Source: Squalus acanthias (Eukaryota). From it: DNA of 64,000 bases. The notes beneath the pieces were generated by a model. That model saw nothing but the letters and a program-made list of their open reading frames with translations, had not been told where the DNA came from and searched no databases. The stretch spans positions 126,978,001-127,042,000 of the forward strand of contig CM059431.1 of the NCBI GenBank assembly GCA_030390025.1, given 5' to 3'. Positions within the stretch are counted from its first letter, which is position 1. Every line of letters begins with the position of its first letter. This document shows, piece by piece, positions 1 through 64,000 of the stretch. The translations under genes were made by a program, and so were the position numbers.

Positions 1-539
1 GATCTCCTGACCAACACGTGGGTGCTGCGGTGAAAAACATCCGATCAGCTATTCGGGATTTCTCCGAGTTATTACGAGTGGTGAGCATGAGTCTCGGGAT
101 CCTACGAAGCTAGTTTTAGGATAGTTATTGATAGGGGAGGGTTTAAAGTTTAAGGATATTTGTAATGTGTGCCCTATTTACGTTGTGCTGGTCGTTCCTC
201 GTTTCCCTAAGAGTGATTATAACTGTTTGTAAGATTGTACTGTCATTAATCTGTGCATATGACATGTATTTCATAATTTTAAGTATCATGCAATAAAGAT
301 TTTCCATTTCGTACCGTTCAAACCAAGTCTACATGAGTTTTATCTCCATTACTGCTCTCGCATCTAAGTCCAGTGTCTAGAACCGTAAGGGAGAGTGATT
401 CGAACCACTCACAGGGGTGTCTAGTGTTCCCAGACTGGCTGGAGACCAGGCCTAGACCCGCACTGACATACAGGCTGCACAGAGCCGCGTGAATCTCACA
501 GGCTACGAGACACGCAGGGTCAGGAGAGTATCCCTTACA
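1..539 (+). repeat. 5' LTR (3' part only)
   Basis: Identical by eye to 7671-8209; ends ...CCCTTACA; AATAAA at 292-297. Confidence 0.95.
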
Positions 540-543
540 GAAA

Positions 544-2355
544 ATGGCGACCGCGGCAGGACACTGGCAGCGAGAGGGTAGTGTGTTAGATTTTGGAATG
601 ACTGTACGAAATGTGATGCAGGAAAAGATAGCGGATTACGTATTTGGAAAGGTTAATCTAACGAAAAAGTGGATAAGCGAATTGTTAGCGGATAAGAGCC
701 CACTAGAGGCAGCTGAAAGGTGGACGGATAGTAAGGAGCATAAAAAAGCAGTTGAGAAAGCAGTCTGGCTTATGTGCTACAAAAGGCAGGTTCAGATTTC
801 AAACCAGACCAATACAGCGCTAACCGCTCGAATCAAGCAGTTAGAGGAGGAAATGGAGGAGAAGGTTTCTGGAGGGGAGGCGCTCATTAAGAGTTTAAAT
901 GAGTTACGCCAGGAAAGCCAGGAAGTCTCCAGTTACCTTAAAACAAGGGTAGAGTATCTCGAGTGCCAGATCACTGAAGCAAAATTAAACGAGAGTAGGA
1001 TGAAGGAAAGATGTAACCGTCAAGCTGCCCAGATAAGAACTCAAGAAGAGAGCTTAATGGGGGTTAGGTCGGCGTATAAGTTGGCCCTTGAGGATAAGTT
1101 TCAGGGAGCCGACCATAGCGCCTGCGAAAAAGAGATAGAGAGCCTCAAAAAGGCCGTGAATAATGCGAACGGCATGGTGTGCCTTATTAATCCGTCGGCA
1201 CGCCAGCCGCTAGTAAATGAGAGATTTAGAAATTCCCCACCAAGTAAAGCAGAAGAAGTAGTAGCCAGTGCGCCCTCCGCGCCACCCAGCTATTCAGAAA
1301 CCTGGGTTAGGGAGGAAGCAACGGAAGAAGCAAAAGAGCCCGTTGAAAAGGAGGTAGAAAAGGGATCGTTGTATCCAGTAACGGGGATTAAAAGGGGCCC
1401 AAGCAGAAACGGTGGGGAAGAACCGGGGGATCTCCTCGGACAGCTGGTGTTGCCTCACAGTTCACATCAGCTGAGGGCCATGATAAACCACGTAAGGAAG
1501 CTGACCGAGATAGACGACCCTTCCGTACATTTTAGGGAAGTTGAGCAAGCCGCAGCCATCAACGGCTGCGATGATGGGGAGACAGCAAAAATGCTGCTGT
1601 TCTCTTTAGATAGCTCGGTCCTTCAGTGTCTCTCAGGCGATAGCAAGAGGGGTAATAAAAGTTATGAGGAATTGAAAAATGAGGTCCTAGAAGTAGTGGG
1701 AGCGAACGACGGAGGTCCGTTTGCTAGAGTGGGACAGACAGTGCAGATGGAGGGAGAACCCCCGAAGGTTTTTGCCGACAGGCTGTGGCCAGTATATGAG
1801 CGCAGCTGTCTAGGTGCGCCCGAGCGCGAAGATGTGGAAGGCGCCGCTTTAATTCATTGGCTTAGGTGCATAATAGCCAACAGTTTACCAGCCGTTAGAG
1901 AGCAGGCAAAAGCCTGGTTCGATCCCAATGACCTCAACCTTACGGAAGAGTCGGTCTTGAATCGACTCACGTTAGGTTACCGTAACATAAGGGGTATGGC
2001 AACACGTCCCTTTAAGGGAAGAGTACATGAGGTACGACCCGCAGCCCCGACTCAAAGAGAGTGGCATCAGGAGGGTAATCGCGCCCCACAGGCAAGTAAT
2101 GCCTGTTACGGGTGTGGGAAGACAGGGCACTGGCGCAAGCACTGCAGGAACCCTTGGAAGGATTCCAAGGATAAAAATCCCGCGGTCCGAACCCAGGCGC
2201 CTGTCCCGGCTAAGGAAGCAAAGGCACCCACCTCTCCCGAAGACCTCGAGGCAGTGTTAGGAGTCATGCGCAAGATGGTTTTGAATGCGCGTGGACAGGT
2301 GGCGGTCGCAACCGGCCCCGTAGGTGCCGCAGGACCGTCTAATAGTGCCCCATGA
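544..2355 (+). CDS. gag: Gag polyprotein, 603 aa (alternative start ATG at 598)
   Basis: Intact ORF with a long N-terminal coiled coil, PSAPPSY late motif (1273-1293), capsid-like region (DDPSVHFREVEQAA..., MHR-like QMEGEPPKVFADRL) and a single CCHC knuckle CYGCGKTGHWRKHC (2104-2145). Confidence 0.92.
   Translation: MATAAGHWQREGSVLDFGMTVRNVMQEKIADYVFGKVNLTKKWISELLADKSPLEAAERWTDSKEHKKAVEKAVWLMCYKRQVQISNQTNTALTARIKQLEEEMEEKVSGGEALIKSLNELRQESQEVSSYLKTRVEYLECQITEAKLNESRMKERCNRQAAQIRTQEESLMGVRSAYKLALEDKFQGADHSACEKEIESLKKAVNNANGMVCLINPSARQPLVNERFRNSPPSKAEEVVASAPSAPPSYSETWVREEATEEAKEPVEKEVEKGSLYPVTGIKRGPSRNGGEEPGDLLGQLVLPHSSHQLRAMINHVRKLTEIDDPSVHFREVEQAAAINGCDDGETAKMLLFSLDSSVLQCLSGDSKRGNKSYEELKNEVLEVVGANDGGPFARVGQTVQMEGEPPKVFADRLWPVYERSCLGAPEREDVEGAALIHWLRCIIANSLPAVREQAKAWFDPNDLNLTEESVLNRLTLGYRNIRGMATRPFKGRVHEVRPAAPTQREWHQEGNRAPQASNACYGCGKTGHWRKHCRNPWKDSKDKNPAVRTQAPVPAKEAKAPTSPEDLEAVLGVMRKMVLNARGQVAVATGPVGAAGPSNSAP
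545..562 (+). promoter_or_regulatory. Primer binding site for tRNA-Arg(UCG)
   Basis: TGGCGACCGCGGCAGGAC, 5 nt after the LTR end, is the reverse complement of GTCCTGCCGCGGTCG+CCA, the 3' end of vertebrate tRNA-Arg-TCG as recalled (not database-checked). Confidence 0.85.
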
Positions 2356-2359
2356 CTAG
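2353..2359 (+). promoter_or_regulatory. Putative stop-codon readthrough signal UGA-CUAG
   Basis: The gag stop reads TGA CTA G, and the downstream frame stays open in phase to 3516. Confidence 0.7.
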
Positions 2360-3516
2360 AGCCCACGCAGCCTGCCTACCTGTGTCCTTTTAAAAGACAC
2401 GCACAGGAGGGGGTCTGCGGTGAGGAGGCCAGGTTAAAAGAGCAGGCCTTGCGGGAGGAGAACACCCGCTTAATAGGGAGAATAGATGGGCTGGAAGGGC
2501 AGCTTAGAGAGCAGACCCTACGGGAGGAGAACGCCCGATCAATGGGAAAGTTAGACGTGCTCAGGCTAGAAGAGCAGCTTAGAGAGATAAAAGCAGCCTA
2601 CAGGGTAGCCAAAAGCAGGGAGTATGAGTATTTAAAACAGGATAGAAATCTGCAGCCTCCAGCAGGTGAGATTTCACAGAAACAAGCAGGGGCGGTGGCC
2701 TGTCTTAAGGGAGGGGCCAGACCTGCGAGTGGGGAAGCACAGCCCCAGGTAGGACCACAAGGCACACAGGCAGGCGTAGCAGCTTGCATCAGGGGAAGGG
2801 ACATCCCGGACGATCATGCAGCGTTTTTCTGGAGTTGGGGGTTAGATGACGAGGACCCCAGGGTACCCTGGTCAGATGAGGATAGTGCAGATGAGCATAG
2901 TGATGATGACGGGTGGTTTCAGAGGAACGGTCTGGAAGGATTGGGGCCGCTAGGTAGAGATCCATACGGGGTGGACACACAAGCTGCAGGTCCCGACAGC
3001 AGGAGGAAGGAGCTAGAGGAGGCCGGGCCAGCCGCTATGTGGTTCCCAGAGGTGTGGCCGCCCGCTTTGAACGTCCAGTCCTCAGGGGAGGCAGAGTTCA
3101 CGAGTGAAGGGCCGCCTGCTGGGCCGAGCAGGGCGGGGCCCCGAACTACCAGCCCCGAGGTTAGGGAGGCGGAGTCAGCGGAGGCGGGGCTGGCGCCTGT
3201 GATGGAACCCCAGGTCATCCCGTTGAAGGTCTCGGGACCCGGTCCGTCCGTCACGGAGCCCCCGCCCATAGCAATTCCCCGTAGGTCAAGCAGAGTACCC
3301 CAGCCCAGGAAGATGTGGTCAGGTCCACAGGCTGCCCCAGGGCGTAAGTTTCAGGTTAAGATAACCCGGGTAGAGACAGGCCACATCGAAGCAGTAACAG
3401 GCTGCGGCAGATCAGAGGCAAGGGTCAGCGCAGCAACAGGCTGCGGCAGATCAGAGGGAAGGGTCAGTGCCCTCCCACCGTCGGGAAGAGCTCGCAGCAG
3501 CCTTCTCAGGATTTAA
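2356..3516 (+). CDS. orfX: 386-codon non-enzymatic ORF in the pol position, in frame with gag (predicted 990-aa Gag-X readthrough product)
   Basis: No stop from 2356 to TAA 3514-3516, and no ATG before 2541 (the track's start at 2449 is TTG). Coiled-coil N-part, acidic/Trp patch, Pro-rich low-complexity C-part; no PR/RT/IN motifs. Confidence 0.7.
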   Translation, partial: LEPTQPAYLCPFKRHAQEGVCGEEARLKEQALREENTRLIGRIDGLEGQLREQTLREENARSMGKLDVLRLEEQLREIKAAYRVAKSREYEYLKQDRNLQPPAGEISQKQAGAVACLKGGARPASGEAQPQVGPQGTQAGVAACIRGRDIPDDHAAFFWSWGLDDEDPRVPWSDEDSADEHSDDDGWFQRNGLEGLGPLGRDPYGVDTQAAGPDSRRKELEEAGPAAMWFPEVWPPALNVQSSGEAEFTSEGPPAGPSRAGPRTTSPEVREAESAEAGLAPVMEPQVIPLKVSGPGPSVTEPPPIAIPRRSSRVPQPRKMWSGPQAAPGRKFQVKITRVETGHIEAVTGCGRSEARVSAATGCGRSEGRVSALPPSGRARSSLLRI

Positions 3517-3767
3517 AGGGGCCGCCCTGAGAACGGGCGGCATTGTAAAGTTATTAGTTTAAGGTTTTAAGTTTTAGTTTAAAGTTTTAAGTGGTTTTAA
3601 TAAGGTTAAGTTTGTAGTGTTTGTAACAGAAAACGATAAAATGATGGGAGTTTTAAGGCTAGGTTTAGAGGAAGTCTATTTAGCAAACGTTGAAGTTTAC
3701 GTGAGGCGAGGTCAGGGGACCCGCTCACCCTTCACAAAAGCCAGAGACTTTTTGCGAGGCTGGCTAC

Positions 3768-3787
3768 CTCATTCTATCTGATCACAG
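3768..3787 (+). promoter_or_regulatory. Candidate env splice acceptor
   Basis: Pyrimidine-rich CTCATTCTATCTGATCACAG ends 13 nt before the env ATG at 3801. Confidence 0.5.
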
Positions 3788-3800
3788 GAACCAAGGAAGG

Positions 3801-6152
3801 ATGGAACGACTCATAGTATTGCTCGCGGCAATCGGATGTGGATTGGCCTATCGGGGCCTCACCAAGGATGTCGTGGTGTTTGGATGTTCCGGGGACACGG
3901 CCCCCATCGCGGTGGATGGGACCGGGAGACGGAAGGCAGAAGGGACCAGCACCTATTTCCACAAGGGAAGGTGGCCAGGATGGCTGGGAACGAACTCAAC
4001 GGAGTATTCCAGCACATCGGGGTTCGCCTACAAAGAGACTTCTTTAATGTGCCCCAAAGTACGGATCATCGCACCCAGGATCAGCGTCACCGTCGGCAAA
4101 CGGATTTGTTTGACCTGCAGTGGGAATGTCCCATTGAGCCGATGGTGGTGGCTGCGAAAGCTGAGCAAAACTATGAGGAACTCTTCGGTTGAGTGGGAGC
4201 GACTGGGTAATAATACCCATCGGACAATTACGGGGACAAACGGACAAGTGAAAGTCTGTTGGGACAAATGGTGGGAACCGGATGAGGGGATTTATGTTTG
4301 TATGTGGGGGTCAAAGTACGTTTGCCCCAAAGGCATCTCCATATTCTTTATTAACCAGTGGCAGGATAACGGACAGGGGATGAGGTGGGATGCGAGCACC
4401 AGGGGGTGCGGAGCCCCATACTCTCCGATCCCAGTAAATGCCACTGAGCTCATTACGCGCCCACGCAAAGCCCCGCCCACGATTCCGGTGGTTGTAACTG
4501 AGGAAGAAGGGTGCCCTAAAACTAGTAAGGGACCCGGGAACGGTTTGGTACTGGTCCCCACAGACCAGATACTATTTCAGGGAGTGCATTACGCGGTGGC
4601 CTCGGTGATTTTAAATCTCACTGAGGTACGGTTACCAGAGTGGTGCCCCAAAAAGACGGAACAGTTGTACCAGGTCCTGTTGACCAAGATGTTCAGGCAA
4701 TTTTACGAGTTTGATTTTGCAGAAATTGATAAGACAAGTTTGTACACCGCACCGCAGGAAGTTTTGGACCAAGTAGGGAGGCAAAGAAGGGGTTTGGTGA
4801 ACGATGCGTTCACTGCTTTTAACACAGGGACATCTGTGGTCAACGCTCTAGACAGTGTGGAGCTGCAGACCCAGATTAATGGTTTAAAAACACAGTTAAA
4901 GGATATTCTCACAGATGAGAATAAAGTGGTAGGGTCGGGTCTGCACGAGGACCAAGCCATGACACTACACTTAAAGGAAATCATAGCAGAGCTGGAGAAA
5001 CATGCGCGTACGGTAAATGCCCTGATTAGGGAAGATCGGAATGCATCCGATCAGGCTGCGCAGAACGAGGTGTGCGTGCTTTACGGGGCGTGGTTACTGG
5101 GCGAGGGCCGCAGTAATTTGGAGGATTTAAAACAAGGTTTGGTCCCGTCCTGGATAAGTAACAAACACCTGCGGGCGCTCCACCCTTTTCAGAACGCATT
5201 AAGTCCGTGCCAGCTCAGGCTAGCTTCAGAAGCTTACCCAGTCCCCGTGGACTGCGGACGTTCAAACCATACTATTATGGGAATAGTATTACGCATGCCG
5301 GTTTTGGGCAACACAGCAAAGCCCGCCCCGGTGTATCGGGTAGAGAACATTGGTGTCATTCAGGGGGGAGCCCACATTCGTTATGCAGCGGTTCCACCTT
5401 ACGTCATCCGCTGGGAGCAAACGATGACAGGTACAGATCTCTCTGGTTGTCGTGGCAGGGGAGCACACATAATACTGTGCCCCCAGCACTTGAATGCCTT
5501 TTTAACACCACAGTGCGGGTTCAGAACGGCTGGCGCCAAGTCCATGAATTGCACCATGGAGGCAATGGCACAAGATCATGTGCCTCCGCAGGTAGCATAC
5601 ATCGGGGGTGGAACATACTGTGTTACCACTGCAGCGCAACACCACCAGCATGGAAACCGTAGCCGGTGTCCGGTGAGTGACAGCAGTTTCTGTTTTAAAC
5701 CCAGGGCTGAAGTTCAAGTAGCACAACAGCGAATTATCCCAATCCCTGAACCATCCACTGTTCATCTCACAGTAAAAGAGAATTTTACCGACTTGCAGCG
5801 ATTTGTCGCACATTTTGGGTACCTCATTCCCCCTCTCCCTGAGCATTTAACCAAACTTCTGAAAGCCGTCGCGGTGTCACAAAAGCATTTTTATACATTA
5901 GAACAGAAAACCGTCGAGATAGGTACAGACATTTTGGACATAGTGGTTCCACCGTGGTGGAATCTGTTCACGAATATTGAAGTGCCCTCATGGGTCAGAA
6001 TAGCCTCCCACATTTTAGTCGTCTGTCAAGTGTTTATTGTAGTATACCTATTGTTCATACATTGTAAAAGAGACAAACGCCTCACCAAGCATGAGAACAC
6101 GGGAGAGTGGCGAGAACGTTACGTGCGCGTGCACGATGAGAGCGCAGTGTAA
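3801..6152 (+). CDS. env: Env-like class I fusion glycoprotein, 783 aa, with N-terminal Ig-like domain (F-protein-like layout)
   Basis: Signal peptide MERLIVLLAAIGCGLA; Ig motif C106...W...DEGIYVC167; furin site RQRR (aa 327-330) then fusion-peptide-like GLVNDAFTAFNTGTSVVNAL and a heptad repeat; Cys-rich ectodomain with N-glycan sequons; TM IASHILVVCQVFIVVYLLFIHC; short tail. Confidence 0.88.
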   Translation: MERLIVLLAAIGCGLAYRGLTKDVVVFGCSGDTAPIAVDGTGRRKAEGTSTYFHKGRWPGWLGTNSTEYSSTSGFAYKETSLMCPKVRIIAPRISVTVGKRICLTCSGNVPLSRWWWLRKLSKTMRNSSVEWERLGNNTHRTITGTNGQVKVCWDKWWEPDEGIYVCMWGSKYVCPKGISIFFINQWQDNGQGMRWDASTRGCGAPYSPIPVNATELITRPRKAPPTIPVVVTEEEGCPKTSKGPGNGLVLVPTDQILFQGVHYAVASVILNLTEVRLPEWCPKKTEQLYQVLLTKMFRQFYEFDFAEIDKTSLYTAPQEVLDQVGRQRRGLVNDAFTAFNTGTSVVNALDSVELQTQINGLKTQLKDILTDENKVVGSGLHEDQAMTLHLKEIIAELEKHARTVNALIREDRNASDQAAQNEVCVLYGAWLLGEGRSNLEDLKQGLVPSWISNKHLRALHPFQNALSPCQLRLASEAYPVPVDCGRSNHTIMGIVLRMPVLGNTAKPAPVYRVENIGVIQGGAHIRYAAVPPYVIRWEQTMTGTDLSGCRGRGAHIILCPQHLNAFLTPQCGFRTAGAKSMNCTMEAMAQDHVPPQVAYIGGGTYCVTTAAQHHQHGNRSRCPVSDSSFCFKPRAEVQVAQQRIIPIPEPSTVHLTVKENFTDLQRFVAHFGYLIPPLPEHLTKLLKAVAVSQKHFYTLEQKTVEIGTDILDIVVPPWWNLFTNIEVPSWVRIASHILVVCQVFIVVYLLFIHCKRDKRLTKHENTGEWRERYVRVHDESAV

Positions 6153-6563
6153 TGGGAAAATGGCGTCACTCCCGCTCGCCACGTGCGCCGCGGAAGTTTG
6201 TACTCATTGTAAATACGTTGGAAACTCGATATGTTTAAGAGTCGGGATTTGTTTATTTTGGTGATGGTGTTGATTGTTTGGTTTTTGGGTTTTGTTTTTC
6301 CTTCCCTTGAATAAAAGACAAATATACAGGTGATGCGTGAGGTATCGGCCTGGTTACGCCGGGAAGGAAAACAAGTGGTGTAAGTTTAAGGGCAAATGAT
6401 GCCTACGGTGATATAAAATGTTATTTTCTTGGGAAATAAGGACGACACAGAGACCTAGTGAAGTTAAAATTTTATGGGATTAATTTACTGGATTCGGAGT
6501 GAAATCGAGATAAGATTGCTCACCACTGAGATTTTTGATACGATAAGCGGAGTTATTCGCATC

Positions 6564-6575
6564 AACAGGAGGGAC
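6564..6575 (+). promoter_or_regulatory. Polypurine tract
   Basis: AACAGGAGGGAC immediately precedes the TG start of the 3' LTR. Confidence 0.7.
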
Positions 6576-7141
6576 TGTAGAATTCGCAATTATCGCGATT
6601 TCATTTTTTAATAAGGAGAAAACACAAAGTTTCGTTCAAAACAGCTTTTATTTCAGCGAAATGCTGTCAGGTTTAAATTGGACACAAGCAGCCGGTAAAA
6701 TGGCCGCCGCACCGCGTGACAGAACATTCTAGACTTTTCAGCAGGCAGACAAGATGGCGTTCCAATAAACATTCTTGCAGGATCGATAACGATTCAGCAC
6801 AGTGAAGACAATACACAGGACATTATGGGTTTACAGTATAAACATCGATACTGGAATCGGTCTCCCAGGTACAAAGGAAAGCCATCAAGGGCCCATCCAA
6901 AGGACATTAATATGTAAACTCCCAACGGCTCTACAATGAGAGAGCCGTTAGCAGGTAGTTATACAGGACACTTGGAAGCCCCAAACCCCTCCAGGGGGAA
7001 CACCGACCGATTTAACAATGGGAGAAATATTAACAGGTACTCAAACATTCAGGAGTAGCCCCGAAACCCATTAAGGACAGAGATCACCCATACAGGACTT
7101 TTGGGCGCCAAACCTTAAACAAAAGAATGGACATTGTAGTT

Positions 7142-7173
7142 GGGCGGGAAACGGAAGAACTGTGCACTATAAT
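7142..7173 (+). promoter_or_regulatory. Candidate LTR core promoter (GC box + TATA-like)
   Basis: GGGCGG at 7142-7147 and TATAAT at 7168-7173; CTATAA is kept at the same position in both solo LTRs. Confidence 0.5.
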
Positions 7174-7365
7174 TGCAGGCCCAAACCGTCCATTCGCTCT
7201 CTGGCCTCTTGCTCTTTTGCTCTTGACTCTTGTCGCTTGCTGCTGTTATCATCGTGGCTGCTCCTGTGTTTTATCCGGTCGATTCGTAACCTCGTGGCTG
7301 CTCCTGGGTAAAAGACTGTTGCAAAGACCTATGTTGGTAGCTGGCAGCGGAACCGAAGGCCCGGG

Positions 7366-7395
7366 ATGAGATGAGATGAGATGAGATGAGATGAG
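7366..7395 (+). repeat. (ATGAG)6 microsatellite inside the LTR
   Basis: Seen directly; shorter related runs occur at the same place in both solo LTRs. Confidence 0.9.
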
Positions 7396-7961
7396 AGGAG
7401 AAGAGAAGAAGACCTTATCCATCGCCACGGTCAGTAAATCCCGACCGCGCCTGTAGGTCGATCAGCCAAGTCTTCTCGACAGGAAGTTTTCTTCTTTAAC
7501 AAGACATATTGCATCAATGATAACTGGACTGTGCAAACACATCGTATCAGTGATATTGGCAACGGTGCTCCACGATTTAACTTTGAAGCCCACCAACAGA
7601 GGTCTTCACTACAGCGGACGGTCCAGCCGACTGACCGAGCAGCAGAAGCAGTAAACAAGTGGGACCAGGAGATCTCCTGACCAACACGTGGGTGCTGCGG
7701 TGAAAAACATCCGATCAGCTATTCGGGATTTCTCCGAGTTATTACGAGTGGTGAGCATGAGTCTCGGGATCCTACGAAGCTAGTTTTAGGATAGTTATTG
7801 ATAGGGGAGGGTTTAAAGTTTAAGGATATTTGTAATGTGTGCCCTATTTACGTTGTGCTGGTCGTTCCTCGTTTCCCTAAGAGTGATTATAACTGTTTGT
7901 AAGATTGTACTGTCATTAATCTGTGCATATGACATGTATTTCATAATTTTAAGTATCATGC

Positions 7962-7967
7962 AATAAA
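7962..7967 (+). terminator. LTR polyadenylation signal
   Basis: AATAAA, conserved (as TTTATT on +) in both minus-strand solo LTRs. Confidence 0.7.
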
Positions 7968-8209
7968 GATTTTCCATTTCGTACCGTTCAAACCAAGTCT
8001 ACATGAGTTTTATCTCCATTACTGCTCTCGCATCTAAGTCCAGTGTCTAGAACCGTAAGGGAGAGTGATTCGAACCACTCACAGGGGTGTCTAGTGTTCC
8101 CAGACTGGCTGGAGACCAGGCCTAGACCCGCACTGACATACAGGCTGCACAGAGCCGCGTGAATCTCACAGGCTACGAGACACGCAGGGTCAGGAGAGTA
8201 TCCCTTACA

Positions 8210-10380
8210 GGGCTACTTCCCCTCCTTTTTCATTCTGCCTGTCTTTTCGGAACGTCAAGTACCCTGGAACATTTAGGGGGGAAAATTGAGTCGCGCCCCC
8301 TTTAGGGCATTAATTTCACTGGGGTGCTACTTCTAGTGCCCCGAAAAAAATTAACGCCCCCGCGGCCGAAATTCATCGGTAGCGCCCCAAGAGGGAAGCG
8401 GAGAGCTACTGGAAGCACCCCGCCTCCCTCTTGGGGCGTGCGCTGCGGCACGTCGCGCTGCGCTACTGCAGGCCTTCCTCCCCTTCTTAAAGGGGAGGGG
8501 ACTTGCGCAGCATGAGCCGGGGCCCAGCTGGGCCACCAGGGATCTGAGTGCCGGCAAAAGAGCCCGGCACTCAAGAGAAGTGCCAGGCTCAGGGAGTGCA
8601 GTCAGCACTCTGCGGGGGGGCTGCTCAGGAGGCCGTGGATGGCAACGGGGGCAGGTGCTGGCAGGCGGCCAGCAACAAAAATGGCCGCCCGGCACCTCGC
8701 CTTTAATTAACGCTGTCCCGGCCGCAGGTAGGCCCCCCTGACCCCGTCGGACATAGTGTCCGGCATTAAGTCAGGGGGCACTACCGAAGATCACTGCCAG
8801 GGTGCAAGTGGGGTGCTGCGCATGGCGATGAAGTCATCGCCGGCGACACAGCGCTGTAGGGCGCTAACGGTTACCGTCTTCGCTAACCTCCCGCTGAATT
8901 TTGCAGGAGGCTTTGGCGGTGCCGCGCCCGGGCGCTAGTTGCTTTGCGCCCCGTTAGTGCCCTAGGGCACTAACGGGAGGTGCAAAACAACCAAATTTTT
9001 CCTCCTTAGTTCCCAACCTTGGCCACTTTGCAACCATGTCTCTGTAATGGCTATTAGATCAAACCCATTTATCTCTATTTGTGCCACTATTTCATCTATC
9101 TTGTTACGAATGCTTCGTGTATTCAGATAAAGAGCCTTTAATTTAAATATTTTACCATTATCCCCTGCTTTGACCTTATTCTCTGCTGCACTGCTACCGT
9201 TAAACTCTCTGTCCCTTCCTGTCACACTCTGCTTATTTTTACCCAAATCGCTACACTGCTCTATTGCCTTGACCTTTTGTCTTTAGATTTCTAAATTTCC
9301 CCCCACCTGACCCCTCCACCCGCCTTTTTTAGTTTAAAGCCCTACCTACAGCCCTAGTTATTCGATTCAACAGGACGCTGGTCCCAGCCCGGTTTAAGTG
9401 GAGACCGTCCCGATGGAACAGCTCCCTCTTTTCCCGGTACTGGTGCCAGTGCCCCATGAATTGAAACCCCATTTTCTCACACCACTCTTTGGGCCCTGCA
9501 TTTAACTCTCTGATCTGCTTGACCCTATGCCAATTTACGTGTGGCTCAGGCAGTAATCCAGAGATTATTATCCTTGTTGTTCTGCTTATTAATTTAGACC
9601 CTAGCTCCTCAAACTCCCTCAGCAGAACCTCATTCTTAGTTCTACCTATGTCGTTGGTTCCTACACGGATCACGACAACTGGATCCTCCCCCTCCCACTC
9701 CAAGTTCTTCTCCAGCTGCGAGGAAATATCCTTAACCCTGGCACCGGGCAGGCAACACAGCCTTCGGGACTCTCTTTCGTGGCTGCAGAGAACAGTATCT
9801 ATCCCCCTGACTATACTGCCCCCTACTGCTACCACATTCCTTCCTTCTCCCCGCACTTGGATGGCCCCCTGTACCACAGTGCCATGGTCAGTTTGCCCAT
9901 CCTCCCTACAGTCCTTTTCCTCATCCATACAGGTAGAAAGTACCTCGTACCTGTTGGACAAGGTCCAGGGCTGAGGCTCATCCATCACTACATCCTGGGT
10001 CCCCATACCTGCCTGACTCGCAGTCGCACCCTCCTGTCCCTGATCACTGACGAACTCTAAAGTACTACTTAACCTAAAGGGTGTGACTGCCTCCTGGAAC
10101 AAAGTGTCCAGGTAACTCTCCCCCTCCCTGATGCATTGCAATGTCTACAGCTCGTACTCCAGCTCAACAATTCTGAGCCGAAGTTCCTCGAGTTGCAGAC
10201 ACTTACTGCAGATGTGGTTGCTCGGGATCGCGATGCGTTCCACAGACTCCCACATGCTGCAGTTATGACACAGCCCTGCCCTGCCATCTCAAACCTTGTT
10301 TTATTTATTAATATATTATTTAAAGATTTTATTCAATCGATATTTTAGGTTTATCGTTTGATTATTTTATTTAGTTTAAG
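8210..10380 (-). mobile_element. CR1 LINE 5' part (ORF1 zinc-finger/SGNH esterase, start of APE endonuclease), interrupted by the provirus and a MITE
   Basis: ORF 9329-10141 has esterase motifs (GGSIVRGID, CLPGARVKD, VGTNDIG, DGLHLN). APE motif YLNTRSIRNK...IAITETWL is in 9009-9246 and continues at 8210-8275. Confidence 0.88.
8276..9005. mobile_element. PIF/Harbinger-type MITE, family A copy 1
   Basis: GG(G/A)GGAAAA(A)TT termini, TTA TSD (8273-8275 / 9006-9008), GC/CpG-rich; inverted copy at 20972-21710. Confidence 0.8.
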
Positions 10381-10399
10381 TCATTAATTTAATTCTATT

Positions 10400-11770
10400 A
10401 AGCAACGAATGGGAGGAGGAAGCTTTGTGAGCATTCCCATCCTCAATGGTAGCTGAATCCCCCACGTGAGTGGAAAAGACAAGGCTGAAATGTTCACAAC
10501 CATCTTCAGCCAGAAGTGCCAAGTGGATGATACTTCTTGTCCTCCTTTGAAATCCCCAATAAAACAGATGCCAGTCTTTAGGCAATTCAATTCAATGCAC
10601 GTAAAATCAAGAAATGGCTGAGTGCACTGGACACAGCAAAGGCCAAGGGCCCCCACAGCATCCCAACTGTAGTGCTGAAGACTGATGCTAAAGAACTAGC
10701 CACAACCTTCGTTAAGCTGTTCAAGTACAGCTACAATAGTGGCATCTACCCAAAATGTGGAAAATTGCACAGGTATATTCTATCCATAAAAAGCAAGACA
10801 AATCCAACTTGGCCAGCTTATGATGGAAAGTGATGGAAGAAGTTGTTAACAGTGGTATCAAGTAGCACTTACTCATGAATAAGCTGCTCACCTATGCGCA
10901 GCTTGGGTTCCACCAGGACCACTTGGCTCCAGATCTCATTACAGCCTTGGTCCAAACATGGAAAAAGAACTGAATTCCAGAGGTGAGGTGAGAGTGACTG
11001 CCATTGACGTCAAGGCAGCATTCAACCAAATGTGGCACCAAGGAGCTCTAGTAAAACTGAAGTCAATGGGGATCAGAGGAAAAACTCTCCAGTGACTGGA
11101 ATCATACACAAAAGAAGATGGTTGTGGTTGCTGGAAGCTAATCATCTCGGTCCCAGAACATCACTGCTGGAGTTCCTTAGGGCAGTGACCTAGGCCTAAA
11201 TATCCTCAGCTGCGGCATCAATGACCTTCATTCCATCATTATGTCAGTAGTGAGGATGTTCACTGATGATTGCAAAGTGTTCAACTCCATTTGCAATTCC
11301 CTAGATAATGAAGCATTTCATACACACATATAGCAAGAGCTGGACAACATCCGGGCTGGGCTGATAAGTGGCAAGTAACATTTGCATGACACATGTGCAA
11401 GTCAATGAGCAACTACAACAGGAGTTAACTACCTCCCTTTGACATTCAATGGCATTACCATCACCAAGTCCATCACCATCTAATCCTGGGGGTGAGCAGA
11501 AACTCAACTGGACTAGCCACATAAATGCCGTGGCTACCAAAGCAGGTCAGAGGCTGGGTATTCTGTGATAAATGGATCACCTTCTGACTCCCAAAACCTT
11601 TCCAAAACCTACAAAGCACAAGTCAGGGCTGTGATGGAATACTCTCCACTTACCTGGGTGCAGCTGCAACAACACCACTCAAGAAGCTCAGCAATATCCA
11701 GGACCATTAGCAATGAGCAATAAATGCCAGCCTTGCTGGCAATGCTCATATCCTTAGAATTTTTTTTTAA
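10400..11770 (+). mobile_element. Degenerate 5'-truncated CR1-group LINE (RT region and 3' tail), same family as 29641-33668
   Basis: Decayed RT-coding sequence collinear with the reverse complement of about 29650-31420; 3' tail CAATAAATGCCAGCCTTGC. Confidence 0.75.
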
Positions 11771-11862
11771 ACTATGGATTTTATAGGTATGACATGTCGT
11801 CACACAATCCATTTCAAATAACCTATTTAACAGACTGCATCTATTCCCTTCACTATTTTAGA

Positions 11863-13886
11863 GGCCTAGAAATTCCACATCGCAAAAAACCTGCCGGTGC
11901 CACCGTGGGCCAGTGTTAACGGCCGCTGAAATTAATGGTGCTGGCAGGACTGGTAAATTGGTGCTGGTGGCTAATTAACATCAGCCCAGCAGTAAACTTA
12001 CCATGCAAGGCCGCTCTGGCAGTGTTAGTCTCAGCAGGAGGCCCCAATTTAGTGTGGCAATAGTGTCAGTGCAGCAAGAACAGATTTCTCTTAAAGCAAG
12101 GCTGTCATTTCAGAAAGTAGTTTGGTCCCTCAAAGGGGAACTGCCTTCTGAAATGAAAAAAATTAAAATCATGCAAAAATAGGCAGTTTTTAGCCCTTAG
12201 AGCACAACTGCCTTCTGAAAAAAAAAATTACATTAAAAAAGATTCCCAAATTTAAGTCTTCAGCTCTTAAGGCTGAATTGCGTTCCGCACTTAAAAAAAT
12301 GCTAAAAGTGCTTCAGCACTAACACAAATGGCTCAACAAGCCAAGGAATGGGCTCCCAGGATCTCGCAAGCAGCACTTTAGCTTTGTACAGGGGGTTAAC
12401 ACTGCAAGTGAGGTCCTCTACCCACAGGGGCCAGGAGGCCCTCCAGAAAGAATGATGTGGGAGTAGATCACCGAGGTCGTCACTGCCAGCAGTTTTAACC
12501 CCATGACCTTGCACCAGTGCGTAAAGAAGCTTCATGACCTCAGACCAGTGGTCAAGGTCAGTCAATGCATCTTGAAAAGCCATCTCCTACCAACTGCACC
12601 ACTAGCCTCACACACTGCTCAATACATGACCGCTCCCCCTGCCCCCGTAATCACTCATCTACCAACAATCTTTACCAAACACAAGGCACACCTCCCATTC
12701 CTAGCTTCACCTTGGATGAGACAGTGCTGGCAATTTTTGGTAGAGGCATAGCTGAGCCCTTGGCCAGTGGCGGAGCTGAAAGGATACAAGATGCTGGTAT
12801 CCTCATACATTATCCTCCTTCTTGCATGCATCTCTTGCTTTCCCGTCCTCCCCTCACCACAACTCTACCCTTGTGCCTTCCTCATTTCACACACCCAAGA
12901 AATGCAGCCTGCCCAGTCAGTGGTTGACCATGAAGAGGGAGAGGTAGCACTGCATGACATCAATAGGACAGGCAAAGTCACACACAAGACAGTCAGTAAT
13001 GCATAAGGGTGATTAGTTGATTTCTTGATGTTACATTGGATGGATAGATGTATAAAGTTGGATTGGAAATTTTTCTTTGTGATGGCTTTTATTTCAGCAT
13101 TGTGGCCAAGAGGACACAGTGATGGTCAGTAACAGAGGGAAGGTAAGCTTTGAGACTCATGTTGAAAGGGGAATTGGGGTTGTGGTCACTGGCACCACAG
13201 GCGGATGATTCCATCCCAGATATCCCGTCTCTGGGTTGCATCTTTCCTTCTGCTTCCTCCTCTTCTGCTTCCTCCTCTTCTGCGTCTTCCTCTTCCCTTT
13301 GCGAGTGGATGCTGTAAATCTGAAATAAAAGCATAAAATGCTGGAAATACTCAGCAGGTCAGGCAGCATCTCGACCTGAGACGTGAACTCTATTTCTCTC
13401 TCCACAGATGCTGCCTGACCTGCTGAGTATTTCCAGCATTTTCTGTCTTCTCAGAGGCCTTCCTTTACCATCCGAGGTCTTGCAAGTGTCCAGCAGTGCT
13501 CCTTGCACTCCCTGCACACTTAAAAAATCTTTCAGCATGTAATGCACCAAGCCATTACTTCAATAAAATATAAAAAATCCAGACCAAAACTTGAATGCAA
13601 ACTTAACTGAAAGATGTGTGTATCCCATTAAGAAGTGCTGACAGGTCTCTGTTAATCTGCTTTACGCTCACTTATCAGAGAGAGCTTTGGACCCAGCACT
13701 AAGGTCCAAATTCACAGAACATTTCGTTAAGCTCCACATTTGCATCTCCAGGGCCAATGCTAAGCCCCTCACCAAAGTGGCAGCCGCCGAGTCCCACACC
13801 AGAGAAGGGCGTTAGAGTGGTGGCCGCCATTTTTTGCCAGAATTGCGGCGCTAACTCGTAGCGTTAAGGTTGGGAATTTCTAGGCC
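11863..13886. mobile_element. Non-autonomous Harbinger element
   Basis: Perfect 14-bp TIR GGCCTAGAAATTCC and AGA TSD. Myb/SANT remnant (QCVKKLHDL) on +, acidic transposase-tail remnant on -. Confidence 0.82.
13325..13447. repeat. Palindromic Penelope-type terminal repeat remnant
   Basis: Inverted arms AAAATGCTGGAAATACTCAGCAGGTCAGGCAGCATCT / AGATGCTGCCTGACCTGCTGAGTATTTCCAGCATTTT; same family as 28418-28518. Confidence 0.65.
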
Positions 13887-15151
13887 AGAAACTTCAATAA
13901 TATCCCATCTAAGCTTACATTTTTCCAAAGTAACTTATAAGTCCACAAGATTCACACCATAATTAAGAGCTCTATCACCTAGGCTGGGAATTTTCTCAGA
14001 ACTGCTTCCGCTCTGCTGTCGTACCTTTACATAGAAACATAGAAACATAGAAGATAGGAGCAGGAGTAGGCCATTTGGCCCCTTGAGCCTGCTCCGCCAT
14101 TCGATGAGATCATGGCTGATCATCCAAACTCAGTACCCTGTACCTGCCTTCACCCCATATCCCTTGATACCTTTAGCTTTAAGAAATATATCTAACTCAT
14201 TCTTGAATATATTTAATAACTTGGCCTCAACTACCTTCTGTGGTAAAGAATTCCACAGGTTCACCACTCTCTGGGTGAAGAAATTCTTCCTAATTTCTGT
14301 CCTAAATGGCTTACCCCTTAACCTTAGATTATGACCCCTGGTTCTGGACTCTCCGACCATCGGGAACATTCTTCCTGCATCTAGTTTGTCCAGACCTGTC
14401 AGAATTTTATATGTTTCGATGAGATTCCCTCTCATTCTTCTATACTCCAGCGAGTATAAGCCCAATCGACCCAATCTCTCCTCATATGTCATTCCTGCCA
14501 TCCCAGGTATCAGCCTTGTGAATCTTCGCTGAACTCCTTCCATGGCAAGAACATCCTTCCTCAGATAAGGCGACCAAAACTGCACACAGTACTCAAGGTG
14601 TGGTCTCACCAAGGCTCTGTACAACTGCAGCAGGACATCCCTGTTCCTATACTCAAACCCTTTCGCTATGAAGGCCAACAAACCATTTGCCTTCTTCACC
14701 GCCTGCTGCACCTGCATGCTTACCTTCACCGACTGGTGCACAAGGACACCCAGGTCTCGTTGCACTTCCCCTTCTCCCAATCTATTACCATTCAGATAAT
14801 AGTCTGCCTTTCTGTTTTTGACACCAAAGTGGATAACCTCGCATGTATCCACGTTATATTGCATCTGCGACGCTTCTGCCCACTCACCCAACCTGTCCAA
14901 ATAAGAACATAAGAACATAAGAACATAAGAAATAGGAGCAGGAGTAGGCCAATCGGCCCCTCGAGCCTGCTCCGCCATTCAATAAGATCATGGCTGATCT
15001 GATCCTAACCGCCAATCTACTATCTATCACAGAACCATCTCCTGCATCTAACAGAATTGCACATACGAAATAGGAGCAGAATCAGGCTACACGGTCCCTG
15101 GGCCCGCTCCACTACCCACAGGACCATGACCGATCCGAACCTAGACTCATG

Positions 15152-18097
15152 TCAAATTCCTGCCCGCTCCCCGTAACCCTTAATGCCCTTTACTTCTAGG
15201 AAACTGTCTATTTCTGTTTTAAATTTATTTAATGATGTAGCTTCTACAGCTTTTTGTGGCAGCATATTCCATGGACCTACCACCCTCTGAGTGAAGTAGT
15301 TCCTCCTCATCTCAGTTTTGAAAGAGCAGCCCCTTATTCTAAGACTATGTCCCCTAGTTCTAGTCTCACCCGTCATCGGGAACATCCTCCCCGCATCCAC
15401 CCGATCCAACCCCTTCACAATCTTATATGTTTCAATAAGATCGCCTCTCATTCTTCTGAACTCCAATGAGTAGAGTCCCAATCTACCCAACCTCTCCTCA
15501 TATGACCACCCCCTCATCCCCGGAATTAACCAAGTGAACCTTTTTTGCACTGCCTCGAGAGCAAGGATGTCTTTCCTTAATTAAGGACACCAAAACTGTA
15601 TGCAGTATTCCAGGTGCGGTCTCACCAATACCTTGAACAACTGAAGCAATACCTCCCTATTTTTATATTCTATCCCCCTAGCAATGAAAGCCAACATTCC
15701 ATTTGCCTTCTTAATCACTTGCTGCACCTGCATACTAACCTTTTGAGTTTCGTGCACCAGGACCCCCAGATCCCTTTGCACTTCAGTACTCTCCAGTTTC
15801 TTGCCATTAAGATAATAAATTGCTCTAGGATTTTTCCTGCCAAAGTGCATCTCCTCACACTTTCCAGTGTTGTATTCCATCTGCCAAATCTCTGCCCACT
15901 TACTTAGCCTGTCTATGTCCCCTTGCAAGTTTTTTATGTCCTCCTCACTCACTACTTTCCCTCCCATCTTTGTATCATCTGCAAATTTTGATATGTTACA
16001 CTTGGTCCCTTCCTCCAAATCGTTAATATAGATTGTAAAGAGTTGGGGACCCAGCACTGACCCCTGTGGAACACCACTAGTTACTGATTGCTAGTCTGAG
16101 AATGAACCATTTATCCCAACTCTTTGCTTTCTGTTAGATAGCCAATCCTCTATCCATGCCAGAATATTACCCCCAATCCCGTGATTTTTTACCTTAAGCA
16201 ATAATCTTTTGTGTGGCACCTTGTCAAATGCCTTTTGGAAGTCTAAATACACTACATCCACTGGTTCCCCTTTATCCACTCTATATGTTACTTCCTCAAA
16301 GAACTCCAGCAAATTTGTCAAACATGCCTTCCCCTTCGTAAAACCATGCTGACTTTGTCCTATTAAATTATGATTATCCAAATGTCCTGTTACTGTTTCC
16401 TTAATAATGGACTCCAAAATTTTACCTAACACAGATGTTAGGCTAACCGGTCTATAGTTACCAGCCTTCTGTCTACTGCCCTTTTTAAATAAGGGTGTTA
16501 CATTAGCAGTTTTCCAGTCTGCCGGGACCTTAGCGGAATCCAGGGAGTTTTGAAAAATTATTACCAATGCATCTACAATCCCTACCACCACTTCCTTCAA
16601 GACTCTAGGATGTAAGCCATCAGGTCCAGGTGATTTATCCGCCTTGAGTCCCATTATTTTACCGAGTACCACTTCCTTAGTGATTTTGATCGTGTTTAGC
16701 TCCTCTCCCCCTATAGCCCCCTGTTTGTCCAGTGTTGGGATATTCTTAGTGTCCTCTACTGTAAAGACTGATACAAAATATTCATTCAGTGTTTTTGCCA
16801 TCTCCATATTTCCCACCATTAATTTCCCGGTCTCATCCTCTAAGGGACCAACATTTACTTTAGCCACCCTTTTTCTTTTTATATAACTATAAAAACTCTT
16901 ACTATCTGTTTTTATATTTTTTGCTAATTTACTTTCATAATCTATCTTCCCTTTCTTAATCAATCTTTTTGTTATTTTTTGCTGCCTTTTAAAGTTTTCC
17001 CAATCCTCTGTCCTCCCACTAGATTTCGCTACCTTATATGCCCTTGTTTTTAGTCGAATACTATCCTTAATTTCTTTACTTAGCCACGGATGACTGTCCT
17101 TTCTTTTACACCCTTTTCTTTTCAGTGGAATATATTTTTTTTGGAAGTTGTAAAATAACTCCTTGAATGTACACCACTGATCATGTGTCGTCTTACCCTT
17201 TAATCTATTTTCCCAATCCACTCTACTCAATTCCGCTCGCATACCTTCATAGTCTCCTTTATTCAAGCTTAGCACGCTTGTTTGAGATCCAAACTTCTCA
17301 CCCTCTAATTGAATATGGAATTCAACCATGTTATGGTCACTCATTCCAAGGGGATCCTTTACTAGGACATTTTTAATTAATCCTGTCTCGTTACACAGGA
17401 CCAGATCTAAGGTTGCTTGCCCCCTGGTTGGTTCAGTTACATACTGCTCAAGAAACCCATCCCTAATACACTCAATGAACTCATCCTCAAGGCAGCCCTG
17501 CCCCATTTGATTTGTCCAATTAATATGATAGTTAAAATCCCCCATAATTATAGATGTTCGCTTATTACATGCCTCAACTATTTCCTGATTGATACTCCGT
17601 CCAACAGAGTTGCAACTGTTCGGAGGCCTATAGACTACGCCCACTAGTGTTTTTTTCCCCTTATTATTCCTTATCTCCACCTAAACTGTTTCATTATCAT
17701 GATTTTTTGACCCAATATCATTACTCTGTATTACAGTGATTCCTTCCTTTATTAACATAGCCACCCCACCTCCCCTTCCTTCCTGCCTGTCCTTCCTGAT
17801 CGTTAAATATCCTGGTATGTTTAATTCCCAGGCATTGTCACCCTGCAGCCATGTTTCTGTAATGGCCACAATATCATAACCATATGTAATTATTTGTGTC
17901 ATTAACTCGTCTATTTTGTTACCAATGCTACGTGCATTCAGATAGAGAACTTTCAAATATGCTTTGTGGCACTTAGTTCCTGCTTTTTCACTTTTTACCA
18001 CTTTACCTTTTACTCCACACACTCTGTCCCTTCCTGCCATGCTCTGATTTGTGATTCCCCTACTGCTACCTATGTCTATGACCCTCTCTGTTGTCAT
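15152..18097 (-). pseudogene. CR1 ORF2 (APE endonuclease + reverse transcriptase), three in-frame stops and no frameshift
   Basis: ORF pieces with upper coordinates 18097, 17680, 16057 and 15550 share one frame. Motifs AITETWL, MGDFN, SDHN, YLDFQKAFD, LGPQLF, KFADD. Confidence 0.92.
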
Positions 18098-18168
18098 TTT
18101 TATTTTTTGCTCTCTTGAAACCTCCCCCCCACTAATTAGTTTAAAGCCCTCTCCACAGCCCTAGTTAT

Positions 18169-19092
18169 TCAATTCGCCAGGACACTAGTCCCAGCACTGG
18201 CCAAGTGAAGTCCGTCCCAACGGAACAGCTCTCTCCTGCCCCAGTACTGGTGCCAGTGTCCCAAGAAGCAAAACCCATTTTTCCCACACCAGTCTTTGAG
18301 CCACGCATTCAACTCCCTGATTTTATTTACCCTAGCCAAATTTGCTCTTGGCTCAGGTAGTAATCCAGAGATTATTACCCTCGAGGTTCTGCTTTTTAAT
18401 TTGGCCCCTAGCTGCTCAAACTCCCTCAGCAGAACTTCTTTCCTTGTCCTATCTATGTCATTGGTACCAACATGGACCACGACAACTGGATCCTCCCCCT
18501 CCCACTCCAAGTTTCTCTCCAGCCCAGAGGAGATGTCCTTAACCCTGGCACCGGGCAGGCAACACAGCCTTCGGGACTCTCGCTCTTGGCTGCAAAGAAC
18601 CCTATCTATCCCCCTAATGATACTATCCCCTACCACTACAACATTTCTTTTTACTCCCCCCACTTGAATGGCCCCCCTTACCACGGTGCTGTGGCCAGGT
18701 TGCTCATCCTCCCAGCAGTCCCCGCTCCTATCCACACAGGGAGTAAGAGCCTCGAACCTGTTGGACAAGAGCAAGGGCTGCGGCTCCTCCAACACTACCT
18801 CCTGGATCCCTGTACCTGCCTCACTCGTAGTCACACCTTCCTGTCCCTGACCACGGGCTACTTCTGAATTAGTTACTCTAATTGGTGTGACTACCTCCTG
18901 AAACACGGAGTCCAGGTAACTCTCCCCCTCCCTGATGTGTCGCAGTGTTTGAAGCTCGGACTCCAGCTCATCAACAGGGAGCCGGAGTTCCTCGAGCAGC
19001 CAACACTTACTGCAAATGTGTTCACCGTGAACATCAATGGTGTCCACCAGCTCCCACATATTGCAGCAGTAACACATCACCTGCTCTCCCAT
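18169..19092 (-). CDS. CR1 ORF1 (zinc-finger/leucine zipper + SGNH esterase), probably slightly C-truncated
   Basis: CYCC...CSKC, heptad repeat, GDSIIRG, CLPGARVKD, HVGTND, DGLHL. Confidence 0.85.
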   Translation of the reverse strand: MGEQVMCYCCNMWELVDTIDVHGEHICSKCWLLEELRLPVDELESELQTLRHIREGESYLDSVFQEVVTPIRVTNSEVARGQGQEGVTTSEAGTGIQEVVLEEPQPLLLSNRFEALTPCVDRSGDCWEDEQPGHSTVVRGAIQVGGVKRNVVVVGDSIIRGIDRVLCSQERESRRLCCLPGARVKDISSGLERNLEWEGEDPVVVVHVGTNDIDRTRKEVLLREFEQLGAKLKSRTSRVIISGLLPEPRANLARVNKIRELNAWLKDWCGKNGFCFLGHWHQYWGRRELFRWDGLHLASAGTSVLAN

Positions 19093-19307
19093 TCTATGTA
19101 ATTAATTAAAAATTTATTATTTACCCTTCAGTTAATTTATGCAGCAGTCTCCGCTACACCACAGATACCCGAGAAACTATAAACTATGGAATTGAAGTTT
19201 TGTATAAAAAAAAGAGAAATACTCACCAACCAATCACTTACCTGCTTTCTGGTGACGTCACACTTCGATTATTTTTTACCTCTCTCCTGCTCTCGGCTTG
19301 GTGAAAG

Positions 19308-19611
19308 CCTACCTGGTCGCTGCCGCCTTTTACCGCCGCCGCCTCGCCGCTGTTGCTCCACCCAGGTCCGCCACCTCTGTGGACCTACCTGGTCGCTGCC
19401 GCCTTTTACCGCCGCCGCCTCGCCGCTGTTGCTCCACCCAGGTCCGCCGCCTCTGTGGGCCTACCTGGTCGCTGCCGCCTTTTACCGCCGCCGCCTCGCC
19501 GCTGTTGCTCCACCCAGGTCCGCCGCCTCTGTGGGCCTACCTGGTCGCTGCCGCCTTTTACCGCCGCCGCCTCGCCGCTGTTGCTCCACCCAGGTCCGCC
19601 GCCTCTGTGGG
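19308..19611. repeat. 4 x 76-bp GC-rich tandem monomers at the CR1 5' end
   Basis: Unit CCTACCTGGTCGCTGCC...TGTGG(G/A) starts at 19308, 19384, 19460 and 19536. Confidence 0.95.
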
Positions 19612-20971
19612 CCATCCTGGAGTTTCTCGGTATCCTCCTCACAGCACACACGCCCACCCAGCTTTGTGTCATCTGCAAACTTGGAGATATTACATTTAGT
19701 TCCCTTATCTAGATCATTAATGTATATTGTGAATAGCTGGGGTCCAAGGACCGATCCCTGCGGTACTCCAATAGTCACTGCCTGCCACTCAGAAAAAGAC
19801 CCATTAATTCCTACTTTCTGCTTTCTGTCCGCCAACCAGTTCTCTATCCAAGTCAATACCTTGCCCCCAATCCCATGTGCCTTAACTTTACACACTAATC
19901 TCTTATGCGGGACCTTATCGAAAGCCTTTTGAAAGTCCAAATACACCACATCTACTGGTTCTCCCTTATCTATTTTCCCAGTTACATCCTCAAAAAATTC
20001 CAGTAGATTAGTCAAGCACGATTTACCTTTTGTAAATCCATGTTGACTTTGTCCGATCCTGTCACTGTTTTCCAAGTGCTCAGCTATTACATCCTTTATA
20101 ATGGACTCTAGCATTTTCCCCACTACCGATGTCAGGCTTACCGGTCTGTAATTCCCTGCTTTCTCTCTACCACCCTTTTTGAATAGTGGGGTACACATTA
20201 GCTACCCTCCAATCCATGGGTACAGTTCCAGATTCCATCGAATGTTGGAAGATGATCAGCAATGCATCTACTATTTCTAGGGCCACTTCCTTAAGTACCC
20301 TAGGATGTAGATTATCAGGCCCTGGGAATTTATCGGCCTTTAATCCCGTCAATTTCCCTAACACCATTTCCCTATAAATACTGATTTCTTTCAGTTCCTC
20401 CCTTTCATCAGACCCTATGTTCTCCAACATTTCTGGGAGGTTATTTGTCTCCTCTTTTGTGAAGACAGAACCAAAATATGTATTTAATTGGTCTGCCATT
20501 TCTTTGTTCCCCATTATAACTTCCCCCGCTTCTGACTGCAAGGGACCTACGGTTGATTTCACTAATCTTTTTTTCTCTTCACATATCTATAAAAGCTCTT
20601 ACAGTCAGTTTTTATGTTCTCTGCAAGCTTACTTTCATATTCTATTTTCCCCTTCTTAATTAATCCCTTTGTCCTCCTTTGTTGAATCCTAAACTGCTCC
20701 CAATCCTCAGGGTTTTCTGGCCAATTTATATGCCCTCTCTTTGGATCTTATGCTATCCCTAATTTCCCTTGTTAGCCACGGTTGAGTCACCCTTTTTGTT
20801 TTATTCTTCTGCCACAATGGGATGAACAAATTCTGTAGTTCATCCATGCAGTCTTTGAATGTTTGCCATTGCCTATCCACCGTCAACCCCTTGAGCGACA
20901 TTCCCCAATCAATCCTACCCAACTCGCGCCTCATACCATCGTAGTTTCCTTTATTTAAATTCAGGACCCTA

Positions 20972-21710
20972 GGGGGAAAAATTCAGCTGCTTGCGCCTCC
21001 CATTAGCGCCTTAAGAGGCTAACGCCCAGGCGCAGCGCCGCCCACGCCTCCCGAAAAATTCAGCGGGAGGTTAGCGGCGGCGCCAGCCGGTAGCGCCCTG
21101 TGGCGCTGCGCCGCCGGCGATGACGTCATTGCCGTGCGCAGCACCCCGCTCGCGCTCCAGCCGCGATCTTCAGTCGCGCCCCCTGATTTACCGCCAGACG
21201 CTATGTCCGACGGGTTCAGGGAGGCGTACGTGCGGCCGGGGCGGCGATATTTAAAGGGGAGGTGGCAGGCGGCCATTTTTGTTGCTGGCCGCCTGCCAGC
21301 ACCTGCCCCCGGCCCCCGTGAAGCCCCCCCACCGTGAAGTGCCGGCTGCGCTCCAAGAGCCCGACACTTCTCTTGAGTGCCGGGCTCTTTTGCCGGCACT
21401 CCCGATCCCTGGGGGCCCAGCTGGGCCCCGGTTTGCGCTGCGCAGGGTCCCTCCCCTTTAAGAAGGGGAGGAAGGCCTGCAATACCGCGGCGCGACGTGC
21501 CGCAGCGCGTGGCGCTGCGGCACGTAGCGCCAGGATATTCACTCGCAGCGCCCCAAGAGGGATGCGGGGTGCTTCCAGTGGCGCCCCGCTTCCCTCTTGG
21601 GGTGCAACCACTGAAGTTCCGGCGCGGGGCCGCTAATTTTTTCGGGGCACTAAAAGTCGCGCCCCGGCGAGGTTAGCGCCCCAAATGGGGCGCGACTCAA
21701 TTTTTACCCC
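20972..21710. mobile_element. Harbinger-type MITE, family A copy 2
   Basis: GGGG(G/T)AAAAATT TIRs and CTA TSD; inverted relative to 8276-9005. Confidence 0.82.
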
Positions 21711-22365
21711 CTAGTCTCTGATTCAACTACTTCACTCTCCATCCTAATGAAGAATTCTATCATATTATGATCACTCTGACCCAAGGGGCCTCGTACAACA
21801 AGATTGCTAATTAATCCTTTCGCGTTACATAATACCCAGTCTAAGATGGCCTAATCTCTGGTTGGTTCCTTGACATATTGTTCCAGAAAACCATCCCATA
21901 AAACATTCTAGGAATTCCTCCTCCACAGTATTTTTACTAATTTGGTTAGCCCAATCTATATGTAAATTAAAGTCACCCATGATGACTGCTGTGCCCTTAC
22001 TGCATGCTTCTCTAATTTCCCTTTTAATGCCGTCCCCAACCTTCATATTATTGTTTGGAGGTCTATATACCACTCCCACTAACGTTTTCTGCCCCTTGTT
22101 ATTTCTCAGTTCTACCCATACAGATTCCGCATCATCAGAGTTACTATCCTTCCTTTTAATTGTGTTAATCCCCTCTTTAACCAGCAATGCTGCCCCTCCT
22201 CCCTTTCTTTTTTGCCTATCTTTCCTAAATATTAAATACCCCTGGATGTTGAGTTCCCAGCCTTGGCCACCCTGGAGCCATGTTTCTGTAATCCCAATCA
22301 AATCGTATTAATTTACCTCTATTTGCGCAGCTAATTCATCCACCTTGTTCCAAATGCTCCTTTCA

Positions 22366-23260
22366 GGAGGAAAAATTCACTCGCGCCCCGTTTGGGACGC
22401 AAATATCATCCGGGCTCAAAAATTAACGCCTGCCGCTAATTATCGCCACTGACTGGAAAATTCACTTTTAACGCCCCTGGAGGTGATTGGAGCGCTAAAT
22501 CAGGCGCTTCACACCTGTCTTAAGGCGCAAAGGCCGAGGAGCGAGGCGCTACCTTTCAGAGCGCTGGCGAAGCTCATGTGATGTCAGTCAGCAATGGAAC
22601 ACACACACAATGGCCTGGGCCAGTTCTTAAAGGGGATGGTGAATATTGCTTTCCATCCACATCCTGCTCATTGCAGCCTTGAATCTCAGCCTGGAGAGAC
22701 CTGCACATCAAATCTGCTGGAAAGAACAATGGAGAGTACCAGGCAAAGAGCTCAGAGTGCAGCCCCCACAGACTCTTCTAAATCGATACAAGGAATGGCA
22801 GATCAAAATGAAGCTGCAAAGTGCTGCTCAGTACCCAAAACTCCTTCACACAACGTTGAATCTCTCCAGAAGTCTCTCCCTCTCTCTCTCAGAATGCGTA
22901 GTTCAAAAATGGCAACAAGAATAAAAGGCAGGAAGCGGTCACCTTTAAATAGCGCTCCCCCTTTCCCTTCATGACTGCAGAACGCTCCCCTCAACCTGTC
23001 GTTGCTAGCGTCAGGCGGTAAGGCAGGGGGCGCCACTCAATTTCCGCTCCGGGGCGTTACCGGAGCGTTGCGTACTCGACTGACGTCACGATCTGCCGGT
23101 GCAGGAGATCGTGGTGGTAGTGTTTAGCGCCGCCGCAAAATGTCTAGTTAAGTTCGCGAGCGGTGCAAACATCGCTGCGCCCGGGCCCAAGCTGCTTTGC
23201 GCCCCATTAGCGCCCTCTTAAGGCGCTAACGGGAGGCGCAACCAACAGAATTTTTCCCCC
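22366..23260. mobile_element. Harbinger-type MITE, family B copy 1
   Basis: GG(A/G)GGAAAAATTC termini; highly similar inverted copy at 25021-25892; TSD not clear. Confidence 0.78.
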
Positions 23261-25020
23261 AAAGCCTTCAGGCTTGTTTTTTTAACGCTCTCAGACCTAT
23301 ATAAATTATTATTTACTGTGACCATGTTTGATTTAAACCGTTGAGTTCTTTGCCTTCTACTTTTGTTTTTCTCCTTCCTGTCTTTTGCTTTTATCCTTGT
23401 TTCCCTTTCCTCTGTCTCCCTGCTCAGGTTCCCAACCCCCTGCCACTTTAGTTTAAACCCTCCCCAACAGCACTAGCAAACACTCCCCCAGGACATCGGT
23501 CCTGGCCCTGCCCATGTGCAGACCGTCCCGTTTGTACTGGTCCCACCTCCCCCAGAACCGGTTCCAATGTTCAAGGAATTTGAATCCCTCCCCCTTGCAC
23601 CATTCCTCTAGCCACGTATTCATTTGAAATAACCACCTATTTCTACTCTGACTAGCACGTGGCACTGGTAGCAATCCTGAGATTACTACCTTTGAGGTCC
23701 TCTTTTTTAATTTACCTCCTAACTCCCTATATTCTGCTTTTAGGACCTCATCCCATTTTTTACCTATATCGTTGGTGCCTATGTGCAGCACGACAACTCG
23801 CTGATCACCCTTCCCCTCCAAAAAGTTCCGTAGCCGCTCTGAGACATCCTTGACCCTTGCACCAGGGAGGCAACACACCATCCTGGAGTCTTGTATCCGG
23901 CCGCAGAAACGCCTATCTATTCCCCTTACAATTGAGTCCCCTATCAGTATAGCTCTTCCACACTTTTTCCTCCCAGCCTGTGCAGCAGAGCCACCCATGG
24001 TGCCAGGAAGTTGGCTGCTGCTGCCTTCCCCTGATAAGCCATCCCCCCCAACAGTATCCAAAGTGGTATATCTGTTTGAGAGGGGGATGGCCACAGGGGA
24101 CCCTTGCACTACCTGCCTGCAGCTCTTACTCTGCCTGGTGGTCACCCATTCACTTCCTGCCTGTACACCCTTTACCTGCGGTGTGACCAACTCGCTAAAC
24201 GTGCTATCCACGATGTTCTCAGCGTCGCGAATGCTCCAATATGCATCCATCCACAGCTCCAGAGCCGCAATGCGGTCTATCAGTAGCTGCAGCTGGATAC
24301 ACTTTCCACAGACAGGAAGTGTCCCTGATTTCCCACATATAGCAGGAGGAGCATATCACGGGGCGGAGCTCTCCTGCCATGACTTACCCTTTAATTAATT
24401 AATTAAAATTAAATTAAATGAATCCCACCAATTTCACTTCAATTAAATGATATACTCAAGGGTCCTTTCTTAACAGTAGTCCCCGCTACACAACAGAGAC
24501 ACTAGAAACCGCAAAATTTTAAGTTTAGAAAAATCTAGAAGCAAAATACTCACCAACCAATCACTTACCTGCTTCTTGGTGACGTCACAGTTCGATTGTT
24601 TTTTGCTTCCCTCTCCCGGACCTGGATTAGGGAAAATCCCCCTAGCTCACTTTTATACCGCCGTTCGCCGCTCCTCGGGCTGCAGGAAGAGTGATGGCAG
24701 AGCAGGAGCACTTTGGATGAAATTCTCGCCTTAGTATCATCCTAGTCAGCCTCCTCTGAACCCTTTCTAGAGCCTCAATATTATTCACTATGTGGTGAGA
24801 CCAAATCTCGACATATTTCATCGTGGAACATACCAGACCATTGTATAGCCTTGATATAATACGCATCATTTGTACTCCATGGTCCTAAAACTTATTGGTT
24901 TAACCTGTAGCCACTTCACACTACTTATGCACCTTTAATTAATGATCAGCTGCTACTCCCAGATTTCCTTTTTGATCCATTACCTTTACTGGCTACCCAT
25001 GTATGGCATTAATATGCTTG

Positions 25021-25892
25021 GGGGGGAAAATTCAGTTAGTTGCGCCTCCCGTTAGCGCCTTAAGAGGGCGCTAATGGGGTGCAAAGCATCTAGCGCCCAG
25101 GCGTGGCGAAGTTTGCGCCGCTCGCGAAATTAACTAGACATTTTGCGGCGGCGCTAAACACTACCGCCACGATCTCCTGCGCCGGCAGATCGTGACGTCA
25201 CTCGAGTACGCAACGCCCCGGTATCACCCCGGAGCAGATATTGAGTGGCGCCCCCTGCCTTACCGCCTGATGCTAGCAACGACAGGTTGAGGGGAGCGTT
25301 CTGCAGTCATGTAGGGAAAGGGGGAGCGCTATTTAAAGGTGACCGCTTCCTGCCTTTTATTGTTGGTGCCATTTTTGAACTACGCATTCTGAGAGAGAGA
25401 GGGAGAGACTTCTGGAGAGATTCAACATTGTGTGAAGGAGTTTTGGGTACTGAGCAGCACTTTGCAGGTTCATTTTGATTTGCCATTCCTTGTATCGATT
25501 TAGAAGAGACTGTGGGGGCTGCACTCTGAGCTCTTTGTCTGGTTCTCTCCATTGTTCTTTCCAGCACAGGCCGAGATTCAAGGCTGCAATGAGCAGGATG
25601 TGGATGGAAAGCAAGATTAACCATCCCCTTTAAGAACTGGCCCGTGCCATTGTGTATGTGTTCCATTGCTGACTGACATCACATGAGCTTCGCCAGCGCT
25701 CTGAGGTAGCGCCTCGCTCCTCGGCCTTTGCGCCTTAAGACAGGTGTGAAGCGCTTGATTTAGCGCTGCAATCACCTCCAGGGGCGATAAAAGTCAAGTT
25801 TGCAGTCGGTGGCGATAATTAGTGCCAGGCGCTAATCTTTGCGCCCGGCCGATAATTGCGCCCCAAATGGGGCGATACTGAATTTCTCCCCC
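25021..25892. mobile_element. Harbinger-type MITE, family B copy 2
   Basis: GGGGG...AAATTCAG termini and TTG TSD (25018-25020 / 25893-25895). Confidence 0.82.
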
Positions 25893-26469
25893 TTGGTGTT
25901 TCCTATAAGTGCATGATACTGCACTTGTTGACATTAATGACATCGGTCACAAACAGTCCAGTCCACTAGGGGGCTAACTTGGGCTCTGTAGCACCCATTT
26001 TTTGGGCATTAGGAGGCTTCCTAAAGGTCATAAATGGCGTCCACGATGGCGCACACACTTCTGATGGGAAGTGCACCGGACGCCATATTTGTAAAGGGGT
26101 TTGTGCGCACGCACCTATCGACCGCCAGAAACATGCAGTGCAGGCAGATCATGATGTCAGAGTGCAACACTGATTTGACGCCAAAGCTACCGTTTTCGAG
26201 CTCCATGCTCCAACCTACACCCTCTCTTAACTTCACACAGATGAACGTGACGTTAAACAGCATGAAGGACCTCCACCAGTGCTATTTAAAGGGATCATGA
26301 ACTGCTTACAGGTTAGTTGCTGTATTATTTCTTCTAGCTGTTGATCCAATTCTACGCATTTTAGGAGCTTTTCAATACTTGTCTAAAGTTTCAATAGTCT
26401 GTAGGGAGTGGTCTGAAGTACTATTTTGGTGACTTAAAGGCTTGTACTGAAACCAGTTGCTTACAGACA

Positions 26470-27480
26470 TGGGTGGCCTAGTAGGCCTTCCTCTTGAAAT
26501 AGAGCATGACCGGGAGAATGAAGAGAGGCCTTGCAGAGCAGAAGAGGGAGAGGGAGGAGACAGAGAAGGGCTCTCAGCAGGAGGCCATATCTGCAGAGGG
26601 TGTTTAGGGAGCAATTCTCTTACCTCAACTTCAGCGACGACCAATGCTTGAGACATCTGCACTTCACTAAAGAGGTCGTTAATGAAATCTGCCAGCTGCT
26701 GGAGCCACAACTCCAACCTCAGAGCAGGGCAAGGGCCGCATTGCCTGTGACTGTGGCTCTGAACTTTTATGTGTCTGGCTCCTTCCAGGCTGCTGCTGCA
26801 GATACAAGCAACAATCTCGCAGTTTGCAGTACACTGAGGTCACTGAGGCTCTCTATACCAAGAGAGACAGCTTCAACTCATTCCCTCTTGCCAGAGACAA
26901 GCAGGAGGAGCGAGCACAAGGGTTTGCTCAGATTCCAGCCTTCCCCATGGTGCAAGGTGCCATTGACTGCATGCACATTTCTTTGCGTGCACCTCATGTC
27001 AACTCTGCCATTTTCTTGAACCAAAAGAGATTCCACTCCCTCAATGTGCAGCTGGTGTGCTACCACAAGCAGCGTATCATGTAGGTCAATACCCGGTATC
27101 CTGGCAGCAGTCACGATTCATTCATTCTGCGGCAGTCCTTTGTGCCAGCTGTATTTGAACCACCATGGCAATTCAAAGGGTGGCAGTAGGAGACAAGGGT
27201 GATCCACTCATGACATGGCTCATGACTCAGCTGAGCAGGTATCATGATTTGTGGTGGTATGCTGCATGCTGAGATGGTGCAGCACTTGCCACCACTCATC
27301 CAGCAAGAAGCTGAGGAGCAGGAGCACAAGGAGGAGGAAGTGGAGGATGAGAAATTGGAGGAGGAGGAAATAAAGGAACAGAAAGAAGAGTAACAGGAAG
27401 AGGAGGAACAGGAAGAAGATGGGGAGGCTGCAATGTAGACAACCCCTTTCTGCCCGTGCTCTACGTGATCAAATAATTCA
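26470..27480 (+). pseudogene. Harbinger (HARBI1-like) DDE transposase remnant
   Basis: [37 protein letters not shown] and YPGSSHDS motifs across broken frames; acidic C-tail. Confidence 0.85.
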
Positions 27481-28481
27481 TGAGCGATACCAGTAACCTC
27501 AAACACAACTCCCAATTCACCAACAGTCCCAGACTCCTTACATTTCCTCTGCCACTGATCACATCGTCCTTTTTCCCACAATGCAAAACTGAAAGCCAAC
27601 ACAACATACACATTCCTATCAAAATTTATAAATGAAATCATGACATAATGCATACACAAATAAATTAATGATCTTTGTGCCTTCCCTTAGTGTGTCTTCC
27701 ATGTGCCTTTGCCTCTCCTAATGCTCTATGAGGTGCTTCCCCAGTGGCTACAGCATGGCTGGTGGAAGGCTACCGACCTTCAGTTGAGAAGACTGCAGAT
27801 GGCCTTAGAGGGTGACCTCAAGCAGCTTTGAGCCTAGAACGGCCGACTTCAAACTGCACCACCTCGGCATGGGTGGCAGCAGTCTGGGCTGGCTGGCTGA
27901 CAGGCTAGAGCAAGGGCACTGGCGGAGTGGCAGGGGTGGGAGCACAAATGCTGAGAGAGGACAGCAGGTTTGTACTCCATGAAGCCAGTGACACTCTCCA
28001 GGGGCAGCTCAGCAATACTAGTAGTCTGTTGGAGCACAGATTGCTGGAGTGCTGTGATGCCCTGGAAGCCCCCTTGAACACTGGTATCCAGAGCCATGAT
28101 GGCAGCAAGCTGGGATTGCATGACAGCAGACTGTGCTTCCACTCCAGCACTCAGACTTTTGGTGGAAGCTGCTTATACTGCAATGGAAGCTGAGACCTCG
28201 GCTATCAGATGTCGCATCAAGATTGGTTCCACAGGTATGCTGATGAAGGTGATCACCAGTTCCATGTTGGATAGGATGGGCTCCAAGTTCTGCGCAAAGC
28301 CCTCTGCGAAGTTGGTGATGGACTCCTCGCCGCTCCTTGACATTGAACGCAGGCTTTCTGGCAGGGTTCCTAGTGCACCAAGCATTTGGGTGTGGACACC
28401 CATCAGCCTTATTCTGTAATAAAAACAGAAAATGCTGGAAATACTCAGCAGGTCAGGCAGCATCTGTCAAGAGAGAAACAG

Positions 28482-28518
28482 AGTTAATATTTCAGGTCAA
28501 TGACCTTTCATCAGAACT
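28482..28518 (-). ncRNA. Minimal hammerhead-ribozyme-like motif in a Penelope-type repeat (probably decayed)
   Basis: Minus strand reads AGTT-CTGATGA-A-AGGTC-ATT-GACCT-GAAA-TATT-AACT: HHR core CUGAUGA/GAAA, with stem II AGGTC/GACCT and stem I AGTT/AACT. Confidence 0.6.
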
Positions 28519-28841
28519 ATTGTGTAAGATTATTCTGTAGCCTGGCCCAGTGAAATCCTTATTTGTGTCATCTGCAGCAGATCTCATGTGTGACCTCACC
28601 CTCTAGCGAGCTGGCACCTATGCTATCCTTTTCCCTAGCTCCTGCGCACTTGTCCCCGGTGTCTCACCACGTGCATATCCCTCCTCTATCCTATCCTCAA
28701 AAATTTGCACAGTGTCAGTATCTGAGCTGCTGGCTGTGACTGTGAGATCGAGTGAAGGTGTCTCTTCACCTTCACTTTCTTCTTCCTCTTCCTCCACTGC
28801 CAGAGCAGTTTCCAGTTCTTGGGTATCTGAAGTGACAAAGG

Positions 28842-29128
28842 AAACATAGAAACATAGAAACATAGAATCTAGGAGCAGGAGTAGGCCATTCGGCCCGTCG
28901 AGCCTGCTCCGCCATTCAATACGATCATGGCTGATCATCCAAATCCAGTACCCTGTCCCTGCTTTAATCCCCACAGTACACATATCCCACCCTACCCCCG
29001 TAACCCCACGTATTTAATTCCCCCTAACATATCCCATCCTATCCCCATAACCCCACATATTTAATCCCCCCTAACACTAAGGGTCAATTTATCATAGCCA
29101 AATCAACCTAACCCACACATTTTTGGAC
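28842..29128 (-). mobile_element. 5'-truncated V-SINE (HE1-like) with CR1-type tail
   Basis: (CATAGAAA)n tail and CR1 3' stem-loop joined to V-domain-like GTCCAAAAATGTGTGGGTTAGGTTGATTTGGCTATGATAAATTGACCC on -. Confidence 0.55.
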
Positions 29129-29640
29129 AAGGGTTAGGTTGTGGTGAGAGGAGATGAGAAAGAAAGAAGTGCATGCTTGCACCCTGTGCAGCTTCTCAAT
29201 CAGAAGAGATTGAGGAATGAGGGAGAAGTGGGATGAGAGAAGGAAGGTTAGGTATGCAGATACCCTCATCATCAATCGCTGCAGCCCCACTGGTGGCCAC
29301 AGCCTCAGCAATGCTGCTTCCCATAATTGCTAACACTGTCTCTTCCATGGGGATTAAAACATGCAGGTGACTTGTCCCCATCCAGTTAATTCCTGCTGCC
29401 TGCGGTTATGCATCACCTTGTCCTGCAAGAAAGAGGGAAGTGTGTCAGTGAGTGTCGGCTATATGTTTGGGTGATGTGGCTGTCATGTTTGAATAGCTGC
29501 CCGTGTTTGCGAGCTGTGAGATGTGGGTGTGAGGCTTGCAACAGTGCTAAGTGTGTGAGGGTCAGGTAAAGCATATGAATGGTAGGGATGTGCACTGATT
29601 GATAGAGATCATTGGTAGATGGGTGATGGAGGTGTAGTGA

Positions 29641-32600
29641 TTTTTTTTTAATTTGTTTATGGGGTGTGGGCGTCACTGGCAAGGCCAGCATTTTTATTGC
29701 CCATCCCTAATTGCCCTTGAGAAGTCGGTGGTGAGTCGCCTTCTTGAACCGCTGCAGTTCATGTGGTGAAGGTACTCCCACAGTGCTGTTAGGTGGGGAG
29801 TTCCAGGATTTTGACCCAGCGACGATGAAGGATCGACGATATACTTCTAAGTCAGGATGGTGTGTGACTTGGAGGGGAACTTGTAGGTGGTGGTGTTCCC
29901 ATGCGCCTGCTGCCCTTCTCCTTCTAGGTGGAAGAGGTCACAGGTTTGGGAGGTGCTGCTGAAGGAGACTTGGCGAGTTGCTGCAGTGCATCTTGTAGAT
30001 GGTACACACTGCAGCCACGGTACGCCGGTGGTGGAGGGAGTGAATGTTTTTTAAGGTGGTAGATGGGGTGCCAATCAAGTGGGCTACTTTGTCCTGGATG
30101 GTGTCGAGCTTCTTGAGTGTTGTTGGAGCTGCACTCATCCAGGCAAGTGGACAGTATTCCATCACACTCCTTACTTGTGCCTTGAAGATGGTGGAAAGGC
30201 TTTGGGGAGTCAGGAGTGATACACTCATCGCAGAATACCTAGCCTCTGACCTGCTCTTGTTGCTACAGTATATATGTGGCTGGTCCAGTTAAGTTTATGG
30301 TCAATGGTGACCCCCAGGATATTGATGGTGGGGGATTTGGCGATGGTAATGCCGTTGAATGTCAAGGGGAGGTGGTTAGACGCTCGCTTGTTGGAGATAG
30401 TCATTGCCTGGCACTTCTGTGGCACGAATGTTACCTGCCACTTATCAGCCCAAGCCTGAACGTCGTCCAGGTCTTGTTGTATGCGGGCATGGACTGCTTC
30501 ATTATCTGAGGAGTTGTGAATGGCGCTGAACACTTTGCAGTCATCAGCGAACATCCCCATTTCTGACCTTATGTTGGAGGGAAGGTCATTGATGAAGCAG
30601 CTAAAGATGGTTGGGCCTAGGACACTGCCCTGAGGAACTCCTGCAGCGATGTCCTGGGGCTGTGGTGATTGACCTTCAACCACCACAAACATCTTCCTTT
30701 GTGCTAGGTATGACTCCAGCCAGTGGAGCGTTTTCCCCCCGATTCCCATAGACTTCAGTTTTACTAGGGCTCCTTGATGCCACACTCGGTCAAATGCTGC
30801 ATTGATGTCACCTCACCTCTGGAATTCAGCTCCGTTGTCCATGTTTAGACTGAGGCTGTAATGAGGTCGGGAGCCGAGTGGTCTTGGCGGAACCCAAACT
30901 GGGCATCAGTGAGCAGGTTATTGGTAAGTGCTGCTTGATAACACTGTCGATAACACCTTCCATCACTTTACTGATGATTGAGAGTAGACAGATGGGGCGG
31001 TAATTGGCCGGGTTGGATTTGTCCTGCCTTTTGTGGACAGGACATACCTGGGCAGTTTTCTACATTGTCGGATAGATGCCAGTGTTGGAGCTGTACTGGA
31101 ACAGCTTGGCTAGAGGCGCGGCTAGTTCTGGTGCACAAGTCTTCAGCACGATAGCTGGGATGTTGTCGGGGCCCATAGCCTTTACTGTATCCAGTGCGCT
31201 CAGCCGTTTCTTGATATCACGTGGAGTGAATAGAATTGGCTGAAGAATGGCTTCTGTGATGCTGGGGCCCTCAGGAGTAGGCCGATATGGATCATCCACT
31301 TGGTACTTCTGGCTGAACATGGTTGCAAATGCTTCAGCCTTGTCTTTTGCACTCACGTGCTGTGCTCCACCATCATTGAGAATGGGGATATTCATGGAGC
31401 CTCCTCCTCCCGTTAGTTGTTTAATTGTCCACCACCATTCACAACTGGATGTAGCAGGACTGCAGAGCTTTGATCTGATCTGTTGATTGTGGAATCGCTT
31501 AGCCCTGCCTATAGCATGCTGCTTCTGCTTTTTAGCATGCATGTAGTCCTGTGTTGCAGCTTCCCCAGGTTGGCGCCTCATTTTTAGATATGCCTGGCGC
31601 TGCTCCTGGCATGCTCTTCTACACTCCTTATTGAACCAGGGTTGGTCCCCTGGCTTGATGGTAATGGTAGAGTGAGGGATATGCCGGGCCATGAGGTTAC
31701 AGATTGTAGTAGAATACAGTTTTGCTGCTGCTGATGGATGCCCAGTTTTGAGCTGCTAGTACTGTTCTGAATCTATCCCAATTAGCACGGTGGTAGTGCC
31801 ACACAATATGATGGAGGGTGTCCTCAGTGTGAAGATGGGACTTTGTCTCCACAATGAGTCTGCGGTGGTCACTTCTACCAATACTGTCATGGACAGATGC
31901 ATCAGCGAGAAGTAGGTTTTTCCCTCGTGTTGGTTCTCTCACCATCTGTCGCAGGCCCAGACTGGCAGTTATGTCCTTCAGTACTCGGCTAGCAGTGGCG
32001 CTACCGAGCCACTCTTGGTGATGGACATTGAAGTCCCCCACCCAAAGTATATTCTGTGCCTTTGCTACTCTCAGTGCTTCTTCCAAGTGATGTTCAACAT
32101 GGAGGAGTACTGATTCATCAGCTGAGGGAGGGCGGTAGGTGGTAATCAGCAGGTGGTTTCCTTGTCCATGCTTGACCTGTAGCCATTACAATTCATGGGG
32201 TCCAGAGTCAATGTTGAGGACTCCCAGGGCCACTCCTTCCCAACTGTAAACCACTGTGACAGGACAGGACATACCCAGGGATGTAGATGGATGAGTTTGG
32301 GACATTGGCTGAAAGGTATGATTCTGTGAGTATGATTATGTCAGGCTGTTGCTTGACTTGTCTGTGGGACATCTCTCCCAATTTTGTCACAAGTTCCCAG
32401 GAGGTTCGACTGGGCTGGGTGTGCTGTTGCCGTGTCTGTAGCCGGTGCCTAGGTCGATGCTGGTGGTCCGTCCTGTTTCATTATTATTATTGTGTTTCGT
32501 AGCGGTTTGTCAGAACTGAGTGGCTCGCTAGGCTATTTCAGAGGGCAGTTAAGGGGGTGATTTTGCCAATGGGGTTGCGTTGGAGGCGGGACTGCTGCTT

Positions 32601-33668
32601 GTCAGGTTTTAGTCCCGCCTCCATCGACTTGTGGCCAACTCACGCTATTTTTCCTTGATTGACCTTGTTGAGCCCGCCCAGCAGGCTTAGCAGGCCAATT
32701 AAGGGGAAGCTGGTTACAGAGAACGTCAGCGTGTGACATTTCATCTGCCAAAAATTTTTGACAGATGAATTGTCAACTTTTGACAGCTTTGAGAAGCTGT
32801 CAAACACTGACATTCGCTGTTGTTTGGAGAGTTCTTGGACTCAAGGCTCACCAAACCTATTTTCTGAGCAGAAAGCAGATGGCTGTTGCATCAGAGAATG
32901 CAGCAGCCATTCTGTCATCTCTGCCGTGGAGATGCCGGAGCCCCGGATCCCCAACGATTGAAGCCTGCAGGAAGAAACAAAGGTAAGGAAACTTTTTCTA
33001 ACACTTTTCACTCACCTCACATACTTACCTCTCCACACTTGCACCCATCACTCACCTCCACAGTGCACTTTTGGACCGCTACGACTCCCACAGACCCACT
33101 GCTCGCCTCGCCGACCCTGGTGGGGTTTCCCAACATTGGGAAGCCCGCACCTCTGATGGAAAAATGGGGATAAACCTCTTAACTGCCTGTCAACTACCTG
33201 TTAACAAGCAGTTAAGTGGCTGTAATCCCCTTCCCACCTCCAGTAGACGGGACCAGCGCGGGTCAGGTACCCGCCTCCTGGGAAGATGGCACGGAGGTGG
33301 GTTGGGGGCGGGATGGGTACCCGCCCCCAGATTCTGCCATTTTCCCAGCAGTCCCACCTCCAAACCCGCCTCCCCAGGGCTGGCAAAATTATCCCCTAAG
33401 AGTCAACCACATTGCTGTGGGTCTGGAGTCACATATAGGCCAGACCAGGTAAGGACAACAGTTTTCCTTCCCTAAAGGACATTGATGAACCAGATGGGTT
33501 TTTACGACAATCCGATAGTTTCATGGTTACCATTACTGATACTAGTAATTATTCCAGATTTATTTAATTAACTGAATTTAAATTGGAATTTGAACTCGCA
33601 TCTCTGTATCATTAGTTCAGGCCTCTGGATTACTAGCCCAGTGACATTAGCACCTCGCTACCGTTCCC
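29641..33668 (-). mobile_element. CR1-group LINE, apparently without ORF1, with a tRNA-derived SINE-like 5' head
   Basis: PolyA-like tail at 29641; RT (GVPQGSVLGP, FADDC) 29938-31692; APE (ILTESYL, VGDFN, SDH) 31697-32390; head 33397-33668, separated from the body by a MITE. Confidence 0.75.
32553..33396. mobile_element. Harbinger-type MITE
   Basis: GGGG(G/A)T(G/A)ATTTTGCCA TIRs and TAA TSD. Confidence 0.8.
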
Positions 33669-33972
33669 TTGAGCAGGTGTTGAGGCTAGTGTTGCAGTTG
33701 GTCGGATTAGACTTTTGAAGATTGAACTCACTGACCTTGACAACTCATGTGAGATCATTAAACTTCTTCCTGCACTACATCCAGGTTCTTGCAGCTATAC
33801 TCTTGGTTTTAAGCTCCGCTGCTCTCTATTCCCACTGCATCCTGAGCATGTGTCTGGAGGGCCTCCAGCTCCCCTGAGGATACAAGACATTTCTCCTCCA
33901 TTCCACCTCTTCCATCAAGACCTCCAGTGCAGTGTCTGAAAACCTTGGTGCACGCTATCTAACATGGTCAGA

Positions 33973-34865
33973 CATAAGAACATAAGAACATAAGAAATAG
34001 GAGCAGGAGTAGGCCATTTGGCACTTGAGCCTGCTCCGCCATTCAATAAGATCATGGCTGATCTTCCACCTAAACTCCACTTTCCTGCACTATCCCCATA
34101 TCCCTTGATTCCCTTAATATCCAAAAATCTATCGATCTCTGTCTTGAATATACTCAACAACTGAGCATTCACAGCCCTCTGGGGTAGAGAATTCCAACGA
34201 TTCACCACCCTCTGAGTGAAGAAATTTCTCCTCATCTCAGTCCTAAACGGCCGACCCCTTATCCTGAGATTGTGACCCCTAGTTCTAGACTCCCCAGCCA
34301 GGGGAAACATCCTCCCTGCATCTACCCTGTCAAGCCCTGTAAGAATTTTGCATGTTTTAATTAGATTACCTCTCATTCTTCTAAACTCTAGAGAATATAG
34401 GCCAAGTCTACTCAATCTCTCCTCATAGGACAATCCCCCCATCCCAGGAATCAGTCTGGTTAACTTTCATTGCATTCCCCCTATGGCAAGTATATCCTTC
34501 CTTTGATAAGGAGACTAAAACTGTACACAATACTCCAGGTGTGGTCTCTGTTTTCTGTCCGGTAGCCAATCCTCAATCCATGCTAGTATATTACCCCCAA
34601 TCCCATGAGCCCTAATTTGTTTAATAACCTCTTGTGCGATACCTTAACGAATGCCTTCTGAAAATCCAAATGCACCACATCCACTGGTTCCCCCTTATCT
34701 ATCCTTCTAGTTACAAACTTAAAAAACTCAAACAGATTCATCAAACACGATTTCCCTTTCATAAATCCGTGTTGACTCTGCCCAGTCCTATTATTATTTT
34801 CTAAGTGACCTGTTACCACATCCTAAATAATAGATTCTAGCATTTTCCCTACTACTGATGTCAGG
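33973..34865 (-). mobile_element. CR1 3' fragment (internally deleted RT and tail)
   Basis: (CATAAGAA)n tail; ORFs 33915-34442 and 34583-34819 with CR1 RT motifs. Confidence 0.85.
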
Positions 34866-35577
34866 TCCCGTTTAATCGGACCACATGAGCCATCATCTGA
34901 TCCATGGGAACCAATCACAACCTCAGTGAGCTATTGAATATATGAAATAGTGATTCACATATGACCTCCCCCATTTTCTTAAACATTCTGGGCTTTGCAG
35001 CATTTTCATTCTTAAACTAACTTTTCCTATTTCTGCAGTTCTATTGAAGAAATTTTAGCTACACACTATCATGTAATACAGCCACCATGTCATTGTAGCT
35101 CATCTGCTGTATCTTTTCTATTTAACCTGCATGATAAATCTCTCATAGCGCCAATGCAGCCTTTGATTATGCACTGATTTCCAGCCTAACTGCAAAATAA
35201 ATCTTTCCATCACTACTGCAATTGTTCACTATTCATTTTTCTCATGTTATCTTAGCATTCCCAATATTGGCTTTAATTTATCCATGGGTGCTTTTCATAT
35301 TTGTCCCTACTTTCTTGCCAATAGATTATTTTGTACATAGCAAAAAAAATGTAGGTTAATTTCATTAATTTACCTGTTTAGCCATTATAGCTTCATTTTA
35401 CATGGATCCCTCCATTTGCTTCCTTGGGATATATAAACGCTTCCGTATTCAAAATTAATGCATTTTTTCTTTTGTACCACAATTATTATTACCCAGCAGC
35501 ATATCCCAATCTACCTTCCACAAATCATTCCTCATTAGTGAAAAGTTAGCCATCTTGAAATTAAGTACTAGCATTAT

Positions 35578-36309
35578 GGGCCTGAATTTCCGATTTGAGG
35601 CTTCCTGCGGGTGGATGCCTCCGATCGGAAAAAATCTACACACGTACCTGCTGGCTCCGTAAGTCCCGAGACTTCTGATCCTGAGCCTCTCCACTACGAA
35701 ATGCGCAGAGGCCCAGGTATCCCAGGGGCGCATGCGGTTCACAAGCGTCCCTGGGATCACGTGGGCCATGGGGAACCAATCAAAGAAGGGAATCCCCCTT
35801 CACACTTTTGACATGTCTCTACACACAGAACTGTCAAAAGTATGAATGGGGATCACTTAAAAAACACAGTTAAACATTAAATACATTTTTTTAAATCACA
35901 TATTTAAAATTACATTAAATTAAATATTTTAAACAAAAATTTAAGTTTTTTACGGGGCTAAAAATAAACTTACCATTTTAAAAAGTATTTTTAAATTATA
36001 AATAAATGTAAAAATTTTATTTTTTTATTTTTTTAAACTCTTATGCTGGTAAAAGCAGGCCTTACGCTTTTACCAGGCATAAGATTTTTAAAGGCTTTTA
36101 GCGGGCAGAAGTTGTGCAGAAAGCGGAACTCTCTGCCCGCGGAGGCCCTTCTCCTGGGCAGGCGGAGGATCTGTCAAGACGATTCTTGATAGATCGCAAT
36201 TGCTGGGTTTTAGCACATGCACTTCACATGCTTAAACCCGGCACTTGCGCGGCCCCTATGGGTGCGTACACACCTCGTATGCACCCATAGGGGTCACAAA
36301 ATCTGGCCC
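35578..36309. mobile_element. MITE family C (second, partial copy at ~59433-60075)
   Basis: GGGCC(T/A)GA(A/T)TTT termini, AT-rich centre and collinear similarity between the two copies. Confidence 0.7.
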
Positions 36310-36354
36310 GTTATTAGCAGTATTAAGTCACCTCAGCATTTAAACCAGTGTCAT

Positions 36355-36683
36355 TGCTGCCTAGATGGTACTATATGCCATGTATGATAGTACCGCAGTC
36401 ATGATAGTGGCGTAGGAACCCAGAGGTCGTGAATTCAAATCATGCCGTAGCAAATTGTGAAATTGCTAAATTTGGTCATTTGTGGATTGGCCCCAAAGAA
36501 AATACCCATGAAAGCTGCTGGATTATCTGAAAACCCCAATGGTTCATTAATGTCCTTCAGGGAAGGGAACCTGCCACCACTACCCAGTCTGGTCTACACA
36601 TGGTTCCAGTCCCACACTACAATAAAGAATAAACACTGCTGTCCCAATGTCTCCCACACCCCAAGAACAGATTAAATAAAAAT
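36355..36683 (+). mobile_element. Degenerate tRNA-derived SINE related to the head and tail of the 29641-33668 LINE
   Basis: B-box-like GAATTCAAATC, shared body (AATGTCCTTCAGGGAAGG...GTCTGGTCTACA) and A-rich tail. Confidence 0.55.
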
Positions 36684-38115
36684 GTTCCTCCCATAGAGAT
36701 CAAAAATCAATGGAATAAAAGTCAGGAGGATCCTATAAAGGGCGGCTGATCAGCTCCTCCAGATTACCACCCAGGTGGTGCAGATGAAAATATACCCCAT
36801 CATCTCCAGATCACGACTAAGTACTAAATGTAATAAATTGCCCTCTCTGTTACACTCACCAATATGTTGAATAAGGAAACAATCATTAACAGTGTCAACA
36901 AATAACTCAACCGTGCCTTCTTCTGCACTTTGATGTCCCACGTCAAATTAGTTAATGGAAGGAGAGTTAAAATCCCCCGTGTTAACAGTGCTACACTGTT
37001 CTGCTTCTCTTCTAATTTATTGATAAAGTTCCTTGTCCTGTTCTATCTGTTCCCCCACAAAGACCTATACCAAGTGTCACTGAGGGATCAATCTCATGTT
37101 CTTAACATCTTGGCTCCCTCCTGTTGATCAATATCCTCACTCTCAATTGCAGTTACAGATCCTGTTTTTCAAATAACGCTACACCCCCCTCATTTATGAT
37201 CCCACCTAACTTTACAGAATCCCATGTAACCTTTCACTTGCACTTGCAATCCATCACTATTACCCGGCCACATTTCAGAGATACCAATTATGTCTAAATC
37301 CTCTCAGGAAGCACATTTGCATAATTACAGCTTTTTACTTCTAATACCTCTAGCATTAGTATGAAAACATATCAAGGAATTCCATGTATGGTTTTTGTGG
37401 TTCGCTCTAAGTAAATGGTAGTCTAGTGATTAAGGTATCAGTGCTTGTCAGCTGCAATTTCCGCAAAGGTTCTCCCGATCTCCTGCCTTAACATCAGATG
37501 AAGATCAGCGGAGGCCTTGAGAAAGGGCTTATACAGCTGTTTACACTGCTTGTCCAGGGTTTCTGCTTATCTTCCAATGACATTATGGTGGGAGATCAGG
37601 AGAACCACTATTGAAATTCTACCCCTGTGAATTTAAATCCCACCAATGTAAATTGTAAAATTGAATTCAGTCAGCTAATTTGTGGGATTGTACCTGGGAA
37701 AAATGATCATGAAAGTTATCATTTTGTTGTAAAAATCCAATGGCAGATGATTGGAAAATCAGTCACTGCGGACCTACGATTTCCTGATCAGTGCTCCCAG
37801 TGAATCCATGTCTGCACTGGGAGCCATAGAGTCATGGGGCTGGATTTTGATACTGGGGCAGGCTTGGGTCGTGTAATCCGCATTTCGTGTTAGCCACCCG
37901 TTTCTAAATCGATGTGGGAGAATGATGCCATTTTAACCTAATTGGCCAATTAAGTTCCAACGTGTGGGAACCCATGGCCAGTGAGTTTTTCCAGTCTGAA
38001 AGTCGCCTCCGATGATGTCATCATTGCTGCTGCATTTAGGGTCTGCAACAAGCCTTGCTTCTTCTGCAGACTGCCAAGCTTTTGCCCTTGCATGTTAGAG
38101 GCACCTGCAGTAAGA

Positions 38116-39988
38116 ATGGCCAGCCAGAGACCTAGGTCTGCACCCCGCTTTGATGACGTTGCCCTGCAGGCTTTAGTAGAGGGAGCAAGAGCAAACAAAG
38201 AGGTGCTCTTCCCTTCTTCAGGGAGGAAGAAGCCTCCCCAGCAAACCAAGGCTGTGTGGATCCAGGTGGCAGAGGAGGTCAACTCTTTCTCAATAACCCA
38301 CAGAACCTGGCTTCAGTGCAGGAAGAGGCTTCATGACCTTCTGCGCACTGGAAAAGTGAGTATGAATTTCCCATCACCATCAATCTGATCCCTATTGCCT
38401 CTCCTCACCAGCACTCAGCTTCAGCAATCTCTTCCTCCACATCCCATTTGACACTGACATCCATGCACCCTTAGCCATTCCCTCTCTCTCTATGGTCACA
38501 TTCACCTAACTATTTGACTATGCAGCCCTCACACTCCCTATCACTGTGATGCAATTACAACTTACAACACTCAGGGAGGGCCCTTGGTCTTGCCACCTAA
38601 CTCCATCTTTGTCTCCTTCTAAGCATCTATGCTATGGATTCTCTACACTCACTCCTTCATTCTCACTCAAACTCCACTTGTCTCCCTCATTGCAGGAAAA
38701 GAGAGCTCACAATAAGAGGGAAAGAGCGAGGACAGGAGGAGGGCCACCCTCAGTAGCCCAGCTCACCACCTGGGAGGAGGCGGTCCTGGAGATGGTGGGA
38801 GTGGAGGAAGATTCCAAAGTGGGGGACGGACAGATGGGCGCATCACAGCAAGCTGGTGACAGAATAGTTTTCCATTTCTCTCAATGACATTGCATGAGTC
38901 GCTGATAATGATTCTGAAGCTCTAACAGATGGACTTATGTCCAGCTGCAATATGCAATGTGCATGTAACCTTGGCCTCACATCTCTGACTCTTTCCTTTA
39001 CTCCCCCCAGGACCATCACAAGCACCCGTCCCCACTGTCCAGGAGGAAGAGCATGAGCTTCAAGACTCCTCAGAGGAAGCTGCAACCTCTGAGGGTGCAG
39101 CGTCAGCAGGAATCAGCGCACCCAGCACCAGTGCAGACACTCACACCTCGGAGGGAACATCGCGAGATAGAGTAGTGTTGTCACCTGGTGTGTCACAGCT
39201 CACAAGTGAGCATCAGCAGATAGTGGAGACAGGGACAGCAGTGGAGAGTCCTAGTCGGAGGGCGCAGGACTCTCCCAGCTCGGCTCAGCTGCATGTCGAA
39301 CCTCTGCCTCTGGGTCCATCCATAAGATCAGTGGTGTTGGAACTCCAGAAACAGATGCAGGAGTCTCTGGCAGGTTTTGTCTCCAAGGTCACTGTGAGTG
39401 TGGAGCGAATGGAGGAGTCCATTGCGAACATGAGCAGAGCCTTTGTGGAGGCATTGACGCATGAACGCATCACCACGGAAAGGATGGCAACCTCCGTGGA
39501 AAGGATGGCTACAGTAGAGGAGAGGATGGCTACGGCCATGGAGGAGCTAAGTCGCCAGAGTGTAGAAAACATGGTCATTGTTCAGAATAGACTGGCATCT
39601 CTTGAGGAGCGATGGTCATCTATTGAACACAGAAACCAGACCTTCATGGAAGTCCTCTGGATTAGGACTTCCAGTGCAGAAACGGGTCCTCATGGCCCCC
39701 CCTGAAGTGCAGCAAGGTACTGTCAAGCCACTTGCTAGCTCTGAAGTGGGGCTGACCCATGAGAGGGATCTTGGTGGCAGACAACAAGCAAGTGGGGGCT
39801 CCTCTCCAAGCGCTCAAACAACCATGCCACTGCAAAGCCCTCGCTCAGAGACCCACCAGAATCCTCACCCAACTGAGATGGGTGTCTCATCCCCTGCACA
39901 GCCGCAGGAGCAGCAGACTGTTGGCAAGCCCACACAGGTTCGCAACCCCAGAGGACGCCCGCCAAAGCTGTCGAGACAGGAGCAGTAA
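38116..39988 (+). pseudogene. Harbinger Myb/SANT-like DNA-binding gene, 3 exons (38116-38355, 38696-38855, 39011-), probable frameshift near 39660-39700
   Basis: APRFDD...W..VAEEVN...RTWLQCRKRLHDL; GT/AG junctions keep phase; EKRAHNKRERARTGGG; ERMAT heptads; AT-hook-like PRGRP lies in a shifted frame. Confidence 0.8.
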
Positions 39989-40334
39989 GAAAGTGAGTAA
40001 GGGGCCTCCACATCTGCTGAAGTCACAGGGGAAGCACCACGTAGGAGCACGCGTAAGAGAAAGATAGTGCACAAATAGTCACAAGGGTAGTCACTTTGGT
40101 GAATTTTGATGTTTTATGTTAAAAAGCCATCAGATGATTACTGTAAATAAAAAATCTGATGGCTGCTGCTGTAGTTGTGGCGTGTGTCATTTCGCGAATG
40201 GACTTCCACATTGAGGGCTTAGGATTACTTGCAATTGTCAGTATGGTGTTCAAATTGCTAGGAATCCGATGGTTCTTGGCCATTGTCGATGCTCAGGTAA
40301 GAGGCTGCGAGGCAAAAGTGCTTGATTGGCTAGG

Positions 40335-41608
40335 CTAAGCAAATCTAGCCAAGATGAGTGCATTCCTTGCATCCCAGGCAGCAATGTTCTTGAGTCCTGC
40401 TGCCGCTGGTTGATGGGCCTCTGCAAGATGTTCGTTTTCGCTCTCCACCTCCTCCTCCTCCTCCTCCTCCTCCTCATCTGAGGAGGATATGTGACGAGTC
40501 ACTTGGTCCTCAGGAATCTGCAAGCCACGACGCTGTGCCATGTTGTGAAGTACACAGCAAACCACGACGATTCTGGAGACCCTGGCTGCTGAGTACTGCA
40601 GGGCTCCACCTGATCTATCCAGGCATCTGAAGCACATCTTCAGCAAACCGATGGTTTGCTCGATTATGGCTCTGGTGGACATGTGGCTGGAGTTGTAGCT
40701 CTCCTCAGCTGCGTTGGATGGGCTCCTCAACGGCGTCATTAGCCACGTCTTCAGGAGATAGCCCTTGTCTCCAAGTAGCCATCCATTAAGTTTGGTCTAG
40801 CGGACTGAATAGCGGAGGTACACTGGACAGGCACAGTATGAAGGAGTCATGGCAACTGCCAGGGTACTTGGCACAAACATGCAAAATTTCCTTCTTGTGG
40901 TCACACACCAGCTGAACGTTGAGGGAGTGGAAGCCCTTGCGGTTGACAAAAATACCTGGATTGCAATGGGGTGCCTTAAGGGCCACATGTGTGCAGTCAA
41001 CGACGCCCTGCACCCTTGGAAAGCCTGCCAGATTAGCTAATCCAACTGCACGCACTGTGACACTTGCTTGATCCTTGGTGAAATGGATGTGAGTGTACGC
41101 GATGGCAAAGAGGGCATCGGTTACCTGCGTGATGCAAGTGTGTGCGGCCGCCTGGGAGATGCCGCTGATGTCTGCTGCTGATCCCTGGAATGACCCTGAG
41201 GCAAAAAAGTTGATTGCGGTGATGACTTTGACGGCCACTGGTAAGGGTTGTCCACCTGGTCCTCTGGGCTGCAGGTGTTGTTGCAGCATTGCGCAGATGT
41301 CAGCCGCTACCTCTCACGAAAGTTGGAGCTGCCTTTGGCACTGCTGCTCAGACATGTTGAGGTAGCTGACCATGTGTCTGTAGACCCTGTTTGGGGGGTA
41401 TCTCCTGCGCCGACGGGCTTCCATGCGCTGGCCCCTTCTGGCCTGTGCAGCTTCAGGTGGGTGAGCAGTAGCTTGGCATCTCCTGTTGTTGCTGCTGCTG
41501 TTGGTGCTGCTGCTGTTGGTGCTGCTATTGTTCATGGTTCTGCTGGTGACGCGGCTGGTCTTCGACCTCATCTGATGTCCAGAAGGGAAGGAAATAAATG
41601 GCTCCCAT
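40335..41608 (-). pseudogene. Harbinger (HARBI1-like) DDE transposase with stops/frameshifts
   Basis: [69 protein letters not shown]. Confidence 0.9.
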
Positions 41609-42134
41609 GCTTCTGGTATATGCCTCAGTTGAGGAAGCGCTCAGTCAAGGTGGCGAGAGGGGTTTCCCAGGAGGTCACACTGGAGATGGGTGTCAGGCTC
41701 CAAACTTCCACAGCTGTGGTTATGCCTTCTAAAAGTTTCCCCAGACCTGAGACAGCAAAGCCCTGCCACCTGCAAATGATGGCTGATCAAATCTCCTATT
41801 TAATGGTTGAGCTGCAGCTAATAGTCAGCAATCCAATTGTGCTACCGCCAGGTTTCACCGTCGTGTTTCAGAACAGGCGTGCTTCACGTGGGAAAAGGGT
41901 TAAAATCACGAAGGCCTATCAAAATGGCATTATAGAGGCAATTAAGTGCTTGTTAAGGGCCTTAATGGCCTATCCCGCCTCTTGGAGGTGGGACGGAGAC
42001 GGGACCAGTAGACACGATTTAATGAAAATTGCATGGAGGCGGGATGGAGGCGGGGTTGGGCCCGCCCGGCAGTTTTTGCAATTTCACCCATACGCCTTCA
42101 ATGCCACCTCAACGGCCCGATGAAAATCCAGCCC

Positions 42135-45100
42135 ATAGAGTCATAGAATTATACAACACAGAAAGAGGCCCTTCGGCCCATCATGTCTGCGCCAGCCATC
42201 AAGCCCTGTCTATTCTAATCCCATTTTCTAGCACTTGGTCCGTAGCCTTGCATGCTAAGGCATTTCAAGTGCTCATCTAAATGCTTCCTGAATGTTGTGA
42301 GGGTTCCTGCCTCTACCACCCTTTCAGGCAGTGAGTTCCAGATTCCAACCACCCTCTGGGTGAAAAGTTTTTCCTCAAATCTCCTCTAAACCTCCTGCCC
42401 CTTACCTTGAAACTATGCCCCCTTGTTATTGACCCCTCTACTAAGGGGAAAAGTTCCTTTCTATCTACCCTATCATATGCCCCTCATAATTTTGCACACC
42501 TCAATCAGGTCCCCCCTCAGCCTTCTCTGTTCTAAGGAAAACAACCCCAGCCTGTCCAATCTCTCTTCATAGCTTAAACTCTCCAGCCCAGGTAACATCC
42601 TGGTGAATCTCCTCTGCACCCTCTCCAATGCAATCACATACTTCCTATAGTGTGGCAACCAAAACTGCACACAGTATTCCAGCTGTGGCCTAACTAGTGT
42701 TTTGTACAGCTCCATCATAACCAACCTGCTCTTATATTCTATGCCACGGCTAATGAAGGCAAGTATCCCATCTGCCTTCTTAACCACCTTATCTAACTGT
42801 CCTGCTGCTTTCAGGGATCTATGTACATGCACACCAAGGTCCCTCTGATCCTCTGTCCTTCCTAGGGTCCTACCATTCATTGTGTATTCCCTTGCCTTGT
42901 TAGTCCTCCCAAAAGGCATCACCTCACACCTTTCAGGCTTAAATTCCATTTGCATATGTTCTGCCCATCTGACCAACCAGTCGATATCGTCCTGTAGCCT
43001 GAGGCTTCCCTACTTGCTATTTACCACTCCATCAATTTTCGTGTCATCTGCGAACTTACTGATCATACCTCCTACATTCATATCTAAATCATTAATGTAC
43101 ACTACAAACAGCAAAGGACCCAGCACCGATCCCTGCAGTACACCACTGGACACAGGCTTCCAGTCACAAAAACAACCTTCGACCATCACCCTCTGCCTCC
43201 TGCCACTAAGCCAATTTTGGATCCAATGTGCCAAATTGCCCTGGATCCCATGGGCTCTTACCTTCTTGACCTATCTCCCATGCGGGACTTTGTCAAAAGC
43301 CTTACTGAAGTCCATGTAGACTACATCAAGTGCACTACCCTTATCCACACACCTAGTCACCCCCTCGAAAAATTCATTCAAATTGGTTAGACATGATCTC
43401 CCCCTGACAAAGCCATGCTGACTATCCTTGATTAATCCTTGCCTCTCCAAATGGAGACAAATTTCCCTACCACTGATGTTAGGCTCACTGGCCTATAATT
43501 CCCTGGTTTATCCCTACTACCCTTCTTGAATAATGGTACTACGTTAGCTGTCCTCAAGTCCTCTGGCACCTCCCCTGTGGCCAGAGAGGTTCTGAAAATT
43601 TGTGTCAGAGCCCCTGCAATCTATTCCCTGGACTCACACAGCAGCCTGGGATACATCTCGTCTGGGCCTGGGGATTTATCCTCTTTTACGCCCACTAAAA
43701 CCGCTAGTACCTCCTCCCTCTCAATACTAATTTGTTCAAGTATATCACAATCCCCCTGCCTGATTTCTATGCCTACATCGTCCTTCTCCAGAGTGAACAC
43801 AGATGCAAAATATTCATTGAAAACCTCACCCACATCTTCCAGTTCTACACACAGATTGCCACTTTGGTCCCTAATGGGCCCTACTCTTTCCCTGGTTATC
43901 CTCTTGCCCTTAATCTACTTATAAAACACCTTGGGATTTTCCTTTATTTTGCCCTCCAGTGTTTTTTTATGCCCCCTCTTCGCTCTCCTAATTTCTTTTG
44001 TCAGTACTCCCTGCACTTTCTATACTCCTCTAGGGCTTCCACTGTTTTTAGTACTTTGTATCTGCCAAAAGCCTCCCTTTTTGTTCTAATACATTCTTGT
44101 ATATCCCTTGAAATCCAGGGTTCCCTGGACTTGTTGGTCCCACCCTTGACCTTTACGGGAACATGTTGGCGCTGTACTCTCTCTATTTCCTTTCTGAATG
44201 ACTCCCACTGCTCTGATGTGGATTTTCCTACAAGTAGCTGATCCCAGTCCACTTTGGCCAGATCCTGTCTTACCATATTAAAATCGGCCTTCCCCCAATT
44301 TAGAACCTTTATTTCTGGTCCATCTTTGTCCTTTTCCAGGACTACCTTAAATCTCACCGAATTATGGTCACTGTCACCAAAATGCTCTCCTACTGACACT
44401 TCTACCACTTGCCCGGCTACATTCCCTAGAACTAGGTCCAGTACCGCCCCCTCTCTTGTTGGACTTTCTACATGCTGGTTCAGAAAGCTCTCCTGGATGC
44501 ACTTTAAGAATTCCGCACCCTCTAAGCCTTTCACACTCTGACTATCCCAGTTAATATTGGGGAAGTTGAAAACCCCTACTATTATTACCCTATTATTTCT
44601 AAACTTCTCTGAGATTTGCCTACATATCTGTTCCTCTATCTCCCCCTGACTGTTTGGGGGCCTATAGTACACTCCCAGCAAAGTGCTTGCCCCCTTTTTG
44701 TTTTTAAGTTCTACCCATATGGCCTCATTAGAGGAACCTGCTAAGATATCATCCCTCCTTACTGCAGTAATTGACTCCTTGACTAATATTGCGACACCCC
44801 CTCCTCTTTTACACCCCCCTCTGTCTCGCCTGAAGATTCTACACCCCGGAATATTGAGTTGCCAGTCCTGCCCCTCCCTCAACCATGTCTCTGTGATAGC
44901 AACAATATCATACTCCCATGTGTTCATCAACACCTTCAATTCATCTGCCTTACTCGCAAGACTCCTTGCATTAAAATAAATACCATCCAGCCTTGCCATA
45001 CTCCCTTGTGCCATTACATATTTGCTCTGCCTTCCAGACTGACTTGTTTTTTCCTCTATATTTGGCTGTGCATCACCCCCTACTATAGCACCACTCTGAA

Positions 45101-46100
45101 CCCCATCCCCCTGTCAAGTTAGTTTAAAACCCCCCCAACAGCACTAGCAAACCTCGCCGCAAGGATGTTGGGCCCGTTCCGGTTCAGGCGCAACCCGTCC
45201 GACTTGTACAGGTCCCACCTTCCCCAGAAACAGACCTAGTGATGCAGGAAACTAAAGCCCTCCCTCCTGCACCAAGTCTTTAGCCACGCATTCATCTGCT
45301 CTATCCTCCTATTCGTATACTCACTAGCACGTGGCAGCGGGAGTAATCCAGAGATTACAAACTTTGAGGTCCTGCTTTTTAATCTGCTACCTAGCTCCCT
45401 AAATTCTTGTTGCAGGACCTCATCCCTCTTTCTACCTATGTCGTTGGTACCAATGTGAACCATGACCTCTGACTGTTCGCCCTCCCCCTTCAGAATGCCC
45501 TGCAGCCTTGACCCTGGCACCAGGGAGGCAACATACCATCCTGGAGTCACGTTTGCGGCCGCAGAAACGCCTGTCTGCACCCCTCACTATTGCGTCTCCT
45601 ACCGCTATTGCCCTTCCACTCTTACTCCTCCACCATTGTGCAGCTGAGCCACCCACAGTGCCGTGAACTTGGCTCTGGCTGCACTCCCCAGAGGAACCGT
45701 CACTTTCACCGTTTTCCAACACAGAAAAACAGTTGTTGAGTGAGATGCACTCTGGGGCTTTCCTGACTACCTGCCTGCCCCCCTTCTTCTGACTGCTGGT
45801 CTCCCATTCCCTCTCTGACTGCACTTTCTTAAGCTGCGGGGTGACCACATCTAAAAACGTGCTATCCACGTAACGCTCAGCCTTGCGGATACACCGGAGA
45901 GCCTCCAGCTGATGCTCGAGCTCCGAAAACCGGATCTCAAGTTGGCCAAACCATTGGCACTTACTGCACATGCGGTCATCCTGACTGCAAGAAGTGTCTC
46001 GGAATTCCCACATGCTGCAGGCCGTGCAACGCACGGGACTGAGGTCCCCTGCCATACTTTTAATTAAAAAACTCTTACCTCAAATTTAAACTCTCGGATT
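42135..46100 (-). mobile_element. Full-length degenerate CR1 LINE
   Basis: ORF1 45236-46055 (CTAC..CSKC, GDAIVRG, HIGTND), APE 44001-45014, RT pieces 42473-43833, (ATAGAGTC)n tail. Confidence 0.9.
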
Positions 46101-46391
46101 CTCGCTCTCCCGAACTACCTTAACGATGATTGGGGAAATTGTAGTTTTCTTTTTTTTTTAAGTCTCCAAAGAAAAAGTCTGCCAAAGAATCTACCAAAAA
46201 GTCTTTAAAAAATCTTAACAGGGCTACAAAAACAAGTCTAATTTAACAACCAGTCCTCTCAATAGTTGTCTCAATTTAGGCTGGGGACATGGAATTTAAC
46301 TGCAGCTGGCTTTTAAACTCCTTGACCTAGAAATTGGATAACACAAGAAAACAGGCACAGGCACCGCAATGCGAGATGTGCCCGCGCCGTT

Positions 46392-48043
46392 TGTAAGGGG
46401 TTTTGTCTTGCTTGTATCACAGACGGTGCTGGTGCGAGGTCAGGCCTTCGTTGCCTAATACTATTGCTTGCTCTGGTCTCCGGCCAGCCTTGTTGCAATA
46501 AGCACCTGTGAGTGGTTCGACCCACTCGCCCTTACGGTTCTAACACTGGACTTAGGTGCGAGAGCAGTAATGCAGAGAAAAACTCAAATAAACCTGGTTG
46601 AATAGTACGAAATGGAAATCTTTATTGCATAGCGTCCAAAATCATGAAGTACATGTCATAGGCGCAAATTAACGAGAGTACAAGTATACATACATTCATA
46701 AAGCTTGGTCTATGGAAATGAAGAACGCACGGCACATCGTAAAAAGGGGTACACATTATACTTTATCCTTAATAAAACCACCCTCCCTTATCAATACCTA
46801 CACTACATCTAGATTTGTAGGATCGGGAAACATGCTCACCACTCGTGATACTTCGGAGAATTTTAAAGTGAGGCACTCGGCTCGTTCGCTGCAGCGCCTG
46901 ACTGTCACGTGTTTGGAGGGGTCTCTGTACCCCACTTGTTTATCTTCGCTGCTGCGACAAGCAGGCCGGGCTCCCCGTTGTCATGAAGAACTCGACAGAC
47001 CTCGGGCCCGGTTGTAGAACTCAAAGAAAAGTCTTCCTGTACTGACACCAGTTGTCGGTAGAATTCAATGAAGAGTCGATGGACCCAAACCGATTCGTGC
47101 AGTAACCCGTAGAATTCAAGAAATGAGTTCTATGTTTTCGGGCACGGTCGGGGTTTACTGACCGCGGCGGCACGTGAATTCTTCTTCTTTTCTTCTCGTC
47201 TCGTCTTGTCTTGTTGGGCCTTCGGGTCCAGACACCGTTTACCGACTCTCGGGATGGTGCACCCGGTCACTTGCCCTTGTCGATGCGGCTCGTTCCGTTT
47301 GAGCTCCACCCAACATTCGAATAACCGTCCAGTGCGGCTACAAGTCAAGAGTCAACAGTGTCCAGCCCTAAGGAAGAGTTTCAGCAAGGGTTCGCCGAGA
47401 GAAAAATAAGAGAGCGATGGACATTTGTTCTCTATAGTTATAGTGCTGTGTCCCCTTATCTCCCGCTCAAATCTTAATGTTTGTCCTTTGTGAAATATTG
47501 GCACACAAAACTCCCAGCATGGGGGCGATTCTTTCCTTAACGGGTTTCGGTAGCACCTGAAACTGGCCAACTACCCGTTAATGTTTTCCCCATAGCCGAA
47601 CCAGCTAGGAGTCTCCCTGACTGGTTTTGGGGCCTCCTCGAATACTGACTTAATCACCCGTGAATGGCTCTCTCATTGTAGAGCCGTGGGGGTATATGTG
47701 TATTGCTGTGTCTGGATGGGCCTTCGATTGCCCAGTACAATGGTCCTTACTTGTGCATGGAAAACGATTCCAGCATCTTTTGCTATTGTTTCGAATGCAA
47801 ACAGGTTGCATCCTGTCTTTATCAATGTTTACCGAGTATGATCCAATTTTATATCGAATGTTTATTCGACGCCATCTTGTCTGCCCACTGTATTTCTGGA
47901 AGCTTCTGCCACGATGCGCGGCGGCCCATTTTACAGGCTTCTGTGTCCTTTATAATCATGACAGCATTTCGTTTAAATAAACTGATCAAACGAATCTGCT
48001 TCTCTCTTGTTATTTTGAATCGCGATAATTGCGAAACTTTACA
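46392..48043 (-). mobile_element. Solo LTR (1652 bp), diverged member of the provirus LTR family
   Basis: TGTA...TACA termini, perfect CGTT TSD (46388-46391 / 48044-48047), collinear blocks with 6576-8209; sits inside a Harbinger remnant (~46325-48570). Confidence 0.92.
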
Positions 48044-50000
48044 CGTTCAAAAAGCGCAGGCAGCATGTCAACTTCGTTCTGCCTGCTAATTATCACGATT
48101 GTATCAAACAACCTAGCGCTGAACACGCTGCTGACAGGGTGAGCGCTCAGCAGGGGGCTGAAGTTCGCATTGGTCGAGCGAGGCTAGCTTTACTTAAAGC
48201 TAGCCTGCTCCTCTTAAAGGCAGTCTGCAGCTCCTAAAGGTGAGCTGCATCCTGTGGATAGAAAATGGTACATGTGCTTCAGCACTAACACAAATAGCTC
48301 AACTGGCCAGGGCACCCAGGGTCTCAGGCACAGCACTCAAGCTTTGTGCAGGGGTCAACACTGGAAGAGAGGTGCTCTACCTACAGGGAGACAGGAGATC
48401 CTCATGAAAGAAGGATGTGGGATCCAGATCATCGAGGCCATCACTGCAAGCAGTGTCGACCCCAGGACTTGGCTCCAGTGCCCAAAGAAGTTTCATGACC
48501 TCAGACAAAAGTCAAGGTCAGTCAATGCATCTTCATAAGCTGTTTCCTACCAAATGCACCACTAGCCTCAAACACATAGGCCGCAATTTTAATTCAGCTG
48601 AGAGGGTGGGTTTGGAGGTGGGTTGGCATCAAAAATTGGAAAAACTGCCGACGGCATGCGAACCCGCCTCCATCCCGCCTCCACGCTATTTTGGAAATGT
48701 GTCGGGTCAGCCACGAACCAAGGCAAAACCACACCAAAGGCACTATAACAATGGAAAGCGTTATTGATGTTGTTGTACGCAATCTAATTCGCACATAAAT
48801 CAAAAGAACCGTATGAAATTAGGAGTCTGTCAGTCAGACAAAATGACATTTTATATTAAGGCAAAATTATCATATCTTTTAAACATCAATGCATATCATT
48901 CTTCTTGCAAACAAAACTGTAGATACCAAACGTTTTTATTATCCTATTATACATTCTCAGCTTATGTGCATCTCTAGCCAGGCCAGCATTTATTACTCTA
49001 GTTGCCTTTGAAAAGGTAATGGTGAGCCTTCTTCTTGAACTGCTGTAGTGCTGTTAGGGAGGGAGTTCCAGTATTTTGACCCAGTGACGATGAAGGAACG
49101 ATGCTGTGGCCGTAGTTTCACGACCGAGGCAATGTGGTCAGGTGCTGAAGCAGCATCAGTTGATTGCGGAGAAGGCTGGTGTTGTTGTTGCTGCTGCTGT
49201 GCCTGGTGATGCTGGTGGTGGGGCTGATCTTGGTGGGATTCTGAGGACCAAGGTGAGATTTTTTCAAGGGCAATGATGCTGATGGAATAGATGGCAGATG
49301 AGGTTGTGATGACAGAAGCGATCTGTCAATGGTGAGAGAGCTTGTCCCAATGAGGTGGCACTGGATAGAGAGTTGGCTCCAAACACTTGAAAGCTGCAGA
49401 AAGCTCAATATGTTTTCTAAATGCAGTAACCAACAGTCTCTGAGCTTTAAAAGTGAATAGCTGTAACATGGGATCTTTTATACAACTTTGGCAGCTGTCA
49501 GGTGATGAGATAATTCAATGCTGAATCCACTCGCGACATGCTGAACTGACGTGTTCACCGAGCAGCGGGTAACCCGTGGGGGAGCACGTAAAATTTAAAT
49601 GTAGGCATAAAATAACACTTAATTGGATGTTAACAATCCATTTAATGATATCAATTGCCTCCCCCGCCGCTTGGTATCGGGTCTGTTCAGCGCCGACAGA
49701 CCCGACACCTGGGAGACTCATGTGGAGGCGGGTTGACAGCGGCTTCCCTACCTGCTGTCAATCTTTTCTACTTTGACAGCGAACCCGCCTCTGAACCCAC
49801 CCTCTGTGCGCCGGCAAAATTCAGCCCTATGTTTCGAAGTCAAAATAATCATGGTGTAGCCTCCCCTCCATTAATATTTGGTTTTGGACTAACCCAATGA
49901 ATCAAGCAAATTGACATTAGGTTGGATTTTTGGCCTAGCTCCATGCTAATTCCTGTAGGGATTCCTATCTTCAAAGCTGCATTCTCCTTTGTCTCATATT

Positions 50001-50709
50001 GGCCCAAAAATTCGGCCCTTCCCGGGTGAGTACACAGTCCGTACTCACCCGTATTGCTTCCCGAAGTGCCGGTTTCCTGCATGCACTGCGCATGTGCGGG
50101 AAACTGGAACTTCCGGTATGGTGAAGGGGGCTGTTCCTAGGTGAACCGCGTGTGCGCTAGAGGCTGCGCGCACGCAGCACACTTAGATTTTTTTTCAGGT
50201 TTCTACGCGAGGGTAAGTATTGAAGATACTACACTAATAAAAAGGAGGCGTAAGACCCATTTTGAACAAGGTTAATTAAGTTTAATTTTAAATTTTTTTC
50301 AACAGGTTTATCTTTTTTAGATACTTTAAAGAAAGGTAAGTTTATTTTTATAACTTTTAAAAAGTATTTTAATTTTTTCAAAAATTTAAATTTTTGTTTA
50401 AAGTGGTTAATTTATTTAACTATCGTTATTTTATAAATGTGACGGTTTTTTTTAAAATTTATTTTAAGTTTAGCTGTTCTTTTGGGGCCGATTTCAATTC
50501 ACAGATTTGACAGGTCTGCTGCCATTGGCTCTCCATGGCACACGTGATCCCAGGGGTCGCATCACACTAACTGCGCCCCTGGAACACGCAAACACTGCGC
50601 GCCGGCTCTTGGGAGAGGCCCAGGACCCGAAGTTCCCGTGGGCCCAAAACACAACGGCAGGCGCGGTAGGTAAGAGCGCGCGCGATCCTTACACGTGAAT
50701 TTCTGGGCC
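50001..50709. mobile_element. Harbinger-type MITE
   Basis: TIR GGCCCA(A/G)AAATTC and ATT TSD. Confidence 0.78.
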
Positions 50710-51536
50710 ATTATAACTGGCAATTTTAGATCAGTTTCAGAGACCCCTTTGTACCTTGCTTGACTGTATTTATCAATGATGTAATTTTTCTCTACTATGC
50801 GTAATTTTTTCTAGTCTTGCACACATATTTGCATTGTCTACATTGTTTGTATACCACTTACATCACTGCTTGACTCTCTTTGAAAAGGACATAATAACAT
50901 TAAATGCTTTTGGCCCAGAAAGTAAATAAATAGTAATAATAATGTTACTATGGAAATTTCTGAGCATGTCAGATGCTATTAAAATATATAGATTTTTTTT
51001 TCAACTGCCCTAAATAGCAATTATTTCCAGGCAAGTGACAAAGATGGGTTCAGTAATTATCAGTAATAGCCGCAAGTAATCCAACAAGTAAAATTGTACG
51101 TTGTAGACTCAAATTTAATAAGTAATTACTGATAATAAATATTTTAATTTTAACTAGTGTTACTATAGTACAACAGGACTGACATGTTGCTATAACAATG
51201 CTGTGCATATACAGAAAAGGAACAACATGAATTACATGTACTTTAAAAGCAAAAAAATAGATTTTGCTGTCAAAATAATGGGGAGGATAATAGCACCTGT
51301 CTTTAAAGGCTAAAATCTTTTGTCAATTCTTGTCCTCAACCAAAAGATTTTCATTTAGCATAACAAATTAAAAATAGATCAGATTTATAATTTGTTCTGT
51401 ATCACCTGTTCCAAAGTGTATGAAAAATTGGAATTGAACACTGTTTTCTGAGGGTCAGGTTAAAACAGTTTTGATGAAACCGATGCAGATGTGTTTCTAT
51501 CTGCTTGGTATGGTGTGCACACTTTATCGCTGTAGG

Positions 51537-52058
51537 ACATTCTGGCCGGCCTCGTATCTTGCACCCTATGTAAACTTGAGCTCATCCAAAACTCTGCTGC
51601 CTGTATCCTAACTTGCACCAAGTCCCGTTCACCCATCACTCCTCTGAGCTCGTTGACCTACATTGGCTCCCCGTCCGGCAATCCCTCGATTTTAAAATTT
51701 CCATCCTTGTTTTCAAATCCATCCATGGCCTAGCTCCTCCCTATTTCTGTAAGTTCCTCCAGCCCTACAACTCTCTACATTCCTCCAATTCTGGCCTCTT
51801 ATGCATCCCCAATTTTAATCGCTCCACCACTGGCGGCCGTGCCTTCAGCTGCCTAGGCCCTAGGCTCTGGAATTCCCTACCTCTCTCTCCTCCTTGCAGT
51901 TGCTCTTAAAACCTACCTCTTTGACCAAGCTTTTGGTCACCTGCCCTAATATTTTCTTATGTGATTCTGCTTGATAACGCTACTGTGAAGTGCCTTGGGA
52001 CGTTTAACTACATTAAAGCCACTATATAAATGCAAGTTGTTGTTGTTGTTGTTGTTGT
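51537..52058 (+). mobile_element. L2-like LINE 3' end
   Basis: LHWLPV...FKI...GRAFSCLGPRLWNSLP C-terminal motif and TATATAAATGCAAGTTG(TTG)n tail. Confidence 0.75.
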
Positions 52059-52289
52059 AGGGATTTAGTCCTCTTACCTAAGCCTAGAGAGCTTAGGCTT
52101 AGGCTGACAGAATCAATCACATGTGCACAGTGGTACTGCTGGAAGTTACGTAACTAAATCTGCACAGCCTATCAGCACAGAGCACTGATAACGTTCCTGC
52201 TGCTTGTTCAACCAGGGCCACACTTAGGGAATTATATAGAATTACATTTAATCTACAGCATAGAAATGTGTACACGAGAACATTCTTGA

Positions 52290-54893
52290 TCAGTATGTGT
52301 CCAGCCCTAGGAGGAAAGAAGTATTTCTACATCTAGTTCTGGGGAATGACATGGGGCAAGTGGAGCATGTTTCAGTGAGGGAGTATGTGGGAAACAGTGA
52401 TCACAATATCATTAAGTTTAGAGTAGTTATGAAAAAGGACAAGGAAAAATCAAATGTGCAAATACTCAACTGAAGAAGGGCTAATTTCAGTGAGTTGAAA
52501 AGGGATCGGGCCCAGATGGATTGGAATAAAATATTGGGAGGTAAAACAGTAAATGAGCAATGGGAGGCCTTCAAAGAGAAGATAGTTTGGGTACAGAATT
52601 GTAAGGGGTTTGGGTGGCTCTGTGCTTAGCCTGGGTGCTAGTGCGGGGTTAAGCCTTGTTGCCTGTTCTGGTCTCCAGCCAGCCTGGTAGCACTAGACAC
52701 CTGTGAGTGGTTCGACCCACTCGCCCTTACGGTTCTGACACTGGACTTAGGTGCGAGAGCAGTAATGCAGAGAAAACTCAGGTAGACCCAGTTGAATAGT
52801 ACGAAATGGAAAATCTTTATTGCATATTGTTCAAGATTACGAAATACATGTCATAAGCACAGATTAATGACAGTACAAGCTTACATACATTTATGCAACT
52901 AGGTTTAGGGAAACGAGGAGCGCACGACACATCGTAAAAGGGGGCACACATTATAATTATCCTTAAAACAAAACCCTCCCCTATTAATACCTGTCCTAAT
53001 CTAGATCTGTAGGATCGAGAACCATGCTCACCACTTGTGATAACTCGGAGAATTCTAAAACGATGCTCGGATGTTTTCGCCACAGCACCTGACTATTCAC
53101 GTGTTGATCAGGGGTCTCTGTACCCCACTTGTTTACTCGCTCTGCTGCTGCAAGCAGGCTGGGCTCCCCGTTGTCATGAAGAACTCGACAGTGCTCGGGC
53201 CCGGCTGTAGAACTCAAAGAAAAGTCTTTCTGGATCGACACCAGTTCGATAAAATTCGAAGAAAAGTCTTCCTGCGTCAGTTCGTGCAGTAACCTGTAGA
53301 GTTCAAAAATGGTCTATATATTTTCGGGCGCGGTCGGGGTTTACTGACCGTGGCGGCACGTGGATTCTTCTTCTTCTCTTCTCATCTCATCTCATCTCCT
53401 CGGGCCTTCGGGTCCAGACACCGTTTATCGACCTTCGGGATGGTGCACCCGATTTCGCAGCGTGCCATGAGGTCGACCCCAAAAGGGATCAGCGGAACAA
53501 ACGAGAGTAACGGTCGTCCGGGAGAATAGCCAAGAGACGATTCCAAGCGAATGAAAAGGATAAGAGAGCGATGGGCGCTTGGACACTACAGTTATAGTAC
53601 TGTAATTCATTATCTCCCGCCCAATCTTAATGTTCATCTTTTGTCATGTTTTGGCGCTCAAATTTCTTGTATGGTGTGGTTCTTGTCGTTAATGGGTTTC
53701 GGTGATACTTGTAACTGTCTAAGTACCCGTTAATATTTCTCCCATTGTGGAACCGGCTAGGAGTCTCCCTGGAGGGGTTTTTGGGGCCTGCGAATTCTTG
53801 TTGTGAGTACCCGCGAACGGCTCTCTCATCGTAGAGCCGCGGGGGATTTGCGTATCAATGTCTTTGGATGGGCCCTTGATTGCCCAGTACAATAGCCCCC
53901 GTTTGTGCATGGAAAAACTCGATTCCAGCACTTATATTTCTTGCTTAGGTGTTAGAAATGCAAAACAATCGCGTCTTGTCTTATATCAATATGCTGAGCA
54001 CTGTCCGATCTTGCTGAAATGTTTATTGAAATGCCATCTTGTCTGCCTACTGAAAAATCTGGAACCTTCTGCCACGAGGCGCGGCGGCCATTTTACAGGC
54101 TTCTTGTGTCCGTTTTTGAACGTGACAGCATTTTGCTGAAATAAAGCTGTTTTTACGAAACTGTATGTCTCTATCTCGTTATTTCGAAATCGCAATAATT
54201 TGCGAATTCTACAGACTAGACACATTCCCATGAGAGGGAAAGGAAGGGCATCCAAAGCTAAAGCCCCCAGGGTGACTACAGATATCGAGATTAAAATGAA
54301 ACAGAAAAAGGAGGCTTTTGATTAATGTCTGGTTCATAATTCAGTAGAGAAACAAGCTGAATATTGAAGAAGGAAATAAGAGGAGCAAAAAGAGTGTATG
54401 AGAATAGAATAGCGGATAACATAAAAGGGAACCCAAAAGTATTTTATAAATAAATAAATAGTAAAAGGGTAGTAAAAGGAAGGGTGGAATTGATTAGGGA
54501 CCAAAGAGGAAATCATCTTGTAGAGGTTGAGGGCATGAGTGAGGTGCTAAATGAGTACTTTGCATCTGTCTTCACTAAAGAAGAGGATGTTGTCAATGTC
54601 ACAGTATAGGAGGAGGTTGTAGAGTAATTGGTTCAGATAAAAATAGATAAAGAGGAGGTATTTAAAGGTTGGCAGAGCTCAAAAAAAAAAGTCACCAAGT
54701 ACGGTGTGATCCTAGGTTGCTGAGGGAAGTAAGTGTGAAAATTGCAGAGGTTCTGGCCACAATCTTCCAATCCTCTTTAGATATGGGAGTAGTGCCAGAG
54801 GACTGGAGGATTTCAAATGTTACACCCCTGTTTAAAAAAGGGAAGAGGGTTAAAACCGCCAGTCAGCCTAACATCGGTGGTGGGGAAACTTTT
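52290..54893 (+). mobile_element. Degenerate CR1 ORF2 fragment split by the solo LTR; continues after the Harbinger at ~58405-58705
   Basis: SDHN, EYFASVF and VPEDWR..NVTPLFKKG remnants; the sequence rejoins across both insertions. Confidence 0.75.
52600..54213 (-). mobile_element. Solo LTR (1614 bp), diverged member of the provirus LTR family
   Basis: Ends TGCGAATTCTACA (reverse complement of the proviral LTR start) and TGTAAGGG; TSD GAAT/GACT with one mismatch. Confidence 0.92.
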
Positions 54894-54894
54894 A

Positions 54895-57800
54895 GGGAAA
54901 TATTCGGTACCTTAGCTCCTCCTGTTAGCGCCAGAAGATGGCGGTAATGGGGTGCTGATGTAATAGCGTAGTGGCGAGGCAAATCCAATGCCGCATGGCA
55001 ATTCAGGCCCCCGTGTCACATTGCTGGCATGAGATACTGCCGGGGACTTCAACGCCAGGCAGATCGTGACGTCAGTGAGTGTGCAACTCTCACTGGCCGC
55101 CCGATTTGCAAAATTGATTGACGCCACCTACCTTTGCATCTCGACCAAACAGCAACAGGGAGAGCTGGCATGAAACAGCCAGAAGCTGCCTCCAGGGATG
55201 TTATTTAAAGGGATCATGAGTAATAAGCTGTAGGTTAGTGGAGTTTCAGTGCTTTCTTGTCAGTTTCACATTGTGCAACAGTTTAATTCAGTAATTTAAA
55301 GGTTATTTTGTATCAGGAGTGTTGTGGGAACTAAAAGTAGCTACATTTATCCTTAAAAAATTCAAACCACTACACTTGGCTTACATTAATGGGGGCTGTA
55401 CTAACAATTAGTTGCATTTATTCTCACAACATATCAAAGTGCTCTACTTGATTACATTAATGGGGGCTGTACTGGCAGTCAACCTCATCCTCCAGGATCT
55501 ACGGCAGAGGGAGCGCAGACAGCGAGAAATATTGCAACATGTGGCCAGAAGGAGGAGGAGGGCCATCAGGGCTCTCAACAGAAGGCCTCACCCTCCGAGG
55601 ATATTCCGAGAGCATTTCTCCTACCTCCAATTAAGCGTGTATTAGAAGGCTCTGTTTCACCAAGGAGGTGGTCACAGAACTCTGCCTATCTCCTGCAACC
55701 AGGCCTCCAGCCTCAGATCAGGCTCTCTCAGTGGCAGTCAAGGTCACCGTTGCCCTCAATTTCTTCGCCAGTGGATCCTTCAAGTCTGCAACAGGAGACA
55801 TAGCTAACATCTCGCAGTTCGTCATCCATCGCTGCATCTGGGAGGTCACAGACGCTCTCTACAGTAGGAGAAAGGACTACATTTCCTTCCCCATCACCAG
55901 AGAGAAGTAGAATGAGCATGCATGTGGCTTTGCCAGTATAGCGGGCTTCCCTATGGTGCAGGGCGCCATTGACTGCACCCACGTGGCTTTGCGGGCACCG
56001 CATAACAATCCTGAGGTCTTCCATAACCGCAAAGGCTACCACTCACTTAATGTCCAGTTGATGCGCGACCACAGACAACGAATCCTCAATGTCAATGCCC
56101 GCTATCCTGGCAGCAGCCACGATGCCTTCTTCTTGTGCCAGATCGGTGTGCCAGCACTCTTCCAGCCACCACGTCAAGCTTGTAGCTGGCTGGTCGGAGA
56201 CAAGATGTATCCACTCTCCACCTGGCTCATGACTCCCCTCCGCAACCCCAACACTCCTGCCCAGCACTCATATAATGAGAGCCATGCCGCAACCAGGTGC
56301 ATCATCAAGCAGACCATCGGGGTGCTCAAGCAACAGTTCCGCTGCCTTGACCGCTCGGGAGGAGCCCTCCAGTACTCGGCTGAGCGGGTGTCCCATTTCG
56401 GGTGATCTGCTGCATGCTCCACAACATGGCCATCATGAGGGCCCAGCCCTTGTCACCAGGGATTGTGGGACCAACTCAGGAAGAGGAAGAGGGAGAAGAG
56501 GTGGAGGAGGAGGATGATGATAAGGAGGAGGAACAGGAGCAAGGGAGGAGGCTGTCACTCAATCGGCCTTCCGGAAGGGCGGTCCGTGACCGCCTCATCA
56601 GACTGCGGTTCCAATAAATTAAGCTCCAGATCCCCGTTTCTCACCACATCCCCATCATTCCATCCCTGTCGCAGGCCATATCACAGCGCAAAGCTGAAAT
56701 GAGACAAAGCACAAAAGAATCCAAACTGAATGAATAAATTTATCAATAATCAGTGAACACATATTTACAACAACAATATGAACTATTCACCCTTGTGCAA
56801 TCCCTTAGTGCCTCTTGTTACTGTGCCTTTGCCTACTCTAGTGCTCCTACGAAGTGTTGGCCCAGTGGCTGCAGCACGGCTGGTGAAAGGCTGCTGAGTG
56901 TCCATGCAGGAGACTTCAGATGGCCTTGTAGGACGCCCTCGACCAGCTCTGGGCCTGGAAGGCTCGGCTGCAGACTGCAGCACCTCAGCATGGGTGGCAG
57001 CAGTCTGGGCTGGCTGGATGACAGGCAGCAACAAGGTTAATGGCAGAGTGGCAGTGGTGGGATCAGGAATGCTGTCATCCTGAGAGAGGACAGCAAGTTC
57101 CTGCTGCACTTACCCACTGCCACTCACCCGGGGCAGCACCTCAGCATCCCTAGTAATCTGTTGGAGCACATTGGTAGACCCAGCAATGATGGCAGCAGTC
57201 AGAACTTGCGTGGCATCAAGCTGGGACTGCATGAGAGCAGTCGGAGATTGGGTGCCACCAAGCATAAACTGCATTACAGCACTAAGACATTCCATCGCTT
57301 CCACCTGTGCTGTAATGGAAGCTGCCAGATCGCCCATCACACGCGGCATCAGGCCTGAGTCATCACGGTCTCGCTGGGAGTCTACCATCCTTTGCAGACT
57401 GGAAATTATGGGCTCCATGGTGTGCGCAGGAGCTTTGTGGAATGTTGAAGGCGGACTCCTCCACGCTCCTTACCATTGCCGAGAGGCTCTCGGGCACCCT
57501 TGCCATTGCAGCTATCATCTCCATGTGCTTGTCCCCCGCCTGTGCGCTCCTGCTCCCTCCTGTTGTGAGCCACCTTGACCTGCAAGAGAAAGGAAAGTGT
57601 GTGAGTGAGTGTGGAGCAATGTGTTTTGGTGATGTGCCTGCCATAGTTGAATAGCTATCATTGTGTGCAAGGTGTGACATGTGAGTATGAGTGTTGGTAG
57701 GTAGAGAATGTTGGTGGGGGTGAGTGCTGGGTGTGTGGTGCTTTGGGTAGTGTGTGAAGACTGTGGCTCAGATGGTGATATGTAGCATTTGTTGAGGTAT

Positions 57801-58404
57801 TGACTCACGCTGAGCACCCAAGTCAGGTCATTAAATTTCTTCCTGCATTGTGTGTGGGTCCTGGGGTCCACAGTGCTGCCCGAGATGTGCTACGCTACCT
57901 CACTCCACATGGTGCGGAAGACTTGCGGCGAGGGCCTCCTGCCACTTGTCGGGTAGAGCATCGCCCTCCGTCTCTCCACAGCGAACACCAATGCCTCCAA
58001 TGCTTGAGCTCTGAATCTGCAGGCTGTTTCCCTGGGGCGTGGATCTGCCATGAGTACAGCTGCTTCAGTCGTACGGCTCCTTCTCCTTGACTTGCTGCTG
58101 CTTGCTGAGGCAGCTGCACAGCCAGCAATGCTGCGAATGAGGTTCTGCAGCATCAAAGAACCTCCCCTTTAACAACTGGTAAAATCCTATGGCAATGATG
58201 GCTTGCAATTAGACTGCACGCAATATTGCTCCACACTTTGCGGGTAACGTCAATGAGCTTGGGCTTTAAGACTTGAATTGTGCTTCAATCATTTCTTTCA
58301 GCACTGAGCATGAATTTTGCATGCAGTCTAAAGCATTAGTGCCTGGAGTTATTCTCCAACTTTTATAATTTTACCGTCCATTCTTGGGCTAATTATTCTA
58401 GTCC
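54895..58404. mobile_element. Degenerate Harbinger transposon (transposase + ~55459-56616; Myb/SANT gene - ~56783-58110)
   Basis: [53 protein letters not shown] on +; RTHTQCRKKFNDL on -; termini approximate. Confidence 0.82.
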
Positions 58405-58791
58405 AAAGAGTCAATAATCTGGAACAAAATTAATTGGCACTTGGAAAAATATGGGTTAATAAATGAAAGCCAGCATGATTTGTTAAAGACAAACCATGGT
58501 TGCCTAACTTGATTGAGTTCTTTGATGAAGTAACGGAGAGGGTTGATGAGGATAGTGCGGTTGATGTTGTGTATATGGAGCATTAAAGGCATTTGATAAA
58601 GTACTACATAATAGACTTGTTAGCAAAATTGATTAAAAGGGCATTGGCTGTGTGGATATTTAATTGGCTAGGGGACAGAAAGCAGAGAATAGTGGTGAAC
58701 GGTGTCAAATTTTTTGTCTTATAATACTTCTGTGAAGCGCCTTTGAACATTTTACTATGTTAAAGGCACTATATAAATACAAGTTGTTGTT

Positions 58792-59430
58792 CATAGAATC
58801 ATAGAAATTTACAGCACAGAAGGAGACCATTTGGCCCATCTTGTCCATGCCAGTCAACAAAGAGCTATCCACCCCAATCCCACTTTCCAGCACTTGGTCC
58901 GTAGCCTTGTAGCAAAGGACCCAATACTGAGCCCTGCGGAACCCCACTGGAAACAGCCTTCCAGTCACAAAACCACCCTTCAACCATTACCCTTTGTTTC
59001 CTGCCTTTGAGCCAATTTTGGATCCAACTTGCCACTTTGCCTTGGATCCCATGGGCTTTTACTTTCGTGACCAGTCTGCCATGCGGGACCTTATCAAAAG
59101 CCATGCTAAAATCTATGTAGACTACATCAAACGCACTACCCTCGTTGTTGTTGTTGGTGGTTGTTTTTCAGACTGGCGGGAAGTGTGCAGTGGGACCACT
59201 TCTCCTTTTGATATATATATATATTAATGACCTGGACTTGGGCACACAGGGCATAATTTCATAGTTTGCAGATGACACGAATCTCAGCAATGTAGTAAAC
59301 AGTGAAGAGGATAGTAATAGACTCCAGGAGGATATAGACAGACTGATGAAATGGGCAGACACATGGCAGGTGAAATTTAATGTAGAGAAGTGTGAAATGA
59401 TTCATTTTGGTCGGAAAAATGAGAAGAGGT
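58792..59430. mobile_element. Small CR1 RT fragments in both orientations
   Basis: AFDKVPHGRL...GVPQGSVLGP on -, and FADD/KWADTWQ remnants on +. Confidence 0.7.
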
Positions 59431-62400
59431 ATTGGCCGGTAATTTCCGATAGGAGGCTTCCTGCGTGTGGATGCCTCCTATCGGAAAAAAAATTACGTTC
59501 TTACCTGAGAGCTCCCGAGGTCCGGACACTTCCGATGCTGGGCCTCTCCACAGTCGAAATGCGCAGGGCCCACGTATCCCAGGGGCGCATGCAGTTCGCA
59601 TGCAATCCTAGGATCACGTGGGGCAGGCCAGCCAATAGGAGAAGGGAATCTCCCTTCATACTTTTGACAGATAAACCCGTCAAAAGTATGAATGGCAATC
59701 ACCCCAAAAACACATCAAAACTTTAAATACATTTTTTTTTTAAATCACGTTTTTAAAATGAGTTAAAATTACATTAAATTAAATATTTTAAACAAAAATT
59801 TTATTTTTTGCAAAAAAATAATTAAAGTTTTTTACGGGGCTAAAAATAAACTTACCTTTTTAAAAATTATTTTAAAATTATAAATGATTGAAAAAAAATA
59901 TTTTTTTACTTTTTTCAACTCTTATGCTGGTAAAAGCAGGCCTTACGCCTGCTGTTACCAGGCGTAAGATTTTTAAGTGTTTTCAGCAGGCGGAGGTTCT
60001 GCAGAAAGCGGAACTCTCCACCCACAGAGACCCTTCTCTAGGGCAGGCGTCTGATCTGTCAAGAGCTTTCTTCTAAAATCAAACACTTCAATGTATCTTC
60101 AGGTAAGGACTTCATCTCCGTATGCAGATAGAAGGGTAATGTGCTTGATGAGAAAATGCATTCATTTGTTCGGCCCCGATTTTAACTCCAGGTGGATTCC
60201 CGCTCAGGCCTGAGTTAAAATTACAGTTGGGTCTCAATTATATCATCAGGCCACAACTTGCATATGTAAAGAAGGGCCCTGTTGGCTCCGGGCACGTGTC
60301 CTTGCGGCCTGCTCAGGAGAGCAGGTTAAAGTTGCAGATGTTGCGATCATGACGGCTTTCGGACAGGTAAGAGTCAGGGCGATTTTAACTGCCCACCTGC
60401 CAAGTTTCTGCAGAGCAAGTAGGGTTAAAATCGCCCCAATGTCTCCATTATTCCATATCTAAGGACCTCCATTGCTTGGGCAACAAATTGGGCTTTTTAT
60501 TTTAATTCTGTGAACTCCTGTCACTCCACAGTTAGATTAATGTTATTTCAGGGATTTCTGGCAGTTAAAACAGCTTGTTAGATGTTTTCAGAAGTGCAAA
60601 ACCACCATAATTACATGTTCATGGTGATTTCCAGCAGTTAATGCAATTCCTGTTTTACCAATTTGACAGCAGCAGAACAATCACCTGCCACAATTTTAAT
60701 TGATAATTATTTTTAAAACATTTAAAAAGGAGAAAAGTTTCTTCTATTTACAGAGAAATATGCAGAAAAATGATTACTGGTAACACAGTTTACAGATGCC
60801 TTGTACATAGATAAATTGCTCTTCCCTAATTGGGTGTCATCCTTTCATGTCTTTTGTCAACCAGATTGAATCTCCACTGCTTATTTCTACAGATTTTTTT
60901 TTAACTAGACCCACAACAATGGTTTTCTTATTACTTCTGTTGCTCTGGTTCTGGTTGGAATATTGATCACAAACTCACAAGCAGGAAAACATTTAGAATA
61001 GTTTTGGGCTCAGCTTCATTCCACAGACTGGTACGGACACTTTGGGGGTAATTTTAACTTTGCCCGACCGGCGGGAAACCGATGGGACCAGATCGGCTGC
61101 CCGTTTTACACCTTGCCCAAATGGAAAATAAAATCGAGCGACCAATCCAGCCCCATCAGTTTGCCGTCAGGCGGGTTAGGATAAAATGATCCCCTTTATC
61201 GTAGACTCTACTTAACTCATTTTATCTCTTGAGGAAAGATACTGTGAAGTTTCTTCCTACCCTTTCAAATGTAAGTTAATTAAACCACCAGAGCACCAAT
61301 ATAACTCCTACATTATTAATCTTTGGCCAGTTCTTTGTTATGCTATTTCTATTATCACAGCAGTTCAGGAATCCCCAAGTTCCACAGCGTTCAATTGTCT
61401 CTATTGTACTTTTCTTTATAACCCTGAATCGCATCCCCAACCAGCGACTGACTGAAATTTTCTTTTTTTAAAGGTATTAATCAGCATAGTATTAATTGCC
61501 TTAAGCTGGGAATCTTTCCCACACATCTCTGCAAAAAATAGCCTTTACCTCTTAAGTCTGGCTTGAGGCTTGTCAATTATATATTCCTGTCCCATCATTC
61601 TATGCTCTCAGCTTTAGCTGAATAACCTGCTTGTTGTATGTTATGGATTCCTTTCAGCATTTTAAAATAAAACAAATTACATCCTTCATTAAAATAACAG
61701 AAAAATGAATTTCACATGAATATGCTTACACATTTGTATGCTAATATTGTGCAATGTGATTTCATCCCATAGGTGTTTGTTTTCTGTCGGGGTGGAGTTT
61801 GTAATGGAAGACAGAGCATAACAAAAATACCATCATCACAGCACTTAAAAGCACACACTGAATTTACTAAAACAACTACTTCTATTCACTGCATGCCAAT
61901 AGGACACAGTCTACTACATTTACCTGGACAGATTGCAGTATGTGAATCGATTATACAATATAACTTGAGTGATTTATTGATCAATTGTCCTCTCGCCAAA
62001 AGAACCATAATATTACCATAACTGTCATACAATGAATACATTTTCAATTATTACGATTTCAAACTCAGTTTGAACTCAGGAAAAACTCTGTTAATAGATT
62101 AAAAAATGAGTTATGAAATATATATAATGAACAGTTGTGCCACTTTTCAGTTTTCGATTTTAGCTCTGATGTTGGAGCAACCTTGTGCCAGCTCCAGTAC
62201 AAAAAACAGATTCAGCACAGTTCCTCGGAAACTGATGTGCAACATGGTGTCATGACAATACATAGAAACAAGTCTATCCACTTACTAGCACAAGTCTAAC
62301 CCTCATCCCTGCCCGCACCTCATCTCTCCAGGTCAGTGCACTATTCCTGGTAGACTTCAGTGTGTGTGGCTGTTATGTGTCTGCACATGCAGTGGCTCTC

Positions 62401-62939
62401 TGGGCATTGCATAAAACCTGATGGTGTGAGATGGTTTACTCCTATGACTACAAGATAGGTGGCATTGTTCAATGCCACTTCATTAGAGTTGTGCCCTAAG
62501 GTGGCCTTCATATAACAGCAGCATAAATCACTTTTCATTCTTAACATAGTCAGTAAAATTTTAAATAAAACACTAAATAAAAAGGTTTCAAAAATCTGTG
62601 GGACACGATGCTAGCTGTTACACAGTGATTGCGCCTGCCAGTGCCATCCAGTGTTGACCCCACTAGGAGCTGTGGGATCAGCAGGAGGGTACTTCATTTG
62701 GATGGGGCCAATGGGTGCCCACAACTATTATGGGTGCATCTCCATTGCCCACCTGCCCCATACAGCTGAAAAATCTGGTGCCATCCTGCCTTTGAGAAGT
62801 TGAGTGTTGCCCAGGCACTCTTCCAAGACAATCTTCCATCAGCCCCCTGTCATTTCCCAACTGAGCCAGGGAAGCAGAAACTCCTGGAGTACGAAGTCCC
62901 TGCCCCCAGCTTAACACCCAGGTCTGCGCTGTTGGCGCC

Positions 62940-63055
62940 ATTTACCTTATAACAACAGTGACTCCACTTCAAAAGTACTTCATTGGCTGTAAAGCGCTTT
63001 GAGATGTCCGGTGGTCGTGAAAGGCGCTATATAAATGCAAGTCTTCTTCTTTCTT
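62940..63055 (+). mobile_element. DeuSINE/L2-tail SINE 3' fragment
   Basis: ACAACAGTGACT.CACTTCAAAAGTACTTCATTGGCTGTAAAGCGCTTTG...GGCGCTATATAAATGCAAGTC; a similar older copy is at ~63600-63710. Confidence 0.6.
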
Positions 63056-64000
63056 ATAAGGGGTGGGTGAAGGTTTCACATCTTTCAAGGCTGGTTGTAA
63101 AATCCCAGAAAGAGCAGAAATCCAGTACAACCGTGTCCCTGCTGTTTTCTGACGGGTTCTGCAGGCATTGTAGCAGGGATCCAGTGTAACAGCCGTGGAT
63201 TTTCAGGTTCAGTGTTTAACAAAAATCATCGACATTAGCTCAGTATATAGCGCAATCTTTCATATAGTCAAGTTAATACATCGTTAATTAACACATTAAC
63301 TGACGTGAGGCCCAATATTCTGCAGGTTATCTTTCCCAGCATAAGTACCAGGATGCAACCTTCGGTGATTTCTGGCACTGACCCTGCCAAAGCGGTACCT
63401 CCTGGCCCGATAGCTCCCACCCCTAGCCATGCCCCAAACAAGGCCCCACAGAAACTGGTGGGGTAGGCTGGGACTTGGAACGGCTGTGGATTCTCAGCCC
63501 CATGCTCTCTAGCAGATGCTCATTTCCTCCAAATTGTCAAATGAAAACAGATTAGCTGGTAATTCATCTGATTTGTTGCTTCTGGGATCTTGCTGTGAGA
63601 AAAATTGGCTGCTGCAGTTGCCTAGATAACAAGATTTAATTAATTGTTTGCAAGCACTTTGGAACATAATGAGGACATGAAAAGGTGCTACATAAATGCA
63701 AGTTCTTTCATATATGCCTCTCCGCAAATCCTCCTTTCCATCTCTCTTCCATCTTGATGGTACATCTACTGGCTCTCCTAAAGAGTAAAGTGACCTTTTG
63801 CTCACTCTTTCTCCTCTAGTTCCAATCCTGACAATTTTCTGTTTGATTTATTATGATGACATCAGAAGAGCCATTTTCAAAGTTTGTACTTCTCGTGGCT
63901 AGCCTTACTTGCCAGAAGGGAATATTAGAAATTGGGGCATGGTCAGTACATTTTAAATTATTTATATTATATAGTGCCCAAATTTTCCATATGTGCTTCT

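Follow-up and report, generated by a model that had tools for sequence, protein, structure and literature searches.

Results

The window, a 64,000-nt stretch of the Squalus acanthias genome (contig CM059431.1), opens with a provirus on the forward strand that begins outside it. Self-comparison inside the window yields a direct repeat (1–539 and 7671–8209) with 100% identity, which the original prediction had described as identical LTRs of 539 nt. With 10 kb of upstream genome included, the repeat grows to about 1,640 nt, and the 539-nt version was rejected as an artefact of the window edge. The full LTRs are 1,634 nt long, begin with TGTAG and end with TTACA. The identity therefore stands for the portion inside the window, but the complete LTRs carry 2 mismatches in 1,633 compared positions. 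Of the 5′ LTR, which starts 1,094 nt before position 1, the window includes the 3′ portion (R-U5 side) at 1–539, with an AATAAA motif at 292–297. The 3′ LTR (6576–8209) includes a (GATGA)n microsatellite near 7365–7395 and a second AATAAA at 7962–7967. With these boundaries, the 1.5 kb located 3′ of env are mostly U3 and not internal sequence. As anticipated from the window alone, a GGGC target-site duplication is present on either side of the 9.3 kb provirus, with its 3′ copy at 8210–8213 (no strand assigned) and its 5′ copy beyond the window edge, directly adjoining the start of the 5′ LTR.

The internal region spans 540–6575 and is bordered by the predicted priming sites. The primer-binding site TGGCGACCGCGGCAGGAC (545–562) is complementary to the 3′ end of tRNA-Arg(TCG), and the gag start codon (544) is embedded in it. 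Its complement, combined with a T-loop motif, has 426 matches in the genome; two of these were fetched and recognized by ARAGORN as tRNA-Arg(tcg) genes. The site is identical in 10 of 11 copies. The polypurine tract AGGAGGGAC (6567–6575) abuts the 3′ LTR, and two divergent copies show an identical tract at this place.

Gag is encoded by an uninterrupted frame of 603 aa at 544–2355, in agreement with the original prediction. The N-terminal part of the protein includes a coiled-coil region, and a CCHC zinc knuckle lies at aa 521–534 (nt 2104–2145), with weak matches to zf-CCHC and nucleocapsid profiles. The gene ends with TGA followed by CTAG (2353–2359), a leaky-stop context between gag and the next frame, both of which lie in one reading frame. 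UGA-CUAG is known to promote readthrough. Among 25 copies drawn from both forms described below, 24 retain the TGACTAG motif, and in pol-bearing relatives a single in-frame TGA-CTAG stop separates gag from a pro-pol frame of 1,500 codons.

The env gene (3801–6152) was likewise confirmed as an open frame of 783 aa. Its product has a signal-like N-terminus, 10 N-glycosylation sequons and a furin-type RQRR motif (aa 327–330, nt 4779–4790). Behind this motif come a stretch resembling a fusion peptide and a long helix, then a beta-rich core, another helix and a transmembrane segment (aa ~731–757). An AlphaFold2 model reached a pLDDT of 80–93 over the core, and when it was compared by Foldseek, F proteins of paramyxoviruses and pneumoviruses ranked first (1ztm, E 6e-12, probability 1.0). 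We consequently predict a paramyxovirus-F-like fold; at the sequence level no match to Pfam PF00523 was obtained. Homologues of this Env numbered 49 at E≤1e-3, and those checked by name come from sharks, skates and frogs.

Between gag and env, the enzymes are missing. No Pfam domain of PR, RT, RH or IN was found in the three ORFs of the element. When the Pol of a relative (1,500 aa) served as tblastn query, it matched the element only through Pol aa 1–16 (weakly) and aa 1234–1500 (96.6% identity). Both searches leave no enzyme homology in the internal region and thus bear out the claimed absence of pol. In comparison to the relative, 3,684 nt of pro-pol, from PR through the SH3-like domain of IN, are swapped in frame for a filler of 342 nt (2388–2729). 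The resulting X frame (2356–3516, 386 codons) is open back to the gag stop; it starts with 11 codons from the N-terminus of PR, continues with the filler and ends in the Pol C-terminal tail (2730–3516). The tail consists of the last 261 codons, past the integrase domains and in the frame of Pol, and aligns to pol-bearing copies with 98–99% identity. The separate gene orfX of the original prediction (2542–3516) is the portion of this frame that starts at ATG 2542. As it consists of filler plus Pol tail, and the frame is open from the gag stop onwards, its interpretation as a new gene was rejected.

The filler encodes a heptad-like coiled-coil peptide and contains an internal repeat of ~70 nt (2426–2511 and 2496–2586). 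It resembles the pol-bearing element only at its edges (87% identity there), and a search for a homologue returned none. Over its 114 codons the X frame contains no stop, whereas the two alternative frames have 8 and 9. A core of 78 codons is conserved across subfamilies, and the synonymous sites of this core are conserved as well (pS 0.02–0.10 versus 0.16–0.33 in gag). The predicted RNA fold is not clearly unusual (z=−1.99).

Four pol-bearing copies are 98–99% identical to the window element on either side of the replaced segment and have LTR, primer-binding site, gag and env in common with it. They encode RVP, RVT_1, RT_RNaseH_2, RNase_H, Integrase_H2C2 and rve domains (Pfam), and in three of the four all frames (gag, pro-pol and env) are open. 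For the genome-wide search a 24-mer across each junction was counted: 1,112 occurrences were obtained for the pol-less gag-X-env junction and 2,187 for the pol-bearing one, with 0 for the respective controls. An env marker was found 2,243 times, below the junction sum of 3,299, so many family members lack this env site or have diverged there. On contig C1 the exact marker goes along with 30 of 51 pol-less junctions, whereas pol-bearing junctions have it in only 25 of 83 cases; both values are lower bounds. Pol-less junctions are also bridged by contigs from runs labelled as four organisms.

The pol-less copies are insertions of their own. All nine copies investigated possess individual, perfect 4-bp target-site duplications within unrelated flanks, which speaks for independent insertions and against a single copy that lost pol after insertion. 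Some units stand in tandem about 7.7 kb apart with shared LTRs, and consequently the 1,112 junctions are not all independent insertions. The LTR pairs of pol-less copies are 99.3–100% identical, with 0–1 mismatches in about 840 nt (six copies), 2 in 1,633, 1 in 1,725 and, for one further pair, 5 mismatches and 2 gap openings in 1,666. Pol-bearing copies are as young and twice as numerous.

Seven pol-less copies had first been chosen for the quality of their LTR matches, which introduces a bias toward the youngest subfamily. A systematic sample was formed from every 8th of the 51 exact pol-less junction matches on one contig. Here, gag identity to the window copy ranges from 85 to 99%, and gag and X are open in 7/7 copies each, env (at least 797 codons) in 5/7. 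Two divergent copies of this sample have LTRs only 85% identical to those of the window, while their own LTR pairs agree to 99.3–99.9%. In total, gag and X (368–405 codons) are open in 14 of 14 pol-less copies and env in 11 of 14, so that the architecture extends across divergent subfamilies.

Substitution patterns show purifying selection on gag and env. Within the subfamily (11 copies, both forms) pN/pS amounts to 0.15 for gag and 0.07 for env, with 0.11 and 0.08 for singleton variants; pol-less copies alone give 0.16 and 0.07. Between subfamilies gag reaches 0.26–0.46 at pS up to 0.33. The X frame, in contrast, is nearly neutral (pN/pS 0.5–1.1; 0.86 in the filler part, about 1 in the Pol tail), which makes a function of Gag-X doubtful.

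Pol-less and pol-bearing forms do not fall into separate groups in gag. A tree built from this gene for 14 pol-less and 11 pol-bearing copies shows them interleaved, and well-supported branches force at least three label changes. Of the informative sites, 16 of 27 (gag) and 34 of 42 (tail plus env) are polymorphic in both forms. Site pairs that fail the four-gamete test amount to 199 of 351 in the former and 447 of 861 in the latter. Fixed differences between the forms occur only beside the junctions. Interleaving and shared polymorphisms point to recombination between the forms; some of the mosaicism could stem from gene conversion between copies in the genome. Breakpoints vary among young copies, and the left flank of the satellite has the sequence of older pol-bearing subfamilies. 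None of the 11 sampled pol-bearing copies falls at the 93–94% gag grade. Due to the exchange, purifying selection seen in pol-less copies may reflect only the genes of the helper.

Discussion

The element, part of a very young retrovirus family with high copy number and a predicted paramyxovirus-F-like Env, is very probably a non-autonomous satellite provirus mobilized in trans by helpers. Junction counts, target-site duplications and the pol-bearing kin sharing its LTR and primer-binding site all support the proposed two-component system, in which Pol is borrowed from an autonomous relative. In such a system the provirus would be transcribed from its own LTR, and its RNA would be co-packaged with pol-bearing RNA of the same cell into particles built from the Gag of both forms and helper Gag-Pro-Pol. 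Readthrough of the leaky gag stop would give a Gag-X fusion where the helper makes Gag-Pro-Pol. Since Gag would depend on the protease of the helper for maturation, joint particles of both forms are more probable than particles of the satellite alone. Primed by the tRNA-Arg that both forms have in common, helper RT would then copy the satellite RNA, with frequent template switches between both RNAs, and helper integrase would insert the DNA under formation of the 4-bp duplication. Spread from cell to cell could proceed via the Env of either form, including the satellite's own.

A less probable reading, to be taken seriously nonetheless, is a pure parasite of a parasite of the defective-interfering type, whose RNA is mobilized in trans while the gag, X and env frames are of no use to it. 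The frames would look intact because of youth and imported helper sequence under selection, and the true conservation would concern cis-acting RNA inside gag and env (packaging, dimerisation, export and splice signals). This is in accordance with the near-neutral X frame, the extensive exchange with helpers and the almost identical LTR pairs, which left little time for decay. The low pS of the filler core fits either nucleotide-level constraint or the recent spread of a cassette, and in the known mammalian pairs the defective partner is described as retaining flanks from gag and env but no functional genes (PMC10924933). If the genes were dispensable, however, shorter gag- or env-deleted satellites would be expected to have displaced this form, whereas full gag-X-env is retained between subfamilies whose gag pS reaches 0.33. 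The higher share of pol-less junctions with the env marker, the stop-free filler and an RNA fold of the filler that does not clearly stand out also argue against this reading.

It is considerably more doubtful that the element is kept in part for restraining its helper, with Gag-X, or satellite Gag and Env, acting in a dominant-negative or receptor-blocking manner against the pol-bearing virus to the benefit of the host. Gag-X would take the position of Gag-Pro-Pol during assembly, its coiled coil could self-multimerise, and most copies retain env; the bovine study proposes that defective partners help to bring about the demise of their ERV clade (PMC10924933). About 1,100 dispersed recent copies nevertheless speak for selfish amplification and not for a selected host locus, and no single conserved locus was identified. 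The near-neutrality of X and the equally young, twofold more abundant pol-bearing copies point in the same direction. A one-off deletion after insertion, multiplied by segmental duplication or an assembly artefact, would account for the tandem units but is hardly credible in view of the nine separate duplications and flanks, pol-bearing copies without the filler (hence no simple deletion), an identical junction in subfamilies with LTRs 15% apart and its recovery from independent runs under four organism labels.

Several systems of this kind are known. ETn, I-delta-1 and recKoRV are non-autonomous, have LTR, primer-binding site and terminal coding flanks in common with an autonomous relative, and are amplified in trans, often outnumbering or out-inserting their helper. 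ETn is non-coding, I-delta-1 belongs to an env-less intracellular family and carries a gag-pol fusion deletion, and in recKoRV another retroelement replaces most of the genome. To our knowledge, none of them is described as retaining an intact gag together with an intact env in divergent subfamilies. Among exogenous viruses, the defective genome of Friend SFFV retains helper LTRs and packaging region and is rescued by replication-competent F-MuLV; in defectives of this type altered coding sequence, env- or host-derived and oncogenic, replaces lost genes. Those are short-lived laboratory or pathogenic isolates, whereas the shark element is endogenous, has about 1,100 copies, persisted through much divergence and carries an insert for which the homologue search was negative.

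Another close counterpart is the young bovine clade ERVK[2-1-LTR] with its competent (C) and defective (D) members (Nat Commun 2024, PMC10924933), where ETn/MusD, IAP I-delta-1/IAP and recKoRV/KoRV-A are named as such pairs. According to that study, the shorter, enzyme-less form shares LTRs and gag/env flanks with the autonomous one, its central segment is exchanged for foreign sequence, recombination is pervasive, and trans-complementation is presumed to mobilize it (PMC10924933), all similar to the shark family. Bovine D elements are described there as lacking intact ORFs (PMC10924933), in contrast to the complete gag and env under purifying selection and the in-frame coding filler found here. 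The shark family further differs by its predicted F-type Env and by copy numbers in the thousands, and it is not a betaretrovirus. Mobilization was observed in cattle pedigrees (PMC10924933), while for the shark we infer it from sequence.

With regard to the helper, the family resembles the lokiretroviruses (Mol Biol Evol 2021, PMC7947760). As far as the accessible part of that account goes, they share the layout LTR-gag-pol-env-LTR, a degenerate RNase H 'tether' with a second RNase H, and an Env that is akin to the F proteins of paramyxoviruses and pneumoviruses and possesses a furin-type site, a fusion peptide, a coiled coil and a transmembrane segment (PMC7947760). For the shark Env this relationship follows from the predicted fold, PF00523 being undetected by sequence. 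Coiled-coil ('SMC-like') sequence is reported for some lokiretroviruses, and their hosts include amphibians and lobe-finned fish, in which the shark Pol and Env also have relatives; the same part of the account makes no mention of cartilaginous fishes or pol-less derivatives (PMC7947760). In view of the persistence of its architecture, the shark element would represent a long-lived helper-dependent satellite that borrows its enzymes from about two thousand complete relatives.

Results and Discussion

Self-comparison of the window (G000:C7:126978001-127042000 in the 3.7-Gb assembly) revealed a direct repeat, positions 1-539 being identical to 7671-8209. Once 10 kb of upstream genome were joined to the window, this repeat grew to about 1,640 nt, and the true length of the LTRs (TGTAG...TTACA) is 1,634 nt instead of the 539 nt of the original prediction. 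The 3' LTR occupies 6576-8209, the 5' LTR starts 1,094 nt ahead of the first base of the window, and the two show 2 mismatches over 1,633 compared positions. The GGGC target-site duplication expected upstream of the 5' LTR is present and flanks the provirus at both ends. The internal region (540-6575) contains gag (544-2355, 603 aa), orfX (2542-3516) and env (3801-6152, 783 aa), all of them uninterrupted, as had been stated for gag and env. An assignment of the 1.5 kb following env to the internal sequence was rejected, since with LTRs of 1,634 nt this stretch is mostly U3. An 80-aa ORF and a (GATGA)n microsatellite are located in the U3 of the 3' LTR (7127-7395).

The PBS (545-562) is complementary to tRNA-Arg(TCG) and identical in 10 of 11 copies. 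With the PBS complement and a tRNA-specific extension 426 genome matches were obtained, and both of those fetched proved to be tRNA-Arg(tcg) genes. A tRNA search near the first PBS-pattern matches gave no tRNA because those matches are proviruses. The matching tRNA-Arg(TCG) is present in at least 426 genome copies, and most of the copies listed lie in long tandem arrays with a period of ~1,623 nt at ~38.99-42.2 Mb of contig C26 (loci L046 and L047); the array unit of L047 also carries tRNA-Ser(GCT). The gag start codon is found inside the PBS (541-562) in a strong Kozak-like context (AAAATGG). As there is no leader between PBS and gag, any packaging signal must overlap U5 or the gag coding sequence.

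No enzyme domains were detected by Pfam in the three ORFs of the window copy, and tblastn with the 1,500-aa Pol of a relative left only aa 1-16 (weak) and aa 1234-1500 as matches. By both searches the copy is devoid of its own RT and IN, and the predicted absence of PR, RT, RH and IN from the internal region is confirmed. Pol-bearing elements that share LTR and PBS, a further expectation, do exist in the same genome. An LTR search gave 1,227 candidate places, and the 40 that were scored match at ~100% identity. Apart from two wider pairs, the LTRs are spaced by ~7.6-7.7 kb or ~10.9-11.0 kb. Among the longer elements, four are 98-99% identical to the window copy over 404-2387 and from 2730 onward, and the pol-less form has LTR, PBS, PPT and terminal regions in common with this autonomous relative. 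At the place of window 2388-2729 the four pol-bearing copies hold about 3.7 kb with the domains RVP, RVT_1, RT_RNaseH_2/RT_RNaseH, RNase_H, Integrase_H2C2, rve and an SH3-like domain. In three of them a single stop separates a 620-codon gag frame from an in-frame pro-pol of 1,500 codons, and env has a frame of 815 codons; the remaining one has a frame change within RT. In the pol-less form 342 nt stand where the pol-bearing form has 3,684 nt, and the frame is kept.

Past the gag stop the resulting X frame of the window copy is open for 386 codons; it begins with 11 codons from the N-terminus of the protease, continues with the filler (114 codons) and ends in the Pol tail (261 codons). An interpretation of orfX as a new accessory gene was therefore rejected: it consists of filler and Pol tail. 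The filler contains an internal ~70-nt repeat and reads as a heptad-like coiled coil, with no stops in the X frame versus 8 and 9 in the other two frames. It shows no similarity to the pol-bearing element or to the window in blastn and tblastx, and comparison with gag by BLASTP (E 0.18) gave no homology. As regards capture of a host gene, known from transducing defective retroviruses, a search of proteins of 212-676 aa yielded no homologue, and the best score in a protein atlas (0.89) was below the useful range. The predicted RNA fold of the filler has a z of -1.99, with 3 of 100 shuffles folding as well, and does not stand out clearly. A TGA stop with CTAG directly behind it, a strong readthrough context, terminates gag in 24 of the 25 pol-less and pol-bearing copies. 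Gag and pro-pol are arranged as in gamma/epsilon-style readthrough retroviruses, in one frame with a single stop in a leaky context between them, and pro-pol would be expressed by readthrough. A hairpin (CCUGUGU...GCACAGG) is predicted at 2376-2410, across the left junction and ~25 nt past the gag stop. It could take the place of a readthrough-stimulating structure in the pol-bearing form, or it may have no such role.

Genome-wide copy numbers were derived from 24-mers, allowing up to 2 mismatches, placed at the gag-side edge of the filler (pol-less) or at the gag-PR junction (pol-bearing). The pol-less left junction was matched 1,112 times, the pol-bearing gag-PR junction 2,187 times and an env furin-site marker 2,243 times, with 0 control matches in each case; the PBS complement (15-mer, up to 1 mismatch) gave 4,385 matches with 79 in the control. 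Perfect 4-bp duplications in unrelated flanks were observed in all nine pol-less copies checked (GGGC, CAGC, CTCC, ACAG, GTGT, AGAA, TGGG, CAGC, GGGG) and in three of four pol-bearing copies, the LTR start of the fourth lying outside the stretch fetched. The LTR pairs of six pol-less and four pol-bearing copies show 0-1 mismatch per ~840 nt compared. The pol-less form is not a one-off, and the independent insertions with different duplications that had been anticipated are found. Segmental duplication as the source of the copies can be dismissed, as flanks and duplications differ among the copies checked.

Several pol-less units are arranged in tandem at distances of ~7.64-7.72 kb, equal to one internal region plus one LTR, in arrays that share LTRs (G000:C1:143657926 / 143665649 / 143673367; C6:35140780 / 35148439; C2901:144878 / 152513). 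The number of independent events is consequently lower than 1,112. The env 24-mer, conserved in all 11 copies of the first sample, occurs 2,243 times compared to 3,299 for the two gag-side junctions together, and on contig C1 41 of 96 env markers are unpaired with any exact junction. This deficit and the unpaired markers indicate that other structural classes exist. LTR pairs were also seen at spacings of 14.3 and 15.4 kb.

In the surroundings of the provirus, two older pieces on the minus strand of the window (46473-48035 and 52668-54214) are 72-81% identical to the LTR of the element; they probably represent solo LTRs or LTR fragments from older members of the same superfamily. Just downstream of the element a 225-aa ORF is located on the minus strand (9329-10006), which we take to resemble the esterase-type ORF1 of CR1/LINE-like retrotransposons. 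On the upstream side of the insertion, locus L027 contains a pair of ~690-nt inverted repeats with 87% identity (window coordinates -2279..-1592 and -7221..-6534) that are unrelated to the element.

The samples are small compared with the thousands of copies in the genome: 14 of the pol-less and 11 of the pol-bearing form were studied. A first pol-less sample comprised the window copy and six copies from the best LTR matches and is biased to the subfamily of the window; here gag and X are open in 7/7 and env in 6/7 copies, one env having a frame change. The second sample, every 8th of 51 exact pol-less junction matches on contig C1, covers 85-99% gag identity to the window copy. In these, gag (611-625 codons) and X (368-405 codons) are open in 7/7, and env reaches at least 797 codons in 5/7. 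Over both samples gag and X are open in 14/14 and env in 11/14 copies.

Selection within the subfamily was assessed with seven pol-less and four pol-bearing copies. The comparison among copies that the original prediction called for gave pN/pS values of 0.15 for gag and 0.07 for env (0.11 and 0.08 with singletons only), indicating purifying selection, and 0.98 for the Pol tail of X (0.69 with singletons only). Similar values were obtained from the pol-less copies alone (gag 0.16, env 0.07, Pol tail 1.07), and the filler part has a pN/pS of 0.86. Between subfamilies pN/pS amounts to 0.26-0.46 for gag, with pS up to 0.33, to 0.02-0.38 for env with one pair at 0.67, and to 0.51-0.91 for X. The synonymous diversity among copies of 2-5% is far above the LTR-pair divergence, so most differences arose in replication under selection and not after insertion. 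Strong env constraint is usually taken to imply spread by infection instead of purely intracellular retrotransposition.

Fixed differences between the pol-less and the pol-bearing form occur only adjoining the junctions. Polymorphic in both forms are 16 of 27 informative sites in gag and 34 of 42 in the Pol tail and env, and 199 of 351 and 447 of 861 site pairs, respectively, do not pass the four-gamete test. Over the 30-odd nt from the gag stop to the filler, the sequence is that of older pol-bearing subfamilies instead of the young one, and the end point of helper-type sequence differs among young pol-less copies. These observations show that the cassette (left flank, filler and Pol tail) predates the gag and env that it is now linked to, and that these genes have been refreshed by recombination. 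Exchange between the forms is explained most simply by co-packaged RNAs, for which the recombination signals provide indirect support; genomic gene conversion is a possible alternative source of this exchange.

A maximum likelihood gag tree was calculated for the 14 pol-less and 11 pol-bearing copies, the latter being four from LTR matches and every 12th of 83 exact matches on C1; the gag segments are open in 24 of the 25. The tree is ladder-like with the two forms interleaved, and well-supported branches force at least three label changes. Two divergent pol-less copies have LTRs 85% identical to those of the window copy, own LTR pairs of 99.94% and 99.34% identity and an own target duplication each. 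Divergent LTRs with near-identical own pairs indicate that several pol-less lineages were active recently. The cassette itself changed over time, as seen from an extra 23-aa coiled-coil repeat unit in L053 (G000:C1:204983386-204989586, X of 405 codons) and from the shifted right junction in older subfamilies. There the filler joins Pol right after the integrase SH3-like domain and has a different, shorter 3' end; in the cassette of the window's subfamily a further stretch is replaced. The 78-codon coiled-coil core shows a pS of 0.02-0.10 compared to 0.16-0.33 for gag, which reflects either nucleotide-level constraint or a relatively recent recombinational spread of the cassette across helper lineages.

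By sequence, Env gave no Pfam match (PF00523 was not detected) and nothing significant in PDB with phmmer and profile searches. Among 1.84 billion representatives 49 homologues were found at E<=1e-3. Ten of these were looked up by name and belong to one skate species (up to 75% identical), three shark species (28-74%), two frog species (~20%) and two contigs; a chimeric homologue has one weak Baculo_F match (E 0.0011). An AlphaFold2 model based on 28 sequences reached pLDDT values of 80-93 over most of aa 235-650 (mean 58). In Foldseek this model gave 244 matches at E<=0.001, led by hPIV3 F (E 6e-12, probability 1.0) and followed by RSV, NDV and henipavirus F. The predicted fold thus matches the paramyxovirus/pneumovirus fusion glycoprotein F, to which Env would be related. 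Behind an RQRR site (aa 327-330), the Env sequence shows a fusion-peptide-like stretch and a long helix, with a TM segment towards the C-terminus. For gag aa 253-603 the single-sequence AlphaFold2 model was too low in confidence for use (mean pLDDT 38), and comparison with PDB sequences gave weak zinc-knuckle matches only.

The Pol scores of the pol-bearing relative are near-equal for Ty3 (245 bits), MLV/XMRV RT-RNase H (237) and foamy PR-RT (218), and its integrase is closest to that of PFV (118 bits). The closest named Pols, at 44-45% identity, are 'NYNRIN-like' proteins from two frogs and the coelacanth. Both RT_RNaseH_2/RT_RNaseH and RNase_H are present, that is, the lokiretrovirus-type tether plus a second RNase H. 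According to the consulted part of the describing paper, lokiretroviruses combine an F-related Env type with dual RNase H (PMC7947760); judged by domains and predicted Env fold, the present family is alike in both. Cartilaginous fishes go unmentioned as lokiretrovirus hosts in that part of the paper (PMC7947760), whereas the present family resides in a shark genome.

Near-identical sequence was found in public runs under six coded organism labels. In four runs compared, the left pol-less junction is bridged by contigs of organisms A and D and the right one by contigs of organisms B and C; contigs of organism D also show pol-bearing continuations at both junction places. Among the runs listed none is registered as RNA, and the contigs, some of them putatively RNA, gave no env splice joint. 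These bridges indicate that both forms occur beyond the assembled individual, with the reservation that labels may not equal separate species.

Conclusion

The window element is best read as a helper-dependent satellite provirus. We infer from sequence comparison that mobilisation of the pol-less form depends on the helper's proteins. The satellite would supply the cis elements and probably Gag and Env, possibly also Gag-X, would rely on co-expressed pol-bearing relatives for protease, RT-RNase H and integrase, and would recombine with these relatives in mixed particles. A more far-reaching proposal, which we regard as tentative and rather doubtful, is that of a stable satellite instead of a transient defective form: one old cassette linked to complete gag and env, re-equipped by recombination with co-circulating helpers whose LTRs differ by 15%, present in several host organisms, and with an adaptive Gag-coiled-coil-X readthrough protein. 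In such a stable satellite Gag-X would act, for example, as a Gag-Pol mimic that secures a place in helper particles, or would shift the Gag:Gag-Pol balance in favour of the satellite. If this proposal is true, it describes a two-genome retroviral system maintained by selection.

Helper-dependent ERVs have been described in a handful of mammalian families. In mammalian pairs other than the bovine one the dependent partners are known as gene-poor. In the bovine pair, as far as the consulted part of that report goes, the dependent partner is without intact ORFs, and the central segment is swapped while the gag and env flanks are kept, with pervasive recombination (PMC10924933). The pattern of swapped centre, kept flanks and recombination is common to both systems. 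In contrast to that account of the bovine pair, complete gag and env are under purifying selection here, an in-frame coding filler occupies the Gag-Pol slot, divergent and concurrently active subfamilies keep the pol-less form, the Env belongs to the F-type family, and copy numbers are very high (PMC10924933, same part). A search of the main texts of openly accessible papers gave no such case.

The dependent partner described here keeps two of three retroviral genes intact and has an in-frame coiled-coil peptide in the Gag-Pol slot. Of the family's copies, at least 3,300 in number, roughly one in three is of this form, which is present in divergent, recently active subfamilies as well as in runs of four organism labels. 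The family itself is large and very young; its F-type Env is strongly constrained by purifying selection and has relatives in sharks and skates. ERV amplification is usually associated with env loss; the high copy number together with the conserved env runs against this association. The system offers a natural setting for studying the reasons for gene retention in some defective retroviruses, the way in which recombination lets satellites follow their helpers, and the question of whether an ERV invasion is curbed or extended by such hyperparasites.

Follow-up and report, generated by a model that had tools for sequence, protein, structure and literature searches.

How does an endogenous retrovirus (ERV) whose pol slot holds no enzyme come to have an open frame there, coupled to gag across a single stop codon, and is anything made from it? 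The question is raised by a window of 64,000 nucleotides from Squalus acanthias (contig CM059431.1, positions 126,978,001 to 127,042,000), where gag is followed in the same frame by 386 open codons, here called orfX; the putative fusion of the two is called Gag-X. Our answer, to which we give a probability of about 0.8, is that orfX is a remnant of pol with regard to its origin, its make-up and its inherited readthrough signal, taken together.

The window copy (Table 1) has the features of a non-autonomous ERV, namely an LTR pair, a primer-site-like 18-mer, a purine tract and a target duplication. The flank upstream of the window matches window 6000-8600 over 1,641 nt at 99.8% identity (blastn). 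Since the two LTRs differ by just 2 mismatches, we call the family young: it is a very young and highly abundant ERV family in a cartilaginous-fish-type genome (Squalus acanthias assembly). The insertion carries a 4-bp duplication. The gag ATG (544-546) overlaps the primer-binding-site-like 18-mer, and a tRNA scan found no tRNA gene within the window. The gag knuckle gave a weak zf-CCHC match in Pfam and weak nucleocapsid matches in PDB, a protein search found no counterpart of gag among longer proteins, and the env-like ORF gave only weak Ig-like matches at residues 80-174 (Pfam, PDB). RT, RNase H and integrase domains were absent from gag, orfX and env in Pfam, there is no further ORF of at least 80 aa between the LTRs, short overlaps aside, and an Rfam search of region 1-8300 gave nothing near threshold.

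Table 1 Features of the pol-deleted element in window coordinates.
Feature	Position	Strand	Description or basis
5' LTR, 3' part	1..539	+	ends ...CTTACA; LTR start is 1,094 nt upstream of the window
gag, 603 codons	544..2352	+	ORF; N-terminal part coiled-coil; single CCHC knuckle (residues 520-535)
Primer-binding-site-like 18-mer	545..562	+	begins TGG; 5 nt past the LTR; read from sequence
UGA-CUAG leaky-stop motif	2353..2359	+	sequence; kept across copies
Least variable block of gag-orfX in pol-deleted copies	2353..2463	+	variable-site counts
Retained first 11 pro-pol codons	2356..2387	+	LEPTQPAYLCP here, LEPAQPVYLCP in pol-bearing copies
Predicted stem-loop	2362..2425	+	starts 6 nt after UGA; 3' arm within the foreign insert
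Stretch without counterpart in the closest pol-bearing copy	2388..2721	+	comparison with pol-bearing copies
Foreign insert, 245 nt	2388-2632	+	within 2388..2721
69-nt (23-codon) direct repeat, two copies, in the insert	2439..2561	+	54 nt at 76% identity, spacing 69
Diverged counterpart of the pol codons behind the integrase SH3 domain, longer by 33 nt	2633-2721	+	
Last 264 Pol codons (post-integrase tail) and pol stop TAA	2722..3516	+	98.7% identical to L062 from 5545
env-like ORF, 783 codons	3801..6152	+	signal-like N-terminus; RQRR-G cleavage-like site; C-terminal membrane span
Purine-rich tract	6564..6574	+	adjoins the 3' LTR; read from sequence
3' LTR, 1,634 nt	6576..8209	+	TGTAG...CTTACA; 2 mismatches versus the 5' LTR
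Target-site duplication GGGC	8210..8213	+	same 4 bp directly ahead of the 5' LTR

The gag stop TGA (2353-2355) is followed by CTAG (2356-2359), and when the TGA is read as X the frame runs from the gag ATG at 544 for 990 residues (603 + 1 + 386) to a TAA at 3514-3516. Within orfX this frame is free of stops, against 22 in each of the remaining two forward frames. In 2,000 mononucleotide shuffles, with all forward frames considered, an open stretch as long as 386 codons never arose (mean 111, maximum 309). Of 29 sibling copies selected for their similarity to window 2200-3600, 28 retain TGACTAG, the exception reading TGACGAG, and so do 30/30 copies sampled with a gag 32-mer, both pol-bearing and pol-deleted; one copy is common to both samples, and the total is 57 of 58 distinct copies. 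The frame of orfX is open in 28/29 copies of the likeness sample and in 9/10 pol-deleted copies of the gag 32-mer sample. Its length ranges from 373 to 397 codons, and it was open in 9/9 pol-deleted copies despite the length changes between subgroups, a comparison resting on ORF lengths, as alignment gaps with pol-bearing rows were unusable. The initial annotation had reported the TGA-CTAG stop and the same-frame open codons behind it, and both stand; orfX is not often broken in sibling copies, and the remark that no ATG lies nearby is roughly right, the first in-frame ATG being codon 63 (2542-2544).

It had also regarded UGA-CUA(G) as a known leaky-stop context, and in this it is supported by PMC4132726, according to which UGA-CUAG is experimentally validated as leaky in vertebrate cells, gives 3.5 to about 31% readthrough in human cells, and serves programmed readthrough in vertebrate OPRL1, OPRK1, AQP4 and MAPK10 and in alphaviruses. 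The present locus resembles these genes, as far as they are described there, in the same seven nucleotides, a long in-frame extension and a possible stem-loop 6 nt downstream, as in ACP2, for which a stem-loop is predicted 6 nt 3' of the stop (PMC4132726). Unlike them, the putative extension of the deleted form lacks amino-acid-level conservation.

Pol-bearing relatives are present in the same genome. The gag-knuckle 32-mer has 3,375 genome matches at up to 3 mismatches (reversed control 0), the pol-form junction has 2,101, and the deleted-form junction 32-mer has 1,156. The latter are dispersed, and some of them are tandem arrays and not new insertions. Among the 30 copies sampled with the gag 32-mer, 20 were pol-bearing and 10 pol-deleted. 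In the pol-bearing form gag is followed by TGA-CTAG, beyond which the continuing frame encodes protease, RT, RNase H and integrase plus a 276-aa tail; env comes next, and the gag, pol and env frames are all open in 3/3 long pol-bearing loci. The same motif thus joins gag to pro-pol in the relatives, in agreement with the claim that it couples gag to the pol slot. The pol-bearing copy L062 encodes a Pol of 1,500 aa with RVP, RVT_1, RNase_H, Integrase_H2C2, rve and SH3 domains (Pfam) and no domain in residues 1225-1500; it is 98.7-99.1% identical to the window copy on either side of the deletion. By these signs the window copy is a helper-dependent derivative, and the genome also holds an autonomous partner whose ends match its own. 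The deleted form is without RT and IN and has its 1,156 dispersed junction matches, from which we infer that its copies were made with helper RT and IN supplied in trans.

Mapping the breakpoints against the pol-bearing relatives resolved orfX into the first 11 pol codons, a foreign insert of 245-334 nt, and the last ~264 pol codons (277 in older subgroups). Window 520-2387 aligns to L062 at 99.1% (blastn), after which pol is missing from codon 12 through the last part of the integrase SH3 domain, a loss of 3,620 nt (3,676 nt versus the closest relative of the window copy). In its place, and preserving the frame, stand 245 nt, or 334 nt in the window copy relative to the closest pol-bearing copy. 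Length differences at the breakpoints are multiples of 3, and the insert, which holds no stop, continues the frame on either side. It is clear from this comparison that the catalytic core of an ancestral pol was replaced, as had been proposed, and that a non-enzymatic ORF, having no enzymatic Pfam domain, sits where the relatives carry pol. Both outer ends are indeed retained pol, but the 3' end had been limited to an RRSSRVPQP motif and is really the whole of the last ~264 codons.

The Pol tail holds 13-codon TGCGRSE..VSA repeats and a conserved end, LPPSGRARSSLLRI, and is open in 6/7 pol-bearing and 9/9 pol-deleted copies. AlphaFold2 placed helices at orfX residues 21-60 and 65-97 (pLDDT 80-97), the insert being predicted to form a helical hairpin, and left 271/386 orfX residues below pLDDT 50, including the Pol tail, which is predicted to be disordered. 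Neither orfX nor the Pol tail has a Pfam domain. A word-index search of a 5.8-billion-protein collection (7,999 candidates scored) found no homologue of orfX, exhaustive phmmer found nothing at E 0.001 among 1.84 billion representative proteins, and the best ESM Atlas scores (0.81 and 0.88) pointed to no family; the Pol tail alone had no homologue among Pol-length proteins. The insert gave chance words only against the rest of the pol-bearing element, and it had no match in gag (insert versus gag, E 0.73).

When copies were chosen by orfX likeness, pN/pS was 0.17 for gag, 0.08 for env and 0.96 for orfX. Likeness sampling lowers orfX diversity, and the selection test was repeated on the gag 32-mer copies, where the ratio between subgroups was 0.87 for orfX versus 0.2-0.28 for gag, and 0.7-1.0 for the tail; the insert showed 0-10 non-synonymous versus 0-3 synonymous changes. 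Amino-acid-level constraint was seen nowhere in orfX, and its signature is present only in the helper's enzymatic pol. The initial annotation had expected an orfX that is neither often broken nor neutrally evolving beside an intact gag and env; the frame is seldom broken, yet it is near-neutral at the amino-acid level, with gag and env constrained. The near-neutral rate of the tail is also found in pol-bearing copies, where the tail is certainly Pol, and therefore neutral-looking change does not show that orfX is untranslated.

The gag tree is ladder-like with the pol-bearing and pol-deleted forms fully interleaved, the form label changing 9 times (at least 7 forced) versus a mean of 8.7 when shuffled. 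The pol-deleted subgroups have their tail matches in different lineages of the pol-bearing form. Judged by tree and tails, pol-bearing and pol-deleted copies belong to a single gag lineage and recombine with each other. When substitutions were placed at random, the tail stayed open in 3-13% of 5,000 simulations per pair, and the openness of orfX cannot be separated from selection on the helper pol tail together with recombination.

A different kind of constraint appears directly after the stop. In nine pol-deleted copies spanning the gag ladder, 2353-2463 holds 1 variable site versus a median of 20 per 111-nt window, and all 30 windows with at most 2 variable sites begin at 2348-2377, whereas the same stretch in 14 pol-bearing copies holds 12 variable sites (median 13); both counts come from a small sample. 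Folding of 70 nt at the stem-loop gave an MFE of -29.1 kcal/mol (z -1.98, 9/200 shuffles as good) and folding of 120 nt gave -47.7 kcal/mol (z -2.2), in contrast to the equivalent pol-bearing stretch (z +0.9, no exceptional fold). Rare stem variants keep pairing (CG to UG, AU to GU), and no compensatory double changes were seen in the stem, the region being nearly invariant. That the insert varies so little could in part be due to its having been copied from a few slowly evolving master loci, with recombination renewing the flanks from the fast-evolving helper; hence local constraint is argued only from the contrast inside the insert region, where 1 variable site in 111 nt is followed by 16 in the next 177 nt. 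We tentatively suggest, at somewhat less than even odds, that selection in the deleted form acts on an RNA element within the first 111 nt behind the stop, and that it would most simply be a readthrough-tuning stem-loop.

Whether Gag-X is made is approached through the helper. The family would make Gag-Pol through UGA readthrough, and the deleted form has inherited this signal; production of some Gag-X is therefore probable, and a minority of ribosomes can be expected with fair confidence to produce the 990-aa protein. Readthrough in the helper may need sequence beyond +32 nt, in which case the deleted form could read through less. No run recorded as RNA contains the stretch (14 runs, with contigs of unrecorded or guessed kind). 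Contigs of four runs from two organisms bridge the gag end into the insert, their depth being not rankable and silent on expression. The same contigs held no joint linking the 5' leader to orfX or env, which as evidence from contigs only is weak, and three small joints inside gag or orfX that are not common to both studies and are unlike 5'-leader splices.

What Gag-X might do, if made, can be read in several ways. It could be an adapted virion component at Gag-Pol-like stoichiometry, as the initial annotation implied. Particles would then take up the helical insert together with the integrase tail, and these would help the deleted element to compete for or exploit the helper machinery. The frame is open in every subgroup despite the length changes, random substitution would seldom keep the tail open, the insert is stop-free and in frame at both ends, the stop is accompanied by the conserved RNA block and stem-loop, and the 11 retained pol codons could keep a protease cleavage site. 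On the other hand, a tail dN/dS of ~0.9 and a non-synonymous to synonymous ratio of ~3 to 1 in the insert are as expected without constraint, the tail is equally open in pol-bearing copies and exchanged by recombination, so that its openness need not be selected, and the sequence found only in the deleted form is so short that chance could keep it open. We consider a selected protein function unlikely and Gag-X more likely a tolerated by-product. Still more doubtful is the bolder proposal that the insert and the frozen RNA block form a parasite module: the new stem-loop would raise readthrough, and an abundant fusion of Gag, helix and integrase tail would enter helper particles, where it would capture helper Pol or steer integration by means of the integrase tail or the helical hairpin. 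If true, the element would be a hyperparasite among vertebrate retroviruses that has adapted a recoding signal of its own and, recombining constantly with its helper, co-evolves with it. Gag-X would equally be incidental if the conserved RNA served packaging, dimerisation, export or stability and not readthrough, and so favoured the deleted genome over that of the helper. The constraint is on nucleotides and not amino acids, it is specific to the deleted form, and the block encodes the predicted disordered orfX residues 1-19; moreover, defective RNA-virus genomes often gain cis advantages. We nevertheless find this account less than probable, as the block begins at the stop codon, the predicted hairpin lies at a spacing typical of readthrough stimulators, and no Rfam family matches the element.

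Two further explanations concern the source of orfX and its mode of expression. An insert that is open, coiled-coil-like and foreign to the element could be a transduced piece of a host gene, making orfX a Gag-host fusion as in acutely transforming retroviruses, and a sub-threshold Pfam match to a Rab11-FIP3-like domain (23.5 bits versus a cut-off of 31.9) points the same way. The two best host Rab11-FIP3-like exons (L069, L070), however, are dissimilar to the insert in both protein and DNA, whole orfX matches nothing among the 1.84 billion proteins, and part of the insert arose by internal duplication, which leaves host transduction very unlikely; the Rab11-FIP3 identity itself was rejected as coiled-coil composition. 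That X is made alone, from a spliced RNA or from the in-frame ATG at 2542, is highly improbable: the strongly conserved part lies upstream of this ATG, it is from pol that orfX has its shared frame with gag, and the contigs of the four runs, though weak evidence, show no joint from the 5' leader to orfX or env.

Defective, helper-dependent ERVs are known from the mouse ETn/MusD pair, the deleted IAP I-delta-1 subtype and the pol-deleted chicken EAV-HP. The present element is a variant of this class: its LTRs, primer site and structural genes are those of an autonomous partner in the same genome, it has neither RT nor IN, its copy number is high, and, as can happen in this class, deletion of internal sequence has given rise to a new fusion frame. 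Unlike in these cases, both gag and env remain complete, an in-frame foreign segment predicted to be helical occupies the site of the deletion, the fusion hangs on a leaky stop with a new conserved RNA block, and deleted and full forms are interleaved on one ladder-like gag lineage. Acutely transforming retroviruses with Gag-X fusions resemble our element in that foreign coding sequence takes the place of pol in the frame of gag; the differences are that no host source was found, that the element is endogenous with more than 1,000 germline copies, and that its fusion needs readthrough.

Gamma- and epsilonretroviruses make Gag-Pol by in-frame stop suppression, using a UAG stop with a pseudoknot. 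The family shares with them gag and pro-pol in one frame with a single stop between, a 4-bp target duplication and an RT resembling that of MLV/XMRV in PDB (E 4e-70), and it differs by UGA-CUAG in place of UAG plus pseudoknot and by having no exceptional fold after the stop in pol-bearing copies. The RT is about equally close to those of Ty3 and foamy virus and the integrase closest to foamy-virus IN, as judged by PDB matches. The MuLV readthrough pseudoknot is mentioned in PMC4132726. Some lokiretroviruses carry an smc-like gene (PMC7947760), and lokiretroviruses resemble the present element in a fish-type host, gag-pol-env with extra coiled-coil coding capacity, and an env with a basic cleavage site. 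Unlike them, the env here had no match to the fusion glycoprotein F0 family (PF00523) at E up to 1 in Pfam, and nothing relevant in PDB by sequence, and we do not file the element as a member.

Collectively, these results show that what looks like a novel ORF in place of pol can consist largely of the rapidly evolving tail of pol itself, which calls for caution in annotating orphan retroviral ORFs. The family provides the UGA-CUAG site in two naturally occurring settings, one followed by a predicted hairpin and one not, on which the tuning of readthrough in vertebrate cells could be tested. With ~2,100 full and ~1,150 deleted copies in one young family, it is also a natural pair for asking how a defective retrovirus keeps pace with its helper, and here the defective form appears to do so via recombination in the shared parts together with a frozen private RNA block.

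Reading the ORFs from the sequence bore out what the initial annotation had observed: gag ends in a leaky-type TGA followed by CTAG, and the same frame (orfX) remains open for another 386 codons up to a TAA, giving a 990-residue product (Gag-X) when read across the TGA. The orfX frame holds no stops over this stretch, versus 22 in each of the other two forward frames, and none of 2,000 shuffles produced an open stretch as long. The earliest in-frame ATG is codon 63. In orfX the CpG observed/expected ratio is 0.53; gag has 0.82 and env 0.77. Coordinates are collected in the table.

Features of the window copy (nucleotides) and Pfam domains of Pol from L062, a pol-bearing locus (residues)
Feature	Position	Strand	Remark
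Primer-binding-site-like 18-mer	545-562
gag	544-2352	+	603 codons, ORF read from sequence
gag stop (TGA)	2353-2355
Conserved block	2353-2463		111 nt from the stop
orfX	2356-3513		TAA at 3514-3516
Stretch replacing pol	2388-2721		334 nt, of which 2388-2632 (245 nt) is the foreign insert
13-codon unit TGCGRSE..VSA	3376-3471
Conserved tail nucleotides	3420-3539
env	3801-6152		783-codon env-like ORF
80-codon ORF	7127-7369		Immediately upstream of the microsatellite
GATGA microsatellite	7367-7392		Short; U3 part of LTR
LINE-type endonuclease ORF fragment	8962-9246	-	Just beyond the provirus
L062 Pol, RVP	17-111
L062 Pol, RVT_1	245-407
L062 Pol, RNase H	650-793
L062 Pol, integrase zinc and core	875-1047
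L062 Pol, SH3	1182-1224

Since the window starts within the 5' LTR, upstream flank was added to complete the provirus. Its LTRs (1,634 nt each, TGTAG...CTTACA) differ by 2 mismatches, and the 4-bp duplication GGGC stands on both sides. The 18-mer after the 5' LTR begins with TGG, a purine tract lies just before the 3' LTR, and the internal part consists of gag, orfX and env; an ORF and Pfam search found no reverse transcriptase, RNase H or integrase between the LTRs. The 18-mer overlaps the gag ATG with zero leader between them, and a packaging signal, if any, must therefore sit in U5 or within gag. Env residues 80-174 have weak Ig-like matches (Pfam Ig_3, E 0.45; in the PDB, junction adhesion molecule and antibody light chain, E about 0.8-0.9).

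A gag zinc-knuckle 32-mer had 3,375 matches at ≤3 mismatches in the 3.7 Gb genome and its reversed control had 0. The first 30 exact matches by genome order, a selection independent of orfX, formed our gag-sampled set, and all 30 keep TGACTAGA. Twenty are pol-bearing, the frame after the stop reading LEPAQPVYLCPL... followed by a protease with LLDTGAS and a reverse transcriptase with YVDD; orfX is present in the other 10, one of which is interrupted by an unrelated insertion. The pol-deleted locus L051 (G000 C1:57383570-57386601) has an unrelated AT-rich insertion after orfX codon 108. L062 carries gag, TGA, a 1,500-codon Pol and then env as in the window copy, and all three long pol-bearing loci have gag, pol and env open. 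Junction-specific 32-mers counted 2,101 pol-bearing versus 1,156 pol-deleted copies (controls 0). Head-to-tail arrays hold some of the pol-deleted copies (C6:35140592 and 35148251; C1:143657911, 143665634 and 143673352; C3295, with five matches at intervals of 7.6-8.1 kb). The distance between neighbours in an array corresponds to a single LTR and one internal region (about 7.67 kb), so tandem amplification or LTR-LTR exchange, rather than new insertion, accounts for some of the copies. Contigs from runs X1 and X5, which carry two different organism labels, span the gag end into the insert, so the deleted form occurs under more than one label.

The initial annotation had interpreted orfX as a non-enzymatic ORF in the pol slot that may retain the outer ends of pol. 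This reading is partly supported: the slot and the ends stand, but what looked new consists mostly of the tail of Pol itself. In blastn against L062, window positions 520-2387 aligned at 99.1% and 2722-7080 at 98.7%, and the stretch between them takes the place, in frame, of 3,676 nt of pol; in older subgroups a 245-nt insert replaces 3,620 nt, and pol restarts at ...VNQCKLY, where the integrase SH3 domain ends. The window's subgroup has the next 56 nt in a diverged version, 33 nt longer. These breakpoints make orfX 11 pol codons, about 80 foreign codons and the pol tail, within which the RRSSRVPQP motif, proposed as an outer pol end, lies. The corresponding residues 1225-1500 of L062 Pol had no family match. 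Part of the insert is a 69-nt duplication, and the insert had no matches in the rest of the element, gag or protein libraries. An origin from a Rab11-FIP3-like host exon was rejected; the Pfam match was sub-threshold and two host exons were not similar to the insert. Single-sequence AlphaFold2 predicted two long helices in orfX (residues 21-60 and 65-97, pLDDT 80-97), with pLDDT <50 for 271 of 386 residues. The 13-codon unit occurs in 1 to 3 copies by lineage, also in the Pol tails of L062-L068. Conservation in the tail is highest over the final 14 residues (LPPSGRARSSLLRI) and the stretch of nucleotides listed in the table, which may represent a short C-terminal motif or an env expression signal.

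Is orfX an adapted protein? It is open (373-397 codons) in all nine pol-deleted copies of four subgroups in the gag-sampled set, but among the window copy and 29 siblings pN/pS was near neutral at 0.96, whereas gag had 0.17 and env 0.08; selecting the siblings for similarity to orfX reduces the diversity of orfX, though the ratio should stay unbiased. Variants in orfX fell 19/16/14 over the codon positions. Between subgroups, dN/dS was 0.2-0.28 for gag (excluding L060, with a gag frameshift) and 0.7-1.0 for most pairs of tails (0.43-1.51 over all pairs), and the insert changes (0-10 non-synonymous, 0-3 synonymous) are too few to tell. When the observed substitutions were placed randomly (5,000 simulations per pair), 3-13% of the runs left the tail open, and orfX tails differ in length by whole codons, so the tail frame is probably maintained. 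This maintenance may be earned elsewhere. Tails are open in 6 of 7 pol-bearing copies of diverged lineages and match those of particular pol-deleted subgroups. On a ladder-shaped gag tree of 30 copies (L037, with a badly broken gag, omitted; 17 of 27 inner branches well supported), the pol-bearing copies are completely intermingled with the pol-deleted ones: the type label needs 9 changes, of which supported branches force at least 7, and the mean after shuffling is 8.7. The ladder is strict and its end branches short (median 0.0034), which is the pattern that one fast-turnover lineage would leave by depositing germline copies at each step. Since all subgroups share the insert and its few changes track the ladder order, the deleted form had one early origin and has exchanged gag and tail-env with the pol-bearing helper ever since. 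With such exchange, it may be the helper, rather than the deleted form, in which purifying selection acts on gag and env and the tail is kept open.

The stretch after the stop behaves differently. Among nine ladder-spanning pol-deleted copies the conserved block has 1 variable site, against a median of 20 for the 2,887 windows that span gag and orfX; the 30 windows with ≤2 variable sites all start at 2348-2377. The 111 post-stop nucleotides of 14 pol-bearing copies had 12 variable sites versus a median of 13. A master-copy model could account for some of the low variability in the deleted form, and the claim of RNA constraint therefore rests on the contrast within the insert, the following 177 nt of which have 16 variable sites. 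A predicted stem-loop starts 6 nt past the UGA, its 3' arm coming from the insert (-29.1 kcal/mol and z -1.98 for 70 nt; z -2.2 for 120 nt), whereas the pol-bearing counterpart folds unremarkably (z +0.9). Stem variants are few and preserve pairing via G-U, with no compensatory pair among them; the element had no Rfam match. According to PMC4132726, UGA-CUAG readthrough in human cells amounts to 3.5 to about 31%, and stem-loops a short distance downstream of the stop are known to stimulate it. The family must read past the gag UGA for its enzymes, so the deleted form very probably makes some Gag-X. Gag-X itself is probably a by-product rather than an adapted protein; the conservation points to an RNA-level role of the post-stop stretch, which would most simply be tuning of readthrough.

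Membership in the lokiretroviruses (PMC7947760) is not supported, as env had no match to the F0 fusion glycoprotein family at E up to 1 (Pfam); the words cartilaginous, readthrough and BHIKHARI are absent from the available part of that paper. The element is a defective, helper-dependent ERV, an already known kind, made unusual by four things: its complete gag and env, a foreign, predicted helical segment inserted in frame, its retained readthrough link, and a private conserved RNA block.

Follow-up and report, generated by a model that had tools for sequence, protein, structure and literature searches.

A putatively Gag-derived open reading frame follows gag in a pol-less, lokiretrovirus-like element of Squalus acanthias

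Lokiretroviruses encode a Gag with an N-terminal coiled coil ('smc', at the start of their smc-gag-pol ORFs) and an MLV-like capsid, together with an Env that is related to the F proteins of Mononegavirales and carries a basic cleavage site, a fusion peptide, a coiled coil and a transmembrane segment (PMC7947760). The group is delimited by a reverse transcriptase (RT) phylogeny sister to retroviruses, a tether plus RNase H and a CGIN1-like integrase, and within the accessible part of that study the row for Chondrichthyes gives 0/3 for Orectolobiformes. A pol-less relative has been described in zebrafish: BHIKHARI (Bik-1) is lokiretrovirus-related and recently active, has a single ORF for a coiled-coil Gag of ~600 aa and must borrow its enzymes (10.1101/2024.03.25.586437). 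Two other systems are pertinent here. The gag-pol junction of MuLV and the UGA plus 3′ stem-loop of alphaviruses both place an in-frame stop codon, followed by a 3′ structure, between a structural ORF and a second one (PMC8310308), and Ty1 encodes p22, a protein identical to Gag's C-terminal half and made from an internal transcript (PMC4599808).

Here we analysed a 64,000-nt stretch of Squalus acanthias DNA (GCA_030390025.1, CM059431.1, 126,978,001–127,042,000, forward strand), referred to as the window. Positions 1–8209 hold an LTR element with the order LTR-gag-orfX-env-LTR and three long plus-strand ORFs; neither the ORF list nor a Pfam search contained pol between its LTRs. Like lokiretroviruses, it has a Gag with an N-terminal coiled coil and an MLV-like capsid, and TGA-CTA after gag; its Env, with a basic cleavage site, may likewise be F-type. 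Unlike them, it is without pol, its Gag contains a CCHC knuckle, a further Gag-like coil would follow at the C-terminus, and its Env includes an Ig-like stretch. The resemblance concerns Gag layout, Env type and junction, the group being defined by an RT that is absent from this element, which under our preferred explanation is a non-autonomous, lokiretrovirus-like LTR element. It shares with Bik-1 recent activity, the loss of pol, a coiled-coil Gag of similar size and the need for borrowed enzymes, but it keeps env and an additional in-frame ORF, and with three long ORFs it falls outside the definition of BHIKHARI (one Gag ORF between LTRs). The extension behind the MuLV stop is an enzyme, whereas here it would be a tail that is Gag-derived and mostly of low complexity. 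Ty1 p22, likewise an element-encoded Gag fragment, offers a model for interference; orfX differs from it in being a diverged piece of the N-terminal half in a separate ORF.

Pol-less lokiretrovirus-like elements are thus already known from BHIKHARI, and the new part is the combination of env with a Gag-derived ORF in the pol slot. We found no description of a pol-less element that keeps env with such an ORF in the pol readthrough slot in a search that took in few subscription papers and not Repbase; the architecture is not described in the accessible parts of PMC12440569, PMC8310308, PMC9040795, PMC5408684, PMC10699275, 10.1101/2023.10.26.564294 or 10.1101/2021.11.23.469661. A matching family may have been deposited in Repbase or in bioRxiv supplements. 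The weight of the finding lies in this pol-slot architecture more than in the coiled-coil likeness described below. If the interpretation is correct, it places such an element in a host class for which the accessible part of PMC7947760 listed no lokiretroviruses.

Layout of the element

The features of the element are as follows (window coordinates; + marks the plus strand).
1–539, +, 3′ part of the 5′ LTR, truncated by the window start; identified by identity to 7671–8209
544–2355, +, gag, 603 aa, ending in TGA; identified by ORF, Pfam, structure model and relatives
2353–2359, +, TGA-CTA-G at the gag/orfX junction, a readthrough-type context; identified from the sequence and the gag ends of relatives
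2356–3516, +, orfX, 386 codons from stop to stop in the gag frame, first ATG at codon 63
2362–2425, +, predicted hairpin, a candidate readthrough stimulator weakly supported by folding energy
2439–2583, +, tandem duplication in the orfX coiled coil, one unit of 69 nt and another carrying a 6-nt insertion
2491–2619, +, orfX aa 46–88, match to the distal Gag coiled coil by profile, hhalign and alignments
2682–2803, +, short Cys-containing motif in two copies 84 nt apart (25/38 nt identical, gapless)
3391–3468, +, 39-nt tandem duplication close to the end of orfX (92%)
3517–3800, non-coding spacer from orfX to env
3801–6152, +, env, 783 aa; identified by ORF and Atlas features
6148–8209, +, 3′ LTR, ~2.06 kb; start placed by the terminal inverted repeat; other copies show joints of the LTR end to 540

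The identity between the two LTRs extends over all 539 nt available for comparison. The sequence flanking the element consists of CR1-like LINE pieces; four of the five flanking ORFs tested match RT, endonuclease or GDSL families.

Gag consists of a helical N-terminus, a long coiled coil (aa 68–186 and 192–211), a linker, a capsid (~307–486) and a CCHC knuckle (520–535). Its structure model (pLDDT 71) predicts one helix at aa 68–186, a second at 192–211 and the capsid at 307–486; the best fold match of this model in the PDB is the MLV capsid (E 3.5e-3), and the best among viral models are epsilonretroviral Gags (E 9e-8). Named relatives of this Gag come from skate, catshark, whale shark, horn shark and Xenopus. 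The lokiretrovirus trait of an N-terminal coiled coil ahead of an MLV/Ty3-like capsid is present, a trait that is not exclusive to lokiretroviruses.

Env comprises a signal peptide, an Ig-like stretch (aa ~87–167), a furin-type site (aa 327–330), a putative F-type class I fusion region and a transmembrane helix. Its ESM Atlas features (0.93–0.94 to Fusion_gly, Baculo_F and Gypsy clusters) suggest a fusion protein of the F-type class I kind; the Pfam family PF00523 gave no match to Env at E up to 1, and the single-sequence model (pLDDT 33) was unusable. The Ig-like stretch (window 4050–4320) contains a D-x-G-x-Y-x-C motif, matches Ig_3 below the cut-off (E 0.009) and has weak PDB matches to JAM and to an antibody light chain; it may serve in receptor binding or be a host domain that was captured, placed in front of an F-type fusion protein. 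Three predicted proteins from other genomes (P0020, P0022 and P0031) join, as judged by eye, stretches that look like the Gag and the Env of this family, which indicates that related gag-plus-env elements exist elsewhere, whale shark included.

Likeness of orfX to the Gag coiled coil

The first-pass annotation had proposed that the N-terminus of orfX (2430–2800) is a divergent second copy of the Gag coiled coil, with three segment pairs in the same order. All six peptides are present in the order given, and a Smith–Waterman alignment (BLOSUM62) of orfX with the element's own Gag joins segments 1 and 2 with a score of 68; segment 3 is not part of it. This score was reached by 2–9 of 1000 shuffles for full-length sequences and by 0–3 of 1000 for N-terminal parts, so that the outcome (0–9/1000 overall) depended on window and shuffle type. 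For the narrowest window the score was 60, reached by 0–11 of 1000 shuffles. HHalign of orfX against Gag placed orfX 40–89 on Gag 133–185 with a probability of 30% and an E-value of 5e-4. BLASTP with composition adjustment returned nothing between orfX and Gag (best E 4.2), and no similarity between gag and orfX was seen at the DNA level (score 29; shuffles mean 26, maximum 46).

Unrelated coiled coils, against which the likeness was to be judged, were drawn from 120 prokaryotic loci with an SMC-type motif; these yielded 35 usable proteins and 174 overlapping coiled-coil windows, a narrow set given that the 35 proteins are related and the windows overlap. Against the element's own Gag, 5–7 of the 174 SMC-arm windows reached the score of 68, and thus the pairwise match alone is marginal. 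Profiles of close Gags gave a sharper result. Here, orfX aa 46–88 scored 19.5 bits without and 19.3 bits with the own Gag, and 23.4 bits when P0031 and P0032 were included. With the HMMER bias correction none of the 174 decoys reached any of these three scores, placing this stretch above the unrelated natural coiled coils; without the correction, 6, 5 and 1 of 174 did. Adding three distant Gags to the profile lowered the score to 15.3 bits, which was reached by 2 of 174 decoys (29 of 174 uncorrected). Shuffle controls on the Gag profiles gave 0/500 in 18 of 20 sets; the two exceptions, both block shuffles, gave 1/500 and 4/500. When 16 single Gags were compared with orfX, the number of decoys reaching its score was 0 for P0032 and P0031, whose short coils make decoy scores run lower, 4–7 for four Gags and 14–141 for the remaining ten. 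The best match of orfX was a whale-shark Gag fragment rather than its own Gag.

The match to the Gag coil is real, although modest, and it covers only the distal third of the coil (orfX aa 46–88), its signal being carried by the middle of the three segments. In this region the orfX coil contains a 69-nt unit (2439–2508) followed by a second unit with 6 extra bases (2508–2583). Each unit on its own aligns to one and the same stretch of P0032/P0031 immediately ahead of the segment 2 motif, and the original pairing of segment 1 is thus probably off-register. Segment 3 (QAGAVACLK in orfX, ANGMVCLIN in Gag) is itself duplicated in orfX, the copies lying 84 nt apart; no local alignment recovered its match to Gag, and its spacing alone fits, with 34 residues from Tyr to Cys in orfX and 35 in Gag. 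For the complex of Gag 60–225 with orfX 15–125, each chain being folded without an alignment, the prediction reached a score of 0.16, the mark being 0.34.

From the profile scores above all 174 decoys we consider orfX probably Gag-derived, in line with the descent from a related gag that had been suggested at the outset. The suggestion had been an old duplication or capture; an origin by capture out of a different Gag lineage, or by an old split, is a better fit than recent copying of the own gag. In a tree of 75 columns and 15 rows, the own Gag groups with the skate Gag and P0010 at 97/95, and orfX forms a long unresolved branch (length 1.63); grouping orfX with the own Gag is disfavoured, not rejected (p-AU 0.092). 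This topology may stem from capture out of a different Gag lineage, from an old split or from fast drift.

A search of 1772 candidates, 212–676 aa in length, gave no homologue of orfX at E up to 10, and the coiled-coil profile found no second orfX: its 5 hits in 7995 candidates were all Gags or Gag fragments. Atlas matches of orfX were at chance level (0.81), its sole Pfam match was Rab11-FIP3 under the cut-off (E 0.004), and the viral and metagenome contigs searched contained no related loci. By eye, the tail of orfX may resemble integrase C-terminal tails and its first codons the start of Pol. The idea, arrived at post hoc and by eye, that orfX aa 274–357 (window 3175–3426) is the decayed start of a capsid domain was unsupported: the profile score was −1.7 and was matched by 359–373 of 1000 shuffles, hhalign gave 0.1%, one of seven pairwise tests stood at 7/1000, the glocal test gave 14–21/400, and a control Gag segment did better (1/300 vs 24/300).

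The gag/orfX junction

orfX directly follows the TGA of gag in the same frame, in the context TGA-CTA-G. P0004 and P0008 end no more than one residue away from where gag does, which indicates that this TGA is the natural gag stop. The first ATG of orfX is codon 63, in the middle of the coil with a T at −3. The first-pass annotation had treated orfX as a protein of its own; lying in frame behind a readthrough-type stop, with no ATG before codon 63, it is most likely produced as an extension at the C-terminus of Gag. The context TGA-CTA-G has been named as readthrough-prone (10.1101/2021.04.18.440353). It occupies window 2353–2359 here, and our own reading of the supplement of PMC7947760 (300 of 318 pages) found TGA-CTA, which is no published lokiretrovirus criterion, after gag in four of four separately annotated lokiretrovirus gags; read by hand, the frame of all four continues to a Pol-start motif that they share. 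Readthrough goes unmentioned in the accessible main text of that paper. That TGA-CTA (here at 2353–2358) is common to this element and to lokiretroviruses suggests readthrough as the lokiretroviral mechanism for Gag-Pol.

A hairpin predicted at −29.1 kcal/mol begins 6 nt past the gag stop. Compared with shuffles it is only marginally more stable, with a z-score of −1.98 (9/200) or −1.23 (22/200) depending on the window. By frame and stop context, orfX fills the pol slot and would be produced as Gag-X, and its expression by readthrough appears probable. None of the 24 contig pieces listed (11,881 more exist) crosses the gag stop.

Other copies and explanations for the open frame

Of 23 listed sequencing runs, 20, drawn from ten studies and no fewer than seven coded organisms, contained 56–75% of the sampled 31-mers; none of these listed runs is recorded as RNA. 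Four runs were aligned to the element (X4, X14, X16 and X21), of which X21, the sole raw RNA run, contributed 0 reads and provides no test. The other three, from three organisms, had depth in all 30 bins and covered orfX: in X4 the orfX bins ranged over 124,000–246,000 (gag 121,000–274,000), in X14 over 95–352 (gag 138–1348) and in X16 over 26–51 (gag 30–68), depths that are not copy numbers. One X16 contig joins the end of orfX to the start of env (3459–4009); none of the 24 pieces listed spans the whole element. Two contigs, one of X14 and one of X4, show net in-frame losses of 69 nt and 75 nt, respectively, in the duplicated coil, and among 12 of 50 indel rows listed none fell in orfX.

The frame of orfX is open for 386 codons; the other five frames contain 5–22 stops, and 300 shuffles a mean of 14 and a minimum of 6. 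Its internal duplications have spacings of 69, 75, 84 and 39 nt, all multiples of three. Among the best-supported 40 of 440 substitution rows, a non-random sample of which 37 lie in ORFs, synonymous and replacement changes numbered 3 and 14 in orfX, 9 and 8 in gag, and 2 and 1 in env (neutral expectation 28–29% synonymous; Fisher p 0.07). Just 2 of the 17 listed orfX changes lie in the coiled-coil part, and both are replacements. Small and non-random as it is, this sample suggests that the orfX frame is kept open with little constraint on its residues, a pattern that does not look like that of a conserved binding surface.

The explanation we prefer, with slightly less than even confidence, is that a captured piece of gag replaced pol, that readthrough yields a minor Gag-X product and that the frame is kept chiefly because it can be translated. 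Either recombination or deletion in the course of reverse transcription would have exchanged pol for part of the gag of a diverged relative (its distal coiled coil and linker), with the gag stop and its readthrough context retained. A few per cent of ribosomes would pass the TGA and make Gag-X (~990 aa) in place of Gag-Pol. After the capture orfX would have drifted and duplicated internally while staying in frame, and the X tail may be carried into particles as a largely unconstrained passenger. The architecture, the open frame, the junction, the profile match, the in-frame duplications and the occurrence in runs of other organisms are observations; readthrough, the recombinational origin and selection on the frame are inferred. 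Disordered functional proteins are also rich in replacement changes, which counts against this explanation. As a hypothesis, the most plausible reason to keep the frame would be that reading through into a long ORF protects the unspliced RNA, which runs >5 kb past the gag stop, from nonsense-mediated decay (NMD). NMD is inhibited at 1–5% readthrough, an effect that depends on how long the downstream ORF is (PMC5360307); against such shielding, >3 kb would be left untranslated even after readthrough of orfX. Were the frame kept for RNA stability, the element would be a natural test of readthrough into a long ORF as a selected protection from NMD. A more specific proposal seems to us unlikely: a successful shark ERV family would have exchanged pol for a captured second Gag module with unchanged readthrough control, Gag-X would take the place of Gag-Pol as a small, constant fraction of every particle, and either X would dock helper enzymes through its Gag-like coil or the open frame would be a dedicated anti-NMD device; if true, either would be a new route of persistence for a non-autonomous, envelope-bearing element.

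Three other explanations bear on the same observations. orfX could be a neutral relic, left by recombination with an unsampled gag lineage, with duplications that arose within a still working Gag and a frame still open because the family is young. Identical LTRs and the shared 31-mers do indicate a young family, Gag linkers tolerate internal duplication (P0039, by eye), the substitution pattern is near-neutral and the donor lineage is absent from the sequences searched. However, orfX is covered in three organisms, records <90% alike included, the 12 indel rows listed hold no orfX frameshift, and a replicating non-autonomous family would presumably shed 1.2 kb of no use; we regard this account as quite unlikely. 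X might instead be a working accessory domain, much as the first-pass annotation had envisaged, with its coil pairing with Gag or helper Gag-Pol and recruiting enzymes or biasing assembly against the helper. Survival of the coiled coil and of the Gag-like motif at aa 74–85 despite the long branch, the presence of orfX along the family in three organisms, the targeting of membranes by the Bik-1 Gag coiled coil (10.1101/2024.03.25.586437) and the precedent of Ty1 p22, a Gag fragment acting on Gag (PMC4599808), all speak for it, and binding of X to Gag would constitute a new parasite-of-a-retrovirus strategy. We nevertheless hold it to be improbable: none of our analyses supported such a role, orfX retains only the distal third of the coil and lacks the His/Cys motif found between the helices of close Gags, natural copies differ by a whole unit of 23–25 residues, and both listed changes in the coil are replacements. 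Moreover, going by the topology of retroviral Gag, X as a C-terminal extension would probably lie opposite the N-terminal coil of Gag across the capsid lattice.

It is very unlikely, finally, that the likeness reflects generic coiled-coil composition and that orfX came from a host gene, a pol remnant or de novo. The BLASTP E-value of 4.2, the hhalign probability of only 30%, the 5–7 decoys equalling orfX against the own Gag, the 1–6 reaching its profile score without bias correction and the narrow origin of the decoys, in 35 related proteins and overlapping windows, are all compatible with it. Against it stand the 0/174 obtained with corrected close-Gag profiles, including one without P0031/P0032 and the own Gag, the alignment of both repeat units and the following motif to one place in P0032, and the fact that the matching gene is a neighbour within the same element.

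Several further observations concern the LTRs and the leader. The gag ATG lies 4 nt past the LTR end and overlaps a TGG-initiated stretch resembling a primer-binding site (window 544–562), possibly of the tRNA-Arg type; P0004 and P0009 share the start position of gag, and the whole leader would thus fall inside the LTR. At ~2.06 kb the 3′ LTR is unusually long and its start overlaps the env stop codon; a polypurine tract upstream of it is not obvious by eye. Depth in run X14, which we guess to be RNA, peaks over 6428–8215. Elsewhere in the window, on the minus strand, 52668–54214 and 46473–48035 are diverged pieces of the same LTR (70–83% identity) and likely represent old solo LTRs belonging to a related subfamily.

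What the first reader, a model, noticed from the sequence alone, without database searches (positions are those of the whole stretch)
4050..4360. Immunoglobulin-like domain fused to the N-terminus of the viral fusion protein
Seen: ISVTVGKRICLTC(106)...WWW...DEGIYVC(167) has the B-strand Cys, C-strand Trp and DxGxYxC signature with 61-residue Cys spacing. It lies between the signal peptide and a Pro/Thr-rich linker (PRKAPPTIPVVVT). Known: paramyxo/pneumovirus F proteins normally work with a separate attachment protein. Inference: a captured host Ig module supplies receptor binding or immune modulation on the same chain.
Basis: partly seen in the sequence, partly recalled or inferred. Interest (0 to 1): 0.7.

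Follow-up and report, generated by a model that had tools for sequence, protein, structure and literature searches.

The report
Ig-like head on a fish retroviral envelope
A very young, many-copy endogenous retrovirus in a cartilaginous-fish genome encodes an envelope protein whose outer part most likely folds like an immunoglobulin domain and probably serves to bind the host cell, a feature not described for this kind of envelope.

Summary
The 783-aa ORF at 3801-6152 (+) carries C106, W115-117 and D161-x-G-x-Y-x-C167 (nt about 4053-4370). This signature occurs once in 127,996 six-frame residues and in 7 of 20,000 shuffles.

The ORF is not a paramyxovirus F. It is the env of an LTR provirus, with 1.64-kb LTRs 99.8% alike, a GGGC target duplication and a CCHC gag. 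This copy lacks pol. At least 57 near-identical intact env copies lie in the genome.

Support for an Ig fold is consistent but weak:
- Ig_3/V-set are the only recurring Pfam hits, all below cut-off.
- The AlphaFold model is all-beta but has low confidence (pLDDT 50-59).

The domain is under purifying selection, and its predicted loops vary more than its strands. No host donor is detectable.

Relatives in sharks, skates, frogs and coelacanth share the fusion core. Most carry a different-looking Ig-like N-terminal module.

Best reading: the domain is the receptor-binding head of an F-like or foamy-like class I Env. Capture from a host, if it happened, is ancient and unproven.

The parts
1..539 (+). 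3' part of the 5' LTR. The LTR starts about 1.1 kb before the window and ends in ..CA.
   Evidence: Window coordinates -1099..540 align with 6570..8210 at 99.8% (2 mismatches and 1 gap in 1641). The TG..CA ends were seen.
81..82 (+). Candidate splice donor (GT) for the env mRNA
   Evidence: One contig of run X1 joins 79/80 to 3787/3788 with GT..AG ends. Depth is 36 and the shorter side is 25 nt. The sequence context G|GTGAGC is shown. The run's RNA status is only a guess.
544..2355 (+). gag ORF: N-terminal coiled coil, capsid-like middle, CCHC zinc knuckle at 2104-2145, stop codon at 2353-2355
   Evidence: Translation; coordinates. Weak nucleocapsid matches in PDB (E 0.13). The zf-CCHC Pfam family is matched in sibling gags.
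2356..2729 (+). Stretch standing where pro-pol should be. It has the first residues of pro, then a gag-like coiled-coil piece.
   Evidence: The sequence after the gag stop matches the start of pro in a sibling locus. No RT, RNase H or IN is found by Pfam. Six of 11 sibling copies instead have an integrase C-terminus joined at about 2730.
2730..3516 (+). Acidic, Pro-rich open frame that follows integrase in the full-length siblings. Function unknown.
3786..3787 (+). Candidate splice acceptor (AG), 13 nt before the env ATG
3801..6152 (+). env ORF, 783 aa plus stop
   Evidence: All 57 scored genomic matches are 99-100% identical in protein and have no stop.
3801..3848 (+). Signal peptide (aa 1-16)
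   Evidence: Hydrophobic N-terminus read from the sequence. This is an inference; no predictor was run.
3849..4052 (+). Conserved N-terminal region (aa 17-84) of unknown fold, with the motif G-R-W-P-G-W-L-G-x-N-S-T
   Evidence: Alignment A3. Not modelled by AlphaFold, with block-mean pLDDT 21-44.
4053..4370 (+). Ig-like domain (aa 85-190): B strand with C103-x-x-C106, C strand W115-117, E strand with C153, F strand D161-x-G-x-Y-x-C167, then C175
   Evidence: Motif. Sub-threshold Ig_3 hits. All-beta model and Ig-domain structural matches. Conserved strands and variable loops.
4371..4505 (+). Variable linker (aa 191-235) including the Pro/Thr-rich stretch at 4461-4499
   Evidence: It has among the highest entropies (1.09) of the N-terminal part, and 40-60% identity between subfamilies.
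4506..4790 (+). N-terminal piece of the fusion core (aa 236-330). It starts with the family-wide motif C-P-x4-G-P-x-x-G-L (4512-4547) and ends in the furin site RQRR (4779-4790).
   Evidence: The distant full-length relatives listed start to align with the query at aa 221-237. The motif is found in 7 of 7 full-length homologues from 6 sequence lineages.
4791..6149 (+). Membrane-anchored fusion subunit (aa 331-783): fusion peptide 4791-4850, heptad region A about 4854-5036, Cys-rich beta core about 5073-5693, heptad region B about 5832-5948, TM helix 5994-6065, short tail
   Evidence: Coordinates and heptad count. One profile hit to foamy-virus Env TM, not reproduced with a second alignment.
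6576..8209 (+). 3' LTR (TG..CA), preceded by a purine-rich tract and followed by GGGC. The same four bases precede the 5' LTR, giving a target-site duplication.

Best explanation
The stretch encodes an immunoglobulin-like beta-sandwich domain (aa about 85-190) in the surface subunit of a retroviral envelope glycoprotein. The Env belongs to a very young, high-copy endogenous retrovirus of a cartilaginous fish.

Architecture of the Env:
- signal peptide
- 68-aa conserved region
- Ig-like domain
- variable Pro/Thr-rich linker
- N-terminal piece of the fusion core
- furin site RQRR
- fusion peptide
- heptad repeat A
- about 200-aa Cys-rich beta region
- heptad repeat B
- TM helix and short tail

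Proposed mechanism (inferred): the precursor trimerises and is cut by furin. The Ig-like domain sits at the membrane-distal periphery on its flexible linker and binds a host cell-surface molecule through its more variable BC and C'-C'' loops. Binding, or a later trigger, releases the F-like fusion subunit.

What is shown: the motif, the domain limits, the conservation pattern and the proviral context.

What is inferred: the fold (about 0.8), the receptor-binding role (about 0.6), and the origin of the module. The module is an old, fast-evolving part of this Env lineage rather than a recent host capture.
For: Motif: it is unique in the window and rare in shuffles.

Pfam:
- Of 44 family members scanned one by one, Ig_3 is the only family hit by more than one member among the 25 most-hit families shown, of 44 matched. 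It is hit by 6 members, best E 0.0085.
- On N-terminal segments alone, Ig-clan hits appear in 5 of 7: A 1.2, B 0.018, C 0.0055, bamboo-shark P0013 0.11, P0036 V-set 0.0021.

PDB sequence searches give Ig domains as the main hits, all with E above 0.05:
- JAM-A and an antibody VL
- an scFv
- basigin in 6 of 9 hits
- antibody VH in 6 of 9 hits for P0013

Other leads: UniRef names P0013 'Ig-like domain-containing protein'. ESM-Atlas features give Ig families in 9 of 10 and 10 of 10 of the best named hits, with scores 0.83-0.90, which is a lead only.

AlphaFold2 on aa 17-235 with 9 sequences places eight beta strands at aa 93-189, including the expected B, C, E and F strands.

Fold searches with that model:
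- Foldseek against PDB: all 50 listed rows are antibody, TCR, VNAR, NITR or embigin-type chains, E 0.011-0.036.

Selection:
- Between subfamilies A and B, synonymous sites are saturated (pS 0.74) while pN in the domain is 0.225.
- Predicted strands have pN/pS 0.09-0.18 against 0.32-0.40 in loops.
- Entropy is lowest in strands B, C, E and F and highest in the BC loop and aa 121-131.

Context: LTRs, target duplication and gag. A sibling provirus has PR-RT-tether-RNase H-IN.

Precedent for the layout: the MLV receptor-binding domain is an N-terminal Ig-like fold followed by a proline-rich region (passages of bioRxiv 10.1101/2023.10.07.561363). The F scaffold is said to accept receptor-binding modules at its N terminus or as an insertion (passages of PMC11468914).
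Against: - No Ig-family HMM reaches Pfam's gathering score (10-19 bits against 23.7-30).
- Two frog N-terminal segments gave no Pfam hit.
- Profiles of the close homologues found no Ig chain in PDB at E <= 10.
- P0067 found nothing in PDB.
- The AlphaFold model is poor: mean pLDDT 40.4, pTM 0.41, no residue above 70.
- Foldseek found 0 matches at E <= 0.001.
- Antibody chains are very numerous in PDB, so any small beta sandwich tends to hit them.
- Nothing here tests receptor binding.
- Profile-profile comparison does not link the N-terminal modules of different lineages: 10 of 10 pairs have probability <= 3%. An ancestral Ig module is therefore not shown.
Confidence: 0.6

Rival explanations
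1. The signature is a chance look-alike in a Cys- and Trp-rich beta domain that is not an Ig fold. It could be a lineage-specific receptor-binding fold, like the novel fold of the foamy-virus receptor-binding domain.
Against: The full pattern appears in 7 of 20,000 shuffles. Ig is the only recurring Pfam family. Near-complete coverage of the Ig_3 profile (positions 5-74 of 78) is in register with the Cys, Trp and Y-x-C residues. The listed structural matches are nearly all Ig domains covering most of a domain. Independent, very divergent relatives also give Ig hits.
Confidence: 0.13
2. The domain is Ig-like but is not the receptor binder. It might act as a cap that holds the pre-fusion trimer, as a glycan or antibody shield, or as an immune-modulating decoy, while another part of the surface subunit binds the receptor (aa 17-84 or the region after C175).
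For: The 68-aa region before the domain is also conserved. The domain shows purifying rather than diversifying selection overall. Two N-glycan sequons lie in it, at N127 and N137.
Against: The domain is the largest foldable module outside the fusion core. Its variability concentrates in loops at one end, as in binding domains. The layout matches N-terminal receptor-binding domains of other Envs.
Confidence: 0.2
3. One reading: a host Ig-superfamily exon was captured fairly recently by this virus.
For: The classical IgSF sequence signature suggests a cellular origin in the end. Basigin, embigin and TREM-type domains are among the weak best matches.
Against: No host protein is among the 49 hits of the exhaustive search, and all eight hits that cover the N-terminal part are Env fragments. 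The domain is shared, at 44-75% overall identity to the window's Env, by Env copies of skate, sawshark and whale shark, and by a second subfamily in this genome whose synonymous sites are saturated against the first. It is therefore old.
Confidence: 0.05
4. The ORF is a domesticated host gene (a co-opted env) rather than part of a mobile or infectious element.
For: The frame is intact, purifying selection is strong, and a spliced transcript is possible.
Against: There are at least 57 scored copies at 99-100% identity among 12,904 first-look candidates, on many contigs. This copy has LTRs 99.8% alike and a target-site duplication. Gag is next to it, and siblings have integrase.
Confidence: 0.02

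Closest known systems
Lokiretrovirus Env (Wang and Han 2020, PMC7947760; abstract and passages read)
   Same: It is the Env of a retrovirus-like element of lower vertebrates with a signal peptide, furin-type site, fusion peptide, coiled coil and TM, and a long fusion subunit unlike canonical retroviral TM. The pol has the tether plus a second RNase H. The Gag is about 600 aa with an N-terminal coiled coil, similar in size to the 617-aa Gag of the zebrafish lokiretrovirus BHIKHARI (preprint passage). Relatives occur in amphibians and a lobe-finned fish.
   Different: No hmmscan hit to PF00523 in any of the members scanned, whereas the paper reports E 2.2e-7 for its Env. The paper's text mentions neither cartilaginous fishes nor an immunoglobulin domain. 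No published loki sequence was in my tree, so membership is untested.
Foamy-virus Env gp130 and the class Ib fusion proteins (paramyxo/pneumovirus F, coronavirus spike) as defined in PMC11468914 (passages read)
   Same: It has a long membrane-anchored subunit (453 aa, about 400 in the ectodomain) with two heptad regions around a Cys-rich beta region, plus a piece of the surface subunit that belongs to the conserved core. One family profile hit foamy-virus Env TM: 8ozh_A at E 1.1e-4, 8rm1_D at 0.0024, 8rm0_A at 0.011. The receptor-binding module is added to the scaffold as a separate unit.
   Different: The hit was not reproduced with a second alignment. This Env has a short signal peptide, not the membrane-spanning leader peptide of foamy viruses. 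Its module is N-terminal as in coronavirus spike, not inserted. Its Gag has a CCHC knuckle, whereas from memory foamy-virus Gag has none. The fold of the core could not be tested, because the second structure job was not accepted.
Receptor-binding domain of MLV-type gammaretroviral Env (Ig-like L-shaped fold, PDB 1AOL, followed by a proline-rich region; passages of bioRxiv 10.1101/2023.10.07.561363)
   Same: An N-terminal Ig-like module is followed by a Pro-rich linker and then the conserved part of the surface subunit. A CXXC motif is present in the surface subunit (C103-L-T-C106).
   Different: The fusion subunit is of another type, with no CX6CC motif. This domain carries the classical IgSF sequence signature, whereas from memory the MLV domain is called Ig-like on structure alone. 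No sequence similarity was found.
Cellular V/I-type Ig domains (TREM-1, TREM2, NKp44, basigin/embigin, antibody V domains)
   Same: They are the best structural and weak sequence matches. The Cys-Trp-Cys core and the D-x-G-x-Y-x-C motif are shared.
   Different: Identity is 9-22%. All scores are below family thresholds. Extra cysteines (C84, C103, C153, C175) are not part of the standard pattern. No orthologous host gene was identified.

Membership tests
Immunoglobulin superfamily domain (Pfam Ig clan: Ig_3, V-set, I-set) | Two cysteines on strands B and F, about 55-75 residues apart | tested here: met
   C106 and C167 are 61 residues apart. Both are conserved in the close homologues, apart from one fragment (P0026) that has F at the C106 position and does not reach C167.
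Immunoglobulin superfamily domain (Pfam Ig clan: Ig_3, V-set, I-set) | Invariant Trp on strand C and the D-x-G-x-Y-x-C motif on strand F | tested here: met
   W115-117 and D161-E-G-I-Y-V-C167. Entropy is 0.15 for aa 114-120 and 0.50 for aa 161-169.
Immunoglobulin superfamily domain (Pfam Ig clan: Ig_3, V-set, I-set) | HMM score at or above the family's gathering score | tested here: not met
   The window's Env scores Ig_3 at E 0.037-1.2 and 10-15 bits against a cut-off of 30. The best in the whole family are V-set at 18.7 bits (cut-off 26) and Ig_3 at 17.6 bits. The domain is therefore called Ig-like and is not filed as a proven IgSF member.
Immunoglobulin superfamily domain (Pfam Ig clan: Ig_3, V-set, I-set) | Two-sheet beta sandwich with Ig strand order | tested here: inconclusive
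Class Ib (F-like) fusion glycoproteins, including foamy-virus Env | Signal peptide, furin site directly before a hydrophobic fusion peptide, two heptad regions, C-terminal TM | tested here: met
   RQRR at aa 327-330 is followed by the fusion peptide. In the heptad regions, 10 of 18 and 9 of 11 a/d positions are hydrophobic. The TM helix is aa 732-755.
Class Ib (F-like) fusion glycoproteins, including foamy-virus Env | Sequence or profile similarity to F (PF00523), Baculo_F or foamy-virus Env | tested here: inconclusive
   No PF00523 or foamy Env Pfam hit in any member. One chimeric relative hits Baculo_F at E 0.0011. Profile A1 hits foamy-virus Env at E 1.1e-4, but profile A4 does not at E <= 1.
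Class Ib (F-like) fusion glycoproteins, including foamy-virus Env | Three-domain core to which both subunits contribute | not tested
   The full-length structure job was not accepted.
Lokiretroviruses | Pol with a tether (degenerate RNase H) plus a second RNase H | tested here: met
   A sibling provirus has RVT_1, RT_RNaseH_2, RNase_H, Integrase_H2C2 and rve. The window copy itself lacks pol.
Lokiretroviruses | RT groups with published lokiretroviruses in a phylogeny | not tested
   The quick tree of 22 pol proteins places it with frog and coelacanth sequences (support 99), apart from bird ERVs and Ty3/gypsy. No loki reference was available.
Gamma-type retroviral Env | CX6CC motif in TM paired with CXXC in SU | tested here: not met
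   There is no C-x6-C-C anywhere in the protein. One CXXC (C103-C106) is present in SU.
Spumaretrovirus (foamy virus) Env | Long leader peptide with its own membrane span, cleaved by furin | tested here: not met
   The window's Env has a 16-residue signal peptide. Two frog relatives do show an N-terminal hydrophobic span followed by R-x-K-R.

The most novel reading that the evidence does not exclude
This Env lineage uses true IgSF domains as exchangeable receptor-binding heads on an F-like fusion scaffold. Different viral lineages in sharks, skates and frogs would have swapped in or re-acquired unrelated host Ig modules at the same position, just before the conserved C-P-x4-G-P-x-x-G-L motif. 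A head derived from a host adhesion or immune receptor of the basigin or TREM type may bind that receptor's own natural partner. If so, this would be a retroviral counterpart of the modular spike of coronaviruses, and a case of repeated host-to-virus domain capture in Env. The family is also young, has very many copies, and keeps env under purifying selection.
Probability: 0.2. Interest if true: 0.8.

Novelty: new variant of a known kind. Interest (0 to 1): 0.55.

Why it matters
Receptor-binding parts of retroviral envelopes outside mammals and birds are almost unknown. Published surveys of fish and amphibian envelopes that I read in passages deal with gamma-type Envs. The lokiretrovirus papers describe only the fusion part.

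An Ig-type head on an F-like or foamy-like scaffold would add a third way of attaching a receptor binder to this scaffold. The other two are N-terminal galectin-like or other domains in coronavirus spike, and an inserted novel fold in foamy viruses.

It would also give a handle for finding the receptor of a retrovirus family that has been active very recently in cartilaginous fishes.

My searches found no paper holding both 'lokiretrovirus' and 'immunoglobulin'. Three other searches gave none relevant among their top listings. The held library lacks most subscription journals, including the J Virol 2023 paper on cartilaginous-fish foamy viruses, so prior description cannot be excluded.

Tried and rejected
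Structure and fold searches
- A full-length structure prediction (alignments A1 and A4) was not accepted. Only the N-terminal job ran.
- BFVD fold search found nothing useful: E >= 0.015 and mostly low probability.

Sequence and profile searches that gave nothing
- A3 profile against PDB: no Ig hit. The top hits were zinc fingers brought in by a chimeric gene model in the alignment.
- P0067 against PDB: 0 hits.
- hhalign between the N-terminal modules of different lineages: not significant, with probability <= 3% in 10 of 10 pairs and 1.3% for the pooled comparison.
- A4 profile against PDB did not reproduce the foamy-virus hit.
- Viral contigs and metagenome-contig scans: no relative found. 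A4 was too divergent for that tool.
- tblastn of env, gag and the middle ORF against the window: only self matches.
- A sigma-70 promoter scan of the LTR is irrelevant for a vertebrate element.

Sequencing runs
- No RNA holder is listed. The runs labelled 'RNA?' are guesses.
- Parts without cover in run X9 carry no meaning.

Genome copies
The synonymous/non-synonymous count therefore rests on 12 copies picked by protein score.

Errors of mine
- One search failed on saturated synonymous sites and was redone.
- read minus-strand loci in the wrong orientation and was redone.
- One search failed on a missing anchor and was redone.

Leads considered and dropped
- Basigin as donor: it appears only for subfamily C, at E 0.15-0.82.
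- The Ig signature as domain II of the F core: that domain lies in the C-terminal subunit, whereas the signature lies before the conserved core motif.
Full report
**What is there**

The window is vertebrate DNA. It holds LINE-type endonuclease and reverse-transcriptase ORFs and GDSL-esterase ORFs on the minus strand. It lies in a 3.7-Gb assembly.

The finding lies in a 783-aa ORF at 3801-6152 on the plus strand.

The short motif D.G.Y.C and the full Cys-Trp-motif pattern each occur once in the 127,996 residues of the six-frame translation of the window. In 20,000 shuffles of the protein they occurred 44 and 7 times. One detail needs correcting: a conserved 68-residue region (aa 17-84) separates the signal peptide from the domain.

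**Context: a provirus, not an RNA-virus F gene**

- Bases 1-540 are identical to 7671-8210.
- With 4 kb fetched upstream, the repeats extend to 1.64 kb: window -1099..540 against 6570..8210. They are 99.8% identical, with 2 mismatches and 1 gap in 1641.
- They begin with TG and end with CA, and are flanked by GGGC on both sides.
- The ORF after the 5' LTR is a Gag with an N-terminal coiled coil and one CCHC knuckle.
- After the gag stop come the first residues of a protease frame. Then comes a gag-like coiled-coil piece and an acidic, Pro-rich frame. No RT, RNase H or integrase is present.

Sibling copies show what is missing here. Of 11 other copies with near-identical env, 6 have an integrase C-terminus (77-79% identical to that of a second subfamily) joined at about window position 2730. 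The other 5 share the pol-less form.

A provirus of the second subfamily has protease, RT, tether-type RNase H, a second RNase H and integrase upstream of its env. That pol finds MLV-type RT-RNase H (E 1e-67) and foamy-virus PR-RT (1e-62) ahead of Ty3 (1e-43) and HIV (1e-15) in PDB.

Its nearest full-length relatives are frog and coelacanth gene models at 38-41% identity. In a quick tree these form a clade with support 99, apart from bird ERVs and Ty3/gypsy. No lokiretrovirus reference was in the tree.

**Copy number and age**

- A protein search of the assembly scored 57 places out of 12,904 first-look candidates. All 57 are 99-100% identical to the window's Env and free of stops.
- A DNA search scored 40 places out of 3,921 candidates, all at 99-100%.
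- Among 12 copies, 39 sites of the 2,352-nt env vary. Of these, 36 are synonymous and 3 are not, where 23% of random changes would be synonymous. These copies were picked by protein score, which biases the count.
- None of the 39 variable sites lies in codons 1-190.
- A second subfamily (B/C) is 68-70% identical in protein.
- Between the subfamilies, synonymous sites are saturated (pS about 0.74). In the domain, pN is 0.21-0.23.

One contig of a run whose RNA status is only a guess joins position 79/80 in the LTR to 3787/3788, 13 nt before the env ATG, with GT..AG ends. This is what a spliced env mRNA would look like. It is a single contig with a 25-nt shorter side.

**Is the domain an Ig fold?**

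Sequence tests agree with each other, but none is significant.

- Pfam gives the window's Env Ig_3 at E 0.037 to 1.2. The alignment covers profile positions 5-74 of 78 over aa 88-167.
- The same region of subfamilies B and C gives E 0.018 and 0.0055.
- A bamboo-shark relative gives Ig_3 and Ig_2 at 0.11.
- A very divergent relative (P0036) gives V-set at 0.0021.
- Two frog segments give nothing.
- When all 44 members of the family alignment were scanned singly, Ig_3 was hit by 6 members. Every other family among the 25 shown was hit by one member.
- All scores (10-19 bits) are below the gathering scores (23.7-30).

Because the Ig families were the hypothesis set in advance, the library-wide E-values overstate the number of tests. 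This is an argument, not a computed value.

PDB sequence searches list Ig domains as their main hits, all with E above 0.05:
- JAM-A and an antibody VL
- an scFv
- basigin in 6 of 9 hits
- antibody VH in 6 of 9 hits for the bamboo-shark protein

A profile of the close homologues found none. UniRef's automatic name for the bamboo-shark protein is 'Ig-like domain-containing protein'. ESM-Atlas features point to Ig families at scores of 0.83-0.90, which the tool rates as leads only.

**Structure**

The one job that was accepted folded aa 17-235 with nine sequences.

- The model is poor overall: mean pLDDT 40.4 and pTM 0.41.
- Residues of aa 94-176 reach a pLDDT of only 50-59.
- In this region the model has strands at aa 93-96, 101-107, 115-120, 132-135, 141-146, 149-155, 161-169 and 183-189. 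These are the positions expected for strands A', B, C, C'/D, E, F and G from the motif.
- Foldseek against PDB found no match at E <= 0.001. The 50 rows listed (E 0.011-0.036) are antibody, TCR, VNAR, NITR or embigin-type chains.

**Conservation pattern**

- Over 20 distinct N-terminal sequences of the close group, entropy is lowest in the predicted B, C, E and F strands and in W-D-K-W-W (0.15-0.58).
- Entropy is highest in the BC loop (1.25), in aa 121-131 (1.07) and in the linker after the domain (1.09).
- pN/pS is 0.09 in the modelled strands and 0.32 in the rest within subfamily B/C. Between subfamilies the values are 0.18 and 0.40.

The domain is thus a constrained, folded unit whose loops are freer. 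There is no sign of overall positive selection.

**Relatives**

- The exhaustive HMMER search found 49 proteins at E <= 0.001.
- I looked up 20 of them. They come from skate, sawshark, whale shark, bamboo shark, catshark, houndshark, horn shark, sevengill shark, frogs (Pelodytes, Mantella, Xenopus) and coelacanth.
- Distant full-length relatives align with the query only from aa 221-237 onward. All 7 examined, representing 6 sequence lineages, carry the motif C-P-x4-G-P-x-x-G-L at the start of the shared core.
- Before this motif each lineage has its own module of about 150-235 residues. The close shark and skate group, the bamboo-shark protein and two frog proteins show a Cys..Trp..Cys pattern with 58-69 spacing. 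Two proteins (P0036, P0067) show a V-set-like pattern without the cysteines. The houndshark protein shows no clear pattern.
- Profile comparisons do not link these modules to each other. Fast divergence of one old module and repeated replacement therefore both remain open.
- None of the eight hits that cover aa 1-235 is a host protein.

**The fusion part**

- The membrane-anchored subunit is 453 aa, with about 400 in the ectodomain.
- It has a furin site directly before a hydrophobic peptide, two heptad regions around a region with ten cysteines, and a TM helix.
- There is no CX6CC motif, so it is not a gamma-type Env.
- No member hits PF00523 or a foamy-virus Env model.
- One chimeric relative hits Baculo_F at E 0.0011.
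- A profile of alignment A1 hit foamy-virus Env TM in PDB: 8ozh_A at E 1.1e-4, 8rm1_D at 0.0024 and 8rm0_A at 0.011.
- A profile of alignment A4, which adds the second subfamily and drops chimeric models, did not hit it at E <= 1.

The link to the F-like class Ib proteins of PMC11468914 (passages) is therefore probable from the architecture but not established. That paper states that the F scaffold can take receptor-binding modules at its N terminus or as an insertion. This Env would be of the first kind.

**Comparison with the known, and novelty**

- The closest described group is the lokiretroviruses, whose Env was reported to resemble F proteins. That paper's text mentions no cartilaginous fish and no Ig domain.
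- The MLV receptor-binding domain is an N-terminal Ig-like fold followed by a proline-rich region. The layout has a precedent there, on an unrelated fusion subunit.
- Surveys of anamniote envelopes that I read in passages treat gamma-type Envs only.
- No paper in the held library contains both 'lokiretrovirus' and 'immunoglobulin'.
- Two earlier notes of this scan on other copies in the same genome reached the same reading. They are not independent evidence.

I rate the finding a new variant of a known kind.

**Verdict**

The Ig fold is probable but rests on weak, concordant evidence. The receptor-binding role is inferred. Host capture is unproven and, if real, ancient.

Noticed in passing
window 544-3516 and sibling loci L002-L012: The window's provirus lacks pol. 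Five of 11 sibling copies with near-identical env share this pol-less form, and 6 of 11 have an integrase C-terminus joined at about 2730. A non-autonomous gag-plus-env derivative has therefore spread alongside full-length elements.
   Followed up: partly
window 3801-6152 against L002-L012: Among 12 copies, 36 of 39 variable env sites are synonymous, and none lies in codons 1-190. Fourteen synonymous sites cluster in codons 236-346. This suggests env was needed during spread, that is reinfection rather than retrotransposition, and perhaps recombination. It is unusual for a high-copy ERV family. The copies were picked by protein score, which biases the count.
   Followed up: partly
L024 against L025 (subfamilies B and C): Synonymous divergence is 0.09-0.14 in the signal peptide to Ig part but 0.34-0.43 in the fusion part. 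This points to a mosaic env made by recombination between lineages.
   Followed up: no
window 79-82 and 3786-3788: One contig in coded run X1 joins the LTR leader to 13 nt before the env ATG with GT..AG ends. In that run, depth over env is about three times that over gag. This is a possible spliced env mRNA. The run's RNA status is a guess.
   Followed up: partly
(runs X1-X14): Runs under six coded organism labels hold about half or more of the sampled 31-mers of this env (0.45-0.77). Near-identical env therefore occurs under several labels. The cause could be recent spread, close kinship of hosts or slow evolution.
   Followed up: no
proteins P0020 and P0047 (frogs), residues about 1-80: Their Envs start with a short charged stretch. 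P0020 then has a hydrophobic span. In both, an R-x-K-R site precedes the Ig-like module. This resembles the membrane-spanning, furin-cleaved leader peptide of foamy-virus Env (PMC11468914 passage).
   Followed up: no
window 4107-4118: The B-strand sequence C103-L-T-C106 is a CXXC motif conserved in the close group. In gamma-type Envs a CXXC in SU controls the SU-TM disulfide, but here no CX6CC partner exists. C103-C153 and C84-C175 might instead be extra disulfides within the domain. That is inference only.
   Followed up: no
window 46473-47981 and 52668-54214 (minus strand): Fragments are 77-83% identical to the LTR and to the region just before the 3' LTR of this provirus. They are older relatives or solo LTRs.
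   Followed up: no
window 9329-10144, 14130-19101, 23453-24355, 44001-45113 (minus strand): There are several LINE-type ORFs: GDSL-esterase-like ORF1 and endonuclease/reverse-transcriptase ORF2.
   Followed up: no
window 2439-2561 and 13332-13445: A 54-nt direct repeat (76% identical, 69 nt apart) lies in the coiled-coil piece that replaces pol. Elsewhere, a 40-nt inverted repeat is 98% complementary with a 34-nt spacer.
   Followed up: no
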